A stretch of 64,000 bases of DNA from an uncultured Chloroflexia bacterium (GCA_963797095.1 CAWCNY010000003.1:1083722-1147721), one strand, 5' to 3'; positions 1 through 64,000 are shown, counted from the first letter of the stretch. A program made the numbers and translations. Notes: a model not told the origin generated them from the sequence alone.

Positions 1-354
1 CCCGGAAAACGTCCCACCTGCCGAGGGCCTTCCGTAGAAGTACTTGGTATCTGTGAACACCTGCCCCAGCAGCAGTGAGCCTATCGGCTGCCCTTTGCTG
101 TCGTAGGCGATACTTCCGTTTGCCTGTGAAGGGAATGTCACCTGCGCTATCCCTGTCACCACCAGCGGATACATAATGCCTGTGATAAGCGTCATCATCA
201 ACACCATTCCCAATCCAACCAGCAACTGCCTTCCAATGTTCAGCCCGTCCTCGACGGCCTCATCGGGTGGGTTGAGACGCGTAGTCTCTGTGTGAGGCGG
301 CTCTGTTATGGCGCGCCCATCTCCTGTAACGCGGGTTTTAAATTCGCTGATCAT
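1..354 (-). CDS. kdpC: K+-transporting ATPase subunit C, truncated at window edge
   Basis: Manual translation from ATG at 354 (RBS GAGGAG): ...TLITGIMYPLVVTGIAQVTFPSQANGSI...GSLLLGQVFTDTKYFYGRPSA, a typical KdpC signature; lies downstream of kdpB. Confidence 0.93.
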   Translation of the reverse strand, partial: MISEFKTRVTGDGRAITEPPHTETTRLNPPDEAVEDGLNIGRQLLVGLGMVLMMTLITGIMYPLVVTGIAQVTFPSQANGSIAYDSKGQPIGSLLLGQVFTDTKYFYGRPSAGGTFSG

Positions 355-418
355 TCTTTCTTGCTCCTCGCTGCTAATCCCAGGTTCCAAGTTCAATGTT
401 CAAACGAAAAACTCGGGA

Positions 419-460
419 CCTGGAACCTGGAACCTGGAACCTGGAACCTGGAACCTGGAA
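419..460. repeat. Heptamer tandem repeat (CCTGGAA)x6 with a degenerate inverted arm at about 380-404
   Basis: Read directly in the kdpB-kdpC intergenic region. Confidence 0.9.
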
Positions 461-466
461 CTCGCA

Positions 467-2581
467 TCATGTCCCCAGTCCGAACAGGTTCACGATTACA
501 TCTATGATTTTGATCCCTATGAAGGGGGCGATTATCCCGCCAATGCCGTAGATCAAGATGTTACGTCGGAGAATATCGGCGGCGGGCATAGCCCTGTATG
601 GCACACCGCGCAGCGCCAGTGGTATCAGTAACACGATGATCAGGGCGTTGAAGATGATGGCGCTCAAGATGGCTGTGCCGGGGTTGAGGAACATGATATT
701 GAGCGCGTTCAGTTCCGGATACGTCACGGAGAAGGCCGCCGGGATGATGGCGAAATACTTCGCCACGTCGTTGGCTATCGAGAAAGTTGTCAGCGAGCCA
801 CGGGTCATCAGCAGCTGCTTGCCTATCTGCACTATGTCCAGCAGCTTGGTGGGGTCCGAGTCGAGGTCGACCATGTTGCCCGCCTCTTTGGCCGCCGATG
901 TGCCACTGTTCATGGCCACCGCCACGTCGGCCTGCGCCAGGGCAGGGGCGTCGTTTGTGCCGTCGCCCGTCATCGCCACCAGGCGGCCCTCGGTCTGCTG
1001 TTCCTTGATGATACGAATTTTGTCCTCCGGTTTGGCCTGCGCCACGAAGTCGTCAACTCCTGCCTCTCGCGCTATGGTGGCTGCCGTTAGCTGGTTATCG
1101 CCTGTGATCATGATGGTGCGTATGCCAATCCGGCGCAGGTCCTCGAACCGCTCGCGTATGCCCGGTTTGACGGTATCTTTCAGATAGACAACCCCAAGCA
1201 CATCGCCGTTGTTGGCGACTGCCAGTGGTGTTCCGCCTTCGCCTCCCACAAAGTCAGCTATATCCTGTAGATCGGGAGGCACGCTTTTGACCTGGCGAGA
1301 GACCGAGTCGACAGCGCCCTTGATTATGCGTGTGCCCTCACGTCCTTCGTCCTGGAGGCTGCTGCCGCTTATGCGAGTCTCCGCGGTGAAAGGAATTAAC
1401 TCGACCGTCGGGCCGAGCCATTCCGGCGGGGGCGTGTAGCCCATTCGCTCGGCCAGTGCCACGATCGACTTACCTTCGGGCGTGTCGTCGGCCACCGAGG
1501 CCAGCAGCGCGGCCTGCGCTAGCTCGTCACGGGTGCGGCCTTCCACAGGGATGAACTCCGAAGCCATGCGGTTGCCAAAGGTGATGGTGCCGGTCTTGTC
1601 CAGCAGCAGCACATCTACATCACCCGCCGCTTCCACCGCCCGCCCACTCATCGCCAGCACGTTCTGCTGCACGAGCCTGTCCATGCCCGCAATGCCGATG
1701 GCAGATAAGAGAGCGCCGATGGTCGTCGGGATAAGTGTGACCAGCAGCGCCACCAGAGTAATCACGGAGATATAAGAGTTGGAGTATGCGGCGAACGGGC
1801 CGAGTGTGACCACAACGATCAGGAATATGACCGTGAGGCCCACCAGCAAGATATTGAGCGCGATCTCGTTGGGTGTCTTCTGGCGGGCCGCACCCTCCAC
1901 CAGGGCGATCATACGGTCGAGAAAGGTCTGGCCGGGGTCTGCGGTGATCCTGATCACGAGGGAGTCCGAGATAATCGTGGTTCCACCCGTAACGCTCGAT
2001 GAGATGTCGGTGCCCGGCTCTTTTATCACGGGGGCGGACTCGCCTGTGATAGCGGCCTCGTTGACGTAGGCCACACCTTGCAGCACCTCGCCATCGGAAG
2101 GAATGAGGTCGCCCGCTTCTACGAGCACCAGGTCGCCCTTGCGTAGCTCTGAGGCCGGTATGATGGTAAAGGTGCGGGTCTCCTTGTTGGCCAGCTTCTT
2201 GGCCTGCGCGCCCACTTTGGTCTTGCGGAGGGTGTCGGCCTGGGCTTTCCCCCGCCCTTCGGCCAGTGCCTCGGCGAAGTTGGCGAAGATTACCGTCACC
2301 CACAGCCATAGGATTATCAGGGCGTTTACGATAACCGTTCTCAGGCCCGCACCGTCAACTATAAGCTTTACCAGTATCAGCGTGGTTAGCAAGCTCCCTA
2401 CTTCCACCACAAACATTACAGGGTTGTATACGAGGTGGCGGGGATCGAGCTTCTTTATGCTGTCCCGCAGAGCCGGTCCCATAAGCTCGCGGGTGAAGAG
2501 CCGCTGCGGTCCCTTGCTCCTCTTCTCCGGTGTCGGAGCCTGTACCCTTTCCTGTTCCATTGTCCTTGCGTTAGTTGCCAT
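467..2581 (-). CDS. kdpB: K+-transporting ATPase subunit B (P-type ATPase)
   Basis: DKTGT phosphorylation motif, [30 protein letters not shown]. Confidence 0.98.
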
Positions 2582-2720
2582 CTATCTTCTCTCCATCATG
2601 CATGATCCATGTCAACGACCCATGGTCAACGACCCATGCGCAGCGCACAATTTGCCGCTATCGTCCGCCGTCCATCCTTCGCGAGCTCAGGACCCGTCGT
2701 CAGCGAACGGCCGTCACCAC

Positions 2721-4457
2721 TTAATACGTCCTGCCAGCCAGCATCTGCAGGTGCTCCACGATTGGGCCGAGGGAGTATACAGGGAAGTATGTCAAAGCAC
2801 CGACAATGATGATCACTCCTATCAGCAGCCCGATGAAGAGCGCACCGGTTGTGGGGAACGTACCTGCGGTAACAGCAGAACGCTTCTTCGATGCCAGCGA
2901 CCCTGCCAGGGCCATCATCGGCACGATAAACCCGAACCTTCCCACGATCATCGCCAAACCTATCGTCAGGTTGTAGAAGGGAGTATTGGCGTTGAGGCCC
3001 GCGAAGGCCGAGCCGTTGTTGCCTGTGCCGGATGTGTAGCCATACAGTATCTCGGACAGTCCGTGCGGCCCCAGGTTATTGCGCGAGTCGAGCGCGCCTG
3101 GCCACATCGTCGCCAGGGCGGTGAAGCCCAGGATGGAGAGGGGCAACACGAGGATGCACAGCGTGACCATCTTCATGTCGTATGCCTGTATCTTCTTGCC
3201 CAGGTATTCGGGCGTGCGCCCCACCATCAGCCCGGCGATGAAAACCGCCAGCACCGCGAAGATCAACATCCCATAGAAGCCCGATCCCACCCCGCCGAAG
3301 ATAATCTCTCCCAGGGCTATATTGGCGAGGGGCACAAGACCACCAATAGGCGTGAAGCTATCGTGCATGGCGATCACCGCGCCATTGGAGGCGTCCGTAG
3401 TTATCGTGGCATACTGGGCGCTCGTGTAGATGCCGAAGCGCACCTCCTTGCCCTCCATGTTGCCCCCTGCCTGCAGCGCGCTCACCGATTGGTCGAGGCC
3501 AGCGTGCTGGGTGAGCAGCGGGTTGCCGGCTTGCTCGGCCCAGGCTGAAATGATGACGCCCAAGAGAAAGACAATGGTCATAGCAAACCACAGTGCCCAC
3601 CCCTGCTTCTGGTTGCCCACCATGCGTCCGAACATGTAGGTTAGAGCAGAGCCAATCGAGAAGATGGCGAGTATCTGAAGGAAGTTGGTGAGGCCGTTGG
3701 GGTTCTCGAATGGGTGGGCGCTGTTAGCGTTCAGGATGCCACCGCCGTTCGTGCCCAACTCCTTGATCGCCTCCTGAGAGGCGACCGGCGCGCCCACGAT
3801 GGTTTGCACCCCTCCCTGCAATGTATGCACGGACGTATATGCGTTGAAGTTCTGGATCACTCCCTGGGACACGTACACAAGAGCAAGCACGATAGATATG
3901 GGGAGCAGGACATACAATATGCAGCGGGTCATATCGACCCAGAAGTTGCCCAGGGCTTTAGTCTCTTTGCGGGCAAAGCCACGCACCAGCACCACCGCCA
4001 GCACAATGCCGACAGCAGCCGATGTGAAGTTGTGCACCGCCAGACCAGCCATGTTAGTCAGGTAGGCCATCGTAGTTTCAGGCACATAGCCCTGCCAGTT
4101 AGTGTTCGTTGTAAACGAGGCCGCCGTGTTGAAGGAAGAGTCAGCGCTCACGGGCCCCAGCCCTTGCGGGTTTAGAGGGAGCCACTGTTGCACGCGCTGC
4201 TGCACGTAGGTCAGCAGGAGGCCAAGCACCGAGAAGCCAAGCATGGCCGAAGTGTAGGCCAGCCAGCTCTGCTCACGCTCCGGCTTTATCCGGAAGAGCC
4301 AATATATGCCACGTTCCACTGGCGCGAGCACAGATGTTAGAAGGGTGTGCTGGCCCTGAAATACCTGAGCCATATAGGTGCCCAGGTATTTGGTGATGAT
4401 CACAAGCAATGCCAGGTACAGAGCGAGTTGTACCAGGAAAGGGATCAAAGTCTCCAT
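2721..4457 (-). CDS. kdpA: K+-transporting ATPase subunit A
   Basis: SFTTNTNWQ, IKELGTNGGG, NSAHPFENP, GRTPEYLGKKI, NNGSAFAGL motifs. Confidence 0.98.
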   Translation of the reverse strand: METLIPFLVQLALYLALLVIITKYLGTYMAQVFQGQHTLLTSVLAPVERGIYWLFRIKPEREQSWLAYTSAMLGFSVLGLLLTYVQQRVQQWLPLNPQGLGPVSADSSFNTAASFTTNTNWQGYVPETTMAYLTNMAGLAVHNFTSAAVGIVLAVVLVRGFARKETKALGNFWVDMTRCILYVLLPISIVLALVYVSQGVIQNFNAYTSVHTLQGGVQTIVGAPVASQEAIKELGTNGGGILNANSAHPFENPNGLTNFLQILAIFSIGSALTYMFGRMVGNQKQGWALWFAMTIVFLLGVIISAWAEQAGNPLLTQHAGLDQSVSALQAGGNMEGKEVRFGIYTSAQYATITTDASNGAVIAMHDSFTPIGGLVPLANIALGEIIFGGVGSGFYGMLIFAVLAVFIAGLMVGRTPEYLGKKIQAYDMKMVTLCILVLPLSILGFTALATMWPGALDSRNNLGPHGLSEILYGYTSGTGNNGSAFAGLNANTPFYNLTIGLAMIVGRFGFIVPMMALAGSLASKKRSAVTAGTFPTTGALFIGLLIGVIIIVGALTYFPVYSLGPIVEHLQMLAGRTY

Positions 4458-4477
4458 ATCTTAGCTACCTCTCTAAT

Positions 4478-4579
4478 TTAGAAGCGTTCCGCCCTGATCA
4501 ACACGTAAGCCAGGTAGATCAGGAGCGCTAGCGCGATCAGACCCCATAGGACGTAGTCCCAACTCCCCAGGATGTCCAT
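4478..4579 (-). CDS. kdpF: K+-transporting ATPase subunit F (33 aa)
   Basis: Manual translation MDILGSWDYVLWGLIALALLIYLAYVLIRAERF matches the KdpF YL..VL...ERF pattern; directly upstream of kdpA. Confidence 0.9.
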   Translation of the reverse strand: MDILGSWDYVLWGLIALALLIYLAYVLIRAERF

Positions 4580-4583
4580 ATTC

Positions 4584-4676
4584 CTACTGCCTCCTCAGTA
4601 CTTCGCACCCCTTGGCGAAAGCCCATAGGAGTGCGAACGCAACTATCGCAACGCCAACATACAATAGATCACCCAT
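4584..4676 (-). CDS. 30-aa single-TM microprotein upstream of kdpF
   Basis: MGDLLYVGVAIVAFALLWAFAKGCEVLRRQ with strong RBS GAGGAGG; below the ORF-track cutoff. Confidence 0.75.
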   Translation of the reverse strand: MGDLLYVGVAIVAFALLWAFAKGCEVLRRQ

Positions 4677-4908
4677 TGGTTCTCCTCCTCGGAATCGGAC
4701 GTACGTCCCGATAGGCATGTCCGTGTGAGACGCGCACCAGCTCCCGCACTAAATGCACCGGACCCCACGTTTCGTTTCTCCCGCCTGAGTTGATCCGGCG
4801 AAGTAGGATTGATTTCTCAATCAGATCGCAAAGATAGATGGCAGCCATCAGACCTAGCGAGCAGACGAGGCCGCCCACAACGATGTCTATAAACAGACTC
4901 GTGAACAT
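4669..4908 (-). CDS. Small membrane protein (79 aa) in the kdp leader
   Basis: AAGGAGG precedes ATG at 4908; N-terminal hydrophobic helix; stop overlaps the next ORF start (ATGGGTGA). Confidence 0.55.
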   Translation of the reverse strand: MFTSLFIDIVVGGLVCSLGLMAAIYLCDLIEKSILLRRINSGGRNETWGPVHLVRELVRVSHGHAYRDVRPIPRRRTNG

Positions 4909-5016
4909 TAGAAGGAAAGCCTCCTTAAAAAGCAGAGAACAACCAAATGCCGATGGACCACAAAGATGAACCTTCCAAGACCGAGCCATGATGCTCCTGT
5001 GATCGGTCGAGGTCGT

Positions 5017-5439
5017 TTACACGACGTTGTTCTCCTCCCTGCTGCTTGCCACGGCTTTGGCTATTAGCCGCTTGAGCGCATCGATTGGGAAGGGCTTGGG
5101 AAGAAATGCCATCGGCTTGAACTCCTCTATGCGCCGCTGGGCCGGCTGGCCCGCAGAGAACACGATGGTGGGGAGCATTTGGCAAGTGACGCCATTGGCA
5201 GCCAGCTGCCGGAGGACGGCCCACCCAGTGTCGTCGGGCAGGTTCACGTCGAGTACCAGGACGTCAGGACGGTCGGTAAGTGCCTCTTTCACGCCCTCCT
5301 CGGCGCTACTTACAGCGCGCACCTCGTAGTTGGTCTGCTCGAGGATTCGGGTGAGTGCCTTTTGCATTGGCTCCTCATCTTCGATGAGGAGTATCCTTGC
5401 TAGCCTTGTGGGGTTTGTTGAGTTAGTGGGTCTCACCAT
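5017..5439 (-). CDS. Single-domain response regulator (receiver only)
   Basis: ILLIEDE, LVLDVNLPD (phospho-Asp), FLPKPF; no output domain; start taken at ATG 5439 after AAGGA. Confidence 0.88.
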   Translation of the reverse strand: MVRPTNSTNPTRLARILLIEDEEPMQKALTRILEQTNYEVRAVSSAEEGVKEALTDRPDVLVLDVNLPDDTGWAVLRQLAANGVTCQMLPTIVFSAGQPAQRRIEEFKPMAFLPKPFPIDALKRLIAKAVASSREENNVV

Positions 5440-5500
5440 TGTGACTTCCTTTGAGAGCCTTTGCTCTGCTTGAGTTGAGCGCAATATCTTCAGTGATTCC

Positions 5501-5597
5501 AGTATAGAATGGAGAGCATAAAAACCGCATAACTATCTGCTTCTACGGCATAACGAAACCATAACAGTTTGGCCTGAGGGTATAAACGAAACGTAAG
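5501..5597 (-). promoter_or_regulatory. Putative KdpE-activated promoter: three direct-repeat boxes plus -10 TATACT
   Basis: CATAA/TATAA/CGTAA half-sites at 5517/5528, 5549/5560 and 5581/5592 (11-bp spacing, 32-bp period); -10 at 5501-5506. Confidence 0.7.
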
Positions 5598-5718
5598 AAT
5601 GGCCCCTTTTAACCACCACTTCTGCTAAGATTTAAGGAGCAGGATTTAGGGAGCTACAAGGCCGCAGTCAGGGTGATTACCTACGTGTCACCCTGACAAA
5701 TAGCCGCGAACTAGAGTT

Positions 5719-7567
5719 GTGAAGAGGGAAGAAGAGGATAATGTTATGAGCAGACGGCCAGGAGATCGAATCTTCTATCGCCGCAGGTCGGAGCCACATC
5801 GAGACCGTCCAGAGCGGCATCAAAGAGGGCGGCTGCCAGGTGGGATCGTTGCTACTCGACCCTTCGATAGGCTCAGGGCAGAAGCCGGCGATGAGAGCAT
5901 ACGGGCACAGGTAGCAAAGTTCGTAATCGTGATGGCGGCCTTGGCAGTCACGACGCTGGCGCTGTGGCCGGTGCGAGAGACCATCGGTCTCCTGAATATC
6001 GGACTTGTTTTCCTGATCGTAGTGCTGGGAGCGACACTGTGGGCTGGGCAGTGGGCCGGGATACTAGCCTCTGTGCTGGGATTTGCTCTGTTCGACTTCT
6101 TCCTGGTTCCCCCATATCTCACTTTTGTCATCGGTGACCTGCATAACATCCTCGCGTTGTTCGTCTTTCTGGGGGTATCGGTGCTGATAAGCTGGCTCCT
6201 TTCCGGGGCACGTGAGCAGGCCCGCCGGGCGGCTGAGCGAGCGGACGACGTATCTCGACTTTATGAGTTAAGCCAGGCTATAATCGGTGCTCGACAGATG
6301 GACGACGTGCTGCCGGCGATAGTGAAGAAAGTTGCCGATGTACTCGATGCAGGCGTTTGCTGGATACTCGTTCCGAGCGAGCATAATCAACTGGTAATCC
6401 GCGCTCAACACCCCGGAGATGCACGTCAGACCACACGAGACGAACTGGCCCTGGCTTCATGGGTGCTCTGGCACGGCAAAGATGCCGGTCTCGGGGGCCA
6501 AGGCCAGACCGAAGATAGACGACGCTCATCACCTGAGTGGGCGTTTCGCGCACCCGGTCTGTTTGCTCCTCTACGTGTTGGAGAACATACAATTGGAGTA
6601 CTGGGAGTAGCAGATAAGCATGATGGGGAGCCTTTCACGGTCGTCGAACGCACGATTCTCAATACGCTTGCGGACCAGGCGGCAGTGGCATTGGAAAGAT
6701 TGCGCTTGCTGAGGGAGGCCGAGCGGGCCGAAATACTGGCACGTACAGACGAACTCAAATCGGCTCTTGTATCGGCGGTTTCGCACGACCTGCGTACGCC
6801 GGTGGCATCAATGATGGCCCTGGTGACCGGCCTTCTTGACCCGAATGCCCATTGGGACAAGAAGACGCAGCGGGAGTTCCACCAGATCATCTACGACGAG
6901 CTGGTCCGCTTGAACAGGCTGGTTGGCAACTTGCTCGACATGTCACGCATTGAAGGGGGAGCGCTCCACCCGGAGAAAGGCTGGTATAGTATTGGCGAGG
7001 TGATCCAGTCTGTTGCAGAGCGTCTTGAACCCAGGCTGACCGACCACCCGCTCTCGGTAGAGGTCGATGAAGGTATACCGTTAGCCCTGTTCGATTTTAC
7101 CGAGATAGATCAGGTGGTGACCAACATCATCGAGAACGCAATCAAGTACACTCCAGCGGGAACGCCGATAATGGTAAGGGCGCACTACACGCTGCATAGT
7201 GGTGAGGAGGAAAGGGGTGAGAAAAGGGGTAATAATAAAGATGATAACATTGAGGTTGCGGTCGAGGAACTCGGGGCCGGGAGTAGCGCCCGAACATTTG
7301 CCGCACTTGTTCGACAAGTTCTACAGGGTGGACAGGATAGACGGGCAGAAAGAGCGTGGCGGAAGCGGTGTAAGAGAGAGTAGAGGGGGTAAAGGAGGCA
7401 TAGGGTTGGGCCTTTCAATCACCAGGGGTCTGGTTGAGGCGCACGGCGGTTCCATACAAGCAGCCAACCGGCCGGAAGGTGGCCTGCGGGTGATGTTTAC
7501 GATCCCTGTGAACGGCGCTCCACAACCAGTGGGCAGCAGAGCGGATGCTACCCCTATCGGGGCTTGA
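5719..7567 (+). CDS. kdpD: KdpD-like sensor histidine kinase (4-TM region, GAF, HisKA, HATPase); lacks the N-terminal KdpD/Usp domains; +1 frameshift near 7268
   Basis: FDFFLVPPYLTF membrane motif, VSHDLRTP H-box, NIIENAIKYT N-box; the G-boxes (SGPG, GIGLGLSI) are in the other frame (7199..7567). Confidence 0.85.
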
Positions 7568-7654
7568 GGTCGAAGGCGTGACCAGGCTATAGTCCACATG
7601 TTACATCAAAGAAATTGCATTAGAAGGATGCCCGTTTAATGGACAATAATAAGG

Positions 7655-8380
7655 ATGTCTGCGATAAAAGTACTGCTCATTGATGATGAGCCAGCGATAG
7701 CCAAGGCTCTGCGTCCCCTTCTACAAGGTCACGGTTTCAGCGTTGCTGTCGCTGAGACAGGAGCGGACGGTCTCGCGCAACTGGAAAGCTTCGCGCCGGC
7801 CTTGATCCTGCTGGACCTGGGTCTGCCCGATATGAATGGAGTGGAACTCACCACCGAGTTGCGGCGGCGCACCGATGCGCCTATTATCGTGTTGTCTGTG
7901 CGTGATGCTGAGCACGATAAGGTAGCTGCCCTGGACAACGGGGCGGACGACTATCTAACCAAACCTTTTGGTTTTCTCGAGTTACTGGCGCGCATACGGG
8001 TGGCACTCAGACATGCGCCGAATACCGGAAGCGCTCTGAGTGCCCTGGGCGGCGCGCTGGACTCTGCGGTCCCGCAGAGGATCCAGATCGGCGATGTAGC
8101 GCTAGACACACAACGATACGAGGTGACGGTCCGAGGCACCACCACCCACCTCACGCCCACCGAATTCAAGCTGCTGGAATTGTTGATGCAGCATGCTGGT
8201 AAGCTGGTAACTCACCACACGCTATTGCACAGGGTGTGGGGGCCTGAGTATGTCGGGGAAAGCCAGTTGCTCAGGGTGTATATAGGCCACCTGCGCGCCA
8301 AAATAGAGGAGCGCCCCGAGCGGCCAAGATATATTGTGACGGAACCAGGGGTCGGCTACCGGTTTCGTGACTCACTCTAG
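7655..8380 (+). CDS. kdpE: OmpR-family response regulator KdpE
   Basis: LDLGLPD, KVAALDNGADDYLTKPF, LTPTEFKLL, VWGPEY, YIVTEPGVGYRF; follows the kdpD-like gene. Confidence 0.93.
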   Translation: MSAIKVLLIDDEPAIAKALRPLLQGHGFSVAVAETGADGLAQLESFAPALILLDLGLPDMNGVELTTELRRRTDAPIIVLSVRDAEHDKVAALDNGADDYLTKPFGFLELLARIRVALRHAPNTGSALSALGGALDSAVPQRIQIGDVALDTQRYEVTVRGTTTHLTPTEFKLLELLMQHAGKLVTHHTLLHRVWGPEYVGESQLLRVYIGHLRAKIEERPERPRYIVTEPGVGYRFRDSL

Positions 8381-8539
8381 CCCGCGCGAGTTGTGATGCC
8401 GCCGGTGTCCTGCCCGCTTAGTATCTCCCAACGCGTCTGTGGGTTCTAGCGTGTCAGCGGGTTATAGGCCCGCAAGCATGTATGGAGTAAGAACGTCTTC
8501 AAAGGATAGTTGAAATGCCGTGGTGCCAGCTGCCAACCG

Positions 8540-10984
8540 CTATTTACCGATTACAAAGTAGTAAAAGAGAAAGATAATCAGCAGCAACAGAAGTAGGGAG
8601 CCCCAGGGAAGGTCGGCTAGACGCCAACGACGCACCTGCTCTGCGCCTGCGCTACGGCGCTTGCCAAGTAGCTGAGGCACATCTGATACGACCGTATTCG
8701 GTCGGAACAGGAGGGCTGCTTTCAATCGAAAAGCGTTCTGGTTGTGCAAAAGATACTCCCACGGCTTGGAAGGTAAGGCCTCCGGCAGCACAACAGTTAT
8801 AGTGTCGTCCGTGTGCTGCTGGTCGAGGGCGTCAATGTAGGACAAGAGAGGCCCTATTAGAGAGCGGAACGGCGATTCGATTATCACCAGCTGGATGTCT
8901 GTATCCGGTAGGAGTTTGCGCCACTCTCTATTGAACTGCTCGGCTTCTTCCGGATCTTCCCCTTCCACGATGTGTACGGCGGTCACAGTAGCCGACAGGG
9001 AGCGCGCGTAGTCGAGGGCGGTCAGAGTAACGGGGTTCAAGCGTGCCACCGGCACGATGAATGTGTGTTTGAACCCAAAGCCGACGCTAGTACGCGATGT
9101 TGCCTGCGCTTGCGCCAGCGCTTGCTCCTGTTCCTCCCTTTCAACCCTCATGTAGTGTCGATGGATCGCCAGGAACAGAAAGATCAGGATAGGTATGAGC
9201 ACCAAGACGATCCAGGCGCCGTACGCGAACTTGGTCACAGCAGAGATAACGAGCACCAGCCCCGTGGTGAGCGCGCCAAGTCCATTGACTACCAGGTTAC
9301 GCTGCCATCCTGGCGTCCTGGTGCGCCACCAGCGCACGACCATACCGCTCTGAGATAAAGTGAAAGAGTTGAATACTCCTACCGTATAGAGTGGGATGAG
9401 GGCTGTGGTGTCTCCATCGAAGGCGATAACAAGCACACAGGCCAGGATCGCGAGTGTGATGATACCCCACGAGAAGGCCAGCTTATCGCCTCGAAAGGCA
9501 TATTGACGTGGCATGAATCGATCGCGGGCCAGAAAGTATGACAGGCGTGGGAAGTCCGCAAAGGCTGTGTTGGCCGCCAGCACGAGTATGAGCGCTGTGG
9601 CTATCTGGACATAGAACCATAGCGGGTTGGCGCCCCCCACCTCAGGAAAGATAGTACGCGCCAACTGTGAAAGCACCGTTTCCTGGTCGCTGGGCCGAAC
9701 ATGTAGCTGCGTAGCCAGGAAGGTGATGCCCGAGAACATACTAATCGAAGTTAGCGCCATTATGCCGAGTGTGGCGCGGGCGTTCTGCGCCTCCGGGGGT
9801 TTGAAAGCAGGCACGCCATCTGAAATAGCTTCGACACCCGTTAGCGCTGTACAGCCCTGGGTAAAGGCCCGCAGCAGGAGGAAAAGTGAGATGCTCTCAG
9901 CACTGTAAGGAAGGATCTCTGCCGGTGGAGTGTACACAGGTTGACCACCTACGCCCAGGTAGAGACGCAGCAAGCCATAACCTATCATCCCGACAATGCC
10001 CAGAATAAAGAGGTAAGTAGGCAACGCGAAAATATTGCCCGACTCCCGCACCCCTCGTAAGTTGATGATCGTGATTAGCACCACCACGAACACGCAGATT
10101 TCCACTCTGATTGGGCGAACTTCAGGAAAGAGGGAGTAGATGGCGGCAATTCCAGCCGACACGCTCACCGCGACGGTCATCGTGTAGTCGATAAGGATGG
10201 AGGCAGCAGCAGTAAGCCCAGGCAGCGTGCCCAGGTTATCCTTGGTCACTATGTACGACCCCCCACCCCTTGGATAAGCGGCAATCGTCTGGCGATAGGA
10301 AGTCGCTACAATAGCAAGCAGAATTACGATGGCTAACCCTATTGGGAGGGTAAAACCGGCAACCGCCGCAGTTCCTGCCAACAAGAGCACGCGGAGGATT
10401 TCCTCGGTTGCGTAGGCCACAGAAGACAGCGGATCGGACGAGAGTACAGCCAGGGCCTTGGCCTTCGTCAATCGTTCGTGAATGGAGTGCTCGCTGCTGA
10501 TTGCTTCTCCAATCAGCAGGCGTCTTACATTATAGAAGAAGCGCCCCCACCGACTTCTTGGCTGATTAGCGGCCAGGGAAGCGGTGAGCACCCCTGCGCC
10601 TTTCCGCCTGAACGGCCCTGCTGTGCGGGTCTGACGTATATAGCGGTCGCCTGGATGCGTGCCTCTCACGACTTCATTCTGTCGGAGATCGGCCCTGATC
10701 TTGTGGTCGCCATCTGCAGATGGAACTGGCCTTGATACGCGTTCCTGTGTACCTTCTGAGGCTTTATTTGCAGCCATATTTCCAGGCGTTTCACCTGGAG
10801 CGGGCCCCGCTGGTGTCGTCCCCGTCTGGCCAATTATGCGTCTAGCATGCTGGCGCTCAGGTTGCGATGCACCCTGCCCCTGCCCCTCATGGTTCCGGGC
10901 AGGTGGTAGGGTTCCTGAGTTTTCCTCGGAGCTGACATGCTCGGTATTGCCCTGGTCGTTATCATCTGCGTGGTCCTTATCCAT
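8540..10984 (-). CDS. kimA: APC-family permease, KimA/YdaO-like K+ transporter with a long hydrophilic N-terminus
   Basis: SSDPLSSVAYATEE, YPRGGGSY, ALTGVEAISDG, LIPLYTVGVF, C-terminal SPFRSL and LLHNQ. Confidence 0.82.
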   Translation of the reverse strand: MDKDHADDNDQGNTEHVSSEENSGTLPPARNHEGQGQGASQPERQHARRIIGQTGTTPAGPAPGETPGNMAANKASEGTQERVSRPVPSADGDHKIRADLRQNEVVRGTHPGDRYIRQTRTAGPFRRKGAGVLTASLAANQPRSRWGRFFYNVRRLLIGEAISSEHSIHERLTKAKALAVLSSDPLSSVAYATEEILRVLLLAGTAAVAGFTLPIGLAIVILLAIVATSYRQTIAAYPRGGGSYIVTKDNLGTLPGLTAAASILIDYTMTVAVSVSAGIAAIYSLFPEVRPIRVEICVFVVVLITIINLRGVRESGNIFALPTYLFILGIVGMIGYGLLRLYLGVGGQPVYTPPAEILPYSAESISLFLLLRAFTQGCTALTGVEAISDGVPAFKPPEAQNARATLGIMALTSISMFSGITFLATQLHVRPSDQETVLSQLARTIFPEVGGANPLWFYVQIATALILVLAANTAFADFPRLSYFLARDRFMPRQYAFRGDKLAFSWGIITLAILACVLVIAFDGDTTALIPLYTVGVFNSFTLSQSGMVVRWWRTRTPGWQRNLVVNGLGALTTGLVLVISAVTKFAYGAWIVLVLIPILIFLFLAIHRHYMRVEREEQEQALAQAQATSRTSVGFGFKHTFIVPVARLNPVTLTALDYARSLSATVTAVHIVEGEDPEEAEQFNREWRKLLPDTDIQLVIIESPFRSLIGPLLSYIDALDQQHTDDTITVVLPEALPSKPWEYLLHNQNAFRLKAALLFRPNTVVSDVPQLLGKRRSAGAEQVRRWRLADLPWGSLLLLLLIIFLFYYFVIGK

Positions 10985-11059
10985 ATCGCTTTGTGACTCG
11001 GTCCTCTCTATATCATTCTTCAGTAGTGCTGAGGGTCGATGGGTACGGGTACACCGAGA

Positions 11060-11443
11060 TCATCCGGGAAACTCGCCAGGTAAGGGTGCATATTGCTTCA
11101 CCAGGCACACTAACGCTTCGATGGGGAAGGGCTTGGCAAGAAACGCTTTCGCACCCACTTTGAGCAGCTGCTTCGGACCGGGTTGTGAGGCGGCGGACAT
11201 CATGATAATGGGCACATCTTGAGTAGAGGATTGAAGCCATTCAGCTACATCCCACCCCGTGGCGTCCGGCAAATTGATGTCTAGTATCACGAGTTCGGGC
11301 TTGATTGCGAGCTGGTCCACTGCCTCACGGAAGCTTGCAGCCTGAAGCACAAAGTAGCCGATTGCCTGTAGGTAACGGGTAAGCACCTTCCGTAAGGGCC
11401 CGTCGTCTTCTACTATCAGGATGAACGGTTTTTGCTGAGGCAC
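11060..11443 (-). CDS. Single-domain response regulator (paralogue of 5017..5439)
   Basis: ILIVEDD, LDINLPDATGW, FLAKPFPIEAL. Confidence 0.88.
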   Translation of the reverse strand: MPQQKPFILIVEDDGPLRKVLTRYLQAIGYFVLQAASFREAVDQLAIKPELVILDINLPDATGWDVAEWLQSSTQDVPIIMMSAASQPGPKQLLKVGAKAFLAKPFPIEALVCLVKQYAPLPGEFPG

Positions 11444-11561
11444 ACCTAATGCCGCCTGCTTCGGTTACTTTGTATTTTGTGTTGGCTGTCTCTTCTGTTC
11501 ACCACCTGATGCGTATGCGAACCGAAGGGTACGCGCACGCCAGCACTCGCGTGCCCTTCTG

Positions 11562-11626
11562 AGAATACAAACTTACCCGTAAAGGATCCATAAAAATCCG
11601 GGGCAAAAAGATAAAGAAAGTATAAA
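11562..11626 (-). promoter_or_regulatory. Putative KdpE-activated promoter: two boxes plus -10 TATTCT
   Basis: Half-sites at 11578/11589 and 11610/11621 (32-bp period); sense-strand TTTATACTTTCTTTATC resembles the E. coli KdpE site; same box-to--10 spacing as at 5501. Confidence 0.72.
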
Positions 11627-11760
11627 GATGGTGGTCGCTACACTAGAGCGGGCTTACGGTGGTTCGGTTGTGGCTCGTCCTAAGGGGTGCATTTGGGGTA
11701 CGTTTCCCGACACGTGCCGCGTATCAGCACGACAAGCTCATAAGTAGAAACGCTAACAAA

Positions 11761-11786
11761 GAAGGGCACCCCTGCGGGTGCCCTTA
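11761..11786. terminator. GC-rich hairpin, probable terminator
   Basis: AAGGGCACCC-CTGC-GGGTGCCCTT. Confidence 0.55.
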
Positions 11787-11915
11787 CCTACGCCTACGCG
11801 GATATTGCGACGGAGCCTTAGCTTTCTGCCTCTGCTTGCACGGTTACTAAACAGTCTCGTACCAGTCTCTGGCTTGATGTTTATGTTGACCACTATATTT
11901 TAATGCCTGCAAACA

Positions 11916-12185
11916 TTAAGCTGCTTTCCGTTTGTATACCCGCATCGCAAACAGATATGCGACGATCAGTATCCCTAAGCACCACGCGAGCGCAACCCAA
12001 ATATCATTGCCGATAGGCTGCCCCACGAGGAGGGAGCGTATCGCTTCGACGATGGATGTAACCGGCTGATATTCGGCAAAAGCACGGACCACTGCTGGCA
12101 TCGAATTGGTGGGCACGAACGCCGAACTGATAAATGGAAGGAAGATAAGCGGGTAGGAAAAGAGAATCGGGTAGCCGCGGGCCAT
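11916..12185 (-). pseudogene. C-terminal fragment of an ABC-2 type permease
   Basis: LPFISSAFVPTNSMP..VRAFAEYQPVTSIVEAIRSLL; N-terminal part and ATPase partner absent. Confidence 0.75.
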
Positions 12186-12298
12186 TACTGACCCGCAGCC
12201 CCCTCAGATTTTCTTCTACCGAATAGCTCCTTCCGTTGCTTCGGGCACGCACCGACCAACCCTAGACGCGAATGACTGCGTCTCAAGGCCGCTCTGTT

Positions 12299-14821
12299 CT
12301 ACTGAGCTTTGTCAATTACAAGCAGGGTGATAGAGTAAGGCGGGAGTGATACATTCACGCTCGCACCATCCAGGGACACGTCCGGCAGGGCCTCAATGCT
12401 GAGGCTGCTCTCGAGGTCTGTGTTGTCGCTCATCTGGTAGACTTTAGCAGGCCCTCGAAAGTTGCCGCCTTGCATCGCTATTTGCGTATTCATCTGATCC
12501 CCCCCGGTCTTATTCAGCACCATAATCTTGACCTGGTTGCTCTTGGTGTCCTCGCTGGCATAAACCGACAACTTGTCCGGGTCGGTGGCTGATGTTGCAG
12601 CCACCGACACGTCCCCGAAGGTGCCATCGTGCCCATCGAAGTTACGGTACATCTTGAAAGCTTCCTCTCCAGGCATACCCAGCTTCAGAGGTGCGTTGTA
12701 GATGTCGTCCCAGTAGCAGGCAAGGTCTACCCCTTCTCGACCATAGATCCCCAACACGTCAGCGATAGCCAGCGCGCCGTTCATCGTGGCTTCGGCATAC
12801 CACCTCCATTCGGTGATGCCCAGTTTGGTGCCGGGATAATACTGGTCGATCCAGCCCTTCATGCGGGGAATTAGCTCCACGTTCGTCGGGTCATTGTAGC
12901 TGTCGCCGTCTGCTATCCACGACTCGTCTTTATAGGAGGGGTCCCAGAGGCCGCGAGTAGAGCGCAGCCGCAGTGCAGCGTCCGTCGAGTTGGTCATACC
13001 GCTCTGCACGCCGGGGGCCTGAGGGTAGTGGTGGATGTCGAGCACGTCCAGGGTGCGCTCGCCTGTCTTCTGATCGCTCTTGTTCACCTGGTCGAGGAAC
13101 CATGGGATGAAAGGCATGCCTCCGTGTGCCTTGCGGTCAGCTGCCGTCTGGTAGTTGTCATTGCCCGCGTCGAGAGCCGAGTACCAGTAGTTGGTCCATC
13201 CCCAGGACACAGGTCCGGTCACTCTTGCTGTGTTGTCAACCGCCTTCACCGCGCCCGAATATTCCAGAAAGAGATCGAGCAGGTCGTCGTAACCCAGCCT
13301 GGAAGGGTGAATATCTCTGTGCGTGTCGGCCCACAGGTCCGGTTCGTTGTCCATCGCATAGAAGTCTACACCTCCGTTCGCTGATTTACCGAAGGTGTTG
13401 GTCAAATGCGATACCCATTCGTCCTGGTAGACCGAGGGCGCGTTGGGATCGGGCGGGTCCTGAAACGGCGCGTTCTTGCGCGCCACCGATCTGACGCTTG
13501 TAGCCCGCCGGTTTTGCTCTGGATCGTAGCCCTGAATGGCACCCTTTGCATCGTATTGAGGGTCATCGGGGACGTTTGTTGACTTCGTGTCATTGTTGTT
13601 GTCCCTGGCGACATAGCCCAACATCGGTATGGTAAGCAAAGTGGCTATGTCTGCATTCTTGTCATGCGCCATTGCGATGTCCGCCACCCCGGAAGGCTTC
13701 TCGGCGGCAGGGTCCTGGCTGAGTGATACGTTCTCGTACACATCGTCGGCCCCGGCATTGGAGGCGTCACCAAGCGTCCAGTTGTAGCGCGACGAAAGGT
13801 CCCCGCCCAGGCGATTGAGCGTCAGGTTGGCGTCGCTCATGACGTCGTAGGGCGCGTTCGACATTCCGTAGATGAGCGGGCTGATCGGATGCCGTTTGCT
13901 GCTGATATCAACGCTCACCTGGGCCTGCGTTAGTGTAGGAGTGCCGGGCGGCGGCTCTTCGTTGACGAACCTGATATCGTCTATATAAAAAGGGGGTTGA
14001 GGTTTGTCGGTAGGAGCGAAAAACCTCACAAGGTTGACGTGAACGGCTGCATAATCCGCCATCAAGTCCGATACAGGTATAACCACCTCTTGCCAGGTGT
14101 TGGCTGGGATGCTTCCGCCTGGAAGATATTTTTCGATTGGCAGGGCAGGCGTATCCGCACCGTTCCCCAGGCTGACACCAAAGATCTGGCCCCCTGTTGG
14201 CCCGCCGTTCACCCAGAAGCGCATGTGAGTGTATTTGGTCAGCTCAACAGCATTGCTGCCCTCATAGTCTGATGCTCCAAAGGCGCAGTTGCCGCAGTTG
14301 TAAGTGACTTTGGCGACAGGGTGGCCGTCCCGCTCGACCTCTGTGTTATGCAGATCGAGGACCGCTCCGCCGTATGATGCGTCGGTCCATTTGTCGGCAA
14401 CAGCGCCTGCACTCAATAGCACGAACGGCGTGGGAAGAGCTGCTTGCTGAGCGTCCGCCTCCGTTGGCGCCTGGCTTTCAATTTGCTCGGCTGAAGGGGT
14501 AGCCGTAACAAGAGATGTTCCGTCGGAGGATTGGGTGGGCTCCGCAGCAGTAGCCAGGGGAGCTTGTACCGAAGTAGAAGCCCTCACTTCAGGAGGGGTC
14601 GCGGTGGCATTTTGCCCAACGGGTGTGCCTATCGAACCTGTCAAGTCGCATCCGCCCAGCAAACTCCCAACCATAAGAAGGAAGCCGGCGGCAAGCAGCC
14701 TGGGCGACACTCGTCTGTACGCTTGATAAGCTGTGCTCTGAATCGCTGTCGCTGACTTTTGCATCTTCTCTCCTCCCATTTTGGCCACTCTCCACATATC
14801 GGGCGGCCTGAATTGGTGCAT
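12299..14821 (-). CDS. Glycoside hydrolase family 44 lipoprotein with a Thr/Ala linker and carbohydrate-binding-like module
   Basis: Lipobox LLGGC; ISPLIYG, RLGGDLSSRYNW, MDNEP (acid/base), RSTRGLWDPSYKDESWI, ITEW (nucleophile); true start probably later than 14821. Confidence 0.85.
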   Translation of the reverse strand: MHQFRPPDMWRVAKMGGEKMQKSATAIQSTAYQAYRRVSPRLLAAGFLLMVGSLLGGCDLTGSIGTPVGQNATATPPEVRASTSVQAPLATAAEPTQSSDGTSLVTATPSAEQIESQAPTEADAQQAALPTPFVLLSAGAVADKWTDASYGGAVLDLHNTEVERDGHPVAKVTYNCGNCAFGASDYEGSNAVELTKYTHMRFWVNGGPTGGQIFGVSLGNGADTPALPIEKYLPGGSIPANTWQEVVIPVSDLMADYAAVHVNLVRFFAPTDKPQPPFYIDDIRFVNEEPPPGTPTLTQAQVSVDISSKRHPISPLIYGMSNAPYDVMSDANLTLNRLGGDLSSRYNWTLGDASNAGADDVYENVSLSQDPAAEKPSGVADIAMAHDKNADIATLLTIPMLGYVARDNNNDTKSTNVPDDPQYDAKGAIQGYDPEQNRRATSVRSVARKNAPFQDPPDPNAPSVYQDEWVSHLTNTFGKSANGGVDFYAMDNEPDLWADTHRDIHPSRLGYDDLLDLFLEYSGAVKAVDNTARVTGPVSWGWTNYWYSALDAGNDNYQTAADRKAHGGMPFIPWFLDQVNKSDQKTGERTLDVLDIHHYPQAPGVQSGMTNSTDAALRLRSTRGLWDPSYKDESWIADGDSYNDPTNVELIPRMKGWIDQYYPGTKLGITEWRWYAEATMNGALAIADVLGIYGREGVDLACYWDDIYNAPLKLGMPGEEAFKMYRNFDGHDGTFGDVSVAATSATDPDKLSVYASEDTKSNQVKIMVLNKTGGDQMNTQIAMQGGNFRGPAKVYQMSDNTDLESSLSIEALPDVSLDGASVNVSLPPYSITLLVIDKAQ

Positions 14822-14957
14822 GCGCCCATGGCACCGGAACTGCGTAGTTACTCTCCAAACTGATCCGCAAACCAGCGAGACTCCTCGGTCATCGGAACCT
14901 TGGCCTTACCCGGCGCGTGGGCAAAGACCGTCATCACCAGCGAGCTGTCCGCGGAGG

Positions 14958-15236
14958 CTATTTTGCTCGGGTCCTGGTCCGGGAGCAAGGGGTGGCGTTG
15001 GCGCGCGTACCGCCCTCCTTCAAAGCCCCCTCACTCTCCCGGAAGCTGACGGACCCTACCTGCCCATCCTCTCCTTCAAGCCAATATCCCTCGATATGGC
15101 CTTCCTGCTGCCGGAGGGCTGCCATGAAGCGATCCCGAAGGTCGCGGAGCATCTCAGTGTGCACATCAGGTGGCAGCGGGTTGAAAATGCCAATTCTTGA
15201 AATCATTGGGAGTTCTCCTTCTGACTTGTTGATCAT
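14958..15236 (-). CDS. Small hypothetical protein, possibly an ABM-like barrel; may be degraded
   Basis: RQQEGHIEGYWL...SVSFRESE pattern; C-terminus looks frameshifted. Confidence 0.4.
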   Translation of the reverse strand: MINKSEGELPMISRIGIFNPLPPDVHTEMLRDLRDRFMAALRQQEGHIEGYWLEGEDGQVGSVSFRESEGALKEGGTRANATPCSRTRTRAK

Positions 15237-15583
15237 CGTGACGCAATTAGTGGATCTAGCTCCCCTGAACCATATGGAGAGTCAAGGTGCCTCAAGCTTT
15301 GCTGTTTCGTGCCGTCGAGGCCATACCTCAGGAGATCGTACAGTCCCCAGGTAACCACTTTCGACGGTCCAGCTATCCCTGGCTCGGCGTGCGCAGGGCG
15401 CAGCTTGTTCTCTATATATTGCTGGAGCTTTTCTGGAGACTCCCATACGGCCACGATCCGCCACCCATCCGGTCCGGGGTCGGCGATATGTGCCTGGCAG
15501 CCATCGGGTAAACGATAACGGTCACCTTGCTTCTCCCCCGCCTGGTCATGTAGCTCGGCGGTCATGCCAGGCATATCGACCAT
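15233..15583 (-). CDS. Small hypothetical protein, dimeric alpha-beta barrel-like
   Basis: PGMTAE..., GWRIVAVWESPE pattern. Confidence 0.45.
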   Translation of the reverse strand: MVDMPGMTAELHDQAGEKQGDRYRLPDGCQAHIADPGPDGWRIVAVWESPEKLQQYIENKLRPAHAEPGIAGPSKVVTWGLYDLLRYGLDGTKQQSLRHLDSPYGSGELDPLIASR

Positions 15584-15754
15584 TGCGACCAGCGCCTTCT
15601 GTGTTCTTTTGTCGGTTCTGTTCTGCCATTGACTTGTTTCTCCTTTCGAAAACGCAAACTCTTATCCGCTACGCTTTGCAGTCTTCGTGCGACGCAAGGA
15701 CTTTGCGGGAGCACATCGCTCATGCATGATAGCGCCTGCGTAGGGCAGGCGGCC

Positions 15755-15815
15755 AGAGTTTGGTTTCCCGGCGGTTTCGGGAATAATGCCCTCAATAACC
15801 GGGAAACCAAACTCT
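15755..15815. repeat. Perfect 17-bp inverted repeat with 27-bp spacer
   Basis: AGAGTTTGGTTTCCCGG (15755-15771) and CCGGGAAACCAAACTCT (15799-15815). Confidence 0.85.
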
Positions 15816-15909
15816 AGGATGGCAGCTTTCGGTGCGCTATTCTGTCGAGAGGACGGCAGTTGCGGTTATTGCCTCACAATTCATAGATGGATACAGAAAG
15901 GAGCAGACA

Positions 15910-16506
15910 ATGAATCTTCGCCGTTTTGGTGGTTATGCGCTGTGTGTCAGCGCCCTCATTAGCCTCTCACTATCTTTGTGGTATAACTTGGGTGGTGACA
16001 ATAGCACTCTTGTCACAGTAGCGGCTCTTCTGGGGGGGACATTGTTCATCGTGGGGCTGCCCGCCATACAAAGTATGCAGCCACAGACCGGTCGCCTGGG
16101 TCAGGTAGGTCTTGCTCTTATGGCGCTCGGATCCCTTACGGCCATGGGTGTTTACCTCTACTCCACCATATCCGGCTCAGATACGGGAGAAGCAGCGCCT
16201 TTCGCGAGCGCTCTATTGGCGTTAGCGGGCGACCTGCTCGTTGGCTGGCTCACCATCGGAGGACGAGAGTTCGCGGCCCAGAATGCACCCCGCTCACCGG
16301 AGCGCGTCTTCCCGGCGTGGGTAGGATGGCTGCTGATAGCAGGCGGCGTGTTGAACTTCGCGGGCGGGCTGATGCCTGCGGGTGACCTTGCAACGGCGGT
16401 CGGAGTTATCAGCGCGATTGCAATGCCTGCGGCCCTGATCGGATTTGGCTTGCTGATCGTGCGGTCACAGGAAGCTGCGGTCGTAGATGGACGATCCAGA
16501 GTGTAA
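15910..16506 (+). CDS. Multi-pass membrane protein of unknown function
   Basis: AAGGAG RBS before ATG 15910; about six hydrophobic helices. Confidence 0.75.
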   Translation: MNLRRFGGYALCVSALISLSLSLWYNLGGDNSTLVTVAALLGGTLFIVGLPAIQSMQPQTGRLGQVGLALMALGSLTAMGVYLYSTISGSDTGEAAPFASALLALAGDLLVGWLTIGGREFAAQNAPRSPERVFPAWVGWLLIAGGVLNFAGGLMPAGDLATAVGVISAIAMPAALIGFGLLIVRSQEAAVVDGRSRV

Positions 16507-16532
16507 AGATCAGAGTGTAAAGAGATGTGATC

Positions 16533-17999
16533 GTAAGTGTTCAGACTTGAGGTGGAGCAATTTCCACTATATGCTATGGGCATGACTGTTGAAGAAGAAG
16601 TTGCCCAGCTGAGGGAAGAGAATAGGCAGCTACGTGAACAGCTTGAGCAAGCATTGGCTGTGATTGCTCAACTACGTGCAGAACTGGACAAGTACAGAGA
16701 GAACAAGAGCAAACCACCTTCCTTCGTCAAGCCCAACAGTGCCAAACCCAAAGACAAAGCCCAAAAGCAGCCCCGCCGCAAACGAGCCAAAGACCAAAAC
16801 GGTGCTCGTCGTCGGGAGCAAAACCCCACCCAAACGATACAGCATACAGTGCAGCAGTGTCCCACCTGCGCCTACCCTCTGCAACACCCCCAAATCGCCC
16901 AGCGCCGTCAGGTGATAGAACTGCCTCCTCCCCTTCCTGTAGAAGTTACCGAGCACCAGTTGTACAAGAGTTGGTGCCCTCGTTGTGAGAAGTGGCATCA
17001 GGGGCACGTTGACCTGAGCACACAGGTAATCGGACAAAGCAGAATGGGAGTACGCATTGCCTCCCTCATAGCTTACCTACGTACCACATTGAGAATGCCG
17101 GTCCGCCTCATCAGGGAGTACCTGTTGAGCCTGCACAATCTGACCATCTCCACTGGAGAGATAGTGGAGTTGCTGCATCGAGTGGCAGGGGCTGAAAAGG
17201 TGCAAGCGGCTACCCAGTCAATCAAGGAACGGGTGAGAAAGAGTGCTATCGTGCATGGCGATGAAACAGGGTGGCGAGAAGGGGGACACAACGGCTACAT
17301 CTGGTGCTTTTGTACACCCGATGGTGAGCGATACTACGAGTATGACCACTCACGAGCAGGGGCTGTAGTCAAACGGATACTCGGCTCAGAGTTCAAAGGC
17401 ACCCTTGTGACCGACTTCTATGTAGCGTACAACGACTTGCCATGTGAGCACCAACGCTGCTGGGTGCATCTGCTGAGAGACTTACATAAGCTGAAAGAAG
17501 AGCACAAAGAGGGTCCGGATAACGAGGCAGTGCTGGGTTGGGCTGCTCAGTTACGCAAGCTGTACGACCAGGCTCAAAACGCCTTGAAAGGTAAGGGTCG
17601 TTGGGGACGATGGCCTCCCACCCAGCAACAACGAGAAGTGCTCTACATAGAACTGGTTGAAGGTGTGGCACAACTGGCAGGGCGGTACTCAAATGCCAAA
17701 GAACATGGTGCTCACCCATGCCACACATTGTCCAAACGATTGATGCTGCACCAGGACAGCCTGTTTCAGTTCGTGCTACAAGAGGGCTTGTCGGCTGACA
17801 ACAACCTGGCCGAGCGCTCGGTACGTCCTGTGGTGGTGATGCGTAAGGTATCAGGCGGCTCTCAATCCGAGCGCGGCTCACGCACTCGCATGACGTTGGC
17901 CTCCTTGTTTGGCACCTGGCGTGCTAAGGGTCTCAATCCCTTCTCAGAATGTATGCTCCTCTTGGTTCAACCCTCTACACCATTAGTCTGAACACTTAC
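16533..17999 (+). mobile_element. Intact single-ORF IS66-family element (ISBst12-like)
   Basis: 15-bp TIRs GTAAGTGTTCAGACT / AGTCTGAACACTTAC; 8-bp TSD ATGTGATC at 16525-16532 and 18000-18007. Confidence 0.95.
16537..17991 (+). CDS. IS66-family transposase
   Basis: Coiled coil, CxxC...CxxC zinc finger, HGDETGW, QRCWVHLLR, DNNLAERSVR; true start probably slightly downstream. Confidence 0.95.
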   Translation: MFRLEVEQFPLYAMGMTVEEEVAQLREENRQLREQLEQALAVIAQLRAELDKYRENKSKPPSFVKPNSAKPKDKAQKQPRRKRAKDQNGARRREQNPTQTIQHTVQQCPTCAYPLQHPQIAQRRQVIELPPPLPVEVTEHQLYKSWCPRCEKWHQGHVDLSTQVIGQSRMGVRIASLIAYLRTTLRMPVRLIREYLLSLHNLTISTGEIVELLHRVAGAEKVQAATQSIKERVRKSAIVHGDETGWREGGHNGYIWCFCTPDGERYYEYDHSRAGAVVKRILGSEFKGTLVTDFYVAYNDLPCEHQRCWVHLLRDLHKLKEEHKEGPDNEAVLGWAAQLRKLYDQAQNALKGKGRWGRWPPTQQQREVLYIELVEGVAQLAGRYSNAKEHGAHPCHTLSKRLMLHQDSLFQFVLQEGLSADNNLAERSVRPVVVMRKVSGGSQSERGSRTRMTLASLFGTWRAKGLNPFSECMLLLVQPSTPLV

Positions 18000-18011
18000 A
18001 TGTGATCGCCT

Positions 18012-19280
18012 ATGTTCGTGCGTTCCATGCTGGTTCTAGTTCTGCTGCTCGGGTTTCTATCGGCCTCCCTCCTTACGGGATGCAACGACTCCTCGGCACT
18101 GCCTCCCGACCCAACGCAGTCGCCCGCCGATTTCCTCAACAACGCCCTCGACTGGATTCAGGCTCACGCGGCAACAGAGCGCAATTTGGACTGGCAACGG
18201 GTACGCAAGGAGGCGCTAGCCATGTCCCCCGATCCCACGTCCCCAGCCGATACCTATCCGGCAATCAGGTTCGCTTTGCATCAGCTCGGCAACTACGCCT
18301 TCCTCTTCCCTCCCTTCGACTCGAGTGACTCGCGTGACCCTGAACTGCATATGCTCTACCCAGATGGTCTGGTCTTCCGGCTGGCACCGGGTGGCGCGGC
18401 GGCACAGGCAGGCGTGCAGGTGGGCGACGTGGTCGAGCAGATTAACGGCGCACCTCTCCAACCATACGAAGGATTTGCACCGGCAGATCTCAGCAGTTGG
18501 ATCGCCGAAACAGTCAAAGCTTCCACTTATACCCTCACATTGCACAAAGGAGGGAGCGCCCCGCCCGTCCAGATCACCTATCCCGCAGGCAGCGCATTCA
18601 CTCCCGACAAGCCTGTTGTACGGCGGCTGGACGCGGCCGATGTCGGGTACGTAGAGTTGCCTCCGGGGGCAGGCAGCAGCTACGCTCCGGCTATACAGGA
18701 GGGTATGCGCGAGGTCGATAGCCCACCGGTGTGCGGGTGGATTGTCGACCTGCGACGCGCTCCAACAGGTGTTCTGTGGACGATGCTGGCAGCCATAGGG
18801 CCTCTGCTCGGCGATGGGCAGCTTGGCGGCTTCCTCTTCCCTGACGGCACCCGTGAAAGCTGGTCGTACCAGGGCGGTAAAGTACTCTTAAATGGAGAGG
18901 AGGAGCCGGAAGGCGAGGTCGATGGCGATATCTACCAGCCGGGGCGAGCCATGCCACCCCTGGCGCTCCTCGTCAGCAAAGTGACCCAGGCGGCTCCGGA
19001 AGCACTGGTGGCTGCCTTCGAAGGCAGACCCAACACGCGTATCTTCGGCGAAGCCACCTCCGGCGCTCCCGTATTGGTGTATGCCACAGAGTTGAGCGAT
19101 GGCGCTCAGATCTACGTGAGCAGAGCCTACGCTCTGGACCGCAACGGCACTGTCTACAGCGGACCTATACAGCCAGACCAGGTTGTAGCCACGGATTGGC
19201 CGCGCTTCGGCACCCCCAACGACCCGGTAATAGGCGCAGCCTCCGAGTGGCTGCAAACGCAGCCGGGGTGCAGCCGGTGA
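18012..19280 (+). CDS. S41-family peptidase-like lipoprotein with PDZ domain; catalytic motifs degenerate
   Basis: Lipobox LLTGC; PDZ (AAQAGVQVGDVVEQING); GWIVDLR; FGEATSG; PIQPD. Confidence 0.82.
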   Translation: MFVRSMLVLVLLLGFLSASLLTGCNDSSALPPDPTQSPADFLNNALDWIQAHAATERNLDWQRVRKEALAMSPDPTSPADTYPAIRFALHQLGNYAFLFPPFDSSDSRDPELHMLYPDGLVFRLAPGGAAAQAGVQVGDVVEQINGAPLQPYEGFAPADLSSWIAETVKASTYTLTLHKGGSAPPVQITYPAGSAFTPDKPVVRRLDAADVGYVELPPGAGSSYAPAIQEGMREVDSPPVCGWIVDLRRAPTGVLWTMLAAIGPLLGDGQLGGFLFPDGTRESWSYQGGKVLLNGEEEPEGEVDGDIYQPGRAMPPLALLVSKVTQAAPEALVAAFEGRPNTRIFGEATSGAPVLVYATELSDGAQIYVSRAYALDRNGTVYSGPIQPDQVVATDWPRFGTPNDPVIGAASEWLQTQPGCSR

Positions 19281-19341
19281 TGCGGCAAGATTGGAGGTCG
19301 GATTTGCCGACGAGCGCGCAGCCGCGTGAGGGGAGCGAGGC

Positions 19342-21828
19342 ATGAGCAGCGAGATGCTCCTTGCAGAGGTTGCACGCCTGGACTTTGCCTCTCGCCCCGG
19401 CAAGAACTCCACCAGGCTGAGCGGGCTTCCGCTCGCCGCCGGGCGCCTCTTGTGGCTGGTGCTCGTGCTTGGAGCGACGGCCCTCTTCACGCTCGGCATG
19501 CCCGCCCGAGCCGACGAGTTGAGGCAGCAATACGCCGGCAGCTTCCCCGCCGACCTGAGCGTTGAACACAACGGGGTGGTGCATCTTTCAATGTGGCAAT
19601 ACAACCACCAATTCTTCGCGGATTGGGGAGCCGAGCAACTGGTGCACCTTGGCGTGCTGGAGGGAGACGCGCTGGTGGCTGTAGACGGAGTTCCGGTGAG
19701 ATTCGCTCCGGGCCAGGCGTTGCCGGACGGCTGGCTTGCGGGGCCTATCGGCAGCCTGGTAGCCATAACCGTCCGCACGGGCGACGGTCCGGCCCGCACC
19801 TACTCTCTGCTGAGGGGCGGGCCGGGAGCCGATTCGCTGGCCGCGCTCGGCATTACCGGCGACTTTGTCTACAACTTCGCTATGGCCACAGAAATACTCT
19901 TTGCGGCGGTCTTCATTGCCATCGGAGCTGTTATCTTCTGGCGCAGGTCGGACGACTGGCTGGCCCTCCTCGCTTCGGCAAGCTCCATAATGCTTTTTGT
20001 AGGCGCATCGTCGCCCGTCATCTCGATAACACGGGCCACCCCCTCCGCTGGCGACCGCCTTGACGAGTGGTTTCTGCTTGCCATAGTGTCACTGCTGACG
20101 TTTCTCTACCTCTTTCCGGGCGGGCGCTTCTTCCAGCGCTGGACTGCAGGAGCGGCGGCCTTGCTGGCCTTGTGGGTGATTATCGCGCCCCTCGTCCCCG
20201 ATCTCTACCCCTGGCACCTCGACCCGCTGCCTGATCTCGCCTTGATATTTATCACTATAGGAAGCGGTGTACTCGCCCAGGTGTTGCGCTACCGCACTCT
20301 TCAGGACACCAGGGCACGCCTACAGACAAAGTGGGTGCTCTTCGGGGTGGGGGCAGCCACAGCAGGCCTGGTTGCCAAGTACTGGCTCCAAGTGGTCGAT
20401 TGGCCTCCACCCACCGTGCTGGTGGTCACAATGTACAACCTGATCTTTTACCCACCGGCGCTCCTGTTGCAGATGCTCCTTCCGCTAGGCATGCTCTTCG
20501 CCATCGTGCGGTACAGGCTGTTCGACATCGACACGATTATCAACCGCACTCTTGTCTATGGCTCCCTGACAGCGGTGGTCTTCGGTCTTTACGTGTTGAT
20601 TGTCACTCTGCTGGGTGCGCTCTTCCAGACGAGTACGAACCTCGTGCTTTCACTGCCGGCCACCGCCGTGGCGGCTGTGATCTTCCAGCCGCTGCGCGAG
20701 CGACTGCAACGCGCTGTCAATCGCCTGATGTACGGCGAGCGCGACGAGCCTTACAGCGTGATCTCACGCCTGGGCACCAGATTGGAAGGAGCTTTCGAGC
20801 CTTCGGCTGTCTTGCCGGCCATCGTTGAAACAGTAGCGCAGGCGCTCAAGCTCCCCTATGTGGCAATCACTTTGCGAGAGGGCGAGCAGGTCAAGGTTGG
20901 TGCCCAGTACGGCACCGGCAGCGGAGACTTACTGAGGCTGCCCCTCACCTACGCCGGAGCGAACATCGGCGAGATGCTTCTCGCCCCGCGCTCGCCTGGT
21001 GAGGAATTCACCCCCGGCGACAGAAAACTCCTGCAACAGCTTGCGCAGCAGGCGGGGGCGGCGGCAAACGCCGTATTGCTGCACGATGACCTGGAGCGCT
21101 CACGGCGGCGCATAGTGGAGGCACGCGAAGAGGCGCGGCGCAAGCTGGGAAGCGACCTCCACGACGGGGTGGGACACAGGCTGGCGGGCCTCCTGAGAAG
21201 GCAGGAGCTTGCGGCCTCTTTGCTGCAGCGCGACCCCGCCGCCGCGGAAGCCACCCTGCGAGAGGTAGCATCGCAGACGCGCTCGGCCATAGACAACGTG
21301 CGGCAGCTAGCCCACAAGTTGCACCCGCCCGAGCTGGAGTTGCTGGGTCTGGCGGGTGCATTGCGAGAGCGGGTGCAGCAGCTAGGCTACGAAGGCGCAG
21401 AGGCCCTTCGGATCACAGTTGACGCGCCACAGGTCCTCCCGCCCTTGCCTGTGGCGGTGGAGGTGGCCGCCTACTATATCGCCCAGGAGGCGCTTACCAA
21501 CGTTACCAGGCATGCAGGAGCCACTCATGTGTCAGTTAGATTGCATGCCGAAGCGTGGTCAGGGCAAGACGCGGCGAGCAGCGGCGCAGCTACCGGCGAG
21601 CAGCCGGCCACCCGCGCTCTCCAACTTGAGGTCGTTGATGACGGCAAAGGTTTGCCTGCTGAGCAAACGGACGGTCAGGGCAAGCCTGGCCTGGGGCTGG
21701 CTTCCATGAGGGAGCGAGCAGCCGAGTTGGGGGGCAAAGTTACGATAGAGCCTCGGCCCGGTGGAGGCACTATCGTGTTTGCATGGCTCCCTTGCCCCGT
21801 GTGCCCACCTGACGAACCAAAAGAGTGA
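19342..21828 (+). CDS. Membrane sensor histidine kinase (PDZ-like input, multi-TM, GAF, HisKA_3, HATPase)
   Basis: GDALVAVDG PDZ-like segment, RYRLFDID, DLHDGVG, QEALTNVTRHA, DDGKG, GLGLASMRERA. Confidence 0.9.
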   Translation: MSSEMLLAEVARLDFASRPGKNSTRLSGLPLAAGRLLWLVLVLGATALFTLGMPARADELRQQYAGSFPADLSVEHNGVVHLSMWQYNHQFFADWGAEQLVHLGVLEGDALVAVDGVPVRFAPGQALPDGWLAGPIGSLVAITVRTGDGPARTYSLLRGGPGADSLAALGITGDFVYNFAMATEILFAAVFIAIGAVIFWRRSDDWLALLASASSIMLFVGASSPVISITRATPSAGDRLDEWFLLAIVSLLTFLYLFPGGRFFQRWTAGAAALLALWVIIAPLVPDLYPWHLDPLPDLALIFITIGSGVLAQVLRYRTLQDTRARLQTKWVLFGVGAATAGLVAKYWLQVVDWPPPTVLVVTMYNLIFYPPALLLQMLLPLGMLFAIVRYRLFDIDTIINRTLVYGSLTAVVFGLYVLIVTLLGALFQTSTNLVLSLPATAVAAVIFQPLRERLQRAVNRLMYGERDEPYSVISRLGTRLEGAFEPSAVLPAIVETVAQALKLPYVAITLREGEQVKVGAQYGTGSGDLLRLPLTYAGANIGEMLLAPRSPGEEFTPGDRKLLQQLAQQAGAAANAVLLHDDLERSRRRIVEAREEARRKLGSDLHDGVGHRLAGLLRRQELAASLLQRDPAAAEATLREVASQTRSAIDNVRQLAHKLHPPELELLGLAGALRERVQQLGYEGAEALRITVDAPQVLPPLPVAVEVAAYYIAQEALTNVTRHAGATHVSVRLHAEAWSGQDAASSGAATGEQPATRALQLEVVDDGKGLPAEQTDGQGKPGLGLASMRERAAELGGKVTIEPRPGGGTIVFAWLPCPVCPPDEPKE

Positions 21829-21867
21829 AGCAAAGAAGGATAGAGGGATAGAGGGATAGAGGGATCG

Positions 21868-22524
21868 ATGGAAGCAATTCGAATCGTCATCGCTGACGAC
21901 CAGATGATCACCCGCAGCGGGTTGCGCAATTTGCTCACCGAGCAGGCTGACCTTGAGATTGTGGGCGAGGCTCAGAACGGGGTCGAGGCAGTCGAGATGG
22001 CCGCGACGCTACAGCCTGACGTGGTGCTCATGGACCTGCGTATGCCACTGCTCAACGGCGTGGAAGCTACCCGCCAAATTCACAGGACCAGCCCTCATAT
22101 TGGCATCCTGGTGGTCACCATATTCGAGGATGATGCCTCGGTCTTCCCGGCTATAAGAGCCGGAGCGCGTGGATACCTGCTGAAGGATGCCGACGAGGAG
22201 GAGTTGATCAGAGCCATCCGCACGGTGGCTGATGGAGGGGTGATCTTCAGCGCAGGTATAGCCGGACGTGTGTTGCACTACCTGTCAGGTCCGCCCCCGA
22301 ATGTACCAACGCAAGCCTTCGACGAACTGACCAACCGCGAGCGAGCCGTACTTGAACAAGTCGCACATGGTCTCTCCAACGCCGAAATCGCGGAGAAACT
22401 GGCGCTCAGCCCAAAGACGGTCGCCAACAACATATCGAACGTGCTCGCAAAACTACAGGCGGCAGATCGCGCCAGGCTGATGTTGATGGCTCTAGAAGCT
22501 GGATTGGGTAACGAGGTTGAGTAG
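21868..22524 (+). CDS. NarL/LuxR-family response regulator
   Basis: IADD, LMDLRMP, GARGYLLK, LTNRE...GLSNAEIA HTH. Confidence 0.95.
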   Translation: MEAIRIVIADDQMITRSGLRNLLTEQADLEIVGEAQNGVEAVEMAATLQPDVVLMDLRMPLLNGVEATRQIHRTSPHIGILVVTIFEDDASVFPAIRAGARGYLLKDADEEELIRAIRTVADGGVIFSAGIAGRVLHYLSGPPPNVPTQAFDELTNRERAVLEQVAHGLSNAEIAEKLALSPKTVANNISNVLAKLQAADRARLMLMALEAGLGNEVE

Positions 22525-22701
22525 AAATGACTCTATCGGGACAGCAGAAGTATCTCACACTTTGACACGTTGGTATATGCCCGCAGTCGAACTCTTATGT
22601 TTCGCAGACTGAAGCCTCTTGGCAGCACCATTCTTAGCGTACAATTCCGTTCGGTTGGATACTCGGAGGCCAACTTCTAAACATTGTGGAGTTCGCGCGG
22701 C

Positions 22702-23037
22702 TTACCCGGAGTAAACATTGAGGGCGAATCTTTCCACATGAACTGCTAACTGCGACACGGCAGGCTGGCTGTAGAGGCGCGTTGTGTCCAGGGAGCTGTG
22801 CCCGAGCAGGGTTGCCAACCCAATAACATCTCCTGGATATTGGGATAGGTAGCTTCGTGCGAATGTATGGCGTAAGGAGTGGACGCTCGTCTCTTGTGGC
22901 ACCAGTTTGCCGGCTGCTTTGACAAGTTCGCCCATCATCTGACCGATGGCCGAACTTGTGAGCGATCCACCTTTACGGCTCAGCCAGAGCGGCTCAAGAG
23001 CCTGCGGAGTTCCTGGCTTGGGCCACTTTGCAGCCAC
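22702..23037 (-). pseudogene. C-terminal fragment of a tyrosine recombinase
   Basis: HSLRHTFA, LLGHSSLDTTRLY; N-terminal portion missing. Confidence 0.85.
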
Positions 23038-23039
23038 CG

Positions 23040-23624
23040 TCTACCAGGCGTGGCAAGCAGACGAGCACCACTCTCCTCGCCACGTGCGCGACGCCGCGCT
23101 TATAGCTGTGCTCTACGGCTCGCGTCTGCGCCGGGCGGAGGCGGCGGCGCTGAACGGCTGAACGTTAGTGACTACGATCCCAAAACCGGCAGCCTTCGGA
23201 TCAGGGCCGGCAAGGGCAACAAGTCAAGGATGGCTTACAACTCAGCAAGTGAGCGAGACCACAGTGATGCATGGCTGCGCGCCAGGTCTGCCGGCGCCCC
23301 CGGCGCGGAGCTGGCCGGTGCATTATTCTGCCTCGTCCTCCGCGGCGGCCACGTTCGGATCCGCCATTTGGACCGCGCACCATCCTCGAGGCCCTGCAGC
23401 GACGGGCCCGCGAAGCGGGTGTGTCGCACCTCACGCCTCACGACCTGCGCCGCTCCATGATCGGCGACCTGCTCGATGCGGGAGCGGATCTGGCCACCGT
23501 ACAGCGGTTGGCCGGGCACTCCGGCCCCGGCACCACCTCCCGGTACGACCGGCGAGGCGAGGCGACCAGGGCGCGGGCAGCCGAGCTGCTGCACGTCCCC
23601 GGGCCGCCGCCTGGTTGGGGATAG
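23040..23624 (+). pseudogene. Frameshifted catalytic-domain fragment of a second tyrosine recombinase
   Basis: RDAALIAVLYG..LRRAE, GKGNKSR and PHDLRR...LAGH...TTSRYDRR spread over different frames. Confidence 0.85.
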
Positions 23625-23882
23625 AACACACGCTTAGCGGAATAGCAGCCGATCCCGGCTATGCGCTGCCGGGATAGCCCCCAGAATGGCCTCGATCTGC
23701 TTGCGCTTCAGCCCATGAACCGATGAAGGATTCGGGTTGCACTCGATCTATGCGATCCATCAGGACTTCGCGCAACGGAGAGGTCAGAAGGCATCTAGAA
23801 CTGGACAGTATCCAGAGCTGATCGTGAATATCAGCCTCCGCTCGTCTAGCAACCGTGCCTGCCGCAATTCGACGAAGCAGCA

Positions 23883-24086
23883 TTGCAGTTACGCGCTGCC
23901 TGCCAGGTGCTCTGCGCCCGACCTCATCAGGGGATCGGTCCAGCTATCCCACATGGGGCACGATCACCAGTGCAGACAGTGCAGCAAGATCCACTGGACG
24001 CTGATAGGACAGATGGAGTTGAGGCAAAGGTAATCAGCTTGCCAGTCCTAGGCGGCCTGCACCACGATTACCGAAGGGCGGCATGA
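23883..24086 (+). pseudogene. C-terminal remnant of an integrase-core (rve) transposase
   Basis: RPHQGI...PVLGGLHHDYRRAA tail typical of such proteins. Confidence 0.65.
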
Positions 24087-24148
24087 GCGCGAACGCGATA
24101 AGTAGCCGGGACGCCGATGAGGTCGGATGCTCCTACGCCCATACGCCC

Positions 24149-24460
24149 TTACTCTTCAGTCTCCTCGCCCTCGGCAGGCGTGGGCCATTGCTGTCGCCCA
24201 TGCAGGACGTGGAGGATGTCAATGCGATTGCCGCTCTCCTCGAAGATCAGTACGAACGGCGTGCCGGTGACGATAAACTCGCGCGTTCCTTCTACTCGTC
24301 CAGGCCTGCCGCCTAGTCCTGGCATCTCGCGCAGCCTTGCCACGACGCGGCTGATGCGTTCCCTCTGCCTTTGTGCCGCGCTGGGGTTGTGCTCGCGGTT
24401 ATAGGCGATCTGCCCGGCGATTTCCGCCTTAGCCATATTACTGATGACTACGCGGCGCAT
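24149..24460 (-). CDS. Type II toxin, RelE/ParE family
   Basis: YNREHNPSAA, PGLGGRPGRVEGTRE, IDILHVLHGRQQWP; start abuts the antitoxin stop. Confidence 0.88.
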   Translation of the reverse strand: MRRVVISNMAKAEIAGQIAYNREHNPSAAQRQRERISRVVARLREMPGLGGRPGRVEGTREFIVTGTPFVLIFEESGNRIDILHVLHGRQQWPTPAEGEETEE

Positions 24461-24714
24461 CAGTGCGCCGTACCGCCGTCAACGATGGCGTCAAGCTCCT
24501 TCTCGAAGTCCTCCCATTCGGTGTAGCTTCCTCCCCGAATGTCGTCGCGGCCTTGCTCTACCGCCTGAATGAAAGCAAGCTCGCTGTCGATGTAGGCGGT
24601 AATCGCTTCGTGAAATAGCCGTGCCTTAGTGCGTCCGGTGGCTTGCGCCAGCAGATCGAGGCGCTGGGCGGTCGTTTCGTCTACCCGTGTGTTAAGTTGC
24701 ACGCTGCGGTTCAT
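24460..24714 (-). CDS. RHH (CopG-like) antitoxin
   Basis: MNRSVQLNTRVD..RLDLLAQATGRTKA..AITAYID; acidic C-terminus; GGAGAGG RBS before ATG 24714. Confidence 0.85.
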   Translation of the reverse strand: MNRSVQLNTRVDETTAQRLDLLAQATGRTKARLFHEAITAYIDSELAFIQAVEQGRDDIRGGSYTEWEDFEKELDAIVDGGTAH

Positions 24715-24780
24715 AGCCTCTCCAAGTCTTCCTAGGTCTTCCCAAGTCTTCCTAGCGAAAAGCGAAATACGACAGCCATA

Positions 24781-24798
24781 TGATAGCAAATGCTATCA
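24781..24798. promoter_or_regulatory. Palindromic operator upstream of the TA operon
   Basis: TGATAGCA-AA-TGCTATCA; 10-bp tandem repeats also present at 24721-24755. Confidence 0.55.
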
Positions 24799-25129
24799 AA
24801 TAACACAAATCGAGAGGTGCAGCGTGCAAAACTCCGTGCGATGACTACATCTGCATACGTCACCAGCACGTCATCCGCACCTAGAAGCGCCTGTTGAAAG
24901 CTGCAGACGACGCATGTAGACAGGACAGCAGCCGAGTAAGGATCCGTTGTTGCTTCAGAACCCGTTGGCGAAACGCCTGTGGACTCTCCATCCACTTTGG
25001 CCTCCTCCCTCTGCTTTGAGAGAGCTTGGAAGGATCTTATTGCCTTTGGTGGTTGGACCCTGACTTTGACACAGCCCTGCCGGCCTACCCCATGTGTGGT
25101 CAAGCACCCACCCTGCCTGTTTTGGCCCG

Positions 25130-25942
25130 CTAAGAGCGTGGGGACAACCTCCACAATGCAAAACCTACGAAACTGAGCGCTTCAACGCCGACAGCGCCTA
25201 TTACCAGCCAGCGGCCACTTTCCGGCAGGCTTGACGACCAGATCGCTACGATTGGTATCTCCAGCACTAACACGCCCAGTATGATGAGCACAAGTCGTGC
25301 GCCCCTAGAAACCTGTACAATCGGATCCTGCTCAAACTGCTCTGCCGGCTCGACATCATCTTCGATCTGGGCGTCGGCAACTCCCGGATATACGACCTCG
25401 GCTGATAGGACGTTTGGCACCGGCCCCGCCAGGTAGTACACCCGATACTCGGTGCCAGATTGAAACGAAGCCAATTGCGCCGCCATGGAGAGTCGCAGCC
25501 GGGTTGAGCCGATTTTCACGCGCCAGTTATTCTCTATATTCGAGGCGACCTCTGCTCTGCCTTTCGCAACGCTGATCTGTTTTGTGCTCAACGCCACTAC
25601 GTACCTGCGGCTTACCGCGACCCCGATGATGATCACGACGACCACAGCCACCGCTGCTATGCCAAGGGTGAGCAGTATACCATTATCCTGCGAGCTCGCA
25701 CCGGTAGGCGTCACCGGATCGCCCGGATTACCCGGAGACTGAAATATTGAGAAGGCGATTATGCCCGCCGTGCCCACCATCACAAGGACGAAGATAAACA
25801 TAGCCAGGCGGCTGGTCGACCTCGCAGTGGACAGCAGGGTTTGCTGGCGCTTCGAAAGGCGACCGGCCCGATTGGCTCGCAGATCGGTTGGCTGGAACAT
25901 GAAGACAGATTGCAATCGTTCGTTGAGTGGGTCCATTTGCAT
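25130..25942 (-). CDS. Hypothetical membrane protein
   Basis: DLRANRAGRLSKRQ N-terminus, four hydrophobic helices; GAGG RBS. Confidence 0.72.
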   Translation of the reverse strand: MQMDPLNERLQSVFMFQPTDLRANRAGRLSKRQQTLLSTARSTSRLAMFIFVLVMVGTAGIIAFSIFQSPGNPGDPVTPTGASSQDNGILLTLGIAAVAVVVVIIIGVAVSRRYVVALSTKQISVAKGRAEVASNIENNWRVKIGSTRLRLSMAAQLASFQSGTEYRVYYLAGPVPNVLSAEVVYPGVADAQIEDDVEPAEQFEQDPIVQVSRGARLVLIILGVLVLEIPIVAIWSSSLPESGRWLVIGAVGVEALSFVGFALWRLSPRS

Positions 25943-25955
25943 TTACCTCACTACC

Positions 25956-26699
25956 TCATTTGACAAACAAAGCGAATAAGATCACGGCGGGCACACCGAG
26001 CGGAAGAACTGTGCCTGCGAGGAGAATGAAGAAGTCCAGCAGCATAGTAAGGACACGGTTAGTCCTTGTGCCGCCCCGCGCAACCCAGCTGCCTGAATCC
26101 CAGTAGTCAAAGGATTCTCTTATCCGAACGCCAAGCCTCGACCCGAGCCGCTGCGCCAGGCGCGGCCTCAATGAGTGGAAGAAGAAATCGAGCCAGCCGA
26201 TATAGACTGACATGACAGCGATGGCCAGGGTGCCGGCAAGCAGATCGCCCCCTGTCAGCGGCAACTGTGCACCGAGCAGTTGCAAGATACCCACCACACC
26301 TACAAAGGGGATAGCGAATATGGCGAAGGCGATCAAGCCTGCTGCCCCCGGCAAGCCCATGAAGCCCTCTGACCTATCCTGTCTTTTCGCACCCGACTGC
26401 CATCGCACTCCGGGCACCGAGGTGTGCCAATCGCCGCCGCGCAAAAACCCGGTCAGCATCGCTGCCGTGGTGGCAATATCCAGAGAGCGCCTATCGCTGA
26501 CGAGGTTTGCGCCCTGGGCATCGTCGTAAGCGTTCAGCGCGAAGCCTTTGGAGGGATTGCCTGTCGCCTGGACGAAATCCGCAGGGGGACAGTGCAAGGT
26601 GAGGACGTCGTCGGGGCCGGCTAATTGCTCAAGCGCCTGCATGATCGCGTGTTCGTCTGGATGATCGGATACTAGAGAGCCGTTCAGTTCCAACCGCAT
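25956..26699 (-). CDS. Hypothetical membrane protein
   Basis: GGAGG RBS; soluble N-terminal domain plus three TM helices; 13 bp from the next gene. Confidence 0.72.
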   Translation of the reverse strand: MRLELNGSLVSDHPDEHAIMQALEQLAGPDDVLTLHCPPADFVQATGNPSKGFALNAYDDAQGANLVSDRRSLDIATTAAMLTGFLRGGDWHTSVPGVRWQSGAKRQDRSEGFMGLPGAAGLIAFAIFAIPFVGVVGILQLLGAQLPLTGGDLLAGTLAIAVMSVYIGWLDFFFHSLRPRLAQRLGSRLGVRIRESFDYWDSGSWVARGGTRTNRVLTMLLDFFILLAGTVLPLGVPAVILFALFVK

Positions 26700-26763
26700 A
26701 CTGCCACCTCCACTCTCGAATAGATAATCTTACCTGACCATAACTGTTATGGAGGAGAATGGC

Positions 26764-26782
26764 ATGAGCCATTTGACCTATT
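26764..26782 (-). promoter_or_regulatory. Candidate LuxR-type activator site (copy 1)
   Basis: ATGAGCCATTTGACCTATT; related to 33516 and 34561 motifs with the same spacing to a -10-like hexamer. Confidence 0.55.
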
Positions 26783-26791
26783 CCAGCTCAG

Positions 26792-29440
26792 CTAGACCAG
26801 TCTGTGCTCGATGGCGTAGCGGGTAGCGGCTGATCGGGTGGTGACGTTGAGCTTGTTGAAGATGGAGTAGAGGTGGTTCTTGACGGTGCGAGGGCTGACC
26901 ACTATCCGCTCGGCTATCTCTTTGTTGGTGCGACCCGTGGCTACCAGGCGCAATACCTCGACCTCACGGCCGGTGAGTTCACCGATAGGGTGCTCGATAG
27001 GCTCAGAAATGATGTCGATGGGGAGTTCAGCCGGTGTGGGCGAAGGTGGCGGTACAGGCTCTTCCAGGGCATATGCTATGCTCTGGACCTGGGTCATGGC
27101 CTGCCCTTGTGCCCATGCTTCCGCAAAAGCAGCTTCGCCCAATCGCTCACGCGCTATCGCCTGCGTGCGCTCATGGAGGGCACGTTCGGCTGGAGTCCAT
27201 TTCAGGTGTTTCGCACTTATCAGTGCGTTGGCGGCGCTATTCAAGAGCACAGCGCGCTTTGTTTGTCCACCTGCGACGGCAATAGCTGCCAGGCCCACCA
27301 ACGACTGAGAAATACGCAATGGGTTGCCAAGCTCCTGTGAAGCGATCATGCCTTCTCTGTAGTGTGGTATCGCCCCAGCATGTTTGCCCTGTAATACGGT
27401 CGCCAGACCCAAGTAGATGTGTAGCAGAGCGATATGCCTTCTTGTGCCCAGCGCCTCGGCATGTGCCAGGTTTTCCGTGAATATAGCTACACTCCGGTCA
27501 TACACTCCACGGTGCAGGAGTGCCAGGCCCAGGTTGACGGACGCGGTAACCACCCCGAATGCGCTACCAAGAACGCGGTAAACGGCCACACTCTCTTCGC
27601 CGCGTAAAATGGCGCGTTCGTAATCGTGCTCAAACAAAGCCAGGAAGCTCAAATTGGTCAATACGACGCCGGCGTCATAATCATCACCTAGCTCGCGCCA
27701 GAGGGCAAGGCTTTGCTCAAATAGGGAAGCTGCCTGGGCGTAATCGTCCTGTTCTGCGGCAAATACCGCCAGCGTGATGAGCCCGCCGGCAATACCCTGC
27801 TTATCGTCGAGTATTCTGTGCAGTCTGAGGCTCTCTTCGGTGAATGCTTTCGCCTGGACCATATCATTTTGAGCCTGGGCAAGGATAGCCGCGCTTCGGA
27901 AAGCATCTGCTCGAAGGGCAACAGATACGTTTTCACTCTCCGTGAGGGCAAGGGCCTCCTCGAACCATCGCCGCCCTTCAACCAGGTGCCCCCGCGCATC
28001 CCAGAATAATCGCAGCGCAGACACCAGCCTCAAGGCAACCTCCGATTCCCCCCGGTCCAATGACCAGCGCAATGCTGCCCGCAGGTTGTCCTGCTCTATA
28101 TCAAGGCGGGCGATCACTTCGTCATGCCTACTGGTTGCACTCACTTGTTTGAGGGACTCGGCCAGATGCAGATAGAAGATGGCATGAGCCTGTTGCGCTA
28201 CCAGTAGACTGCCACTATCTGTCAGCTTCTCAAGGGCGTATTCTCTCAGGGTCTCCAGCATTGAGAAACGTGGTTCACCATCAGTCTGTGCCTGCGATTT
28301 CAACAGGCTCTTGGATACGAGCGAGGTAAGCAGATCCAGCACACTGATGCCGGGTTGCGGCCTGCCCTGCTCGAATATCGCCGTCGCAATAGCCTCTGTC
28401 CCCTCCAGTCTGCAACCGCCCGCAAACACCGACAACGCAGCGAACAGGGTTCGCTCCCCGGCCTCCAGCAGGTCGTAACTCCAATCTATGGCGGCGCGCA
28501 GGGTGCGCTGGCGGGCGGGGAGATTGTGAGCGCCTTCGGTGAGAAGGGCGAGTCGTTTATCGAGCCGCGCAAATAGAGCTTGAGGCGAGAGGATGCGTAT
28601 GCGGACGGCGGCTAATTCCAAAGCGAGAGGCAGACCATCCAGCTTGTCGCAGATGGCGATGATGGCGAGGGCGTTGGCGTCTGTGAGGGCGAACCTGGGC
28701 TGGACTTCACGGGCGCGGGCCACGAACAACTGGACGGCATCATAACTGAGTGCTAAGTGGCGAATGGCGAGTGGAGAATGTGAGCTACTCGGCCCTCGGT
28801 AATCGGTACCAGGTACTTCCATGGGTGGCACAAGATATTCGTGCTCGCCGTACTGGTGAAGGGAAGTGCGGCTGGTGAATAGTATCCGCAGTCCCGGCGC
28901 GTGGGGGAGCAACGCTGTTACCTGGGCGGCAGCAGCCACAACCTGCTCGAAGTTGTCCAGGATCAGAAGTATGTCCCGGTAGGCAAGATATTGCCTCATC
29001 TTGTCAATGAGCGGCGCACTGCCACGCTCGACAATACCCAGAGTTTGCGCGATGGTGGGCAGTACCAGGGCGGGGTCGGCGATGGGAGCAAGAGAGACGA
29101 AGAAGATCCCGTCTTCGAATTGGGGCAGAAGTTCTTCGGCGGCACGCAAGGCGAGGCGAGTCTTGCCGACGCCACCTGGGCCCATGAGGGTGAGCAAGCG
29201 CACGTCCTCATCGCGTATGAGGGCGACTAAATGGGCAATCTCTCTGTCGCGCCCGATAAAGCGGGCGGGAAACGTAGGCAGATTGTCAGGAGGCAGGGCG
29301 CGCCCCGACACACCCTCAGGTGCATCGTGTGGGAGCTGAGGAAACTGAATGAGACCTTGTTCTTGACCTGGGCCAGACACGGATGCGTGTGATGCTAATA
29401 AAGCGCTTGCTGCAAGGAACCGGGTGCAGCCATAGGCCAT
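26792..29440 (-). CDS. STAND-type ATPase / TPR / LuxR-HTH transcriptional regulator
   Basis: GPGGVGKTRL, LILDNFE, LDGLPLALELAA, TPR repeats, LTGREVEVL...TNKEIA; track start 29551 lies inside an ISL3 remnant so the true start is uncertain. Confidence 0.9.
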   Translation of the reverse strand: MAYGCTRFLAASALLASHASVSGPGQEQGLIQFPQLPHDAPEGVSGRALPPDNLPTFPARFIGRDREIAHLVALIRDEDVRLLTLMGPGGVGKTRLALRAAEELLPQFEDGIFFVSLAPIADPALVLPTIAQTLGIVERGSAPLIDKMRQYLAYRDILLILDNFEQVVAAAAQVTALLPHAPGLRILFTSRTSLHQYGEHEYLVPPMEVPGTDYRGPSSSHSPLAIRHLALSYDAVQLFVARAREVQPRFALTDANALAIIAICDKLDGLPLALELAAVRIRILSPQALFARLDKRLALLTEGAHNLPARQRTLRAAIDWSYDLLEAGERTLFAALSVFAGGCRLEGTEAIATAIFEQGRPQPGISVLDLLTSLVSKSLLKSQAQTDGEPRFSMLETLREYALEKLTDSGSLLVAQQAHAIFYLHLAESLKQVSATSRHDEVIARLDIEQDNLRAALRWSLDRGESEVALRLVSALRLFWDARGHLVEGRRWFEEALALTESENVSVALRADAFRSAAILAQAQNDMVQAKAFTEESLRLHRILDDKQGIAGGLITLAVFAAEQDDYAQAASLFEQSLALWRELGDDYDAGVVLTNLSFLALFEHDYERAILRGEESVAVYRVLGSAFGVVTASVNLGLALLHRGVYDRSVAIFTENLAHAEALGTRRHIALLHIYLGLATVLQGKHAGAIPHYREGMIASQELGNPLRISQSLVGLAAIAVAGGQTKRAVLLNSAANALISAKHLKWTPAERALHERTQAIARERLGEAAFAEAWAQGQAMTQVQSIAYALEEPVPPPSPTPAELPIDIISEPIEHPIGELTGREVEVLRLVATGRTNKEIAERIVVSPRTVKNHLYSIFNKLNVTTRSAATRYAIEHRLV

Positions 29441-29489
29441 TATATCACTTGAGGAAAGGGCAAAGCCCGCGCCCTTTTCTCTTTCTGAG

Positions 29490-30271
29490 CCAGTGAAACC
29501 GATTCGCCACCTGAACTGCCTGGGGAGCCGCTTCTCGAGTTGCTTCGGCATACGCTCCCCCGCGATCCCGGCTGACCACTTTCAGTCCCGGGCTACCGCT
29601 GTCACCGCTACCGCTGCCCTCCGGTTAATGGGCTTTCAGCCAGGCGATAACCGTATTCTTCTCGCGGTCAGGCAACAAATCGACCAGATCCCGACGTGCC
29701 AGATCTACGAGGATTGTGGCATATTTCTGTCCTTTGCGCAGGGCAAAATCGTTTGCGCCAAGCACCTGAGGAGGTGGCCTCTCTGGCTCGGAAGCCCCCG
29801 CTGCTCGCACCAGCCTTAGAAGCGTATCTGGGCCGGCGGGTATCTGCACAAGCTCTGCCAGTCGAACTCCCGCCCTCCCTCCCAGTGCCAACCCAATGGC
29901 TTGTAGCCAGTCCTTGCACTGCTTGGTGCGGTGGACATACGCGGGGAGTTGCTCGCCCAACCGTTCTGCGAAGGTACGGCGAGGGCATGCGGGGTTGGAG
30001 CAGACGAAACGTCTTGCTCGTATTTGCAGTTGTACGCTCAGTCCTGCCCAGGACAGGTCTTGCACAGTGCGAGGGTAATAGCGGTGAATGCGGGATGAGG
30101 GCGTCTGGCATACTGGGCACAGGGCTGTGGGAGCAGTACTGATAACGGTGAGAACAAGTTGCTGAGTCGATGTTGGTCGTGCTCATTCTCATGCTCATTC
30201 TCGTGCCCGTGCCGTATGAGTTGGGCCAATTTCAGACCGGGGCAGTCAGCTAACAGGAAATCGCCATCCAT
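29490..30271 (-). pseudogene. Degraded ISL3-family transposase
   Basis: RRFVCSNPACPRRTFAE, DFALRKGQKYATILVDL, VSRDRGGAYA, QVANRFH with stops and frameshifts. Confidence 0.88.
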
Positions 30272-30352
30272 TTGAGCAACGTGTTCCTCCTTGCCGAGTA
30301 GTCGCTTGGTCTTCGATCATGTGGTTCAGTCACGAAGAGAGGTTACTCAACC

Positions 30353-32215
30353 TTATGGTATCGGGCAGTTGGGGAAGAACGTATTCGAGATGAACTTGGC
30401 AGTCTGCCCTCTGCTCACTGCGTTGCCGGGCAGGAAGCAGGGCACCCCACCTGTGCAAGGCGGATTCGTGCTGTAGCCGTTCACCACCCCGTGCAAATAT
30501 ACCCTCTCTATATAGATCCAGAATGGGCTGCCGTATGGCACATCGGTAAAGGTGTGCTGTGAGGTGGGGATTAGCTCCTGGTAATTGGCCGCAATCGCCA
30601 CGAACTTCGCGGTTTGCCCTCTTGTAACATTACTGCCCGGCAGGAAGCAGGGCGTACCTGTAGTACAGGGCGGCGATGATGTATAACCTCCCACCACATT
30701 GTGCAGGTACACTCGCTCCACGTACAACCAGAAGGTAGAGTTGGGCGGCACATCTGTGAAGGTCTGCTGAGACGGCGGGATAGCATCCTGGTAGTTGGCC
30801 GCGTTGGAGACGAACTTGGCCATCTGCCCCCTTGTAACATTACTGCCAGGCAAAAAGCACGGTATACCCGTAACGCATGGTGGCGATGATGTATACCCGC
30901 CTACGATCGATTGGCAGGAAAGGCATCGGACATATGAATAGAAGGTGCTGCCCTGGGGCACGTCGGTGAACTGGGTAGTGCACGAAGTACATACGTAGTG
31001 CTCAACCAGGGGTTGAGCGTGTGCCAGGCTCTCATCCTGGTAGCTGCCAACGGCCCACAGATTGTTGGGGCCAACTGCCGCTATGCTATAGAGAATATCG
31101 TTGCCAGTGCCCGGGCTGGGGCTTGTGACCACCGACCAGGCCGTGCCGTTCCAGTGCTCCACCAGTGTCCTATAGGCAGGGGGACTGCCTACACTCGCAA
31201 GGTTGCCCGTAGCCCACACGTCATTGGCTCCCACCGCCACCACACCTACAAGCCTGTTGCCGTCCGTTGCGGGGCTAGGGCTTGCTACCACCGTCCATGA
31301 TGTGCCGTCCCAGTGCTCCACCAGCGTCTGTTCATAGCCGCTTGCGTTCTGATAGGTGCCCACCGCCCACGCGTTACTCGCGCTCACAGCCGACACATCG
31401 TACAGGATGTTGCTGCCCGATGGGCCGGGGCTGGGGTTGGGGCTAATCACCCGGTGCCAGGCCGTGCCATCCCAGTGGTAAATAAGAGTCACATTGCCGC
31501 TGCCTACCTCCCACATCCCGACAGCCCACACATCAGTTGGGCGCATAATCGACACCCCGTTGAGGTGGAGATTCGAGCCGAGCACTGGACTAGCCACAAC
31601 GGCCCACGACGTGCCGTTCCAGAACTCGGTGAGCGTCTGGGGGTCTGTGACGTTGGTGTAGTCGCCTACCGCCCACACATAGTCCGTCGCTGTTGCTGAT
31701 ACCGAGTTGAGATGGCTGCTGGGGCCTGGAGTTGGGCTTGCTACTACTGACCAGGCGGTGCCGTTCCAGTGCTCTGCCAGCGTGCGGCTGGTGCCCGATT
31801 CACTATAGTAGCCAACCGCCCAGATGTCGTTAGCTGATACTACAGCGATACTCTTCAGGGTAGACCCTGTGCCGAGGGTGGGGCTTGCGACCGTGTCCCA
31901 TACCGTGCCATCCCAGTGAAGTACCAATGTCTGGTTATTGGTTTTGTAGCCTACAGCCCATACGTTGTTTGCGCTCACAACCGCCACATCATATACCTGG
32001 CTGCTGGAGGTAAACTCAGGCGTTGTGGCCACGATCAGGCCGCACACATCATCGGGTTGGGATCGGGCATCCTGCGCAGGATCGTGTTTGACGGGCTGTT
32101 GCTTGTACGTGCTTACCTTACTCATCGAGCCAGCAAAGGCCACTTTGCTTGCGGCTCCTGCAATTGCCAGCACAGCCAACAGCATCAAGGCATAGAGTGC
32201 AATCCTGGTTTTCAT
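30353..32215 (-). CDS. Secreted beta-propeller repeat protein with three C-terminal SLH-like domains
   Basis: Signal peptide; (WAVG...TLxEHWNGTxW) repeats; three FTDVP...FLPGSNVTRGQxAKF repeats. Confidence 0.85.
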   Translation of the reverse strand: MKTRIALYALMLLAVLAIAGAASKVAFAGSMSKVSTYKQQPVKHDPAQDARSQPDDVCGLIVATTPEFTSSSQVYDVAVVSANNVWAVGYKTNNQTLVLHWDGTVWDTVASPTLGTGSTLKSIAVVSANDIWAVGYYSESGTSRTLAEHWNGTAWSVVASPTPGPSSHLNSVSATATDYVWAVGDYTNVTDPQTLTEFWNGTSWAVVASPVLGSNLHLNGVSIMRPTDVWAVGMWEVGSGNVTLIYHWDGTAWHRVISPNPSPGPSGSNILYDVSAVSASNAWAVGTYQNASGYEQTLVEHWDGTSWTVVASPSPATDGNRLVGVVAVGANDVWATGNLASVGSPPAYRTLVEHWNGTAWSVVTSPSPGTGNDILYSIAAVGPNNLWAVGSYQDESLAHAQPLVEHYVCTSCTTQFTDVPQGSTFYSYVRCLSCQSIVGGYTSSPPCVTGIPCFLPGSNVTRGQMAKFVSNAANYQDAIPPSQQTFTDVPPNSTFWLYVERVYLHNVVGGYTSSPPCTTGTPCFLPGSNVTRGQTAKFVAIAANYQELIPTSQHTFTDVPYGSPFWIYIERVYLHGVVNGYSTNPPCTGGVPCFLPGNAVSRGQTAKFISNTFFPNCPIP

Positions 32216-32255
32216 CTGAGCTTCTCCTGTTGCTACGGAGTATTGCCAAATCGGA

Positions 32256-33425
32256 TCAATAGGTACCCATAGGGTGCCAGTTTGTGCCGTCCCACAGCGC
32301 TACGTGGTGGACAAGGATGTTGTGCACATAATCGAAGCGCCCGCCCATGTACATTCCGGCGCTGCCGGTGGCGAGCGCGTAAACCTGATCGTCCGTGCCA
32401 CCTGGATCGGACCAGTACGAGCCGTTCCAACGCGACAGGAAGAACTGCTGCGGCGGCGCGCCGAAAATGCCCCCAACGTAAACCGAGCCGTTGTACATCG
32501 TCACTGCGTACACGATCACCTGGGTCGGGTAAGAGAGGTCCCAGCCAACTGCGGCCCATTTCAGACCACGTACGTTAGGAGAGTAGCTGGCGATGCTTCG
32601 CGCCGCCACGCCACCCGCGTGCTCGAAATAGCCGCCTACGTACAGCACCAGCCCGCTGTAGTGAAGAGTATTCACATAGCCATCGACATCGCCGATGGAC
32701 GACCACCCGATGCCGTTCCAGAGGGCAAGGCCATTGGTGCCGGGCACCCCTGCGGCCTGTGGGAAGGTCCCGCCTACATACACTTTGCTGCCGCTGACGG
32801 CGATGGCGTTGACCGATCCGCCCGTGCCCGCGCCCACGCCATGCCAGGTCGAGCCGTCCCACATGGCGATGTTGGCGGCATAATTGAGGCCAGCAACCGA
32901 GAAGTGCCCGCCCACGTACAGGTCTCCGGCGCTGTTGAACGCCAGCGCGCGTACGCTGACGTTGCTGCTGCCGCCCACGCCAAGCTGCACATCGTTCCAG
33001 GAGATACCGTTCCACCTGGCTATGTTGTTCACCGTCAAAAGGCCCGAATAGGTGAACTCACCACCGATGTAAACGTCGGTGCCATGTACGGCTATGGCGC
33101 GCACGGTGCCCGCTATGCCGCTGCCCATGCTGTGCCACTGTGAGCCGTCCCATCTGGCGATATTGTTGGCTGCTACGCCGCCTGCGTGGCTAAAGTCACC
33201 ACCTATATACACATTGGTGCCGCTGACGGCGATTGCGTACACAAAGCCGTCGGTGCCTCTGTAGCCTGGGAAGGGATTGTCGGGCTTGCTGTCGGAGGAT
33301 TGCGCAGGAAGTGCTGCCGCTTGGGCTATGCCTGTAACCTGATATCCAAAACCCAGGATGGGCAACAGGACCAGAACTAATGCGGCGATGATCTTGACAA
33401 TGCTGAATGTGTTCTTACCGTTCAT
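32256..33425 (-). CDS. Secreted beta-propeller repeat protein
   Basis: Signal peptide; (VYxGGxF..AGG..ANNIARWDG..W) repeats. Confidence 0.85.
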   Translation of the reverse strand: MNGKNTFSIVKIIAALVLVLLPILGFGYQVTGIAQAAALPAQSSDSKPDNPFPGYRGTDGFVYAIAVSGTNVYIGGDFSHAGGVAANNIARWDGSQWHSMGSGIAGTVRAIAVHGTDVYIGGEFTYSGLLTVNNIARWNGISWNDVQLGVGGSSNVSVRALAFNSAGDLYVGGHFSVAGLNYAANIAMWDGSTWHGVGAGTGGSVNAIAVSGSKVYVGGTFPQAAGVPGTNGLALWNGIGWSSIGDVDGYVNTLHYSGLVLYVGGYFEHAGGVAARSIASYSPNVRGLKWAAVGWDLSYPTQVIVYAVTMYNGSVYVGGIFGAPPQQFFLSRWNGSYWSDPGGTDDQVYALATGSAGMYMGGRFDYVHNILVHHVALWDGTNWHPMGTY

Positions 33426-33515
33426 TTTTTCTCCTGACTATTGAGTGAGTAGGCGTTTGCTTGTAGGCCACGACTTTGTCCAGTAAGTCCACTTTATCAG
33501 GGTGCGCTTACCACG

Positions 33516-33538
33516 ATATGAGCCATTTGTCTCACTTT
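33516..33538 (-). promoter_or_regulatory. Candidate LuxR-type activator site (copy 2)
   Basis: ATATGAGCCATTTGTCTCACTTT, exact reverse complement of 34561-34583. Confidence 0.6.
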
Positions 33539-33618
33539 CCTGCCCGCGATCAAATAGGTGCAAGAATGACAAATGAGTCGTGCAAAGCGCAGAATTATCT
33601 TGGCTCTCCGCCGTTTCT

Positions 33619-34547
33619 GATACTGGCGGCAAATTCAGCGACCGTTGCCTGCTAGGCTGCCTGCGCCATCAGTGAAGAAGAATGGGGCCGCCTGGTTTGG
33701 GCATGAGATCTACCCGCTAGCCATTCGGCCACCCGAACCGAGTCGATGGCTGTCGCCATTATCACATGAGCTGGATGCGTCCTTGCTAAACCAACATAAG
33801 GTGACCGTCGCATGCCACACCGTCGAACACCCTGCGATATAGTTCCTTCTATTCCCGCTCGCCAGGCATATTCCCTTGCTTACTTTGCCGTTTCCTCCTG
33901 AACCCGCCTCTGCTGGAGGGCCTGGTACCGCTCCATAGGTCGACCGCAATGCCTCTACGAGGGTACTTGGCTTGCGATTGAATACACAGTGCCTGGCTTT
34001 TGCATACGCTGCAATCCTTGAGGGAGAACCTGATATGGATTATTGGATTGCCTCGCCTGTCAATGTGCGAACTCCATTCTGAGCTTTCTTTCCCCTCAGG
34101 ACATCTAGCTTTTGTCCTCTCCCAATCAAGTACAAAACGGTCACCGCCAAACGCTTGCTCATTTTGTGTCCTTTCCCCTCTCTCCGCCCTCTCCATGTTG
34201 GCTCTCGTCTTGGCTTGCCAGTGTAATGTGCGTCTGGTTGGTCCCAGCAGTTCTACCTTATAGTCCTGCTTGCTCGTCACTAGTAGTTCGGCATCCAAGA
34301 AACCTGTGTCAACTATATGCACTCGCGGCAATAGACCTTTAGCTCTAAGACCCTCGTGTATGAGCGGAAGCTCTGCAAAACATCTTGATAGCGGTGGGGA
34401 TAAACTTGCTGCCATTAGTGGAGTGGTTTGGGGATCGTCCGATGGCTCCCACGCGTACATCGGCATTTGCGGCTTTGGCAAGCAGGCGAAGAATCATAGC
34501 TGACGCAGTAGTATCGGGCCCTTGAGCATGGGTTCGCCAGCGGTATC
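33619..34547 (-). mobile_element. Internally deleted IS1182-family remnant
   Basis: HIVDTGFL, CPEGKES, CSVC..C, GIEGTISQGVR...YVGLART; imperfect GATAC-initiated inverted ends at 33619 and 34547. Confidence 0.75.
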
Positions 34548-34560
34548 ACTACAGGACAGA

Positions 34561-34583
34561 AAAGTGAGACAAATGGCTCATAT
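34561..34583 (+). promoter_or_regulatory. Candidate LuxR-type activator site (copy 3)
   Basis: AAAGTGAGACAAATGGCTCATAT followed 19 bp later by TAAATA. Confidence 0.6.
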
Positions 34584-34706
34584 GCTCTTGTGCCGCAAGT
34601 GCTAAATATGAGATGAGGATAGTCAATCAACAATTCGCCTAGGCCCGGTGCAAAGACCTAGTAGCTGACCGCCGCAATCTTGGCAAGAGGCCAAAAGGAG
34701 AATCCA

Positions 34707-37088
34707 ATGAACCCAATTCGACAGTTCCCACGCCCCTTCTTCCTTGCCATGGCACTCCTAATCGCCCTGTTGGCGCTCACCCCAAACGCGGCGCTGGCGC
34801 GCTCGGCCCGGCCCGCTGCCTTCCCGGTTGCCAGCACTGCAGGCCTGGCCGGGGCGCTCAACTCAGACGGCACCCTGCGCGCCGATCTGCACGGCAGCTT
34901 CGCCACCCAGGGCTACACAATACAGATCGGAGCCGACGGCACGCCCACCTTCAAGCCCCCTGCTACCCCTGCGATTGGCGATGGTGCAAGGGCCAAAAGC
35001 CCCATCGATCCGCCCACCAATACCTCTGGCTCCTATCGTTGGGACAGCAACTTCGGCCTGCGTGGCACCAACGGCTTCGTCCGCGCCCTGGCCGTCAGCG
35101 GCAGCAGTGTCTACATAGGCGGCTACTTCAGCGTGGCCGGGACGGTGGAGGCCAGCAATATAGTTCGCTGGGACGGGGGCAGCAGTTGGGCGGCGCTGGG
35201 CAGTGGAGTAAATGACACCGTCATCGCCCTGACGCTGATAGGCAGCGATCTGTATGTGGGCGGCGACTTCACCTACGCTGGCGGCGTCAGCGCCAACCAT
35301 ATCGCCAAATGGAACGGCAGCAGTTGGGCGGCGCTGGGTAGTGGGGTGAACGATACGGTGCACGCCCTAGCTGCCAATGGCAACACCCTCTATGTGGGAG
35401 GCGACTTCACCAACGCAAGTGGCCTGCCCGCTGGGCGGGTGGCCCGTTGGGAGGGCGGTTCCTGGACCGCGCTGGGCAGCGGCATGGACAACACGGTCAA
35501 CACTCTGCTGCTGGCGGGCGGCATCCTTTACGCTGGCGGCGAGTTCGCCAATGCCGATAGCCTCCCGGCAGCCCACCTGGCGCTATGGACCGGGGTAGCC
35601 TGGAGGGCTCTTGTTGGCGGAGGCACGGACGGTCCGGTCTATGCCCTGGCCCAGATTGGCAGCAACCTCTATGTCGGCGGTGCTTTTACTCAAACTGGAG
35701 GCCACACCACCCCCAACCTGGCCGTTTATACCCTCGCCAGTGGCTGGACTCCCTACAGCTACTATGTGAGCAGCACCGTCTATGCGCTTGCAGTCAACGG
35801 TACCGACCTCTATTTCGGCGGTAACTTCACCTACATCCAGTTGCAAACCCGCAACCGCATCGCCCGCCTAGATACCGTCGCCAACACTATCTCGGCGCTG
35901 GGCAACGGTATGAATGACGACGTAAGGACTATCGCCCTCAGCGGGGGTATGATGCTAGTCGGCGGTGTCTTCACCAGTGCCGCTACAGTGGTCACGCCCC
36001 ACCTGGCCCAATGGACCGGCAGCACCTGGCTCGCGCTGACCACCAGCCAGGGCGTGCAGAGTGCAGGCGAGGTTAGGGTTGTGACCATACAAGGAAGTGA
36101 TGTCTACATTGGCGGACAGTTCAGTCAGGTAGGCGGAGTGGCGGCCAACAATATCGCCCGTTGGGACGGCAGCGCCTGGCACGCACTGGGCAGCGGCACC
36201 GACGACACAGTGAACGCTCTGGTGGTCTCCAGCGGTAACGGCCTCTACGTAGGTGGCAACTTCACCCGCGCGGGAGGGGTGGCCGCCAACCATATCGCGT
36301 TTTGGGGTAGCGGCATCTGGCTCGCCCTGGGCAGTGGCACTAACGGCACTGACGGCCCCGTCTACAGCCTCGCCAATCACTACGGCTACATCTATGTGGG
36401 CGGCAGGTTCACAACTGCAGGCGGCCTGGCGGCAAATAACATCGCCGTCTATAGCGGCGGCTGGTCCGCCCTGGGCAGCGGCACCAACAACGTGGTCTTT
36501 GCTGTGGCCGTGGATGCATCGGGTACTGTCTACGCTGGTGGCTCGTTCAACCAGGCGGGTGGCCACACTGCGCGCGCAATCGCTCGCTATTCCCGCGGCG
36601 TCTGGCACGAACTGGGCGGTGGCGTATCAGGCGGCTCCTGGCCCATACCAATAGTGTACACCCTCCTCATCTCCGGAGCCAATGTCTACGTTGGGGGCCG
36701 TTTTGGCGTCGCTGGTGACGTGGCTTCGCCCAACCTCGCCGTTTGGAACGACAACTACCCCGGCTGGGGCACCGTCGGTGGTGGCGTTCGGGGGAGCGAT
36801 ATGTATGAGGGGGTGTTTGCCCTTGCCCTCACCCACGACCAACTGCTCTATGTCGGTGGGGATATAGACCGGGCCGGCGGGGCCATCGTCCGCAACCTGG
36901 CCTTCTGGACTGGCAGCACCTGGTCCGATGTTGGCGGCGGCACCGGTGGCCTCAATAGCAATGTGCTCGGCCTGGCCCTGACCACAGACGGCCTCGACAC
37001 TCTTTTTGCGGGCGGGCAATTCGACACCGCCGGGGTCAAGGCCTCCATCTGTATCGCACGTTGGTACTTCAACCCGATCTTGCCCTAG
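34707..37088 (+). CDS. Large secreted beta-propeller repeat protein
   Basis: AAGGAG RBS before ATG 34707; signal peptide; about 13 LYVGGxFT.AGG..A..IAxW repeats. Confidence 0.85.
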   Translation: MNPIRQFPRPFFLAMALLIALLALTPNAALARSARPAAFPVASTAGLAGALNSDGTLRADLHGSFATQGYTIQIGADGTPTFKPPATPAIGDGARAKSPIDPPTNTSGSYRWDSNFGLRGTNGFVRALAVSGSSVYIGGYFSVAGTVEASNIVRWDGGSSWAALGSGVNDTVIALTLIGSDLYVGGDFTYAGGVSANHIAKWNGSSWAALGSGVNDTVHALAANGNTLYVGGDFTNASGLPAGRVARWEGGSWTALGSGMDNTVNTLLLAGGILYAGGEFANADSLPAAHLALWTGVAWRALVGGGTDGPVYALAQIGSNLYVGGAFTQTGGHTTPNLAVYTLASGWTPYSYYVSSTVYALAVNGTDLYFGGNFTYIQLQTRNRIARLDTVANTISALGNGMNDDVRTIALSGGMMLVGGVFTSAATVVTPHLAQWTGSTWLALTTSQGVQSAGEVRVVTIQGSDVYIGGQFSQVGGVAANNIARWDGSAWHALGSGTDDTVNALVVSSGNGLYVGGNFTRAGGVAANHIAFWGSGIWLALGSGTNGTDGPVYSLANHYGYIYVGGRFTTAGGLAANNIAVYSGGWSALGSGTNNVVFAVAVDASGTVYAGGSFNQAGGHTARAIARYSRGVWHELGGGVSGGSWPIPIVYTLLISGANVYVGGRFGVAGDVASPNLAVWNDNYPGWGTVGGGVRGSDMYEGVFALALTHDQLLYVGGDIDRAGGAIVRNLAFWTGSTWSDVGGGTGGLNSNVLGLALTTDGLDTLFAGGQFDTAGVKASICIARWYFNPILP

Positions 37089-37171
37089 CGGGCAGCAAGC
37101 AAAGATGGTGGGGCCAGTTCTAAGCGAGAAGGGCTCACCGGTCCTCAGGTGAATGCACTTCTTCGCCAGGC

Positions 37172-38386
37172 TCAAGCCTCAGGAGAGCCGGAGCGCGAGG
37201 GACCATACACCTGGCTGTCATAGTAGATTCCGTTGGTGTCCACTTTGCCTGCCACGGCCCTGCCGTCTATGTTGTTATAGAAGAGGATCGTGCCGTTGGT
37301 GCCTGCCACGACGTTGGTCCAATCGGGCTGTATGGTGAACGCTTGCAGGCTAACGACAGAGCCATCACTATCCACACGGAGGGTGGCTGCCCTGCCTGTA
37401 GGCTGTTCGTAGAAGAAGTAGACCCCGTTGGACGGGCCCACTATGTTGGTCCAACCGCTGCTGAAGTTCGTGTATGTCTTCAGCGAGTTTATACTACCAT
37501 CGCCGTTCACTCGCACCGTGCCGCCCGCGTGTGAGCCGTTATAGTAAGTACCGCTGGTATCTACGTGTCCCACTTCCGCATGACCGGTCGTGCTGTTATA
37601 GAAGATGACCTGGCCCATACCGTCTGCTGGTGGAGTGGGGGCTGCGGGCGCCGTGGGTGCTGTGACCGGGGTATTGGTCGGCGAACTGCCGGGCTCAGCG
37701 GTAGGGTCATGGGTCGGACTGTTAGGGGGATGCACCGCGGGGTATTTCTTATCGTGGTAGGAGTCACCGAGCAGCGAGAGAAGCACGTTGTTAGGAGCGG
37801 TATACTCGGGATGGAGCTCGAACACGGCACGCTGGAAATACTGCACGGTGCGAGGATTGCCGTCCTTATCTATCTCCGTAAACTCTTCCGAGATGGGGTA
37901 GCCCTGCTGGGCCAGTCCGCCATGCGTCTCCCAGTACTGGCGGAAAGCCCCGCCTACTGTGAAGCCGGTCTGGTTGAAGAGGCGGGGGTTATCGGTGCTG
38001 GTGTGCTGGCCGGGGGCGCTCCCCTTGTATTTTTCGTTGTAGTAGAAGGTGCCAAGCAGCGAGAGGAGCACCTCATCCGACGTGCCTGCCTATTCGGGGT
38101 GGTACTCGAATACAGCTCTCTGGAATTATTGCATGGTATACGTCTGACCGTCGCTGTCGGACTGCTCCTGCATCTCCTGGGTGATGGGGTAGCCCTGTTG
38201 AGAAAGGCTGCCGTGGGTGTCCCAATATGCCAGTAAGGTGCCGTTCACACTTTTATCGGTCTCCGGGAATAGTCGCGCGGTGCCCTGCGCCCTGGAAGTC
38301 TGTGGCGCGCCCCAGAACGAGCCTAGCGCCACCACAAGGAAGGCTAGCAGGATCGATACTCTGCTGAACGTTTGCTTGATTTTCAC
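37172..38386 (-). pseudogene. Secreted FPETG-repeat protein interrupted by two in-frame stops
   Basis: Signal peptide, LFPETD...GYPITQE, then MQ*FQRAVFEYHPE*AG continuing in frame into 37172..38071. Confidence 0.8.
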
Positions 38387-38453
38387 TTTATTTCTCCTTT
38401 GAGTTGGAAACTACAAGTAGAATCATTGTGCTGCCCGAAGCCACAATCGGGGA

Positions 38454-38680
38454 CTACCTATCAACGCCCCGTGACAGCATGGTCAGTAGTAAGTCCACAA
38501 GCCCTTGCAAGTTGTCGAACCGCTGAACCTCTCCATCGGTCACCCGTTGCACCTTGCCTTGCCACTTTGCTTTGGCATTACGGTCGCTGTCCTCGTTATC
38601 GTCCGCGCGATCGTCCGCGCCTTTGTGCTCGTTCTCATCGTCTGCCGTCACTGACCACACCCGCACCAGGAAGAGGTTAG
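38454..38680 (-). pseudogene. Truncated small protein, paralogue of 53182..53445
   Basis: LFLVRVW...WQGKVQRVTDGE...F..L..L versus LFMVRVW...WRGKAQRVVSGE. Confidence 0.6.
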
Positions 38681-39090
38681 TGTCGCAGTGCGCCATGCAG
38701 GCGGCGAAGATGGCTCTCCAGTTGGCAGCTTCGGGTGATGCGCAGGTGGAGATATTGTCGGTCATTCCGGTCCCTCAATATGCAGCCAGTGTGGGTGGTG
38801 TAGACATGGACTTCGAGCGTGGGCGCTCGTACTTCATGGCCCGCCAGCACGAGCTAATCCGGGAGGCTACGGCGAAGCGCATCCAGTTGTATAGCAGGAT
38901 CGTGGTGGGCAACGTGACTCGCACAATCGTGCAGTGTGCACGGACTAGTGGCGCAGACCTGATCGTGCTTGGCTACAAAGGCTCTTCAACGCTTTGGGAG
39001 GAGAGCGGCGATACACCGCCCGGCAACCTGGGCAGCATCGCCGATCAAGTTACAAAGTACGCGCACTGTTCAGTGCTGGTGGTTCGCTGA
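38681..39090 (+). pseudogene. Universal stress protein (Usp) lacking its N-terminal strand
   Basis: ADLIVLGYKG...LGSIADQVTKYAHCSVLVVR; no ILVxxDG start. Confidence 0.75.
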
Positions 39091-39116
39091 AGCTTGGCTG
39101 CAAATCACACACCGGC

Positions 39117-40370
39117 TCATGCAACTGCTGCATCCGACCTGCTCTGTCTTCCTCTGACAGCAAGGAACAGTGGAAGAGCAGCAAACTCCGCGAGCAAGCA
39201 GAAGGCTATCAGCAAAGGTATAGACACAGCATACAGAACACCGATCGCCACGCTTCCCAAAAACCAGAATATGCCATAGCCTGCGGTGAAGAGGCCGTAG
39301 GCCGAGGCGCGACGATTGGCCGGCACCATCAGCGCCACCGCCGCCGGTATGATCAACTCGTGCACGCCCATTCCCAACCCCCACAGAGCGACACCAACAA
39401 GCGCCACCCAAAAATCGCCAAGGAAGACCAGCGGCGCGAATAGAGCCGAGAGGACGGTCAACGGTATCAGGATGCCTATGCCCATTCGATCAAAGAGACG
39501 CCCGAACGCGAGCGAGCCTATCCCGCTTATTCCCATAGCTACCGAATAGAAGACCGGTATCCACACGCCAGGCACTGCCCCGACCTGCTGGAGATGGTAC
39601 GCCATGAACGGGAAATCCGCGAAACCAACGGCCACCAGCACAGCCCCGGATAGGTAGAGCCAGAAGACGTGGGGCAACCCACTGGTCTGCACATTTGGTG
39701 GATTGGTCTCCATGTCCTGTGGGCGCGGGTAGAGCAGACGCGCCACGACCATGAGGCTGAGCGTGATGAGCGCAGGCACAAGGAGTATGGCAAAGGCAGT
39801 GCGGTAATCCCCTTGCCAGGCCAGCACCCCCGCGATGAGCAGAGGGCCAAAGAGTGCGCCAAACTGGTCGAGCGCCTCATGCACCCCAAATGCCCATCCA
39901 TATCCTCCCATCTCTTTGGCCGCGTGCGACAGCATCACGTCGCGCGGAGGGTTGCGGGTGGCTTTGCCCACGCGCTCCAGGATTATGAGAAGTGCCGCCA
40001 CCTGCCAGTTGCCCGCCAGGGCGAGCAGCGGCACCGAGAACATCTGGACAACGTAACCGACGATCGTTATAGGCCAGAACTGGCCCGTCTGATCGCTCAA
40101 GCGTCCCGACACGAGGCGCAGTCCATAGCCGAGCAGCTCTCCCAAGCCGGTGATGATGGCGATTGCTGTCGCACCCGCGCCAAGCAAGGCCAGGTAAGGA
40201 CCGACTATGCTCCGGGAGCCTTCGTAAGTGAAGTCGGCAAAGAAACTCATGACGCCGATCAACAGGACGAACCTGAATGCCTTCGATCGGGCCGGTGACG
40301 GGAGGGGCGGACGTGATGGCTTGGCTGAGGTCACCTCCGCCTCTGCTGTTTTTGGGTCAGATGCTTTCAT
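39117..40370 (-). CDS. MFS transporter
   Basis: GGAGGG RBS before ATG 40370; FADFTYEG.RS, GRLSDQTG, ERVGKATRNPPRD, GRLFDRMG; about 12 TM helices. Confidence 0.9.
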   Translation of the reverse strand: MKASDPKTAEAEVTSAKPSRPPLPSPARSKAFRFVLLIGVMSFFADFTYEGSRSIVGPYLALLGAGATAIAIITGLGELLGYGLRLVSGRLSDQTGQFWPITIVGYVVQMFSVPLLALAGNWQVAALLIILERVGKATRNPPRDVMLSHAAKEMGGYGWAFGVHEALDQFGALFGPLLIAGVLAWQGDYRTAFAILLVPALITLSLMVVARLLYPRPQDMETNPPNVQTSGLPHVFWLYLSGAVLVAVGFADFPFMAYHLQQVGAVPGVWIPVFYSVAMGISGIGSLAFGRLFDRMGIGILIPLTVLSALFAPLVFLGDFWVALVGVALWGLGMGVHELIIPAAVALMVPANRRASAYGLFTAGYGIFWFLGSVAIGVLYAVSIPLLIAFCLLAEFAALPLFLAVRGRQSRSDAAVA

Positions 40371-40413
40371 TAATCCCTCCCCCTTTGCTTCAGTTCCAAT
40401 CAAACGCTTCCGG

Positions 40414-42327
40414 CTATCTTTCGGCAGTAATGCGAGCCGTCCGCTCCCCCACCAATTGCACGAGGGCGCGCTTCCATGCATTCTCCTCCTGGCTGTTCGT
40501 GAGTTGCCTGCGAAGCGCGTCACGCTTGAGCGTGTAGGAGCGCATATCTTCCGAGATCTCCTCCAATATGCGTATCTGTTCTCGCAACAGAAACTCGCCT
40601 GCTTGTCCCTCCGGAGAGGCTGCAAGTATGGGAAGTGCCGCCGCAGCCATGAGGGCAGCTCGCAAATGAGGCAGGCATAGTCCTTCCGAGCGCGAATACG
40701 CCTCCCTGCCACTGGGTGTAGAGATCTGCGTAAGAACACGATCTATCTGCCCGGTTTCCGTCTCTCTCAGCACCCGGCAAGCCGCGCACGTCTCAATTCC
40801 AGGGAGCAGCGCATCAATGTGTGCGCCAATCCGCTCAGGAGCCTCACCGGCGATACCAGCGAGTCGCCTCAGTTCAGCAGCCGACGCCTCGATCAACGGC
40901 GCGTAGCCCTCGCTGATGCCCAGCGGCGAGGCCATCTGCTGGAACTGCCAGGTATGAACGGGGCAAAAGCCGCGCGAGGACATAGATGCGCGCTGTGCCA
41001 CATCGCTTGTTGAGAGGGTATATTGCCAGCGGGCAAAGAAGTCGAAGACGGCCTGTCCCTGCGCGAAGCAGATGGGGCACGTCCCGCCTCGAAGATTGCG
41101 GCTGCCTCGCCTCTGTTCGGATAAGCTGGCCTTGACCGTGGCCGCCACTGCTCGCTCGATGACTTCCCCGTTCGCCGATTTCGCCGATGTAGTGCTACCG
41201 GATTCACCAGGTTCACCGGCAATAACCGGAGTGAGTCCCGCATCGCTCAGGAGGGCTGTACGGAGCGAGGCCATCCTCTCCCGAAGACCATCCGCTGATA
41301 TTTCCTGCGTGACAAGGCTATCGCCGTTATCAACTTCCATTTCAGGAAGCAGATCGAGCGCCCTGTCCAGCACCGACACTAGGAAAGCCCGCCCTTGCTC
41401 GCGAGCAAGGAAGTCGGTTAGGGAAGCCTCCATCTCCGGAAGGCCACTCTGCTGAAGGCCTGCGCTGTCACCACTCAGTTTGGTCTGCAGCGCCTGCCGG
41501 GCGGAAACGGCAAAGAGGCGAACGTCTCCACTGCCAAGCGTCGCGTCTATGCCGGCTCGGATGTAGCCGAGCACTTCGGCGCGCTCCCACTCGTTGAGGA
41601 GATCTATCTTGTTGGCGACCACAAAAAGCTTGCGAGCCTGGCCAACGTGATCAAGGTGATCGCCTATGTCACGCAAAAACCTCTGCTCGTCTGAACTAAA
41701 GGGCCCGTCGACGCTGGTCACGAAAATCACCGCGTCCGCTTGCGGCAGAAAGGCGTAAGTGGTTGCCGTGTTTTCCTGCTGTATCGAGCCGACCCCTGGC
41801 GTGTCGATAAAATATAAGCCCCGGCGCAGGAAGCGCTCCGGCAGTTCCACCCGCGCTTCGACCAGTCCTTTTTCGTTGCCCGGGTTGCCTCGCTCCGTGA
41901 TATAGTCTGCCAGTTCACTCAGGGAGACCTCTTGCTCGATGGACCAGCCTTTGCGCCTGAGAAATGCCTGCTCTCGCGGCCAGTAGCTGATAGTAGTGAT
42001 GGCCGAGGTCAACGGGAGCAGACCTGTTGGCAACAGGTCGCGACCGATCACGGCATTCATCAGCGAGCTCTTGCCGCGCTTAAATTGCCCCACAACCGCC
42101 AGATTGAACCGGTCCGCAGCCAGCTTGACCAGGAGCGCCTGTGCCTGTTCCGCGGCAGCCGCTCTCGCTATACTGGCTTCGCCCGATGCGCCGGATGTGC
42201 CAGGCGCCTCTGCCGGTGCGCGACGCGACTCCAAAAGCATCTTCAGGTCACGCACGCAGGCTGTTACCTGTTGCTTTGCCAGTGTATAACCGCGCAGCTG
42301 TGTCGTTTCGCCCTCTGGTAAGGCCAC
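40414..42327 (-). CDS. Dynamin-like GTPase fused to a duplicated Cys/His module (DUF6062-like)
   Basis: G1 GQFKRGKSS, G2 PLTS, G3 DTPG, G4 NKID; CPIC..GFCPVH and CAAC..GLCLPH; AGGAGG RBS before GTG. Confidence 0.85.
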   Translation of the reverse strand: MALPEGETTQLRGYTLAKQQVTACVRDLKMLLESRRAPAEAPGTSGASGEASIARAAAAEQAQALLVKLAADRFNLAVVGQFKRGKSSLMNAVIGRDLLPTGLLPLTSAITTISYWPREQAFLRRKGWSIEQEVSLSELADYITERGNPGNEKGLVEARVELPERFLRRGLYFIDTPGVGSIQQENTATTYAFLPQADAVIFVTSVDGPFSSDEQRFLRDIGDHLDHVGQARKLFVVANKIDLLNEWERAEVLGYIRAGIDATLGSGDVRLFAVSARQALQTKLSGDSAGLQQSGLPEMEASLTDFLAREQGRAFLVSVLDRALDLLPEMEVDNGDSLVTQEISADGLRERMASLRTALLSDAGLTPVIAGEPGESGSTTSAKSANGEVIERAVAATVKASLSEQRRGSRNLRGGTCPICFAQGQAVFDFFARWQYTLSTSDVAQRASMSSRGFCPVHTWQFQQMASPLGISEGYAPLIEASAAELRRLAGIAGEAPERIGAHIDALLPGIETCAACRVLRETETGQIDRVLTQISTPSGREAYSRSEGLCLPHLRAALMAAAALPILAASPEGQAGEFLLREQIRILEEISEDMRSYTLKRDALRRQLTNSQEENAWKRALVQLVGERTARITAER

Positions 42328-42355
42328 CGGTCCTCCTGACTCTACCTTTAGCCTG

Positions 42356-44009
42356 CTACAATGCTATGCGTTGCAGTTCATCCGATTGGGAAGCGTGGAA
42401 ACCATTCTGATGAGGTTCTGAAGCCTCTGAAGGTTCGGGGAGTGCTGATCCATCGCTACCGAAGATCTTGAGGTAGACATCCTCTCCGAAGCTGGTTTGC
42501 AGGGGCCCGCCCTCCACCAGCTTGAAGGTGCGCGTATGAGCGGGGTGCCCTCCGGGCCGCGAACTATCGGCCTCCCTCTGGGCGCGAAGGAAGATGGCTT
42601 CCACTATGCCTGCGTCTGCATCTGCGCCCGCGGTCCCGGCGTAGAAGCTGTGGGCAAAGTCGTACAGGTGCGTGACGAAGAAGACCTTGACGCCCGCCTC
42701 CAGCAGGGCGCGCACGATCTGCCTGGCGATCTCCGAGCCCTCCCGGTCGTTGGTGGCGGCGAACGATTCGTTGAACAGCACGAGCGAGTTGGGTTTTATA
42801 TGGTCGGCCATCTCGCTCATCCTGCTGAGCTCCTCGTCAAACTTGCCGCTCTCCATCGCGGTATCCTCTTCTCGCTTGTAGTGAGTGAAAAGGCCGTCGC
42901 ACACGTTGGCAACGAACGAGCTGGCTGGCACAAACATGCCGCTCTGCATCATCAACTGCGAGAGGCCGATGCTGCGCAGGAAGGTCGACTTGCCCCCCTG
43001 GTTGGCCCCCGTCACTATCGCCAGTACTTTGTTGTCGGCGTTCACATCGTTACCTATCACCCTCTGCTCTAGACGCAGCGAGAGGCAGACATCGTACAGC
43101 CCCGTAAAAGAGTGCTTGCGCTCGCTCGCGGCCACGGGTACAGGGTAGCACACCGGCTCTCCTTTGCGGGCAAGCTGCTCGTACAGGTTGAGGCAGCCGA
43201 CGTAGAAGCCCAGCTCGGCCCGCAGCATATTGAAGAAGCTGAGGATATGGTCGTTGGACTGGGCCAGCGCGTTGGCCGCAAAGTTTTGGCCCCTGTTTTT
43301 CAACTCCGACAATGCCCGCGCTCCACTCTCGTCCCTCGGGGCGATGCAGAATTTGAACGAAGGAGGTTTCTTGGTAAGGAATTGGTCGGTGACCTGCTCT
43401 ATCCAGCTGCCCTGTTTGGGGGGCAGCTTGCGTAGCACGTAACCTGTGCCTTTATTGCCTTCTCCCAACCCGGCGCTGATCAGTATTCCCCGATGGAACT
43501 GAAGCTCTTTCAGGTGGCGCTGGATCTCTGCAAAATATTCGTCCCCCAACTCCCTCTGGAGCATGGCGAAGAGGTTGGTGAAGCCCTCCGATGCGAACAG
43601 GCCAGCGTATTCCTCAGCCATCCTTCTCAGTTTCTTGAACTGGCCCACAAACATCCCCATCACATCTATCGATCTGTTCAGCACCGAGTTCGGGGTATTC
43701 TCGCAAGATACCCCAGTAGTTTTTTCGCTCGCTGTCGATAGTCTGCACGGCGAGGTCGTACAGCGCCCTCACCACTGAGGGGTTTTTCAGGCAATCGGCC
43801 AGGATATACTGCCGGTAGAGGAGGGTATTAAGGTCGCTGGTGCTTGAGAGTAGTGCTTTCTTTGCCACATCAAAGAGGTATGTGTCCCCCTGAGACATGG
43901 CACCGAAGAGCGTGTCGAGCTCGAGGTCCTGCGTGAGGTCGGGCTCGTTCCAGGGCAGCTTCCGCTCAAGGTCGAAGTCTCGGTCTCTGTACATGAGGAA
44001 GGCCTTCAT
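42356..44009 (-). CDS. MutS-family ATPase (MutS4-like, copy B); +1 frameshift in G4 run at 43692-43695
   Basis: Start MKAFLMY (ATGA overlap with upstream stop); GANQGGKST, SGKFDEEL, LFNESFAATNDREG, FVTHL. Confidence 0.88.
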
Positions 44010-45577
44010 GGCGTCAAGCGCTCCTTCAGGCCGTTGTAGGTCAGCCGGTGTTTCTCGGCTATAGAGAGGGCGTAAGCGAGGCCGTCGGCGGGCTTGCGCA
44101 CGATCTTGAATGTTCGCATGAGCGGGGTGCCCTCCGGGCCGCGAACTCCTGGGTTGTCGGGCACCACCGTGCTGGCAACGCTCACCGTCTTCTCGCTCAG
44201 AGAGGACAGCTCGTCTATGAATGTCACGCACACGCAAAGGAGGTCCAGCCGAACGATCTTTTCCAGTATTTTCTTACTCAGGAAGATGGCGTCTTGGAGG
44301 GTCGTTGAGGTGAAGATCTCGTTCATAATGATGATGCTCCGGGGCGTGGCCTGGTCCAGGATTGCATGAATCCTGAAGAGGTCGTCCTCCAGCTTGCCTC
44401 TTAGGTTCTCTATGTTCTCTTCTTTCTCAAAGTGCGTGAAGAGCTTATCGAAGAGGAAGAGCCTGGCCCCTTTGCCGGGCACCTGGCAGCCGAGAGCGGC
44501 CAGGTAGTGTAGCTGCCCGAAGGTGCGTGCGAAGGTGGTCTTGCCGCCCTGGTTCGGGCCGGACACCACGAAGATGCGCTCTTTGCCTTTCAGGTAGAAG
44601 TCGTTACACACCACGGGCGTCTTGCCGCCCAAGAGCTTGTTAGCAAGAGCCAGGTCGAAGCCCTCATAGCCGCACACTTCCTTGTCTCTATCCGAGACCT
44701 CTGGGTAGCAGAAGCTCAAACCCGACCGCTTGAAAGACACGACGAAATCCAGATATGCAAGGTAAAACTGTATCTGCCTGTCGAACAGGGCAATCGTGGG
44801 ATCCAGGTAGTTGACGTGCTTGGTGCAATAGGCTTGGAGGTTCCGGAATACGTCGGGGTAGAGGCGGGCCACGAAGTCGACGACCACCTCTTCGACGTAG
44901 GTCATCTCCGGCCACGAGCGGAACTTGGCAAGATACTCCTTCACGGCGCCCTGTTTGAACTTCTCGAAGGTCGCGCCCACTTCAGCGCTGTAGTCTCCTT
45001 CGCCGTCGTATTTGCGAACCGTGAAGCACTCCTCCTTTACGTGAACGGTATATTTCACGGAAGCAAGGTCGATATTACGCTGAGCTGTGTCCGCTACGAG
45101 TGAGGTGAAAGCGTCGGATGCGGCGTAGGCTGCCACATAATCGCGGAAAGCCAGAAGCCCGCGTGAGGCAGGGTTTGCGAGGGCCAGGTCGCTCGCCAGT
45201 GTCTGGACCGCCTCGCAATAGACCCCTACCGCGTCGAGGAACCACTTTTGCTTCTGGTAGACATTGGAGAGCTTGCCTGCCTGGGCGAGATATTCACGCA
45301 TCGTGCGCAGCCTTTGCCCAAAGGATCTTATGCACTCATAGAGAGTTTTGTCCTCGAGGTCTTGCATTACCTCGTGGCGATAATTGATCGTGCTTACATC
45401 CTTCAGAGGCGTATAGAAGAACGGTTTCAGATTGTATGCGTCCCTACCTGCAGTGATGGTCTCTACAACCTGGTCCAGGTTGAGGTCGACAAAGAACTGG
45501 GGCGCTGTGGGTTGTTCTTCGAGATCGTCTTCGGCTCTCTCAAAGAGGATGTTGTGAAAGGCGTTGTGAAAGTTCAT
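44006..45577 (-). CDS. MutS-family ATPase (MutS4-like, copy A), no mismatch-recognition domain
   Basis: FFVDLNLDQ, GPNQGGKTT, THFEKEE, GKLEDDL, IMNEIFTSTT. Confidence 0.9.
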   Translation of the reverse strand: MNFHNAFHNILFERAEDDLEEQPTAPQFFVDLNLDQVVETITAGRDAYNLKPFFYTPLKDVSTINYRHEVMQDLEDKTLYECIRSFGQRLRTMREYLAQAGKLSNVYQKQKWFLDAVGVYCEAVQTLASDLALANPASRGLLAFRDYVAAYAASDAFTSLVADTAQRNIDLASVKYTVHVKEECFTVRKYDGEGDYSAEVGATFEKFKQGAVKEYLAKFRSWPEMTYVEEVVVDFVARLYPDVFRNLQAYCTKHVNYLDPTIALFDRQIQFYLAYLDFVVSFKRSGLSFCYPEVSDRDKEVCGYEGFDLALANKLLGGKTPVVCNDFYLKGKERIFVVSGPNQGGKTTFARTFGQLHYLAALGCQVPGKGARLFLFDKLFTHFEKEENIENLRGKLEDDLFRIHAILDQATPRSIIIMNEIFTSTTLQDAIFLSKKILEKIVRLDLLCVCVTFIDELSSLSEKTVSVASTVVPDNPGVRGPEGTPLMRTFKIVRKPADGLAYALSIAEKHRLTYNGLKERLTP

Positions 45578-45596
45578 GTCTTTTAACCCCTTGGGG

Positions 45597-45642
45597 CAAA
45601 CAAAAAGCCCCTACTCGTGCCGGTAAGGCAAAAGTAGAAGCT
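45597..45642 (-). terminator. Intrinsic terminator forming the riboswitch expression platform
   Basis: Sense strand GCTTCTACT-TTTGCC/TTACC/GGCACG-AGTAGGGGC-TTTTTGTTT; overlaps the aptamer 3' strand. Confidence 0.8.
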
Positions 45643-45694
45643 ATCAGGCTGGAGAGCCACCGCTCATGTGCGGCTTGCGGCGAGCTTCATCGCC
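45634..45694 (-). ncRNA. Fluoride riboswitch (crcB motif)
   Basis: Sense strand GGCGATGAAGCTCGCC...CTGATAGCTTCTAC; P1 GGCGA/TCGCC; pseudoknot GAAGC/GCTTC; matches the fluoride aptamer consensus. Confidence 0.9.
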
Positions 45695-45729
45695 GTGGGG
45701 ATGCTAGCCCCAAATCAACGTTCAAGCTT

Positions 45730-45758
45730 ATTATATCTCAGGGAGACTGTGGCCGCAA
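45730..45758 (-). promoter_or_regulatory. Sigma70-type promoter of the riboswitch operon
   Basis: TTGCGG-N17-TATAAT on the minus strand. Confidence 0.7.
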
Positions 45759-45952
45759 CCTAATTCAAAAGCTCCAGTGAATGCGGTACCGGTAAGTGCG
45801 ATATAGAGAGAGCGAAGTTGCTGTACGGGCAAACTAACGTGATAAGTTGAGACTTAGGTCTATACCAACAAGGTGTAATACCTCCTCAACTGAGGACCTC
45901 TTTGGGCCAGATGGTCTCAAAGCAATCTAATATCAGCTGATAAGATTTACTG

Positions 45953-47649
45953 CTAGAGCATCGGTCAAGTAATCAGGCAGCCGCAGCCAAGAACTGCGGG
46001 GAACGAGCCAATACATGCAGATTGTTCACCACAGCACAGCGCCGCAGATCAAACAGGTTCTTGCGTACGCCAATGTAGCGGGCGTCCTCGCCCTGCCAGT
46101 GCCCGACGTGCGCCAAGCTGTGCTCTACCCCCACCCGTTCCCGCAGCTTGGCTCGTCCGCTGGCTGTCTGCTGCCGCTCCCGCAACTCCGCCAGCAACGC
46201 CTCATCCGGGTGGATACTCACGCTGCGCCCTGCTTTACTACTCGTGCAGCGCTCCCGCAATCCACAGGCGTCGCACTGCTCGACCGGAAAATGCACCAGA
46301 GCTCCCAGCTCGAAGTTCAACTCGATGCCGTTGGGGCAACGGATCGTCTGCTTCTCCCAATCGAGGGTGAACGCCGTCTTGTCGAAGTAAACCCCGTTGC
46401 GCACCGGCCAAGTCTTACAATAGACTTGCTGGCCACCCTGGCGCTGGCGCACCCAACTGCTACTCAGGTAGGCACGATCGATGTGCAACTCGCGCCAACT
46501 GATGCCCAGGTGCAACAGGTCCGCGGCCATGCTCTCAGTCACGCTAGCCTCCGGCGCATTGGCTGGCGTGATGCCGACTGCCACCAGCAACTCACTATCC
46601 AAGTCACGCAGCACATGGCGCTTGTAACCATCGTTCAAGCGGCTCTTGCTCTTGCGACCATGACGCATCTGGGCGTCCTCGATGCTGATGCGTCGCTCTG
46701 GCGCGACCCCTTGCCGCAAGATCGCCCCACCCGCAGCATCCGTGGTCACGTCTTGCTCTTGCTCTTGTACTTGCGCGGCAGCAGCCAGGCTAGCCTTGAC
46801 CTGGGGCTGCTCAACCGCATCTTGTTCGCGCAGATAAGCTTCACCGGCAGCAAGTGCCGCCAGCACCAACTGCAAGGCTTGTTGTTGCTGCGCCGGGTCG
46901 TCCCAATCCAGATCGAGTGCCGCCTTGAGGCTGGAGCCCGAGACCAACTCCGCCCCAGCCGCACTTGCCACCTCCGCCAGCTCCCGCCCCTGCTGCGCGG
47001 CCAACACGCCCAAAGCCTTACGCAGGGCGTGACCCAACAGATTGAAGGTATCTTCCACCCGTGCGGCACCCCACAGGGGACTGCTGTCAAGGGCCACCCG
47101 CAACTGGCGCGAACCGAAGTCGCCACTTTGTTCAGCCAACTCAACGGTACGCTCAATCAAGCGACGGTCGAGGTTGTGTTTGATGAGAGCGGCACGAAAG
47201 GCGACCAGGGTACCCTTGCTGAAGGGGGCGGTGTCGCTGTCGAGACAATCGAGAACCAGTTGCCAGCGGCGGTCCATCAGGCTAGCCTCGATGACCTCGT
47301 CGTCGGAAACCCCGCTGTAGGCTTGCAGCAGCGTAGCCAAGGCGAGTTGAGCGGGCGGAATAGGAGGTTGACCACGAGAGCTATCCTCATAGAGGGTAGC
47401 CAGCTCAGCTTGGAAATCGATGGAAAAGAGGCGGTGGCGGTGCAGGCGCAAGAAGACAAAGAGCTTGGCGCGACGAATACGCTTGACGACCTGTTGTTCA
47501 AGGGTAGAGAGTTCAATAGGAGGCTCCCAGACAGCGGGGCGCATGGCATTATTCCTTTCTGTTGGCCTATAGTTGGTTTGCCAACTCTAGCAAACCATGC
47601 CCTGTCCGCCTTGTCAAGCCTTCGCCCGATTACTTGACCGATGTTCTAG
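45953..47649 (-). mobile_element. Apparently intact IS1182-family element
   Basis: 22-bp inverted ends CTAGAGCATCGGTCAAGTAATC / GATTACTTGACCGATGTTCTAG (one mismatch), CTAG at both ends. Confidence 0.88.
45973..47544 (-). CDS. IS1182-family transposase
   Basis: GQPPIPP..LQAYSGVSD, ALDSSP, GYKRH, IDRAY, CxxC..C, RVGVEHSLA. Confidence 0.9.
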   Translation of the reverse strand: MRPAVWEPPIELSTLEQQVVKRIRRAKLFVFLRLHRHRLFSIDFQAELATLYEDSSRGQPPIPPAQLALATLLQAYSGVSDDEVIEASLMDRRWQLVLDCLDSDTAPFSKGTLVAFRAALIKHNLDRRLIERTVELAEQSGDFGSRQLRVALDSSPLWGAARVEDTFNLLGHALRKALGVLAAQQGRELAEVASAAGAELVSGSSLKAALDLDWDDPAQQQQALQLVLAALAAGEAYLREQDAVEQPQVKASLAAAAQVQEQEQDVTTDAAGGAILRQGVAPERRISIEDAQMRHGRKSKSRLNDGYKRHVLRDLDSELLVAVGITPANAPEASVTESMAADLLHLGISWRELHIDRAYLSSSWVRQRQGGQQVYCKTWPVRNGVYFDKTAFTLDWEKQTIRCPNGIELNFELGALVHFPVEQCDACGLRERCTSSKAGRSVSIHPDEALLAELRERQQTASGRAKLRERVGVEHSLAHVGHWQGEDARYIGVRKNLFDLRRCAVVNNLHVLARSPQFLAAAA

Positions 47650-47862
47650 GCCCAGTTGAGGAGCATCTGGAGCATAGATCCCCTATGTGTGCGTCGGTAT
47701 GTGTGCGTCGGTCTCCGGCGTAGGCGCTCCGAAACGTTGTATAGAACAGATCTCCCAGAAGTCCTTGAGTCCAAAAATATGAAGGTAGTTTGCCTTCACT
47801 GGCAGCTTCGCTCTCTATACCCCTAAGCGCCGATTTTTCCGAATGCGGTTCACATCTGAACC

Positions 47863-48574
47863 TGCGGATTGTACGAAAGTTTGGCGCATTCGGAACGGAA
47901 GTTTGGCGGCTACGGCTACACCTTGCTGGATCAACTCCTTTTGCCATTTTGGGATGGCCCAAGACCCAACTCGACATGTTCATCGAGGACGTATCGATTG
48001 GGACGCCTCTGCGCTTGCTTCACTAACTCCTGTGCTGGTTTGCACTCGATCCATCCGCACCCCCGATGACGGAACAGAAAGAAGTCTGCTGTATGCATCG
48101 GTCGTTGCAGACGACCATGCGTGTCATAGTATTCTAGCGGGATGGGTGGTGGTTGATCCCACACCTCCAGGACATCGTCGTTATGCTCGGCGGCAAGCAA
48201 GAAGGGAAATTCCACCTTCGCACTTTCTGCCTTAATGATGCATTGCATCTTCTTGGAGGGATACCAGACAGGCGTATTGTCTTGGCGTGCTCTCGGTGTG
48301 CGGCTTGGCGGTGAAAAACGGATGTGGGCAAGCAGTTCCTGAGCCTCTTGCGAAAGGTTCAACCGACGAACATATGCTGGAAATGCGATTCCATCGAGCG
48401 GCCTTGCCATAGTCTGCCCCACCTCTGCCTCAAGACCAAGCGACATGTTGCTTCTTCTTGAAGCACGGCCAGGCATAACACAGTCTCCAGCCTGAGACCG
48501 AACATTTCCCCTCGCGTAGCACTTGTGACACCAAACTTACGCACCGAATGCGCCAAACTTTCGTACAATCCGCA
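47863..48574 (-). mobile_element. Internally deleted TG...CA transposon with about 46-bp inverted ends and a TnsA-like fragment
   Basis: TGCGGATTGTACGAAAGTTTGGCGCATTCGG at both ends in inverted orientation, with internal AAGTTTGG repeats. Confidence 0.8.
47931..48476 (-). pseudogene. N-terminal TnsA-endonuclease-like transposase fragment
   Basis: YPSKKM..IKAES..VE, WDQP, HTADFF, WIECKP (PD-(D/E)xK type). Confidence 0.75.
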
Positions 48575-48746
48575 CTCATGCGAAGCGACCTCGTATCGCA
48601 CGGGACACTCAAATCTGAAAGTAACACATGGCAAGCACTGCCCCGAGTTCTGACGCTACCAACCGGCCAGTCCCCGAAGGGAGACTTTGCCTGTGCAGCC
48701 CGTGGATTTAGCCGCCGGACGGCGGTCTTCAGACGATTTCTACAGC

Positions 48747-52202
<3,456 letters not shown>

Positions 52203-53181
52203 TGCTCGCTCCTCTCCTATCTCACCACGCCACACCACTGCCCGACGCCCTCAAGGCAGTTACACACATAGTCTTAGCAAACCAACGACGTGGGAATGGC
52301 AAGAATTGGACCACAGGCGAGCAGCAAGCTGCGAGTGGCGAGTGGTCACCGCTGGAGAAGAGGAAGAACCTTCTATGTCAGGCGGTGGCGGGCAAGTGGC
52401 GGGCAAGTTCGGCTGCCACGTACTATGTACCGACCTGCCAGCGTCCAGTATAGTGCAGGGTAAGGGTACATATAAGAGTACAGAAAGGTGTACAGGTCGC
52501 CGACAGCCTGTACGCCTATCTGTACACCTATTTCAGGCACGAAATTGGGCGATTTGGTGGCGATTCTACGCAAGGGAACTACCCCTTTCCAGCCTGTTCT
52601 GGTATGTAACACGCTGGCACGTCGCACCATCCCCATCATCTATGAGAGCTGAAGCAGCAAGTCGTCCGCGGAAGCATGGGAAACGCAACTGGAGATCAGT
52701 AGGTCCTCTCAAATTGAGGAAGGCGAGCATCAATTGTAACTCGCTCGGCTTGGCGATTTGGGAGACCGGCGAATGCGTTACGCTTTGCCGTGATCAACCG
52801 CCCCTAACCGGCGGAGCGTGGCCTTCTGCGCTTCGGTCAGTCCTTTGATGCTCCTCGCTCGATCAGCTCTATCAAAGCGGCTGCTATCCCCATCTAATAC
52901 CAGTTTGTGGTGCGAAATGGTCAAATCTACGCCTGCGCCGCACATACTTCTGTGCCTGGCAAAGGCATTTCGCACCGGCGCGTTTCTGGGTGCGGTAGGT
53001 TGGCACTTGGCGTATCGCCACCAAGCGCTTACAGCCTGGCAGGCTCTGTGGGGCATGGACGGTTTGCGGCAGTCAGCGTGTGCTGATCCGTGGCGTGTTG
53101 GGCAGCGTGGGTGCCTTTGCGGCGCAGGTTGCCCGCTCGCCTGGCTCCGCCCTCGGCAGTATTAGCCCCGAAGCTTTTGCC

Positions 53182-53445
53182 TCATCCCTCTCCTTCCAAC
53201 CTATCAGGCTCAGCTGGTTCATCGTGGGATACCGCCTCAGGCAATTGCTCGTTGCTAGCCCCGCGTAAGAACTCCAACAAACTCTCCCAATCGCGGAAGT
53301 AGAGCGTCTCCCCGCTCACCACGCGCTGAGCTTTGCCGCGCCACTCGCTGCGACCCTTGTCAACGTCTTCTAGCCAGACCCTCACCATGAAAAGAACCGA
53401 ACGTATTTCGTGTGCTTCTGATTTCCGATGTGTCCTGGACGGCAT
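53182..53445 (-). CDS. Small hypothetical protein (FxVRVW...WRG family)
   Basis: AGGAG RBS; paralogous remnant at 38454. Confidence 0.65.
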   Translation of the reverse strand: MPSRTHRKSEAHEIRSVLFMVRVWLEDVDKGRSEWRGKAQRVVSGETLYFRDWESLLEFLRGASNEQLPEAVSHDEPAEPDRLEGEG

Positions 53446-53554
53446 AGCCTCGCTCCTGGCTCAGGGTGATACCTTGCCTTATACAAGATGAAGCGTTCCC
53501 AGATCGTTTCATCATTCAAGATTCAGGTTCGCAGTTGCACAATCTGTCTCCGAA

Positions 53555-53593
53555 AATAGCCAAAATGGCGGCAAAGCCGCCATTTTGGCTATT
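53555..53593 (-). terminator. Perfect 18-bp hairpin downstream of the GNAT gene
   Basis: AATAGCCAAAATGGCGGC-AAA-GCCGCCATTTTGGCTATT. Confidence 0.65.
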
Positions 53594-53624
53594 ATTAGAT
53601 TGCCTTGCGCTCTTACCCTTCCCT

Positions 53625-54458
53625 TTATTCTCCTGCCTTGTAAAGGTAGTTGGGACGCATATAGGCGAGTTGGAAGCCGGTACGCACCATATTGTGATAG
53701 GAGGGGTTGGGCCGCTCGGGGGTATCCTCGCCGGTCTCGGTGATGATCCAACGGCAGCCAACGGCGGCTGCATCCCCGATGCGGCGGGCGAACATAGCAC
53801 CCTGAGCGCCTCGGCGACGGTAGGCGGGCAAGGTGGAGCCAATTCCGCACCCACCAACATCGTTATGGATGAAAAGGGCCGAGGTGGATACGGGCCTACC
53901 GCCATCGTAGCCGAGGTAATGTCGCCAGTTGGGAGTTCCAACGGTAGGTTTGAGGATTTCCAGAAGAGGGTGGGCGAAGAGCGGCATCTCGAACCCGGCA
54001 AGCGCGGTCTCGGCGAAGGCATCGGCGTCCTTAGGGCCAATCTGCCTGATCTCGATGTCTGTGGTGATAGAGGGTGGGTCTTGCACAGCTCTATACATCT
54101 TTGGCCAGCGATCACGCGCCTGGAAACCGCGTGCTTCTAACCATTGGGGTAGCTCGGCGGGCTGAGCGAAGGGCGAAAGCTGGATCACGAAGCTTACTCC
54201 GGCGGGCCGGTAGAAGTCGATGATCTCGTCAACCATCTCGGTGGTCGCAGGCTCGGTAAGGCCCAGGCCAATCACTGCATTGAATAAAGTGAAGTCGATT
54301 GCGGCAAACTGTCGGGCGGTGGCAGAACCGATCTGTCTTACACGGATGCCGTAACGCTCGGCGGCTTCGGGGGAGGCAAACTCGTACATGGAGGCGTAGG
54401 CTTGTGCCTCGCCGAATTCGATCATATGGGCGATATCATAAGGTGACGGCTGTGTCAT
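53625..54458 (-). CDS. GNAT-family acetyltransferase
   Basis: TLPAYRRRGAQ acetyl-CoA motif; NPSYHNMVRTGF. Confidence 0.85.
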   Translation of the reverse strand: MTQPSPYDIAHMIEFGEAQAYASMYEFASPEAAERYGIRVRQIGSATARQFAAIDFTLFNAVIGLGLTEPATTEMVDEIIDFYRPAGVSFVIQLSPFAQPAELPQWLEARGFQARDRWPKMYRAVQDPPSITTDIEIRQIGPKDADAFAETALAGFEMPLFAHPLLEILKPTVGTPNWRHYLGYDGGRPVSTSALFIHNDVGGCGIGSTLPAYRRRGAQGAMFARRIGDAAAVGCRWIITETGEDTPERPNPSYHNMVRTGFQLAYMRPNYLYKAGE

Positions 54459-54498
54459 AGATAGTTTCCGCCTGACTCATGCTGCAAACTGGCCCAGG

Positions 54499-55365
54499 CT
54501 ACATCGCTCGCTGAACGGCGCGCCCCAATGCCCGCCGCACCAGCACTTTTGCGAGGTGCCGCCGGTAGTCTGAGGTGGCGTGTATGTCGCTCTGGGGGTC
54601 TATATCAGCGTCTACAGCTTCCGCAGCGGCGCGGATCACTTCACTGTTCGGCACTTCTCCCTTTAGCGCATCGGCAGCCGCTTCGGAGACTACGGGCATA
54701 TCACCTACCGAGAAGAGCACCACTTTCGCATGGTCTACAACACCGCTATCGGCCAGTGTTACGACAACACAGACCCCGGCCAGGGCGTAGTCGCCGTGGC
54801 GGCGGGCGAACTCCTCGAACGCCGTGCCTGTTCTGGCGGGGAGTAGTGGAATCTCTGCTCTCACGAGCAATTCATCGGGATCAAGGGCTGTGGTGAAGAG
54901 GCCGAGGAAGAAGTCGGAGGCTGGGATCGAGCGCGCGCCGGAGGCGCTCTGCGTGTGCATTGTCGCATCAAGGGCGACAGCCACCGCAGGCAACTCGGAG
55001 GCAGGGTCAGCGTGGGCTAACGATCCGCCGAACGTGCCCCTGTTGCGTATCTGAGGGTGCGCGATATGGGGCATCGCCTCAGTCACCAGAGGGGAACGTG
55101 ACGCCACTAATGTGCTTCTCTCGACGGAGCGCTGTCGCGTCATCGCGCCTATACCCAGGCTATTAGCCAACTCCTCTATGCCGGCCAGGTCTGCGATCCT
55201 GTTCAGGTCCACCAGGATGGATGGCTGTGCCAGCCGGAAGTTCATGCTGGGCACGAGGCTCTGCCCGCCTGCCAGGGGCTTGGCTTCGCCTCCATGTTCG
55301 GCGAGCAGATTGAGGGCTTCGGACAAGCTAGCGGGGGCGTAGTAGTCAAAAGGAGCAGGTTTCAT
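54499..55365 (-). CDS. FAD-binding medium subunit of the xanthine/CO dehydrogenase family (CoxM/CutM-like)
   Basis: MKPAPFDY, LAGGQSLVP, QIRNRGTFGGSLAHADPASE, RRHGDYAL, DIHA..DYRRHL. Confidence 0.92.
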   Translation of the reverse strand: MKPAPFDYYAPASLSEALNLLAEHGGEAKPLAGGQSLVPSMNFRLAQPSILVDLNRIADLAGIEELANSLGIGAMTRQRSVERSTLVASRSPLVTEAMPHIAHPQIRNRGTFGGSLAHADPASELPAVAVALDATMHTQSASGARSIPASDFFLGLFTTALDPDELLVRAEIPLLPARTGTAFEEFARRHGDYALAGVCVVVTLADSGVVDHAKVVLFSVGDMPVVSEAAADALKGEVPNSEVIRAAAEAVDADIDPQSDIHATSDYRRHLAKVLVRRALGRAVQRAM

Positions 55366-55434
55366 AGTCGGTAGCCGGTAGCCGGTAGCCGGTGGTCGGA
55401 AATAGCATCCGACCACCGACTACTATTCACTCAC

Positions 55435-56259
55435 TCACTTCTCCTCGACAAATGCCACGATGCGCGCGAACGCGGCCTCGCCCCCTTTGAAGCGGAAGGG
55501 GAAGCAGCCCAACCACACCTTCTGGTCGAGCACTTCGTCTACCTGGCCGCCCACGTTTTCGGCGTGGAAGACGCCTCTTGGGAATAGAAGGGTGTGGGTG
55601 CACTGGTAGTCGTCCATCCAGGGGAAGGCTTCGTCCATGCTCATGCCGATCTTGGCTTCCACTTCGGGGATCATGTCGGGGCGAGCCTGGCGCACCTTGG
55701 TGTTGAAGGGGTGGTCGGTGGAGATGGCATCGATTGCCATCCAGCGGATGCCTCGGTCGAGCACCCAATCGCAGAACTCGCGGCGGGGGCCGGGATGCTT
55801 GAGGAAAGAGCGAGGCAGGTCGGGCTTCTCCTGGTTCTTCACCTTGTACCAGTCCTCGTTGTAGTAGTGATGGTAGCCGGTATGGATCACCAGGATGTCG
55901 CCGCGCTCGATCTTGATGCCGGTGTCCTTCTCCCACTGCTCGAAGTGCTTGGAACCGTAGATATCGAAGTCACCGATGCCATAGCGGCTGAGGTCCACTA
56001 TGCAGGCTGGACCGAAAAGGGTGTCTATTGGAATGCCTGAGATGTCCGGCCCCGGATCGTAGAAATGGTAGGGCGAGTCGAGGTGGGTGGCGATATGGTT
56101 GGTGCTGGAGATAAGCTGTGCGTTGACGCCCTCGAAGGCGATCTTCTTGACCCATTTGATGGTCGGACCTTCGTAGAAGGCGAAGGGAGGCGAGTCGACC
56201 GAGAAATTCTGCGAGAGGTCAAGCACTTTGACCTTGCTCAAATCGTAAGGTACATACAT
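55435..56259 (-). CDS. Cyclase family protein (kynurenine formamidase-like metal hydrolase)
   Basis: HIATHLDSPYH, GDILVIHTG, AIDAISTD, HAEN; start at MYVPYDLS. Confidence 0.85.
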   Translation of the reverse strand: MYVPYDLSKVKVLDLSQNFSVDSPPFAFYEGPTIKWVKKIAFEGVNAQLISSTNHIATHLDSPYHFYDPGPDISGIPIDTLFGPACIVDLSRYGIGDFDIYGSKHFEQWEKDTGIKIERGDILVIHTGYHHYYNEDWYKVKNQEKPDLPRSFLKHPGPRREFCDWVLDRGIRWMAIDAISTDHPFNTKVRQARPDMIPEVEAKIGMSMDEAFPWMDDYQCTHTLLFPRGVFHAENVGGQVDEVLDQKVWLGCFPFRFKGGEAAFARIVAFVEEK

Positions 56260-56406
56260 AACGGCAATAACCCCCTCTACTGTTAGGAATAGTGGGGGTA
56301 TTATACACGAAACGGGTTTTGGCACTGTATAGGCAGGCTTCGATTGTGCTTCTACACAAGAGACGAAGGACGAAGGACGAGCGTAAATGGCCCGTCCTTC
56401 GTCTAT

Positions 56407-56586
56407 TTATGACTTCTTGCTGCTGTGTTGCTCTTTGGTTTCGCCTGCTTCGTGACGCTGCTTGTTCACGGTGCGGGCAGCGCGCTCTTCGGCCTCGTTT
56501 TCGGAGACACCGCGATCCTCATACGAATCCTTGATGTGCTCGTACTGCCGTTCGCGTTTGCTACCTTCTTTGACACCTCTAGGCAT
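56407..56586 (-). CDS. 59-aa charged protein (KRERQYEHIK family)
   Basis: AGGAGG RBS; MPRGVKEGSKRERQYEHIKDSYEDRGVSENEAEERAARTVNKQR...; below the ORF-track cutoff. Confidence 0.8.
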   Translation of the reverse strand: MPRGVKEGSKRERQYEHIKDSYEDRGVSENEAEERAARTVNKQRHEAGETKEQHSSKKS

Positions 56587-56708
56587 GTGTATTACCTCCT
56601 AAGGATCTCCGACGCTCATTTCCCCCTTTGGAGGCAAGCGATGGAAGGGAACGGCGGTGGTGCGATGCCACCGCTTGCCACCGTTATTAAGAGCAGAATG
56701 TGTGCCAG

Positions 56709-56785
56709 GAGTGACGAGTGGCGAGTGGCGAGTGGCGAGTGGCTAGTGGCGAGTGGCGGGTGGCGGGTGGCGGGTGGCGGGTGGC
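56709..56785. repeat. Heptamer tandem array, 11 units of GAGTGGC/GGGTGGC
   Basis: Read directly. Confidence 0.9.
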
Positions 56786-56797
56786 GGGCTTTGGGGG

Positions 56798-57649
56798 TTA
56801 GACAGGGGCCAGCCACAGGCCCATAGCCCAGTTGTCGCGTGGGGGCAGGGATAGCCGCCACAATGCCATCAAGCGGACAGCGCCCGGCTTGCCTGAGGGC
56901 GAAGGCATACGCCAGAGATCGCACTCGCGGTCCCAGCCGAGCTGCAGGGCGACTTCGCTCGTGGGGTTGGCCAGGGTGGTCGAGGTCGCGGCGGGGGAGA
57001 CGCCCGCGTAGTTGAGGGACTCCAACGGGGGACGCTGGCCGTCTACGATGTAGAACGCTTCGGGGGCAGCAGCGGGGTCTTCGGCCAGGCCGGGGGCAAA
57101 GAGGTTGTATTCGACCGCAAAGAGGACCTGGATGGGGCGTGTGCTGGAGTTGATCACTCGATAGAGCACCGACAGGTCGCTGGAGCCAGGCCTTACCCCT
57201 GCGCTTTTCATGAGCTTTACCTCGGCTGTGCGCTTGCCTGCCTTGATCGCACCGTCCCGTTGCAATGCGATCCGCACCTCGCCGCCGAGGTCTATCACCT
57301 GTTTCGCGTATGGTTCCTCGATAAAGTCGCCGAACTCACGATGGTTGCCCTCTACGAACTCCTCAAGCCTGGTGCCGAGGGGTAAGAAGTGGTCTATCAG
57401 GGCACCACGTGTATCATCCACGAGGGCGAGGGAACGGGGTGGGTTGTGGCGGGTGGCGGGATTGAGGGCCTCGGGCGGAGGGATTGTGCGCCACCGCCAG
57501 CTTTGGAGGCGACCCCCACGGGTTGGATCGAAGCGGCACTCGACCGCGCCGCTGTTGAGGATTACTTCTACCTCATCTTCGGTGAAATGCGCCTCAGGTA
57601 GCTGGGAAAGACCGCTTTCGTGCCCGTTGACTTTGCCGTTGCTGCTCAT
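56798..57649 (-). CDS. Stand-alone beta-sandwich protein resembling the C-terminal domain of GH57 amylase/4-alpha-glucanotransferase (DUF1926-like)
   Basis: P.RGG.L..W, LIDHFL, EFGDFI..PY, FAVEYN. Confidence 0.6.
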   Translation of the reverse strand: MSSNGKVNGHESGLSQLPEAHFTEDEVEVILNSGAVECRFDPTRGGRLQSWRWRTIPPPEALNPATRHNPPRSLALVDDTRGALIDHFLPLGTRLEEFVEGNHREFGDFIEEPYAKQVIDLGGEVRIALQRDGAIKAGKRTAEVKLMKSAGVRPGSSDLSVLYRVINSSTRPIQVLFAVEYNLFAPGLAEDPAAAPEAFYIVDGQRPPLESLNYAGVSPAATSTTLANPTSEVALQLGWDRECDLWRMPSPSGKPGAVRLMALWRLSLPPRDNWAMGLWLAPV

Positions 57650-57714
57650 TTAGTGTCTGCTCTCCAAATCGAATAGAGTACCCACAGTCTCATCTGCATA
57701 GGAATCAAATACTA

Positions 57715-57743
57715 TTGACTATGGTCGCGTGCGACCATACTAT
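57715..57743 (+). promoter_or_regulatory. Sigma70 promoter with a palindromic spacer
   Basis: TTGACT-N17-TACTAT; TATGGTCGC-GT-GCGACCATA spans the spacer. Confidence 0.6.
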
Positions 57744-57829
57744 TGAGAGGGGAGACCAAGTCTCTTCCCTCCTTCTGGTGAGGCTATACTCATGCAAGAG
57801 GGCCTGATCAAGCGTTTAGATCGGACGTT

Positions 57830-60169
57830 GTGATGTCGCGTACTCGCACAGGCACAGTCCTGAACAGGATCGCCAGATTCCCCCTCTGGGCCGGGATCCG
57901 GGAGATCCCAAACAACAAAGTGGACACATTGAAGTGGGTCCTTGCCATAAAGACGAACGTGGCGGCAGGGCTCACATTCGTCATGCTCGCTTCTCTCTTG
58001 CTACCCGGTGTGCCCACGATAAATGTGCTGTGCCTGATCGCCCTGGCCGTTGCGTACGTTGGCTTCAATTGTAGCTTGATGCTCGCGCTGAACCGCGATC
58101 CGTCAGACCGGGCGGTGAAGGTATTCTCAGAGCTCCTGGTCCCGGTGGAAGTGGGATTAAGCACACTCTCGATCTATTTCACGGGGGGCGTGCTCACGCC
58201 GATGTTCATTGTATACACGCTGGGCATCATGATGTCAATCATCTTGCTGACGCCGAGCGGGGTGTACAAGATCGCAGCGTTCTCCGTTCTGCAATACTGC
58301 GCACTGGCGCTGCTGGAAGCATACCGGATCATCCCACGGTGGGAGGTCGAGTGGGGGGGCCAGAAGCTGTACGCCGAGCAGAACTTCAACAACTACGCTT
58401 CATACCTCCTTATTGTGTGTTCGACGCTGCTGGCGACAGCGTACATGGGCAACCGCATCGGGAGGCTTATTGATGTGCGCAACGAGCGGATCAAGAGCCA
58501 GGTGTGGGACTTGAGCGCCGTGTACGACGTTTCGCGGATGCTGAACAACCTGATGGACGATCAGGAGATCGTCCGGCACCTGGCGAACACTCTTGCGCCT
58601 CTCAACAGCGCCACGTTTTGCATCATCTCCCTGGTAGGTAAGGATGGAGAGCCGGAAGTCGCGGCGACCGGTGGGCTTTCGCCTGCGGAGCGGATGAAAC
58701 TGAGGGCAGGAAAGTACAAACCTTTGCCGGCAGTGCGAAGTTTGCTCCAAAAGGGTGAGCCTGTTATTCTGGACGACCTTGAGCAGAACAGGGAAGTTCA
58801 GGAAGCGGTGGTGACCGAGAAGATGATACGGTCGCTGTATATGTTCCCGGTAATGGCGGAGGATAAGCCGCTGGGGGTGATCAGCCTGGGATTTGAGAGG
58901 GCAAGGTCGCTCAGCGAGGAGTACTGCGAGCTTTTGAAGACTATCGCCAGCCAGGCGGGAGTGGCGATTCAGCGCGCTCGCCTGTTCAAGGACCTCAAGA
59001 GGCTGGCGAACGAGATGACTACGCTTTATGATATCGGGCTGCACACCGGGTCTACCCTGTCGAGTGGCGAGGTGATCAACCGGGCGGCTGCCAATATGGA
59101 AAAGCTGATGTCGCCGGATATGTACTATATCGCGCTGTATGACGAGGAAACACATACGATCTCGTTCGAATTCTTCAAAGAGCACGGGCAGATGATGCCC
59201 AAGATGAAGACCATGCTTGGCCCCGACACCAACAGCCTGACGGGGAATATCATACGAACGCGGCAGCCTTTGTTGGTGCGGGACTGGCTGAACGATGGCC
59301 GCGACCTCAATTCTATAGCGCAGAAGACAGGCTCGGACATGCTCACATACCTGGGCGTGCCGATGATGTTCGATAACCGGGTAATCGGGGTGCTCTCTGT
59401 GCAAAGCTCGGAACCTAACATCTACGACGATGATAGCAGGCGGCTGCTGGAAGCGATGGCTACCCAGACGGCTATGGCTCTCGAAAACGCACACCTGCAC
59501 GAGGTGGCGCAGATCGGGGCCACAATGGACAGCCTGACAGGGGTGTATAACCACGGGCGCTTTGTTGAACTGGTGCAAGAGGCTGTAGAAGAGTCTGATA
59601 GGAAGGGAGCCCAGGTTTCGCTGATCATGCTCGATATTGACTTTTTCAAGCAGTACAACGATACATACGGGCACATGGCGGGCGATAATGTGCTGGCGAT
59701 GGTTGCGGGGGCGATCAAGGGGAGCGTCCGGGAGGACGATGCGGTCGGGAGGTGGGGCGGCGAGGAGTTCGGGGTGTTGCTGCCCAATCTCGGTACGAAC
59801 GATGCGAAGAAGATAGCGCGAAGGATCAGGCGTGAAGTGGCTAAGCTGTCGCTGGTAGACAACCGGATGCAGGCAATCGCAAACCCCACGATGAGCCAGG
59901 GTATTTCTACGTATCCGTTCCCCTCGTCCAGTAGTGACGCTTTGATCGAGGACGCGGATGCTGCGCTTTATTTTGCTAAGGATCATGGGCGCAACCAGCT
60001 TGTGATCTCGGACCTGGGGGGCCACCAGGATGTTAGTAACGAGCAGACGGTGACCAACCTGGCCGCTTATTCGAGGGTGGATACTACTACCGACCAGCTT
60101 GGCAGTAAGCTGGGCCTGCGGGACGCTACGAACACTACGGATAATTTGGGTAGGCATAGTACTCATTAG
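57830..60169 (+). CDS. Membrane-bound diguanylate cyclase (TM, 2xGAF, GGDEF)
   Basis: DSLTGVYN, DIDFFKQYNDTYGH, RxxD I-site REDD, RWGGEEF. Confidence 0.93.
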   Translation: MMSRTRTGTVLNRIARFPLWAGIREIPNNKVDTLKWVLAIKTNVAAGLTFVMLASLLLPGVPTINVLCLIALAVAYVGFNCSLMLALNRDPSDRAVKVFSELLVPVEVGLSTLSIYFTGGVLTPMFIVYTLGIMMSIILLTPSGVYKIAAFSVLQYCALALLEAYRIIPRWEVEWGGQKLYAEQNFNNYASYLLIVCSTLLATAYMGNRIGRLIDVRNERIKSQVWDLSAVYDVSRMLNNLMDDQEIVRHLANTLAPLNSATFCIISLVGKDGEPEVAATGGLSPAERMKLRAGKYKPLPAVRSLLQKGEPVILDDLEQNREVQEAVVTEKMIRSLYMFPVMAEDKPLGVISLGFERARSLSEEYCELLKTIASQAGVAIQRARLFKDLKRLANEMTTLYDIGLHTGSTLSSGEVINRAAANMEKLMSPDMYYIALYDEETHTISFEFFKEHGQMMPKMKTMLGPDTNSLTGNIIRTRQPLLVRDWLNDGRDLNSIAQKTGSDMLTYLGVPMMFDNRVIGVLSVQSSEPNIYDDDSRRLLEAMATQTAMALENAHLHEVAQIGATMDSLTGVYNHGRFVELVQEAVEESDRKGAQVSLIMLDIDFFKQYNDTYGHMAGDNVLAMVAGAIKGSVREDDAVGRWGGEEFGVLLPNLGTNDAKKIARRIRREVAKLSLVDNRMQAIANPTMSQGISTYPFPSSSSDALIEDADAALYFAKDHGRNQLVISDLGGHQDVSNEQTVTNLAAYSRVDTTTDQLGSKLGLRDATNTTDNLGRHSTH

Positions 60170-60288
60170 GTTCGGTTTTTGGTAGCTAGTACTGCTTATT
60201 GCTTATTCGGGGTTTTGTACACGAAGGGGGGAAGGAGTACGAAGGGCACGAAGGTTTTTAGAGGTTTTGAGTTTGAAGTTTTAGGTAT

Positions 60289-60342
60289 GGGGAAGGGGGT
60301 GCATGGGGTCTGGTTGGGTCCTCATGCACCCTTTCCTTTTTA
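60289..60342 (+). terminator. Probable intrinsic terminator after the diguanylate cyclase
   Basis: GAAGGGGGTGCATG...CATGCACCCTTTC followed by a T tract. Confidence 0.55.
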
Positions 60343-60803
60343 TGATGGGTTAGCTTATGGGATGGTGTCCCTGTGGGCGCAACTGGGTTCGTGTGGCGCA
60401 GGGTTCCTCTTGCCGATAGAGGGTGTGACACGAATGCACACTGGATTACCGCTCCGTGCTGGTCCCCTTAGGGTCCGCTGTTGGGAGACCGGAGCGGGGG
60501 TGGTGTTGAGAGAGCCACCGGCTTTTGGCTGACCATTCTTTGGTATGTTCCTCTGGTAAGGTGCTAAAGGCTAAACGCAAAGCTGCATAGGGACACCAGT
60601 CTTGTCTCTATGTCCTCCATGTTGCGCGGCAGGGAGGGTGAAAGTACTTCTTGTATTGGACTTAGCACATTTGTTTGGATTTGGATAGGGCCAAGCGGGT
60701 GGTTTTTTGGGCGATTTTGGGGTTAGTTGAGTGAGTTTGAGGATCTTGCTCGTTGTGGGCACTCTCTGGCGTGGTGAGCTTGCGAAGGTGATCTTGGGGA
60801 GCG

Positions 60804-60830
60804 AGATCCTTCACTTCGTTCAGGATGACA
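60804..60830. repeat. REP-like palindromic unit
   Basis: AGATCCTTCACTTCGTTCAGGATGACA resembles a widespread intergenic palindrome. Confidence 0.5.
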
Positions 60831-61070
60831 AAGGGGGGCGGGGGCGACAAGGGCGATGGGGGGATAACGAGAAGAGATGGGGATGATAATGGCGACGGGG
60901 AATAGTAATGGTGATGGTGGTTGGCAACTTGTTTTGTTGGCGCTTCGTTGAAGATTGCAAAGTCTGTGATGGTTTGCCGGTTGCGATTTTGCGTCAGTCA
61001 TGCGCATGCCTCCTTTTCGGTGGGAGGATGGATAGCGGGACGTGCTATAATGGGCCGTTCTTTTTATGCT

Positions 61071-62249
61071 ATGAGATTGATTGTTACAGGGGGAGGCACA
61101 GGCGGCCACGTCAGCCCGGCGGTGGCTGTTATTGCGCGTCTGCGCGAGCGAAGCGAGGACGAAGGGTGGCCGCTGGAGCTTTTGTCTATGGGGAGCGTAG
61201 GGGGGGTGGAGCGGCGCACAATGGAGGGCCTGGGGGTGCGGTACAGGGCTATCCAGACGGGGAAGTTGCGGCGGTATTTGTCGTGGCAAACGCCGGTGGA
61301 TCTGCTTGTGAGGCTGCCGTGGGGGGCGATGCAGGCGCTGGGAGTGGTGAGGGAGTTCAAGCCGGACGCTATTTTCAGCACGGGGGGGTATGTGTGCGTG
61401 CCGACCGTGATCGCGGGGTGGGTGTTGGGGGTGCCAGCGCTTACCCACGAGCAGACCGCGCTGGTGGGGCTGGCGAACCGGATCGCGGCACGGTTTGCGC
61501 GGAAGGTAGCGGTCAGCTATCCGCGATCGCTCCGGTACTTTCCGCAGGGCAAGGCATTTGTCACGGGAAACCCTTTGAGGCCGGCACTGTTGGAGGGTGA
61601 CGCGAAGCGCGGGGCTGAGAGATTGGGGCTTGATAGTGACATACCGACGATCTATATCACCGGGGGAGCGCAGGGATCGCACGCGATCAACATGGCGGTG
61701 CAGGGGGCATTGCCCGATCTGCTGCAACTGGCACAGGTGATTCACCAATGCGGGGAGGGTCCGGACGGGTCGGGGGAGGACCTGCGAAGTCTGCAAGCAG
61801 CGAGGGAGGGGTTGAGCGCGGAGCAGAAAGGGCGGTATGCTGTGCAGGTGTTTGTGGGGGACGAGATCGCGGACGTGTACGCGCTCGCGCAGGTGGTTGT
61901 GGGGAGGGCAGGGGCGGGCACGGTGAACGAACTGGCGAACCTGGGGAAACCGTCGGTGCTGGTGCCGCTGCCAGGGGCTCTGGAGCAGAGGGCCAATGCG
62001 GAGACGTTGGAACGGGAGGGGGGCGCGGTTGTGATCGCACAGGAGAAGCTGACGCCTGAAGCGCTGGTGAGTGCTGTCGGGGGATTGTTGGGGGATGCGG
62101 GCAGGTTGGTGGAGATGAGAGAAGGGGCGTTGAAGCTGGCAACGGTGGGGGCGGCAGACCGGATTATTGACGAGCTATTGCGGCTGGCAGGGTTGAGGGG
62201 TGGAGAGGGCGAGGGCGAGGGCGAGGGCAAGGGCAAAGGCAGAGCCTGA
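61071..62249 (+). CDS. murG: MurG-like GT28 glycosyltransferase
   Basis: TGGGTGGH, TGGYV, HEQ, TGNP, GGAQG, GRAGAGT, EQRANA; extended -10 TGCTATAAT upstream. Confidence 0.82.
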   Translation: MRLIVTGGGTGGHVSPAVAVIARLRERSEDEGWPLELLSMGSVGGVERRTMEGLGVRYRAIQTGKLRRYLSWQTPVDLLVRLPWGAMQALGVVREFKPDAIFSTGGYVCVPTVIAGWVLGVPALTHEQTALVGLANRIAARFARKVAVSYPRSLRYFPQGKAFVTGNPLRPALLEGDAKRGAERLGLDSDIPTIYITGGAQGSHAINMAVQGALPDLLQLAQVIHQCGEGPDGSGEDLRSLQAAREGLSAEQKGRYAVQVFVGDEIADVYALAQVVVGRAGAGTVNELANLGKPSVLVPLPGALEQRANAETLEREGGAVVIAQEKLTPEALVSAVGGLLGDAGRLVEMREGALKLATVGAADRIIDELLRLAGLRGGEGEGEGEGKGKGRA

Positions 62250-62261
62250 TTCTGACTATTA

Positions 62262-62291
62262 TCTCCCATAGATCTTCATAATGTCTTCACA
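62262..62291 (+). promoter_or_regulatory. Three 11-bp-phased direct repeats, candidate OmpR-family binding site
   Basis: TCTCCCATA, TCTTCATA, TCTTCACA at 62262, 62273, 62284. Confidence 0.55.
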
Positions 62292-62373
62292 ATGCTCCTT
62301 TATATTTGAATCAGACCGGGAGCACAAAGAGTTCCACGGCTAGATGGATGATATAGAAGGAGAAAGTAAAGAG

Positions 62374-62967
62374 ATGGATCAGAATAGAGATTGGAAACCG
62401 ATAGCGGCGCTGGTGCTGGCCGGGCTGGCGCTGTTCGTGGCGTTGAGCGGGGCGCGGGGTTTCGGCAACGACCAGGTCAGTGCGATTCCGCAGCCGATCA
62501 TTGTGCAGCCTGTGGCACCCTCGACGGGCGGCACCAATGCGCCGCCGATGGTATTGCCTAGCTTGCCAAGCGCGCCGATAAATAACACACATGGGGGATG
62601 GAGAGGCGGATGGCCGTTCTTCCCGCTGATTCCGCTGCTGTTTGTGGGGGGATTCATATTCCTGGTGTTCAAGGTGCTAGGCCGGCGACGGTATGGTTGG
62701 GGCGGGCCGGGCTGGTATGGCAGGCCGTGGGGTGGCCCTGGACCTGGACCACAGGGGCCGCAAGGGCAGCCCTACCAGCAGTATCCACCTCAGTACGGGC
62801 AGGGGGAACCAGGGCAGGGGCAACCCTACTGGGGATACCCGCCGCAGGGACAGCCTTATGGGGGATACCAGCAGGGGCAGCAGGGGCAGCAGGGGCAGCA
62901 GGGGCAGCAGGGGCAGGACACCGATAACCACGGCGACATAACTCGGCCCCAGGGAATGGATCAGTAA
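62374..62967 (+). CDS. Two-TM membrane protein with a Gly/Pro/Gln/Tyr-rich tail including (QQG)x5
   Basis: AAGGAG upstream; two hydrophobic helices; CAGCAGGGG x5 at 62869-62913. Confidence 0.75.
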   Translation: MDQNRDWKPIAALVLAGLALFVALSGARGFGNDQVSAIPQPIIVQPVAPSTGGTNAPPMVLPSLPSAPINNTHGGWRGGWPFFPLIPLLFVGGFIFLVFKVLGRRRYGWGGPGWYGRPWGGPGPGPQGPQGQPYQQYPPQYGQGEPGQGQPYWGYPPQGQPYGGYQQGQQGQQGQQGQQGQDTDNHGDITRPQGMDQ

Positions 62968-63040
62968 GGTGGCGTAGAATATAGAGTAGGGCGGGATGCT
63001 CTACTCTATATTCTGTGTAGTTGGGAGCCTGAGGTGGTTA

Positions 63041-63754
63041 ATGGTTAAGACTGTACTGGTGGTGGATGACGAGCCCGGGATCGTGGCAATCGTGCGGGAT
63101 TATCTTGAGAAGGGCGGGTTCCGGGTGTTGACGGCGGGGGATGGGGAGACGGCGTTGCGGCTGGCGAGGCTGGATAGGCCAAACCTGATGGTGCTGGACC
63201 TGATGCTGCCGGGGATAGATGGGTTGGATATCATCAGGGCATTGCGGAACGACCCGGCGCTACACCTTATGTCGGTGATTATGCTGACGGCCAGGGTGGA
63301 GGAGACGGACAGGCTGGTGGGGTTGGAATTGGGGGCGGACGATTATGTTACCAAGCCGTTCAGCCCGCGTGAACTGGTGGCGCGGGTGCGGGCGGTGCTA
63401 AGGCGGGCGGAGGGGGAAGGGACTTATACGCCTACGATACGGGCGGGGGACCTGACCATCGACCTTGAGCGGCGGACGGTGCGCAACGGCAACGCTCAGG
63501 TGGAGCTTACGGCTACCGAGTTTGATTTGCTGGCGGTGCTGGCGAGGCACCCTGGGAGGCCCTTCACACGGGCACAGCTTGTCGAGATGGTGTATAACGA
63601 CAGCTTCGAGGGGTACGACCGCACGATAGATGCGCATATCAAGAACCTGAGGCGCAAGATCGAGGACGACGCACATAATCCGCGATATATACAGATGGTG
63701 TACGGGGTGGGGTACAGGTTCGCGGAGTTCGATAGCGGCGAGGAGAGGACGTAG
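63041..63754 (+). CDS. OmpR/PhoB-family response regulator
   Basis: VLVVDDE, LDLMLP, GADDYVTKPF, DRTIDAHIKNLRRKI; GAGGT RBS before ATG 63041. Confidence 0.95.
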   Translation: MVKTVLVVDDEPGIVAIVRDYLEKGGFRVLTAGDGETALRLARLDRPNLMVLDLMLPGIDGLDIIRALRNDPALHLMSVIMLTARVEETDRLVGLELGADDYVTKPFSPRELVARVRAVLRRAEGEGTYTPTIRAGDLTIDLERRTVRNGNAQVELTATEFDLLAVLARHPGRPFTRAQLVEMVYNDSFEGYDRTIDAHIKNLRRKIEDDAHNPRYIQMVYGVGYRFAEFDSGEERT

Positions 63755-64000
63755 TGGCGGGAGCGCACCACAAGAGGCGACCGCCGCTGTTCGCGCTGAT
63801 GGTGATAGCGTTCGTCACTGTGATCGTGCTGGGGGCATGCGGGGTGTTCACGGTGTTCGCTCTGTCGGTGCGGGTTTCGGGGGAGAATTTTGGCCCTCCC
63901 TGGATAGCCGGGCAGGCAAGCGCTACCCCAATTGTGGCGGGCCCGCCACCGATCCCACCATCGCTGCCGAATAGTGAGGGAGAGCGCACGTTTGACTGGC
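63754..64000 (+). CDS. Probable cognate sensor kinase, N-terminal part only
   Basis: GTG overlaps the regulator stop; open to the window end; first TM helix present; kinase domains are outside the window. Confidence 0.55.
   Translation, partial: MAGAHHKRRPPLFALMVIAFVTVIVLGACGVFTVFALSVRVSGENFGPPWIAGQASATPIVAGPPPIPPSLPNSEGERTFDW

What the first reader, a model, noticed from the sequence alone, without database searches (positions are those of the whole stretch)
39117..45758. Fluoride-riboswitch operon encoding a MutS-like ATPase pair, a dynamin-like GTPase and an MFS transporter
Seen: promoter TTGCGG-N17-TATAAT, a canonical fluoride aptamer overlapping an intrinsic terminator (ON-switch layout), then four co-oriented genes with an ATGA overlap and gaps of 28 and 43 bp. 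No Fluc/CrcB or CLC-F exporter is in the operon. Known: fluoride riboswitches usually control exporters or fluoride-sensitive enzymes, and MutS-like and MFS genes have been noted downstream of them without a mechanism. Paired MutS4-type genes lack the mismatch-binding domain and have no assigned function. Inference: a fluoride-inducible module in which a MutS-fold heterodimer works with a membrane-remodelling GTPase and an MFS protein that may be a non-canonical fluoride exporter.
Basis: partly seen in the sequence, partly recalled or inferred. Interest (0 to 1): 0.88.

Follow-up and report, generated by a model that had tools for sequence, protein, structure and literature searches.

The report
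Fluoride riboswitch operon with MutS4 genes
A fluoride-sensing RNA switch appears to turn on a cluster of two MutS-like ATPase genes (one with a broken reading frame), a dynamin-like GTPase gene and a transporter gene; these gene families sit beside such switches in many bacteria, but their role in fluoride tolerance is unknown.

Summary
The layout is real, with two corrections. (1) The aptamer matches Rfam's fluoride model at 27.4 bits, below the 34-bit cut-off (E 4e-5 for the genome). It carries an extra hairpin. P1, the pseudoknot and an overlapping terminator are intact, and the same variant precedes DUF190-crcB in this genome. (2) The second MutS gene is broken by a one-base frameshift, which may be an assembly error or real decay. 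The MutS genes fit the MutS4A/MutS4B family of Lin et al. 2007: adjacent genes, ATGA overlap, no mismatch-binding domain. In 80 homologous loci from many phyla the pair is always adjacent. 68 of 80 loci hold fluoride riboswitches, and 37 of 80 have one directly upstream of MutS4A. Dynamin-like GTPases, DUF6062 proteins and this MFS subfamily are also frequent riboswitch targets there. The mutS link to this riboswitch was published in 2010, so this is a new member of a known kind. Apparently unreported: both MutS4 subunits carry Asn in place of the Walker B Asp, and DUF6062 (two invariant Cys3His sites, no solved relative) is fused to the GTPase in many proteins and to MutS4A in one. Nothing supports membrane remodelling. 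An exporter role for the MFS is untested, and the genome has riboswitch-controlled crcB.

The parts
45730..45758 (-). Promoter-like site: TTGCGG (45758-45753), 17 nt, TATAAT (45735-45730)
   Evidence: Read. Not listed by the consensus scan, because the -35 hexamer matches only 3 of 6.
45628..45703 (-). Fluoride riboswitch aptamer, variant with an extra hairpin between P1 and P3. P1 is GGCG/CGCC. The pseudoknot is GAAGCU (P1 loop) with AGCUUC (45642-45637).
   Evidence: RF01734 at 27.4 bits (cut-off 34), E 1.4e-5 and 4.0e-5 genome-wide. Own model R1 gives 44 bits, by construction. Fold. The same two-hairpin layout passes Rfam's cut-off upstream of MutS4A in L020, L022 and L016.
45597..45642 (-). 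Intrinsic terminator. Its 5' arm AGCUUCUAC is the aptamer's pseudoknot strand. Its 3' arm GUAGGGGCU is followed by UUUUUGUUUG. This is an ON-switch layout.
   Evidence: MFE fold -61.9 kcal/mol, z -3.5, 0 of 200 shuffles as stable. Terminator-like site listed at 45628-45609.
44006..45577 (-). MutS4A-type gene (523 aa): MutS core/lever, clamp-like hairpin and ATPase domain. No mismatch-binding or connector domain. Walker A is GPNQGGKTT; Walker B is IIIMNE, with Asn in place of Asp.
   Evidence: Pfam MutS_V 1.1e-18. AlphaFold2 model pLDDT 78.5. Foldseek whole-length matches to MutS/MSH/MutS2 at about E 1e-15. Residue alignment to E. coli MutS and human MSH3. Conservation.
43614..44009 (-). MutS4B-type gene, 5' part. 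ATG 44009 overlaps the MutS4A stop (ATGA). The homologous reading ends near 43690; after that the frame runs out of register to the stop at 43614.
   Evidence: Three-frame translation. tblastn to 80 loci at 45-66% identity.
43683..43697 (-). Frame break in MutS4B: one extra base within TACCCCGAACTCGGTG, just after the conserved Tyr-Pro.
   Evidence: Compared with the intact G004, L020, L017 and L006. The exact base cannot be told. G020 has a one-base loss at the same place.
42356..43684 (-). MutS4B-type gene, 3' part (442 codons from GTG 43684): clamp-like region and ATPase. Walker A is GANQGGKST; Walker B is LVLFNE.
   Evidence: Pfam MutS_V 6.8e-22. Conservation.
40414..42327 (-). Dynamin-like GTPase (G1 GQFKRGKS, G3 DTPG, G4 NKID) fused to DUF6062 (about residues 416-629) with two CxxC...CxxH sites.
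   Evidence: Pfam Dynamin_N 4.5e-26 and DUF6062 1.3e-6 (28.5 bits, cut-off 27). Motifs. Invariant Cys/His. Model pLDDT 88.7.
39117..40370 (-). MFS transporter (417 aa from ATG 40370)
   Evidence: Pfam MFS_1 9.5e-25. Hydrophobic segments throughout. Homologues named only 'MFS transporter'.

Best explanation
This is a transcriptional ON-type fluoride riboswitch operon, made of three gene modules that each belong to the fluoride riboswitch regulon in many phyla.

Without fluoride the leader forms a terminator. Its 5' arm is the aptamer's 3' pseudoknot strand. When the Mg-fluoride complex is bound, that strand is held in the pseudoknot and RNA polymerase reads through into MutS4A, MutS4B, the dynamin-like GTPase-DUF6062 fusion and the MFS transporter. 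The layout is shown in the sequence; ligand binding and read-through are inferred.

MutS4A and MutS4B form a heterodimeric MutS-type clamp ATPase without a mismatch-recognition domain. Both subunits have Asn instead of the Mg-coordinating Walker B Asp. I infer (about 0.4) that the clamp acts on a nucleic acid or nucleoprotein substrate disturbed by fluoride, such as branched DNA or stalled ribosomes, and not on mismatches.

The GTPase-DUF6062 protein is a soluble metal-binding NTPase of unknown target. The MFS is an H+-coupled transporter of unknown substrate. Fluoride export is possible at about 0.15.

The operon was probably acquired horizontally: it lies beside an IS element and is patchy among relatives. 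In this assembly MutS4B carries a one-base frameshift. The odds are about even between a real inactivation and an assembly error.
For: Riboswitch.
- RF01734 match at E 4.0e-5 genome-wide.
- P1, a 6-bp pseudoknot and a terminator sharing the pseudoknot strand.
- Only two other such elements are in the genome. One leads DUF190-crcB, the canonical target. The other leads a DUF6062 gene. Both have the same inserted-linker variant.
- Homologous leaders with two hairpins pass Rfam's cut-off: L020 40.2, L022 40.3 and L016 44.6 bits.
- On 150 riboswitch hits from the homologous loci, the pseudoknot (not part of my model) is paired in 99.9% of cells, with double changes at 4 of 6 pairs. P1 is paired in 98% of cells (P3, poorly aligned, only 58%). 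0 of 500 shuffles reach the observed values.

Regulon membership.
- 80 loci were kept of 213 relatives of MutS4A.
- MutS4A and MutS4B are adjacent in 80 of 80. A riboswitch is present in 68 of 80, and within 500 nt upstream of MutS4A in 37 of 80.
- The first ORF after a riboswitch is MutS4A for 34 of 147. Of the other 113: Dynamin_N 13, enolase 11, Na/H exchanger 9, CrcB 9, MFS_1 8.
- L071 has riboswitch-MFS-MutS4A-MutS4B-GTPase/DUF6062 in one row.

Heterodimer.
- ATGA or GTGA junction in 75 of 80.
- About 20 proteins of 1008-1112 aa; the three A-B-length ones I scanned each carry two MutS_V stretches.
- Complex prediction 0.63 against a best control of 0.00. That mark was reached by 58 of 80 solved complexes and 2 of 110 mismatched pairs. 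Runs agree in at least 96% of contacts, and the partner's pLDDT is at least 71. My own alignments were used. MutS dimers are solved, so the pass may reflect likeness.

Walker B Asn. It aligns with the Asp of E. coli MutS and MSH3. It is at least 95% conserved in 81 MutS4A and 75 MutS4B sequences. In a second set NE occurs in 74 of 80 MutS4B, with SE in 2 and no regex match in 4, and DE is never seen.

Horizontal origin. A DDE transposase IS lies at 45952-47650, with 3 copies in the genome. The operon DNA is found in 1 of 18 same-genus genomes.
Against: - The aptamer is below Rfam's curated cut-off (27.4 against 34 bits).
- No expression or ligand data exist.
- MutS4B is out of frame, so the MutS4 function may be lost here. 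In the one same-genus genome that has the genes (G004), MutS4A is 5'-truncated and no riboswitch was found. That fits decay in this lineage.
- The 80 loci were chosen through MutS4A, so the counts overstate how often the other families accompany riboswitches in general.
- 43 of 80 MutS4A genes have no riboswitch within 500 nt, and 12 of 80 loci have none at all.
- Nothing here shows what the MutS4 clamp binds. Both subunits are acidic, pI about 5.9.
- The one published experiment links MutS4 to homologous recombination, not to fluoride (PMC5742357, passages read).
Confidence: 0.75

Rival explanations
1. A decaying, horizontally acquired remnant. The riboswitch may still work, but MutS4B is a true pseudogene. 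The MutS4 function is lost in this organism, and only the GTPase-DUF6062 and MFS genes, if any, still matter.
For: - One-base frameshift, against one frame in 82 of 83 and 76 of 77 homologue pairs.
- G004 of the same genus has a 5'-truncated MutS4A and no riboswitch.
- The operon is patchy among relatives and lies next to an IS element.
- The assembly looks accurate elsewhere. The three IS copies differ by 1 mismatch and 1 gap opening in about 1700 nt. KdpA and other long genes match their profiles end to end.
- Frame breaks in MutS4B also occur in G020, L017, L082, L029, L011 and L042.
Against: - There is no second disabling change in 442 downstream codons, which stay 54-69% identical to homologues.
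- The break lies in a short C/G run.
- G020, also an 8-contig assembly, has an opposite one-base change at the same run. That also fits systematic assembly error.
- No read data cover the site.
Confidence: 0.45
2. The MFS is a non-canonical fluoride exporter, and the MutS pair and the GTPase assist it at the membrane.
For: - Close homologues of this MFS (at least 40% identity) occur in 16 of 80 loci.
- Four have a riboswitch 69-253 nt upstream.
- Three more sit in riboswitch-led operons just before MutS4A.
- A non-canonical transporter (BenE-I) contributing to fluoride tolerance has been reported in P. putida (PMC13104614, abstract read).
Against: - The genome has riboswitch-led DUF190-crcB.
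- CrcB is found in 10 of 16 other genomes with this MFS; their completeness is unknown.
- The invariant TM1 residues are acidic (D46, E50). To my recollection that is typical of H+-coupled cation or drug antiporters and not of anion carriers.
- The GTPase has no conserved membrane segment.
- MutS4 and the GTPase usually have separate riboswitches.
Confidence: 0.15
3. MutS4A/B is a DNA recombination or repair clamp, analogous to MSH4-MSH5. It is induced because fluoride stress damages DNA or stalls replication.
For: - Whole-length structural likeness to MutS/MSH without domains I and II.
- Expression of a mycobacterial MutS4 operon was reported to raise homologous recombination in M. smegmatis (PMC5742357, passages).
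- Weinberg et al. proposed a DNA-damage link for the crcB motif (PMC2864571, passages).
Against: - No DNA-binding test exists.
- The proteins are acidic.
- The neighbours in fluoride islands are metabolic and ion-homeostasis genes, not repair genes.
- The Walker B Asn and the changed signature region set the ATPase cycle apart from repair MutS proteins.
Confidence: 0.25
4. The riboswitch-like element is a chance or dead match, and the operon is expressed independently of fluoride.
For: Score below Rfam's cut-off. In the 14 control genomes the same loose search 'rings' in 13 but passes the cut-off in only 4.
Against: - E 4e-5 for the genome.
- Intact P1, pseudoknot and terminator overlap.
- It lies in front of a gene family that has a canonical riboswitch directly upstream in 37 of 80 loci.
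- The same variant lies upstream of crcB in this genome.
Confidence: 0.08

Closest known systems
crcB-motif (fluoride) riboswitches upstream of mutS-like genes (Weinberg et al. 2010, PMC2864571, passages read; Baker et al. 2012 recalled, not held)
   Same: The same RNA family placed in the 5' UTR of a mutS-like gene, with a terminator overlapping the motif and so an ON logic. The 2010 paper states both points.
   Different: Here the aptamer has an inserted hairpin and scores below Rfam's cut-off. The transcription unit also carries a dynamin-like GTPase-DUF6062 fusion and an MFS gene. I found no open paper that names those two as riboswitch targets. The papers' supplementary gene lists could not be seen.
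MutS4A/MutS4B subfamily (Lin, Nei & Ma 2007, PMC2190696, passages read)
   Same: Two adjacent paralogues; the stop of A overlaps the start of B; only the ATPase ('MutSac') region is recognisable by sequence; patchy distribution attributed to horizontal transfer. Thermoanaerobacter, a genus listed in that paper, carries a 62% identical homologue (L016).
   Different: That paper gives no function and no fluoride link. Here MutS4B is frameshifted.
MutS2 / RqcU (collided-ribosome sensor) and MSH4-MSH5 (function of both recalled)
   Same: MutS-fold proteins that lack the mismatch-binding domain and use the lever/clamp plus ATPase. MutS2 on a disome (7qv3) is among the Foldseek matches at E 4e-14.
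   Different: No Smr or KOW domains. An obligate heterodimer of two short subunits. Walker B Asn-Glu instead of Asp-Glu. No evidence here for ribosome or junction binding.
Bacterial dynamin-like proteins (BDLP 2j68, IniA 6j72, DynA family)
   Same: GTPase domain with G1, G3 and G4 motifs. phmmer E 1.3e-17 to BDLP and 9.2e-16 to IniA.
   Different: The match covers the first 318 residues only. The C-terminal third is DUF6062, an all-helical domain with two Cys3His sites. No paddle or conserved hydrophobic segment was found, so membrane remodelling is not indicated.
Fluc/CrcB and CLC-F fluoride exporters
   Same: Controlled by the same class of riboswitch. The MFS is a membrane transporter in the same regulon.
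   Different: The MFS belongs to neither family. CrcB is encoded elsewhere in this genome under its own riboswitch.

Membership tests
Fluoride riboswitch (Rfam RF01734, crcB motif) | Covariance-model score at or above Rfam's gathering cut-off (34 bits) | tested here: not met
   27.4 bits, E 1.4e-5. 0 hits at gathering threshold. This is a curated cut-off, not a structural feature. The shortfall comes from a 25-nt stretch where the model has 13.
Fluoride riboswitch (Rfam RF01734, crcB motif) | P1 helix enclosing the conserved GAUG loop | tested here: met
   GGCG AUGAAGCU CGCC. P1 is 98% paired with double changes at 4 of 4 pairs across 150 related hits.
Fluoride riboswitch (Rfam RF01734, crcB motif) | Pseudoknot between the P1 loop and the 3' strand next to the conserved CUGAU...CUAC | tested here: met
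   GAAGCU pairs with AGCUUC, 6 pairs. The pseudoknot is 99.9% paired with double changes at 4 of 6 pairs on A2, and it was not part of the model.
Fluoride riboswitch (Rfam RF01734, crcB motif) | Expression platform competing with the aptamer (terminator overlap) | tested here: met
Fluoride riboswitch (Rfam RF01734, crcB motif) | Selective binding of fluoride with Mg2+ | not testable with these tools
   Needs in-line probing, ITC or a transcription assay.
MutS4A/MutS4B (Lin et al. 2007) | Two adjacent paralogous genes, stop of A overlapping start of B | tested here: met
   ATGA at 44009-44006. The junction is ATGA in 71 and GTGA in 4 of 80 homologues.
MutS4A/MutS4B (Lin et al. 2007) | ATPase (MutSac / domain V) present, MutS-I and MutS-II absent | tested here: met
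   Pfam finds only MutS_V. The 523-aa model aligns to the core-clamp-ATPase parts of MutS/MSH.
MutS4A/MutS4B (Lin et al. 2007) | Placement inside the MutS4A and MutS4B clades of the published tree | not tested
   No reference sequences from that paper were at hand. Indirect: a 62% identical homologue in Thermoanaerobacter (L016), a genus the paper lists as a MutS4 carrier.
MutS4A/MutS4B (Lin et al. 2007) | Both genes intact | tested here: not met
   MutS4B is frameshifted near 43683-43697. Whether this is real or an assembly error is open.
Canonical MutS ATPase site | Walker B Asp-Glu | tested here: not met
   Asn-Glu in both subunits. It aligns to the Asp-Glu of E. coli MutS and MSH3 and is conserved.
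Dynamin-like membrane-remodelling GTPase | Dynamin-type GTPase domain | tested here: met
   Dynamin_N 4.5e-26. G1, G3 and G4 motifs.
Dynamin-like membrane-remodelling GTPase | Stalk or paddle, or another membrane-binding element | tested here: inconclusive
   There is one hydrophobic window (550-568), in an insert that most homologues lack. The C-terminal domain is DUF6062. The full-length protein was not modelled.
DUF6062 (PF19538) | Pfam score above cut-off and the family's conserved Cys/His pattern | tested here: met
   28.5 bits against a cut-off of 27. C18, C21, C56, H59, C115, C118, C152 and H155 are invariant in 24 sequences. The atlas's nearest clusters are all DUF6062.
Known fluoride exporters (Fluc/CrcB, CLC-F) | Sequence membership of the operon's transporter | tested here: not met
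   Only MFS_1 matches. No NCBIfam family matches.

The most novel reading that the evidence does not exclude
MutS4A/B and the GTPase-DUF6062 protein form a dedicated NTPase arm of the fluoride response.

The proposal is that the MutS4 heterodimer has a nucleotide site rebuilt to work when Mg-fluoride species poison ordinary P-loop and ABC NTPases. The rebuilt features are Walker B Asn and a changed signature region. Its job would be to clear nucleoprotein complexes, such as stalled ribosomes or replication and recombination intermediates, trapped by NDP-metal-fluoride.

DUF6062 would be the shared metal-binding adaptor. It is fused to the GTPase in hundreds of proteins and to MutS4A in at least one.
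Probability: 0.12. Interest if true: 0.85.

Novelty: new member of a known kind. Interest (0 to 1): 0.5.

Why it matters
Fluoride riboswitches define the best map we have of how microbes cope with fluoride. Yet a large, highly conserved part of that regulon, the MutS4A/B pair, has had no function since 2007-2010. The family has 1,132 cluster representatives at E ≤ 1e-30, and the 80 homologues examined are 58-67% identical to this one across phyla.

This window adds little on its own, because the pair is broken here. The survey it prompted gives concrete handles:
- a family-wide Asn at the Mg-coordinating Walker B position;
- a predicted clamp-to-clamp heterodimer;
- dynamin-like GTPases and DUF6062 as frequent direct riboswitch targets;
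- fusions that tie DUF6062 to both NTPases.

These can be tested in culturable carriers. They bear on engineering fluoride-tolerant strains for organofluorine degradation.

Tried and rejected
- **Rfam at gathering threshold on the window:** 0 hits. The match appears only with E-value reporting.
- **Reads for the frameshift:** The look-up of sequencing runs listed 2 soil-metagenome runs holding 0.09 and 0.08 of the words, and no RNA holder. Read laying gave only short contig pieces and none over 43557-43778, so it says nothing about the frameshift or expression.
- **Metagenome search for a near-identical strain:** the best match was 66% identical. It served only as a second sample for frame and motif counts.
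- **Programmed frameshifting:** considered and set aside. The window needs +1 and G020 needs -1 at the same spot. There is no slippery heptamer or in-frame stop there.
- **DUF6062 fold:** Foldseek against the PDB had a best E of 0.5. VIA-align wide had a best Z of 5.3 over 100 residues, within the noise for helical models. No fold assignment was made, and this does not show a new fold.
- **MFS:** no PDB sequence match at E ≤ 0.01 and no NCBIfam family. Homologues carry only generic names.
- **KamC (lysine aminomutase reactivase):** 78 bits against a cut-off of 300, over the ATPase core only. Not a member.
- **Literature searches:** 'fluoride riboswitch'+MutS gave 1 irrelevant paper. DUF6062 gave 0. 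'fluoride riboswitch'+dynamin gave 0. fluoride+MutS+riboswitch gave 8, none relevant by title and abstract start. A five-term search gave 5, none relevant by title and abstract start. crcB+mutS gave only Weinberg 2010. The 2024 Stockbridge-Wackett review does not contain MutS, mismatch, dynamin or major facilitator.
- **Papers not seen:** Baker et al. 2012 is not held; what I say of it is recalled. Supplementary files were not opened. The gene lists of Weinberg 2010 and Baker 2012 may already name dynamin-like, DUF6062 or MFS genes.
- **G026** is an unpublished genome. It gave only a 115-nt match at E 4e-4, which enters the tally.

Full report
**What is in the sequence**

All features are on the minus strand.

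- TTGCGG (45758-45753), 17 nt and TATAAT (45735-45730) precede a leader of about 150 nt. The promoter scan did not list this site, because the -35 hexamer matches only 3 of 6.
- Four gene units follow:
  - a MutS_V protein of 523 aa (45577-44006);
  - a second MutS_V gene whose ATG (44009) overlaps the first gene's TGA;
  - after 28 nt, a 637-aa Dynamin_N + DUF6062 protein (42327-40414);
  - after 43 nt, an MFS_1 transporter (40370-39117).
- Upstream lies a DDE-transposase IS element (45952-47650). It has three copies in the genome, 99.6% identical.
- Downstream is a convergent universal-stress-protein gene (38554-39090).
- The rest of the window is ordinary chromosome: Kdp ATPase, glycoside hydrolases, GGDEF.

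**The riboswitch**

- At Rfam's gathering threshold the window gives no hit.
- With E-value reporting, RF01734 matches 45703-45628 at 27.4 bits against a cut-off of 34. E is 1.4e-5 locally and 4.0e-5 over the 6.0-Mb genome.
- The shortfall comes from extra sequence between P1 and the 3' strand.
- The fold shows P1 (GGCG/CGCC), two small hairpins, and then a terminator. The terminator's 5' arm AGCUUCUAC is the strand that pairs with GAAGCU in the P1 loop to form the pseudoknot. Energy is -61.9 kcal/mol, z -3.5. A terminator-like site is also listed by the scan. This is the classic ON layout.
- The genome has only two other such elements: 20.9 and 20.1 bits with Rfam, and 3 matches in all with my model.
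  - One leads DUF190-crcB, the canonical target.
  - The other leads a 168-aa ORF plus a stand-alone DUF6062 gene, next to a divergent enolase gene.
- All three share the conserved cores and an inserted linker. The lineage thus uses a variant that Rfam under-scores.

**Homologous loci**

- A search of one genome per species with MutS-A found 213 relatives, and 80 loci were kept. They are 58-67% identical. They come from Chloroflexota, Bacillota (Moorella, Pelotomaculum, Desulfosporosinus, Thermoanaerobacter), Desulfobacterota, Verrucomicrobiota, Spirochaetota, NC10 and others.
- I built a covariance model from 13 clear aptamers upstream of these genes plus the three own-genome copies. It found 168 hits at E ≤ 0.1 in 1.18 Mb. 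The best 150 were used for the counts.
- Rfam itself, run on 8 of the loci (129 kb), gave 20 RF01734 hits above its cut-off. These include the ones directly upstream of MutS-A in L020, L022, L016, L029 and L059.
- The leaders of L020, L022, L032, L016, L014 and L018 are nearly identical across two phyla. They have the same two-hairpin architecture as the window.
- On the 150 hits the pseudoknot, which was not in my model, is paired in 99.9% of cells, with double changes at 4 of 6 pairs. P1 is paired in 98%, with double changes at 4 of 4. P3, poorly aligned, is paired in only 58%. 0 of 500 shuffles reach the observed values, and slid controls fall to 44-59% paired.

**Gene neighbourhoods**

| Feature | Loci of 80 |
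|---|---|
| MutS-A immediately followed by MutS-B | 80 |
| At least one riboswitch | 68 |
| Riboswitch within 500 nt upstream of MutS-A, same strand | 37 |
| Enolase | 31 |
| MFS (any) | 27 |
| Dynamin-like GTPase | 26 |
| CrcB | 21 |
| DUF190 | 20 |
| DUF6062 of the fused type | 16 |
| DUF6062 of the stand-alone type | 6 |

- The first ORF after a riboswitch could be called for 147 of 150 hits. It is MutS-A for 34. Of the other 113: Dynamin_N 13, enolase 11, Na/H exchanger 9, CrcB 9, MFS_1 8.
- Close homologues of the window's MFS (at least 40% identity) occur in 16 loci. Four have a riboswitch 69-253 nt upstream. Three sit in riboswitch-led operons just before MutS-A.
- L071 has riboswitch-MFS-MutS-A-MutS-B-GTPase/DUF6062 in one row.
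- G020, of the same order, has MutS-A, MutS-B and GTPase-DUF6062 in a row, and a riboswitch-led MFS on the other strand.
- The window's operon therefore joins three modules that are each riboswitch targets elsewhere.
- The loci were chosen through MutS-A, so these frequencies are not general ones.

**The MutS pair**

- Lin, Nei and Ma (2007; passages read) defined MutS4A/MutS4B. The genes are adjacent, the stop of A overlaps the start of B, only the ATPase domain is recognisable, the distribution is patchy, the function is unstudied, and Thermoanaerobacter is among the carriers.
- The window fits this description. The junction is ATGA in 71 and GTGA in 4 of 80 homologues.
- A 2017 paper reports that a mycobacterial MutS4 operon raised homologous recombination in M. 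smegmatis. It makes no fluoride link (passages read).
- Weinberg et al. 2010 state that the crcB motif lies in the 5' UTRs of mutS genes (passages read).
- The association is thus in print, while the function is not.

New here:
- The MutS-A model (pLDDT 78.5) matches MutS, MSH and MutS2 over its whole length at about E 1e-15. It therefore has core, clamp and ATPase parts but no domains I and II.
- Both subunits keep Walker A but have Asn-Glu where MutS and MSH3 have Asp-Glu. The following GRGTS is replaced by FTSTT in the MutS-A alignment; MutS-B reads FAATN at that place.
- The Asn is at least 95% conserved in 81 A and 75 B sequences. In a second, independent set NE occurs in 74 of 80 B sequences, with SE in 2 and no regex match in 4. 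For A, NE occurs in 41 of 80; the regex found no match in the rest, and DE is never seen.
- About 20 proteins of 1008-1112 aa turned up as longer homologues. The three A-B-length ones I scanned each have two MutS_V stretches.
- A complex prediction of MutS-A with the 442-aa part of MutS-B scored 0.63 against a best control of 0.00. That mark was reached by 58 of 80 solved complexes and 2 of 110 mismatched pairs. Contacts agree in at least 96% of runs, and the partner's pLDDT is at least 71. My own alignments were used.
- The confident interface is a beta-strand pairing of the clamp-like hairpins, A 171-239 with B 45-150. Solved MutS dimers exist, so this may reflect likeness.
- The family is large: 1,132 representatives at E ≤ 1e-30.

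**The frameshift**

- MutS-B's first 100 or so codons are in one frame and the rest in another.
- Against intact relatives, the window has one extra base within TACCCCGAACTCGGTG, just after a conserved Tyr-Pro.
- Homologues keep one frame in 82 of 83 pairs and in 76 of 77 pairs of the metagenome set.
- G020 has a one-base loss at the same spot. L017 and L082 have breaks near one other site. L029, L011, L042 and L148 have other lesions.
- G004, the only same-genus genome of 18 with the genes, has a 5'-truncated MutS-A and no riboswitch.
- The assembly otherwise looks clean, and no reads cover the site.
- I put real inactivation and assembly error at about even odds.

**The GTPase-DUF6062 protein and the MFS**

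- The GTPase domain is dynamin-like: BDLP E 1.3e-17 over residues 38-318, and G1, G3 and G4 motifs.
- The C-terminal 240 residues are DUF6062. In 24 sequences C18, C21, C56, H59, C115, C118, C152 and H155 are invariant. These form two CxxC...CxxH sites in an internal repeat.
- The model is all-helical with pLDDT 88.7. No convincing solved relative was found.
- Dynamin_N + DUF6062 fusions fill the best 120 of 220 longer homologues.
- One 1100-aa protein joins DUF6062 repeats to MutS4A.
- There is no conserved membrane segment.
- The MFS has thousands of homologues, all named generically. It has no solved or curated relative. Its invariant TM1 residues are D46 and E50.
- CrcB is present in this genome and in 10 of 16 other genomes with this MFS.

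**Verdict**

- This is a genuine but sub-threshold fluoride riboswitch variant.
- It controls a compact version of a widespread, partly published, functionally unexplained regulon.
- The MutS4B gene is out of frame here.
- It is ordinary as an instance, and useful as a pointer to testable features of MutS4 and DUF6062.

Noticed in passing
L002 = G000:C2:609439-612518 (riboswitch at locus 1501-1580, minus strand): A third fluoride-riboswitch variant in the same genome. It leads a 168-aa ORF with no Pfam match and then a stand-alone DUF6062 gene (290 aa, E 6.5e-19). An enolase gene lies divergently on the other strand. So two of the genome's three riboswitch units carry DUF6062.
   Followed up: partly
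L003 = G000:C3:215744-218821: The canonical unit, riboswitch - DUF190 - crcB, scores only 20.1 bits with Rfam. Rfam's cut-off would therefore miss every fluoride riboswitch in this genome.
   Followed up: partly
window 45952-47650: IS element with a DDE transposase (DDE_Tnp_1_6, DUF772), about 195 nt upstream of the operon's -35 hexamer. Two more copies lie on contigs C5 and C2, 99.6% identical, with 1 mismatch and 1 gap opening.
   Followed up: partly
L059, L032, L071, L014 and other loci: 'Fluoride islands': up to seven riboswitch hits within 14-17 kb, each leading a different unit (MutS4, enolase, Na/H exchanger, CrcB, dynamin-like GTPase, MFS, P-type ATPase, MoxR-type AAA).
   Followed up: partly
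L020:7775-8003, L022, L032, L016, L014, L018 (alignment A3): The riboswitch-plus-terminator leaders of MutS4A are nearly identical between Chloroflexota and Bacillota. This points to transfer of the switch and the genes as one unit.
   Followed up: no
P0128 (1100 aa, one metagenome contig of 10.9 kb): A natural open reading frame that joins two DUF6062-like repeats to a full MutS4A. It is a single instance, so a gene-calling or assembly artefact cannot be excluded.
   Followed up: partly
L088 (G020) about 2535-2560; L017 about 4560-4580; L082 about 10360-10385: Frame breaks in MutS4B recur at two spots in different Chloroflexota genomes. One is the same spot as in the window, with the opposite sign. 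The other is shared by L017 and L082. Both lie in or near short C/G runs.
   Followed up: partly
L026:2200-5868: Four tandem stand-alone DUF6062 paralogues sit between DUF190-crcB and enolase in a Bacteroidota genome.
   Followed up: no
window 38554-39090 (+): A universal stress protein gene converges on the end of the MFS gene, with 26 nt between the stops. I recall Usp genes among fluoride-riboswitch targets, but this one is on the other strand.
   Followed up: no
window 47931-48476 (-): ORF with a weak TnsA-like endonuclease N-terminal match (E 7e-4, below Pfam's cut-off), just beyond the IS element.
   Followed up: no
window 64000: The window ends exactly at the end of contig C3 (1,147,721 bases) of the 8-contig assembly.
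   Followed up: no
L025, L044, L056, L057, L059 (tblastn hits 'small_L002'): The 168-aa ORF that precedes DUF6062 in L002 has homologues in 6 of 80 MutS4 loci, some directly after a riboswitch. It has no Pfam family.
   Followed up: no
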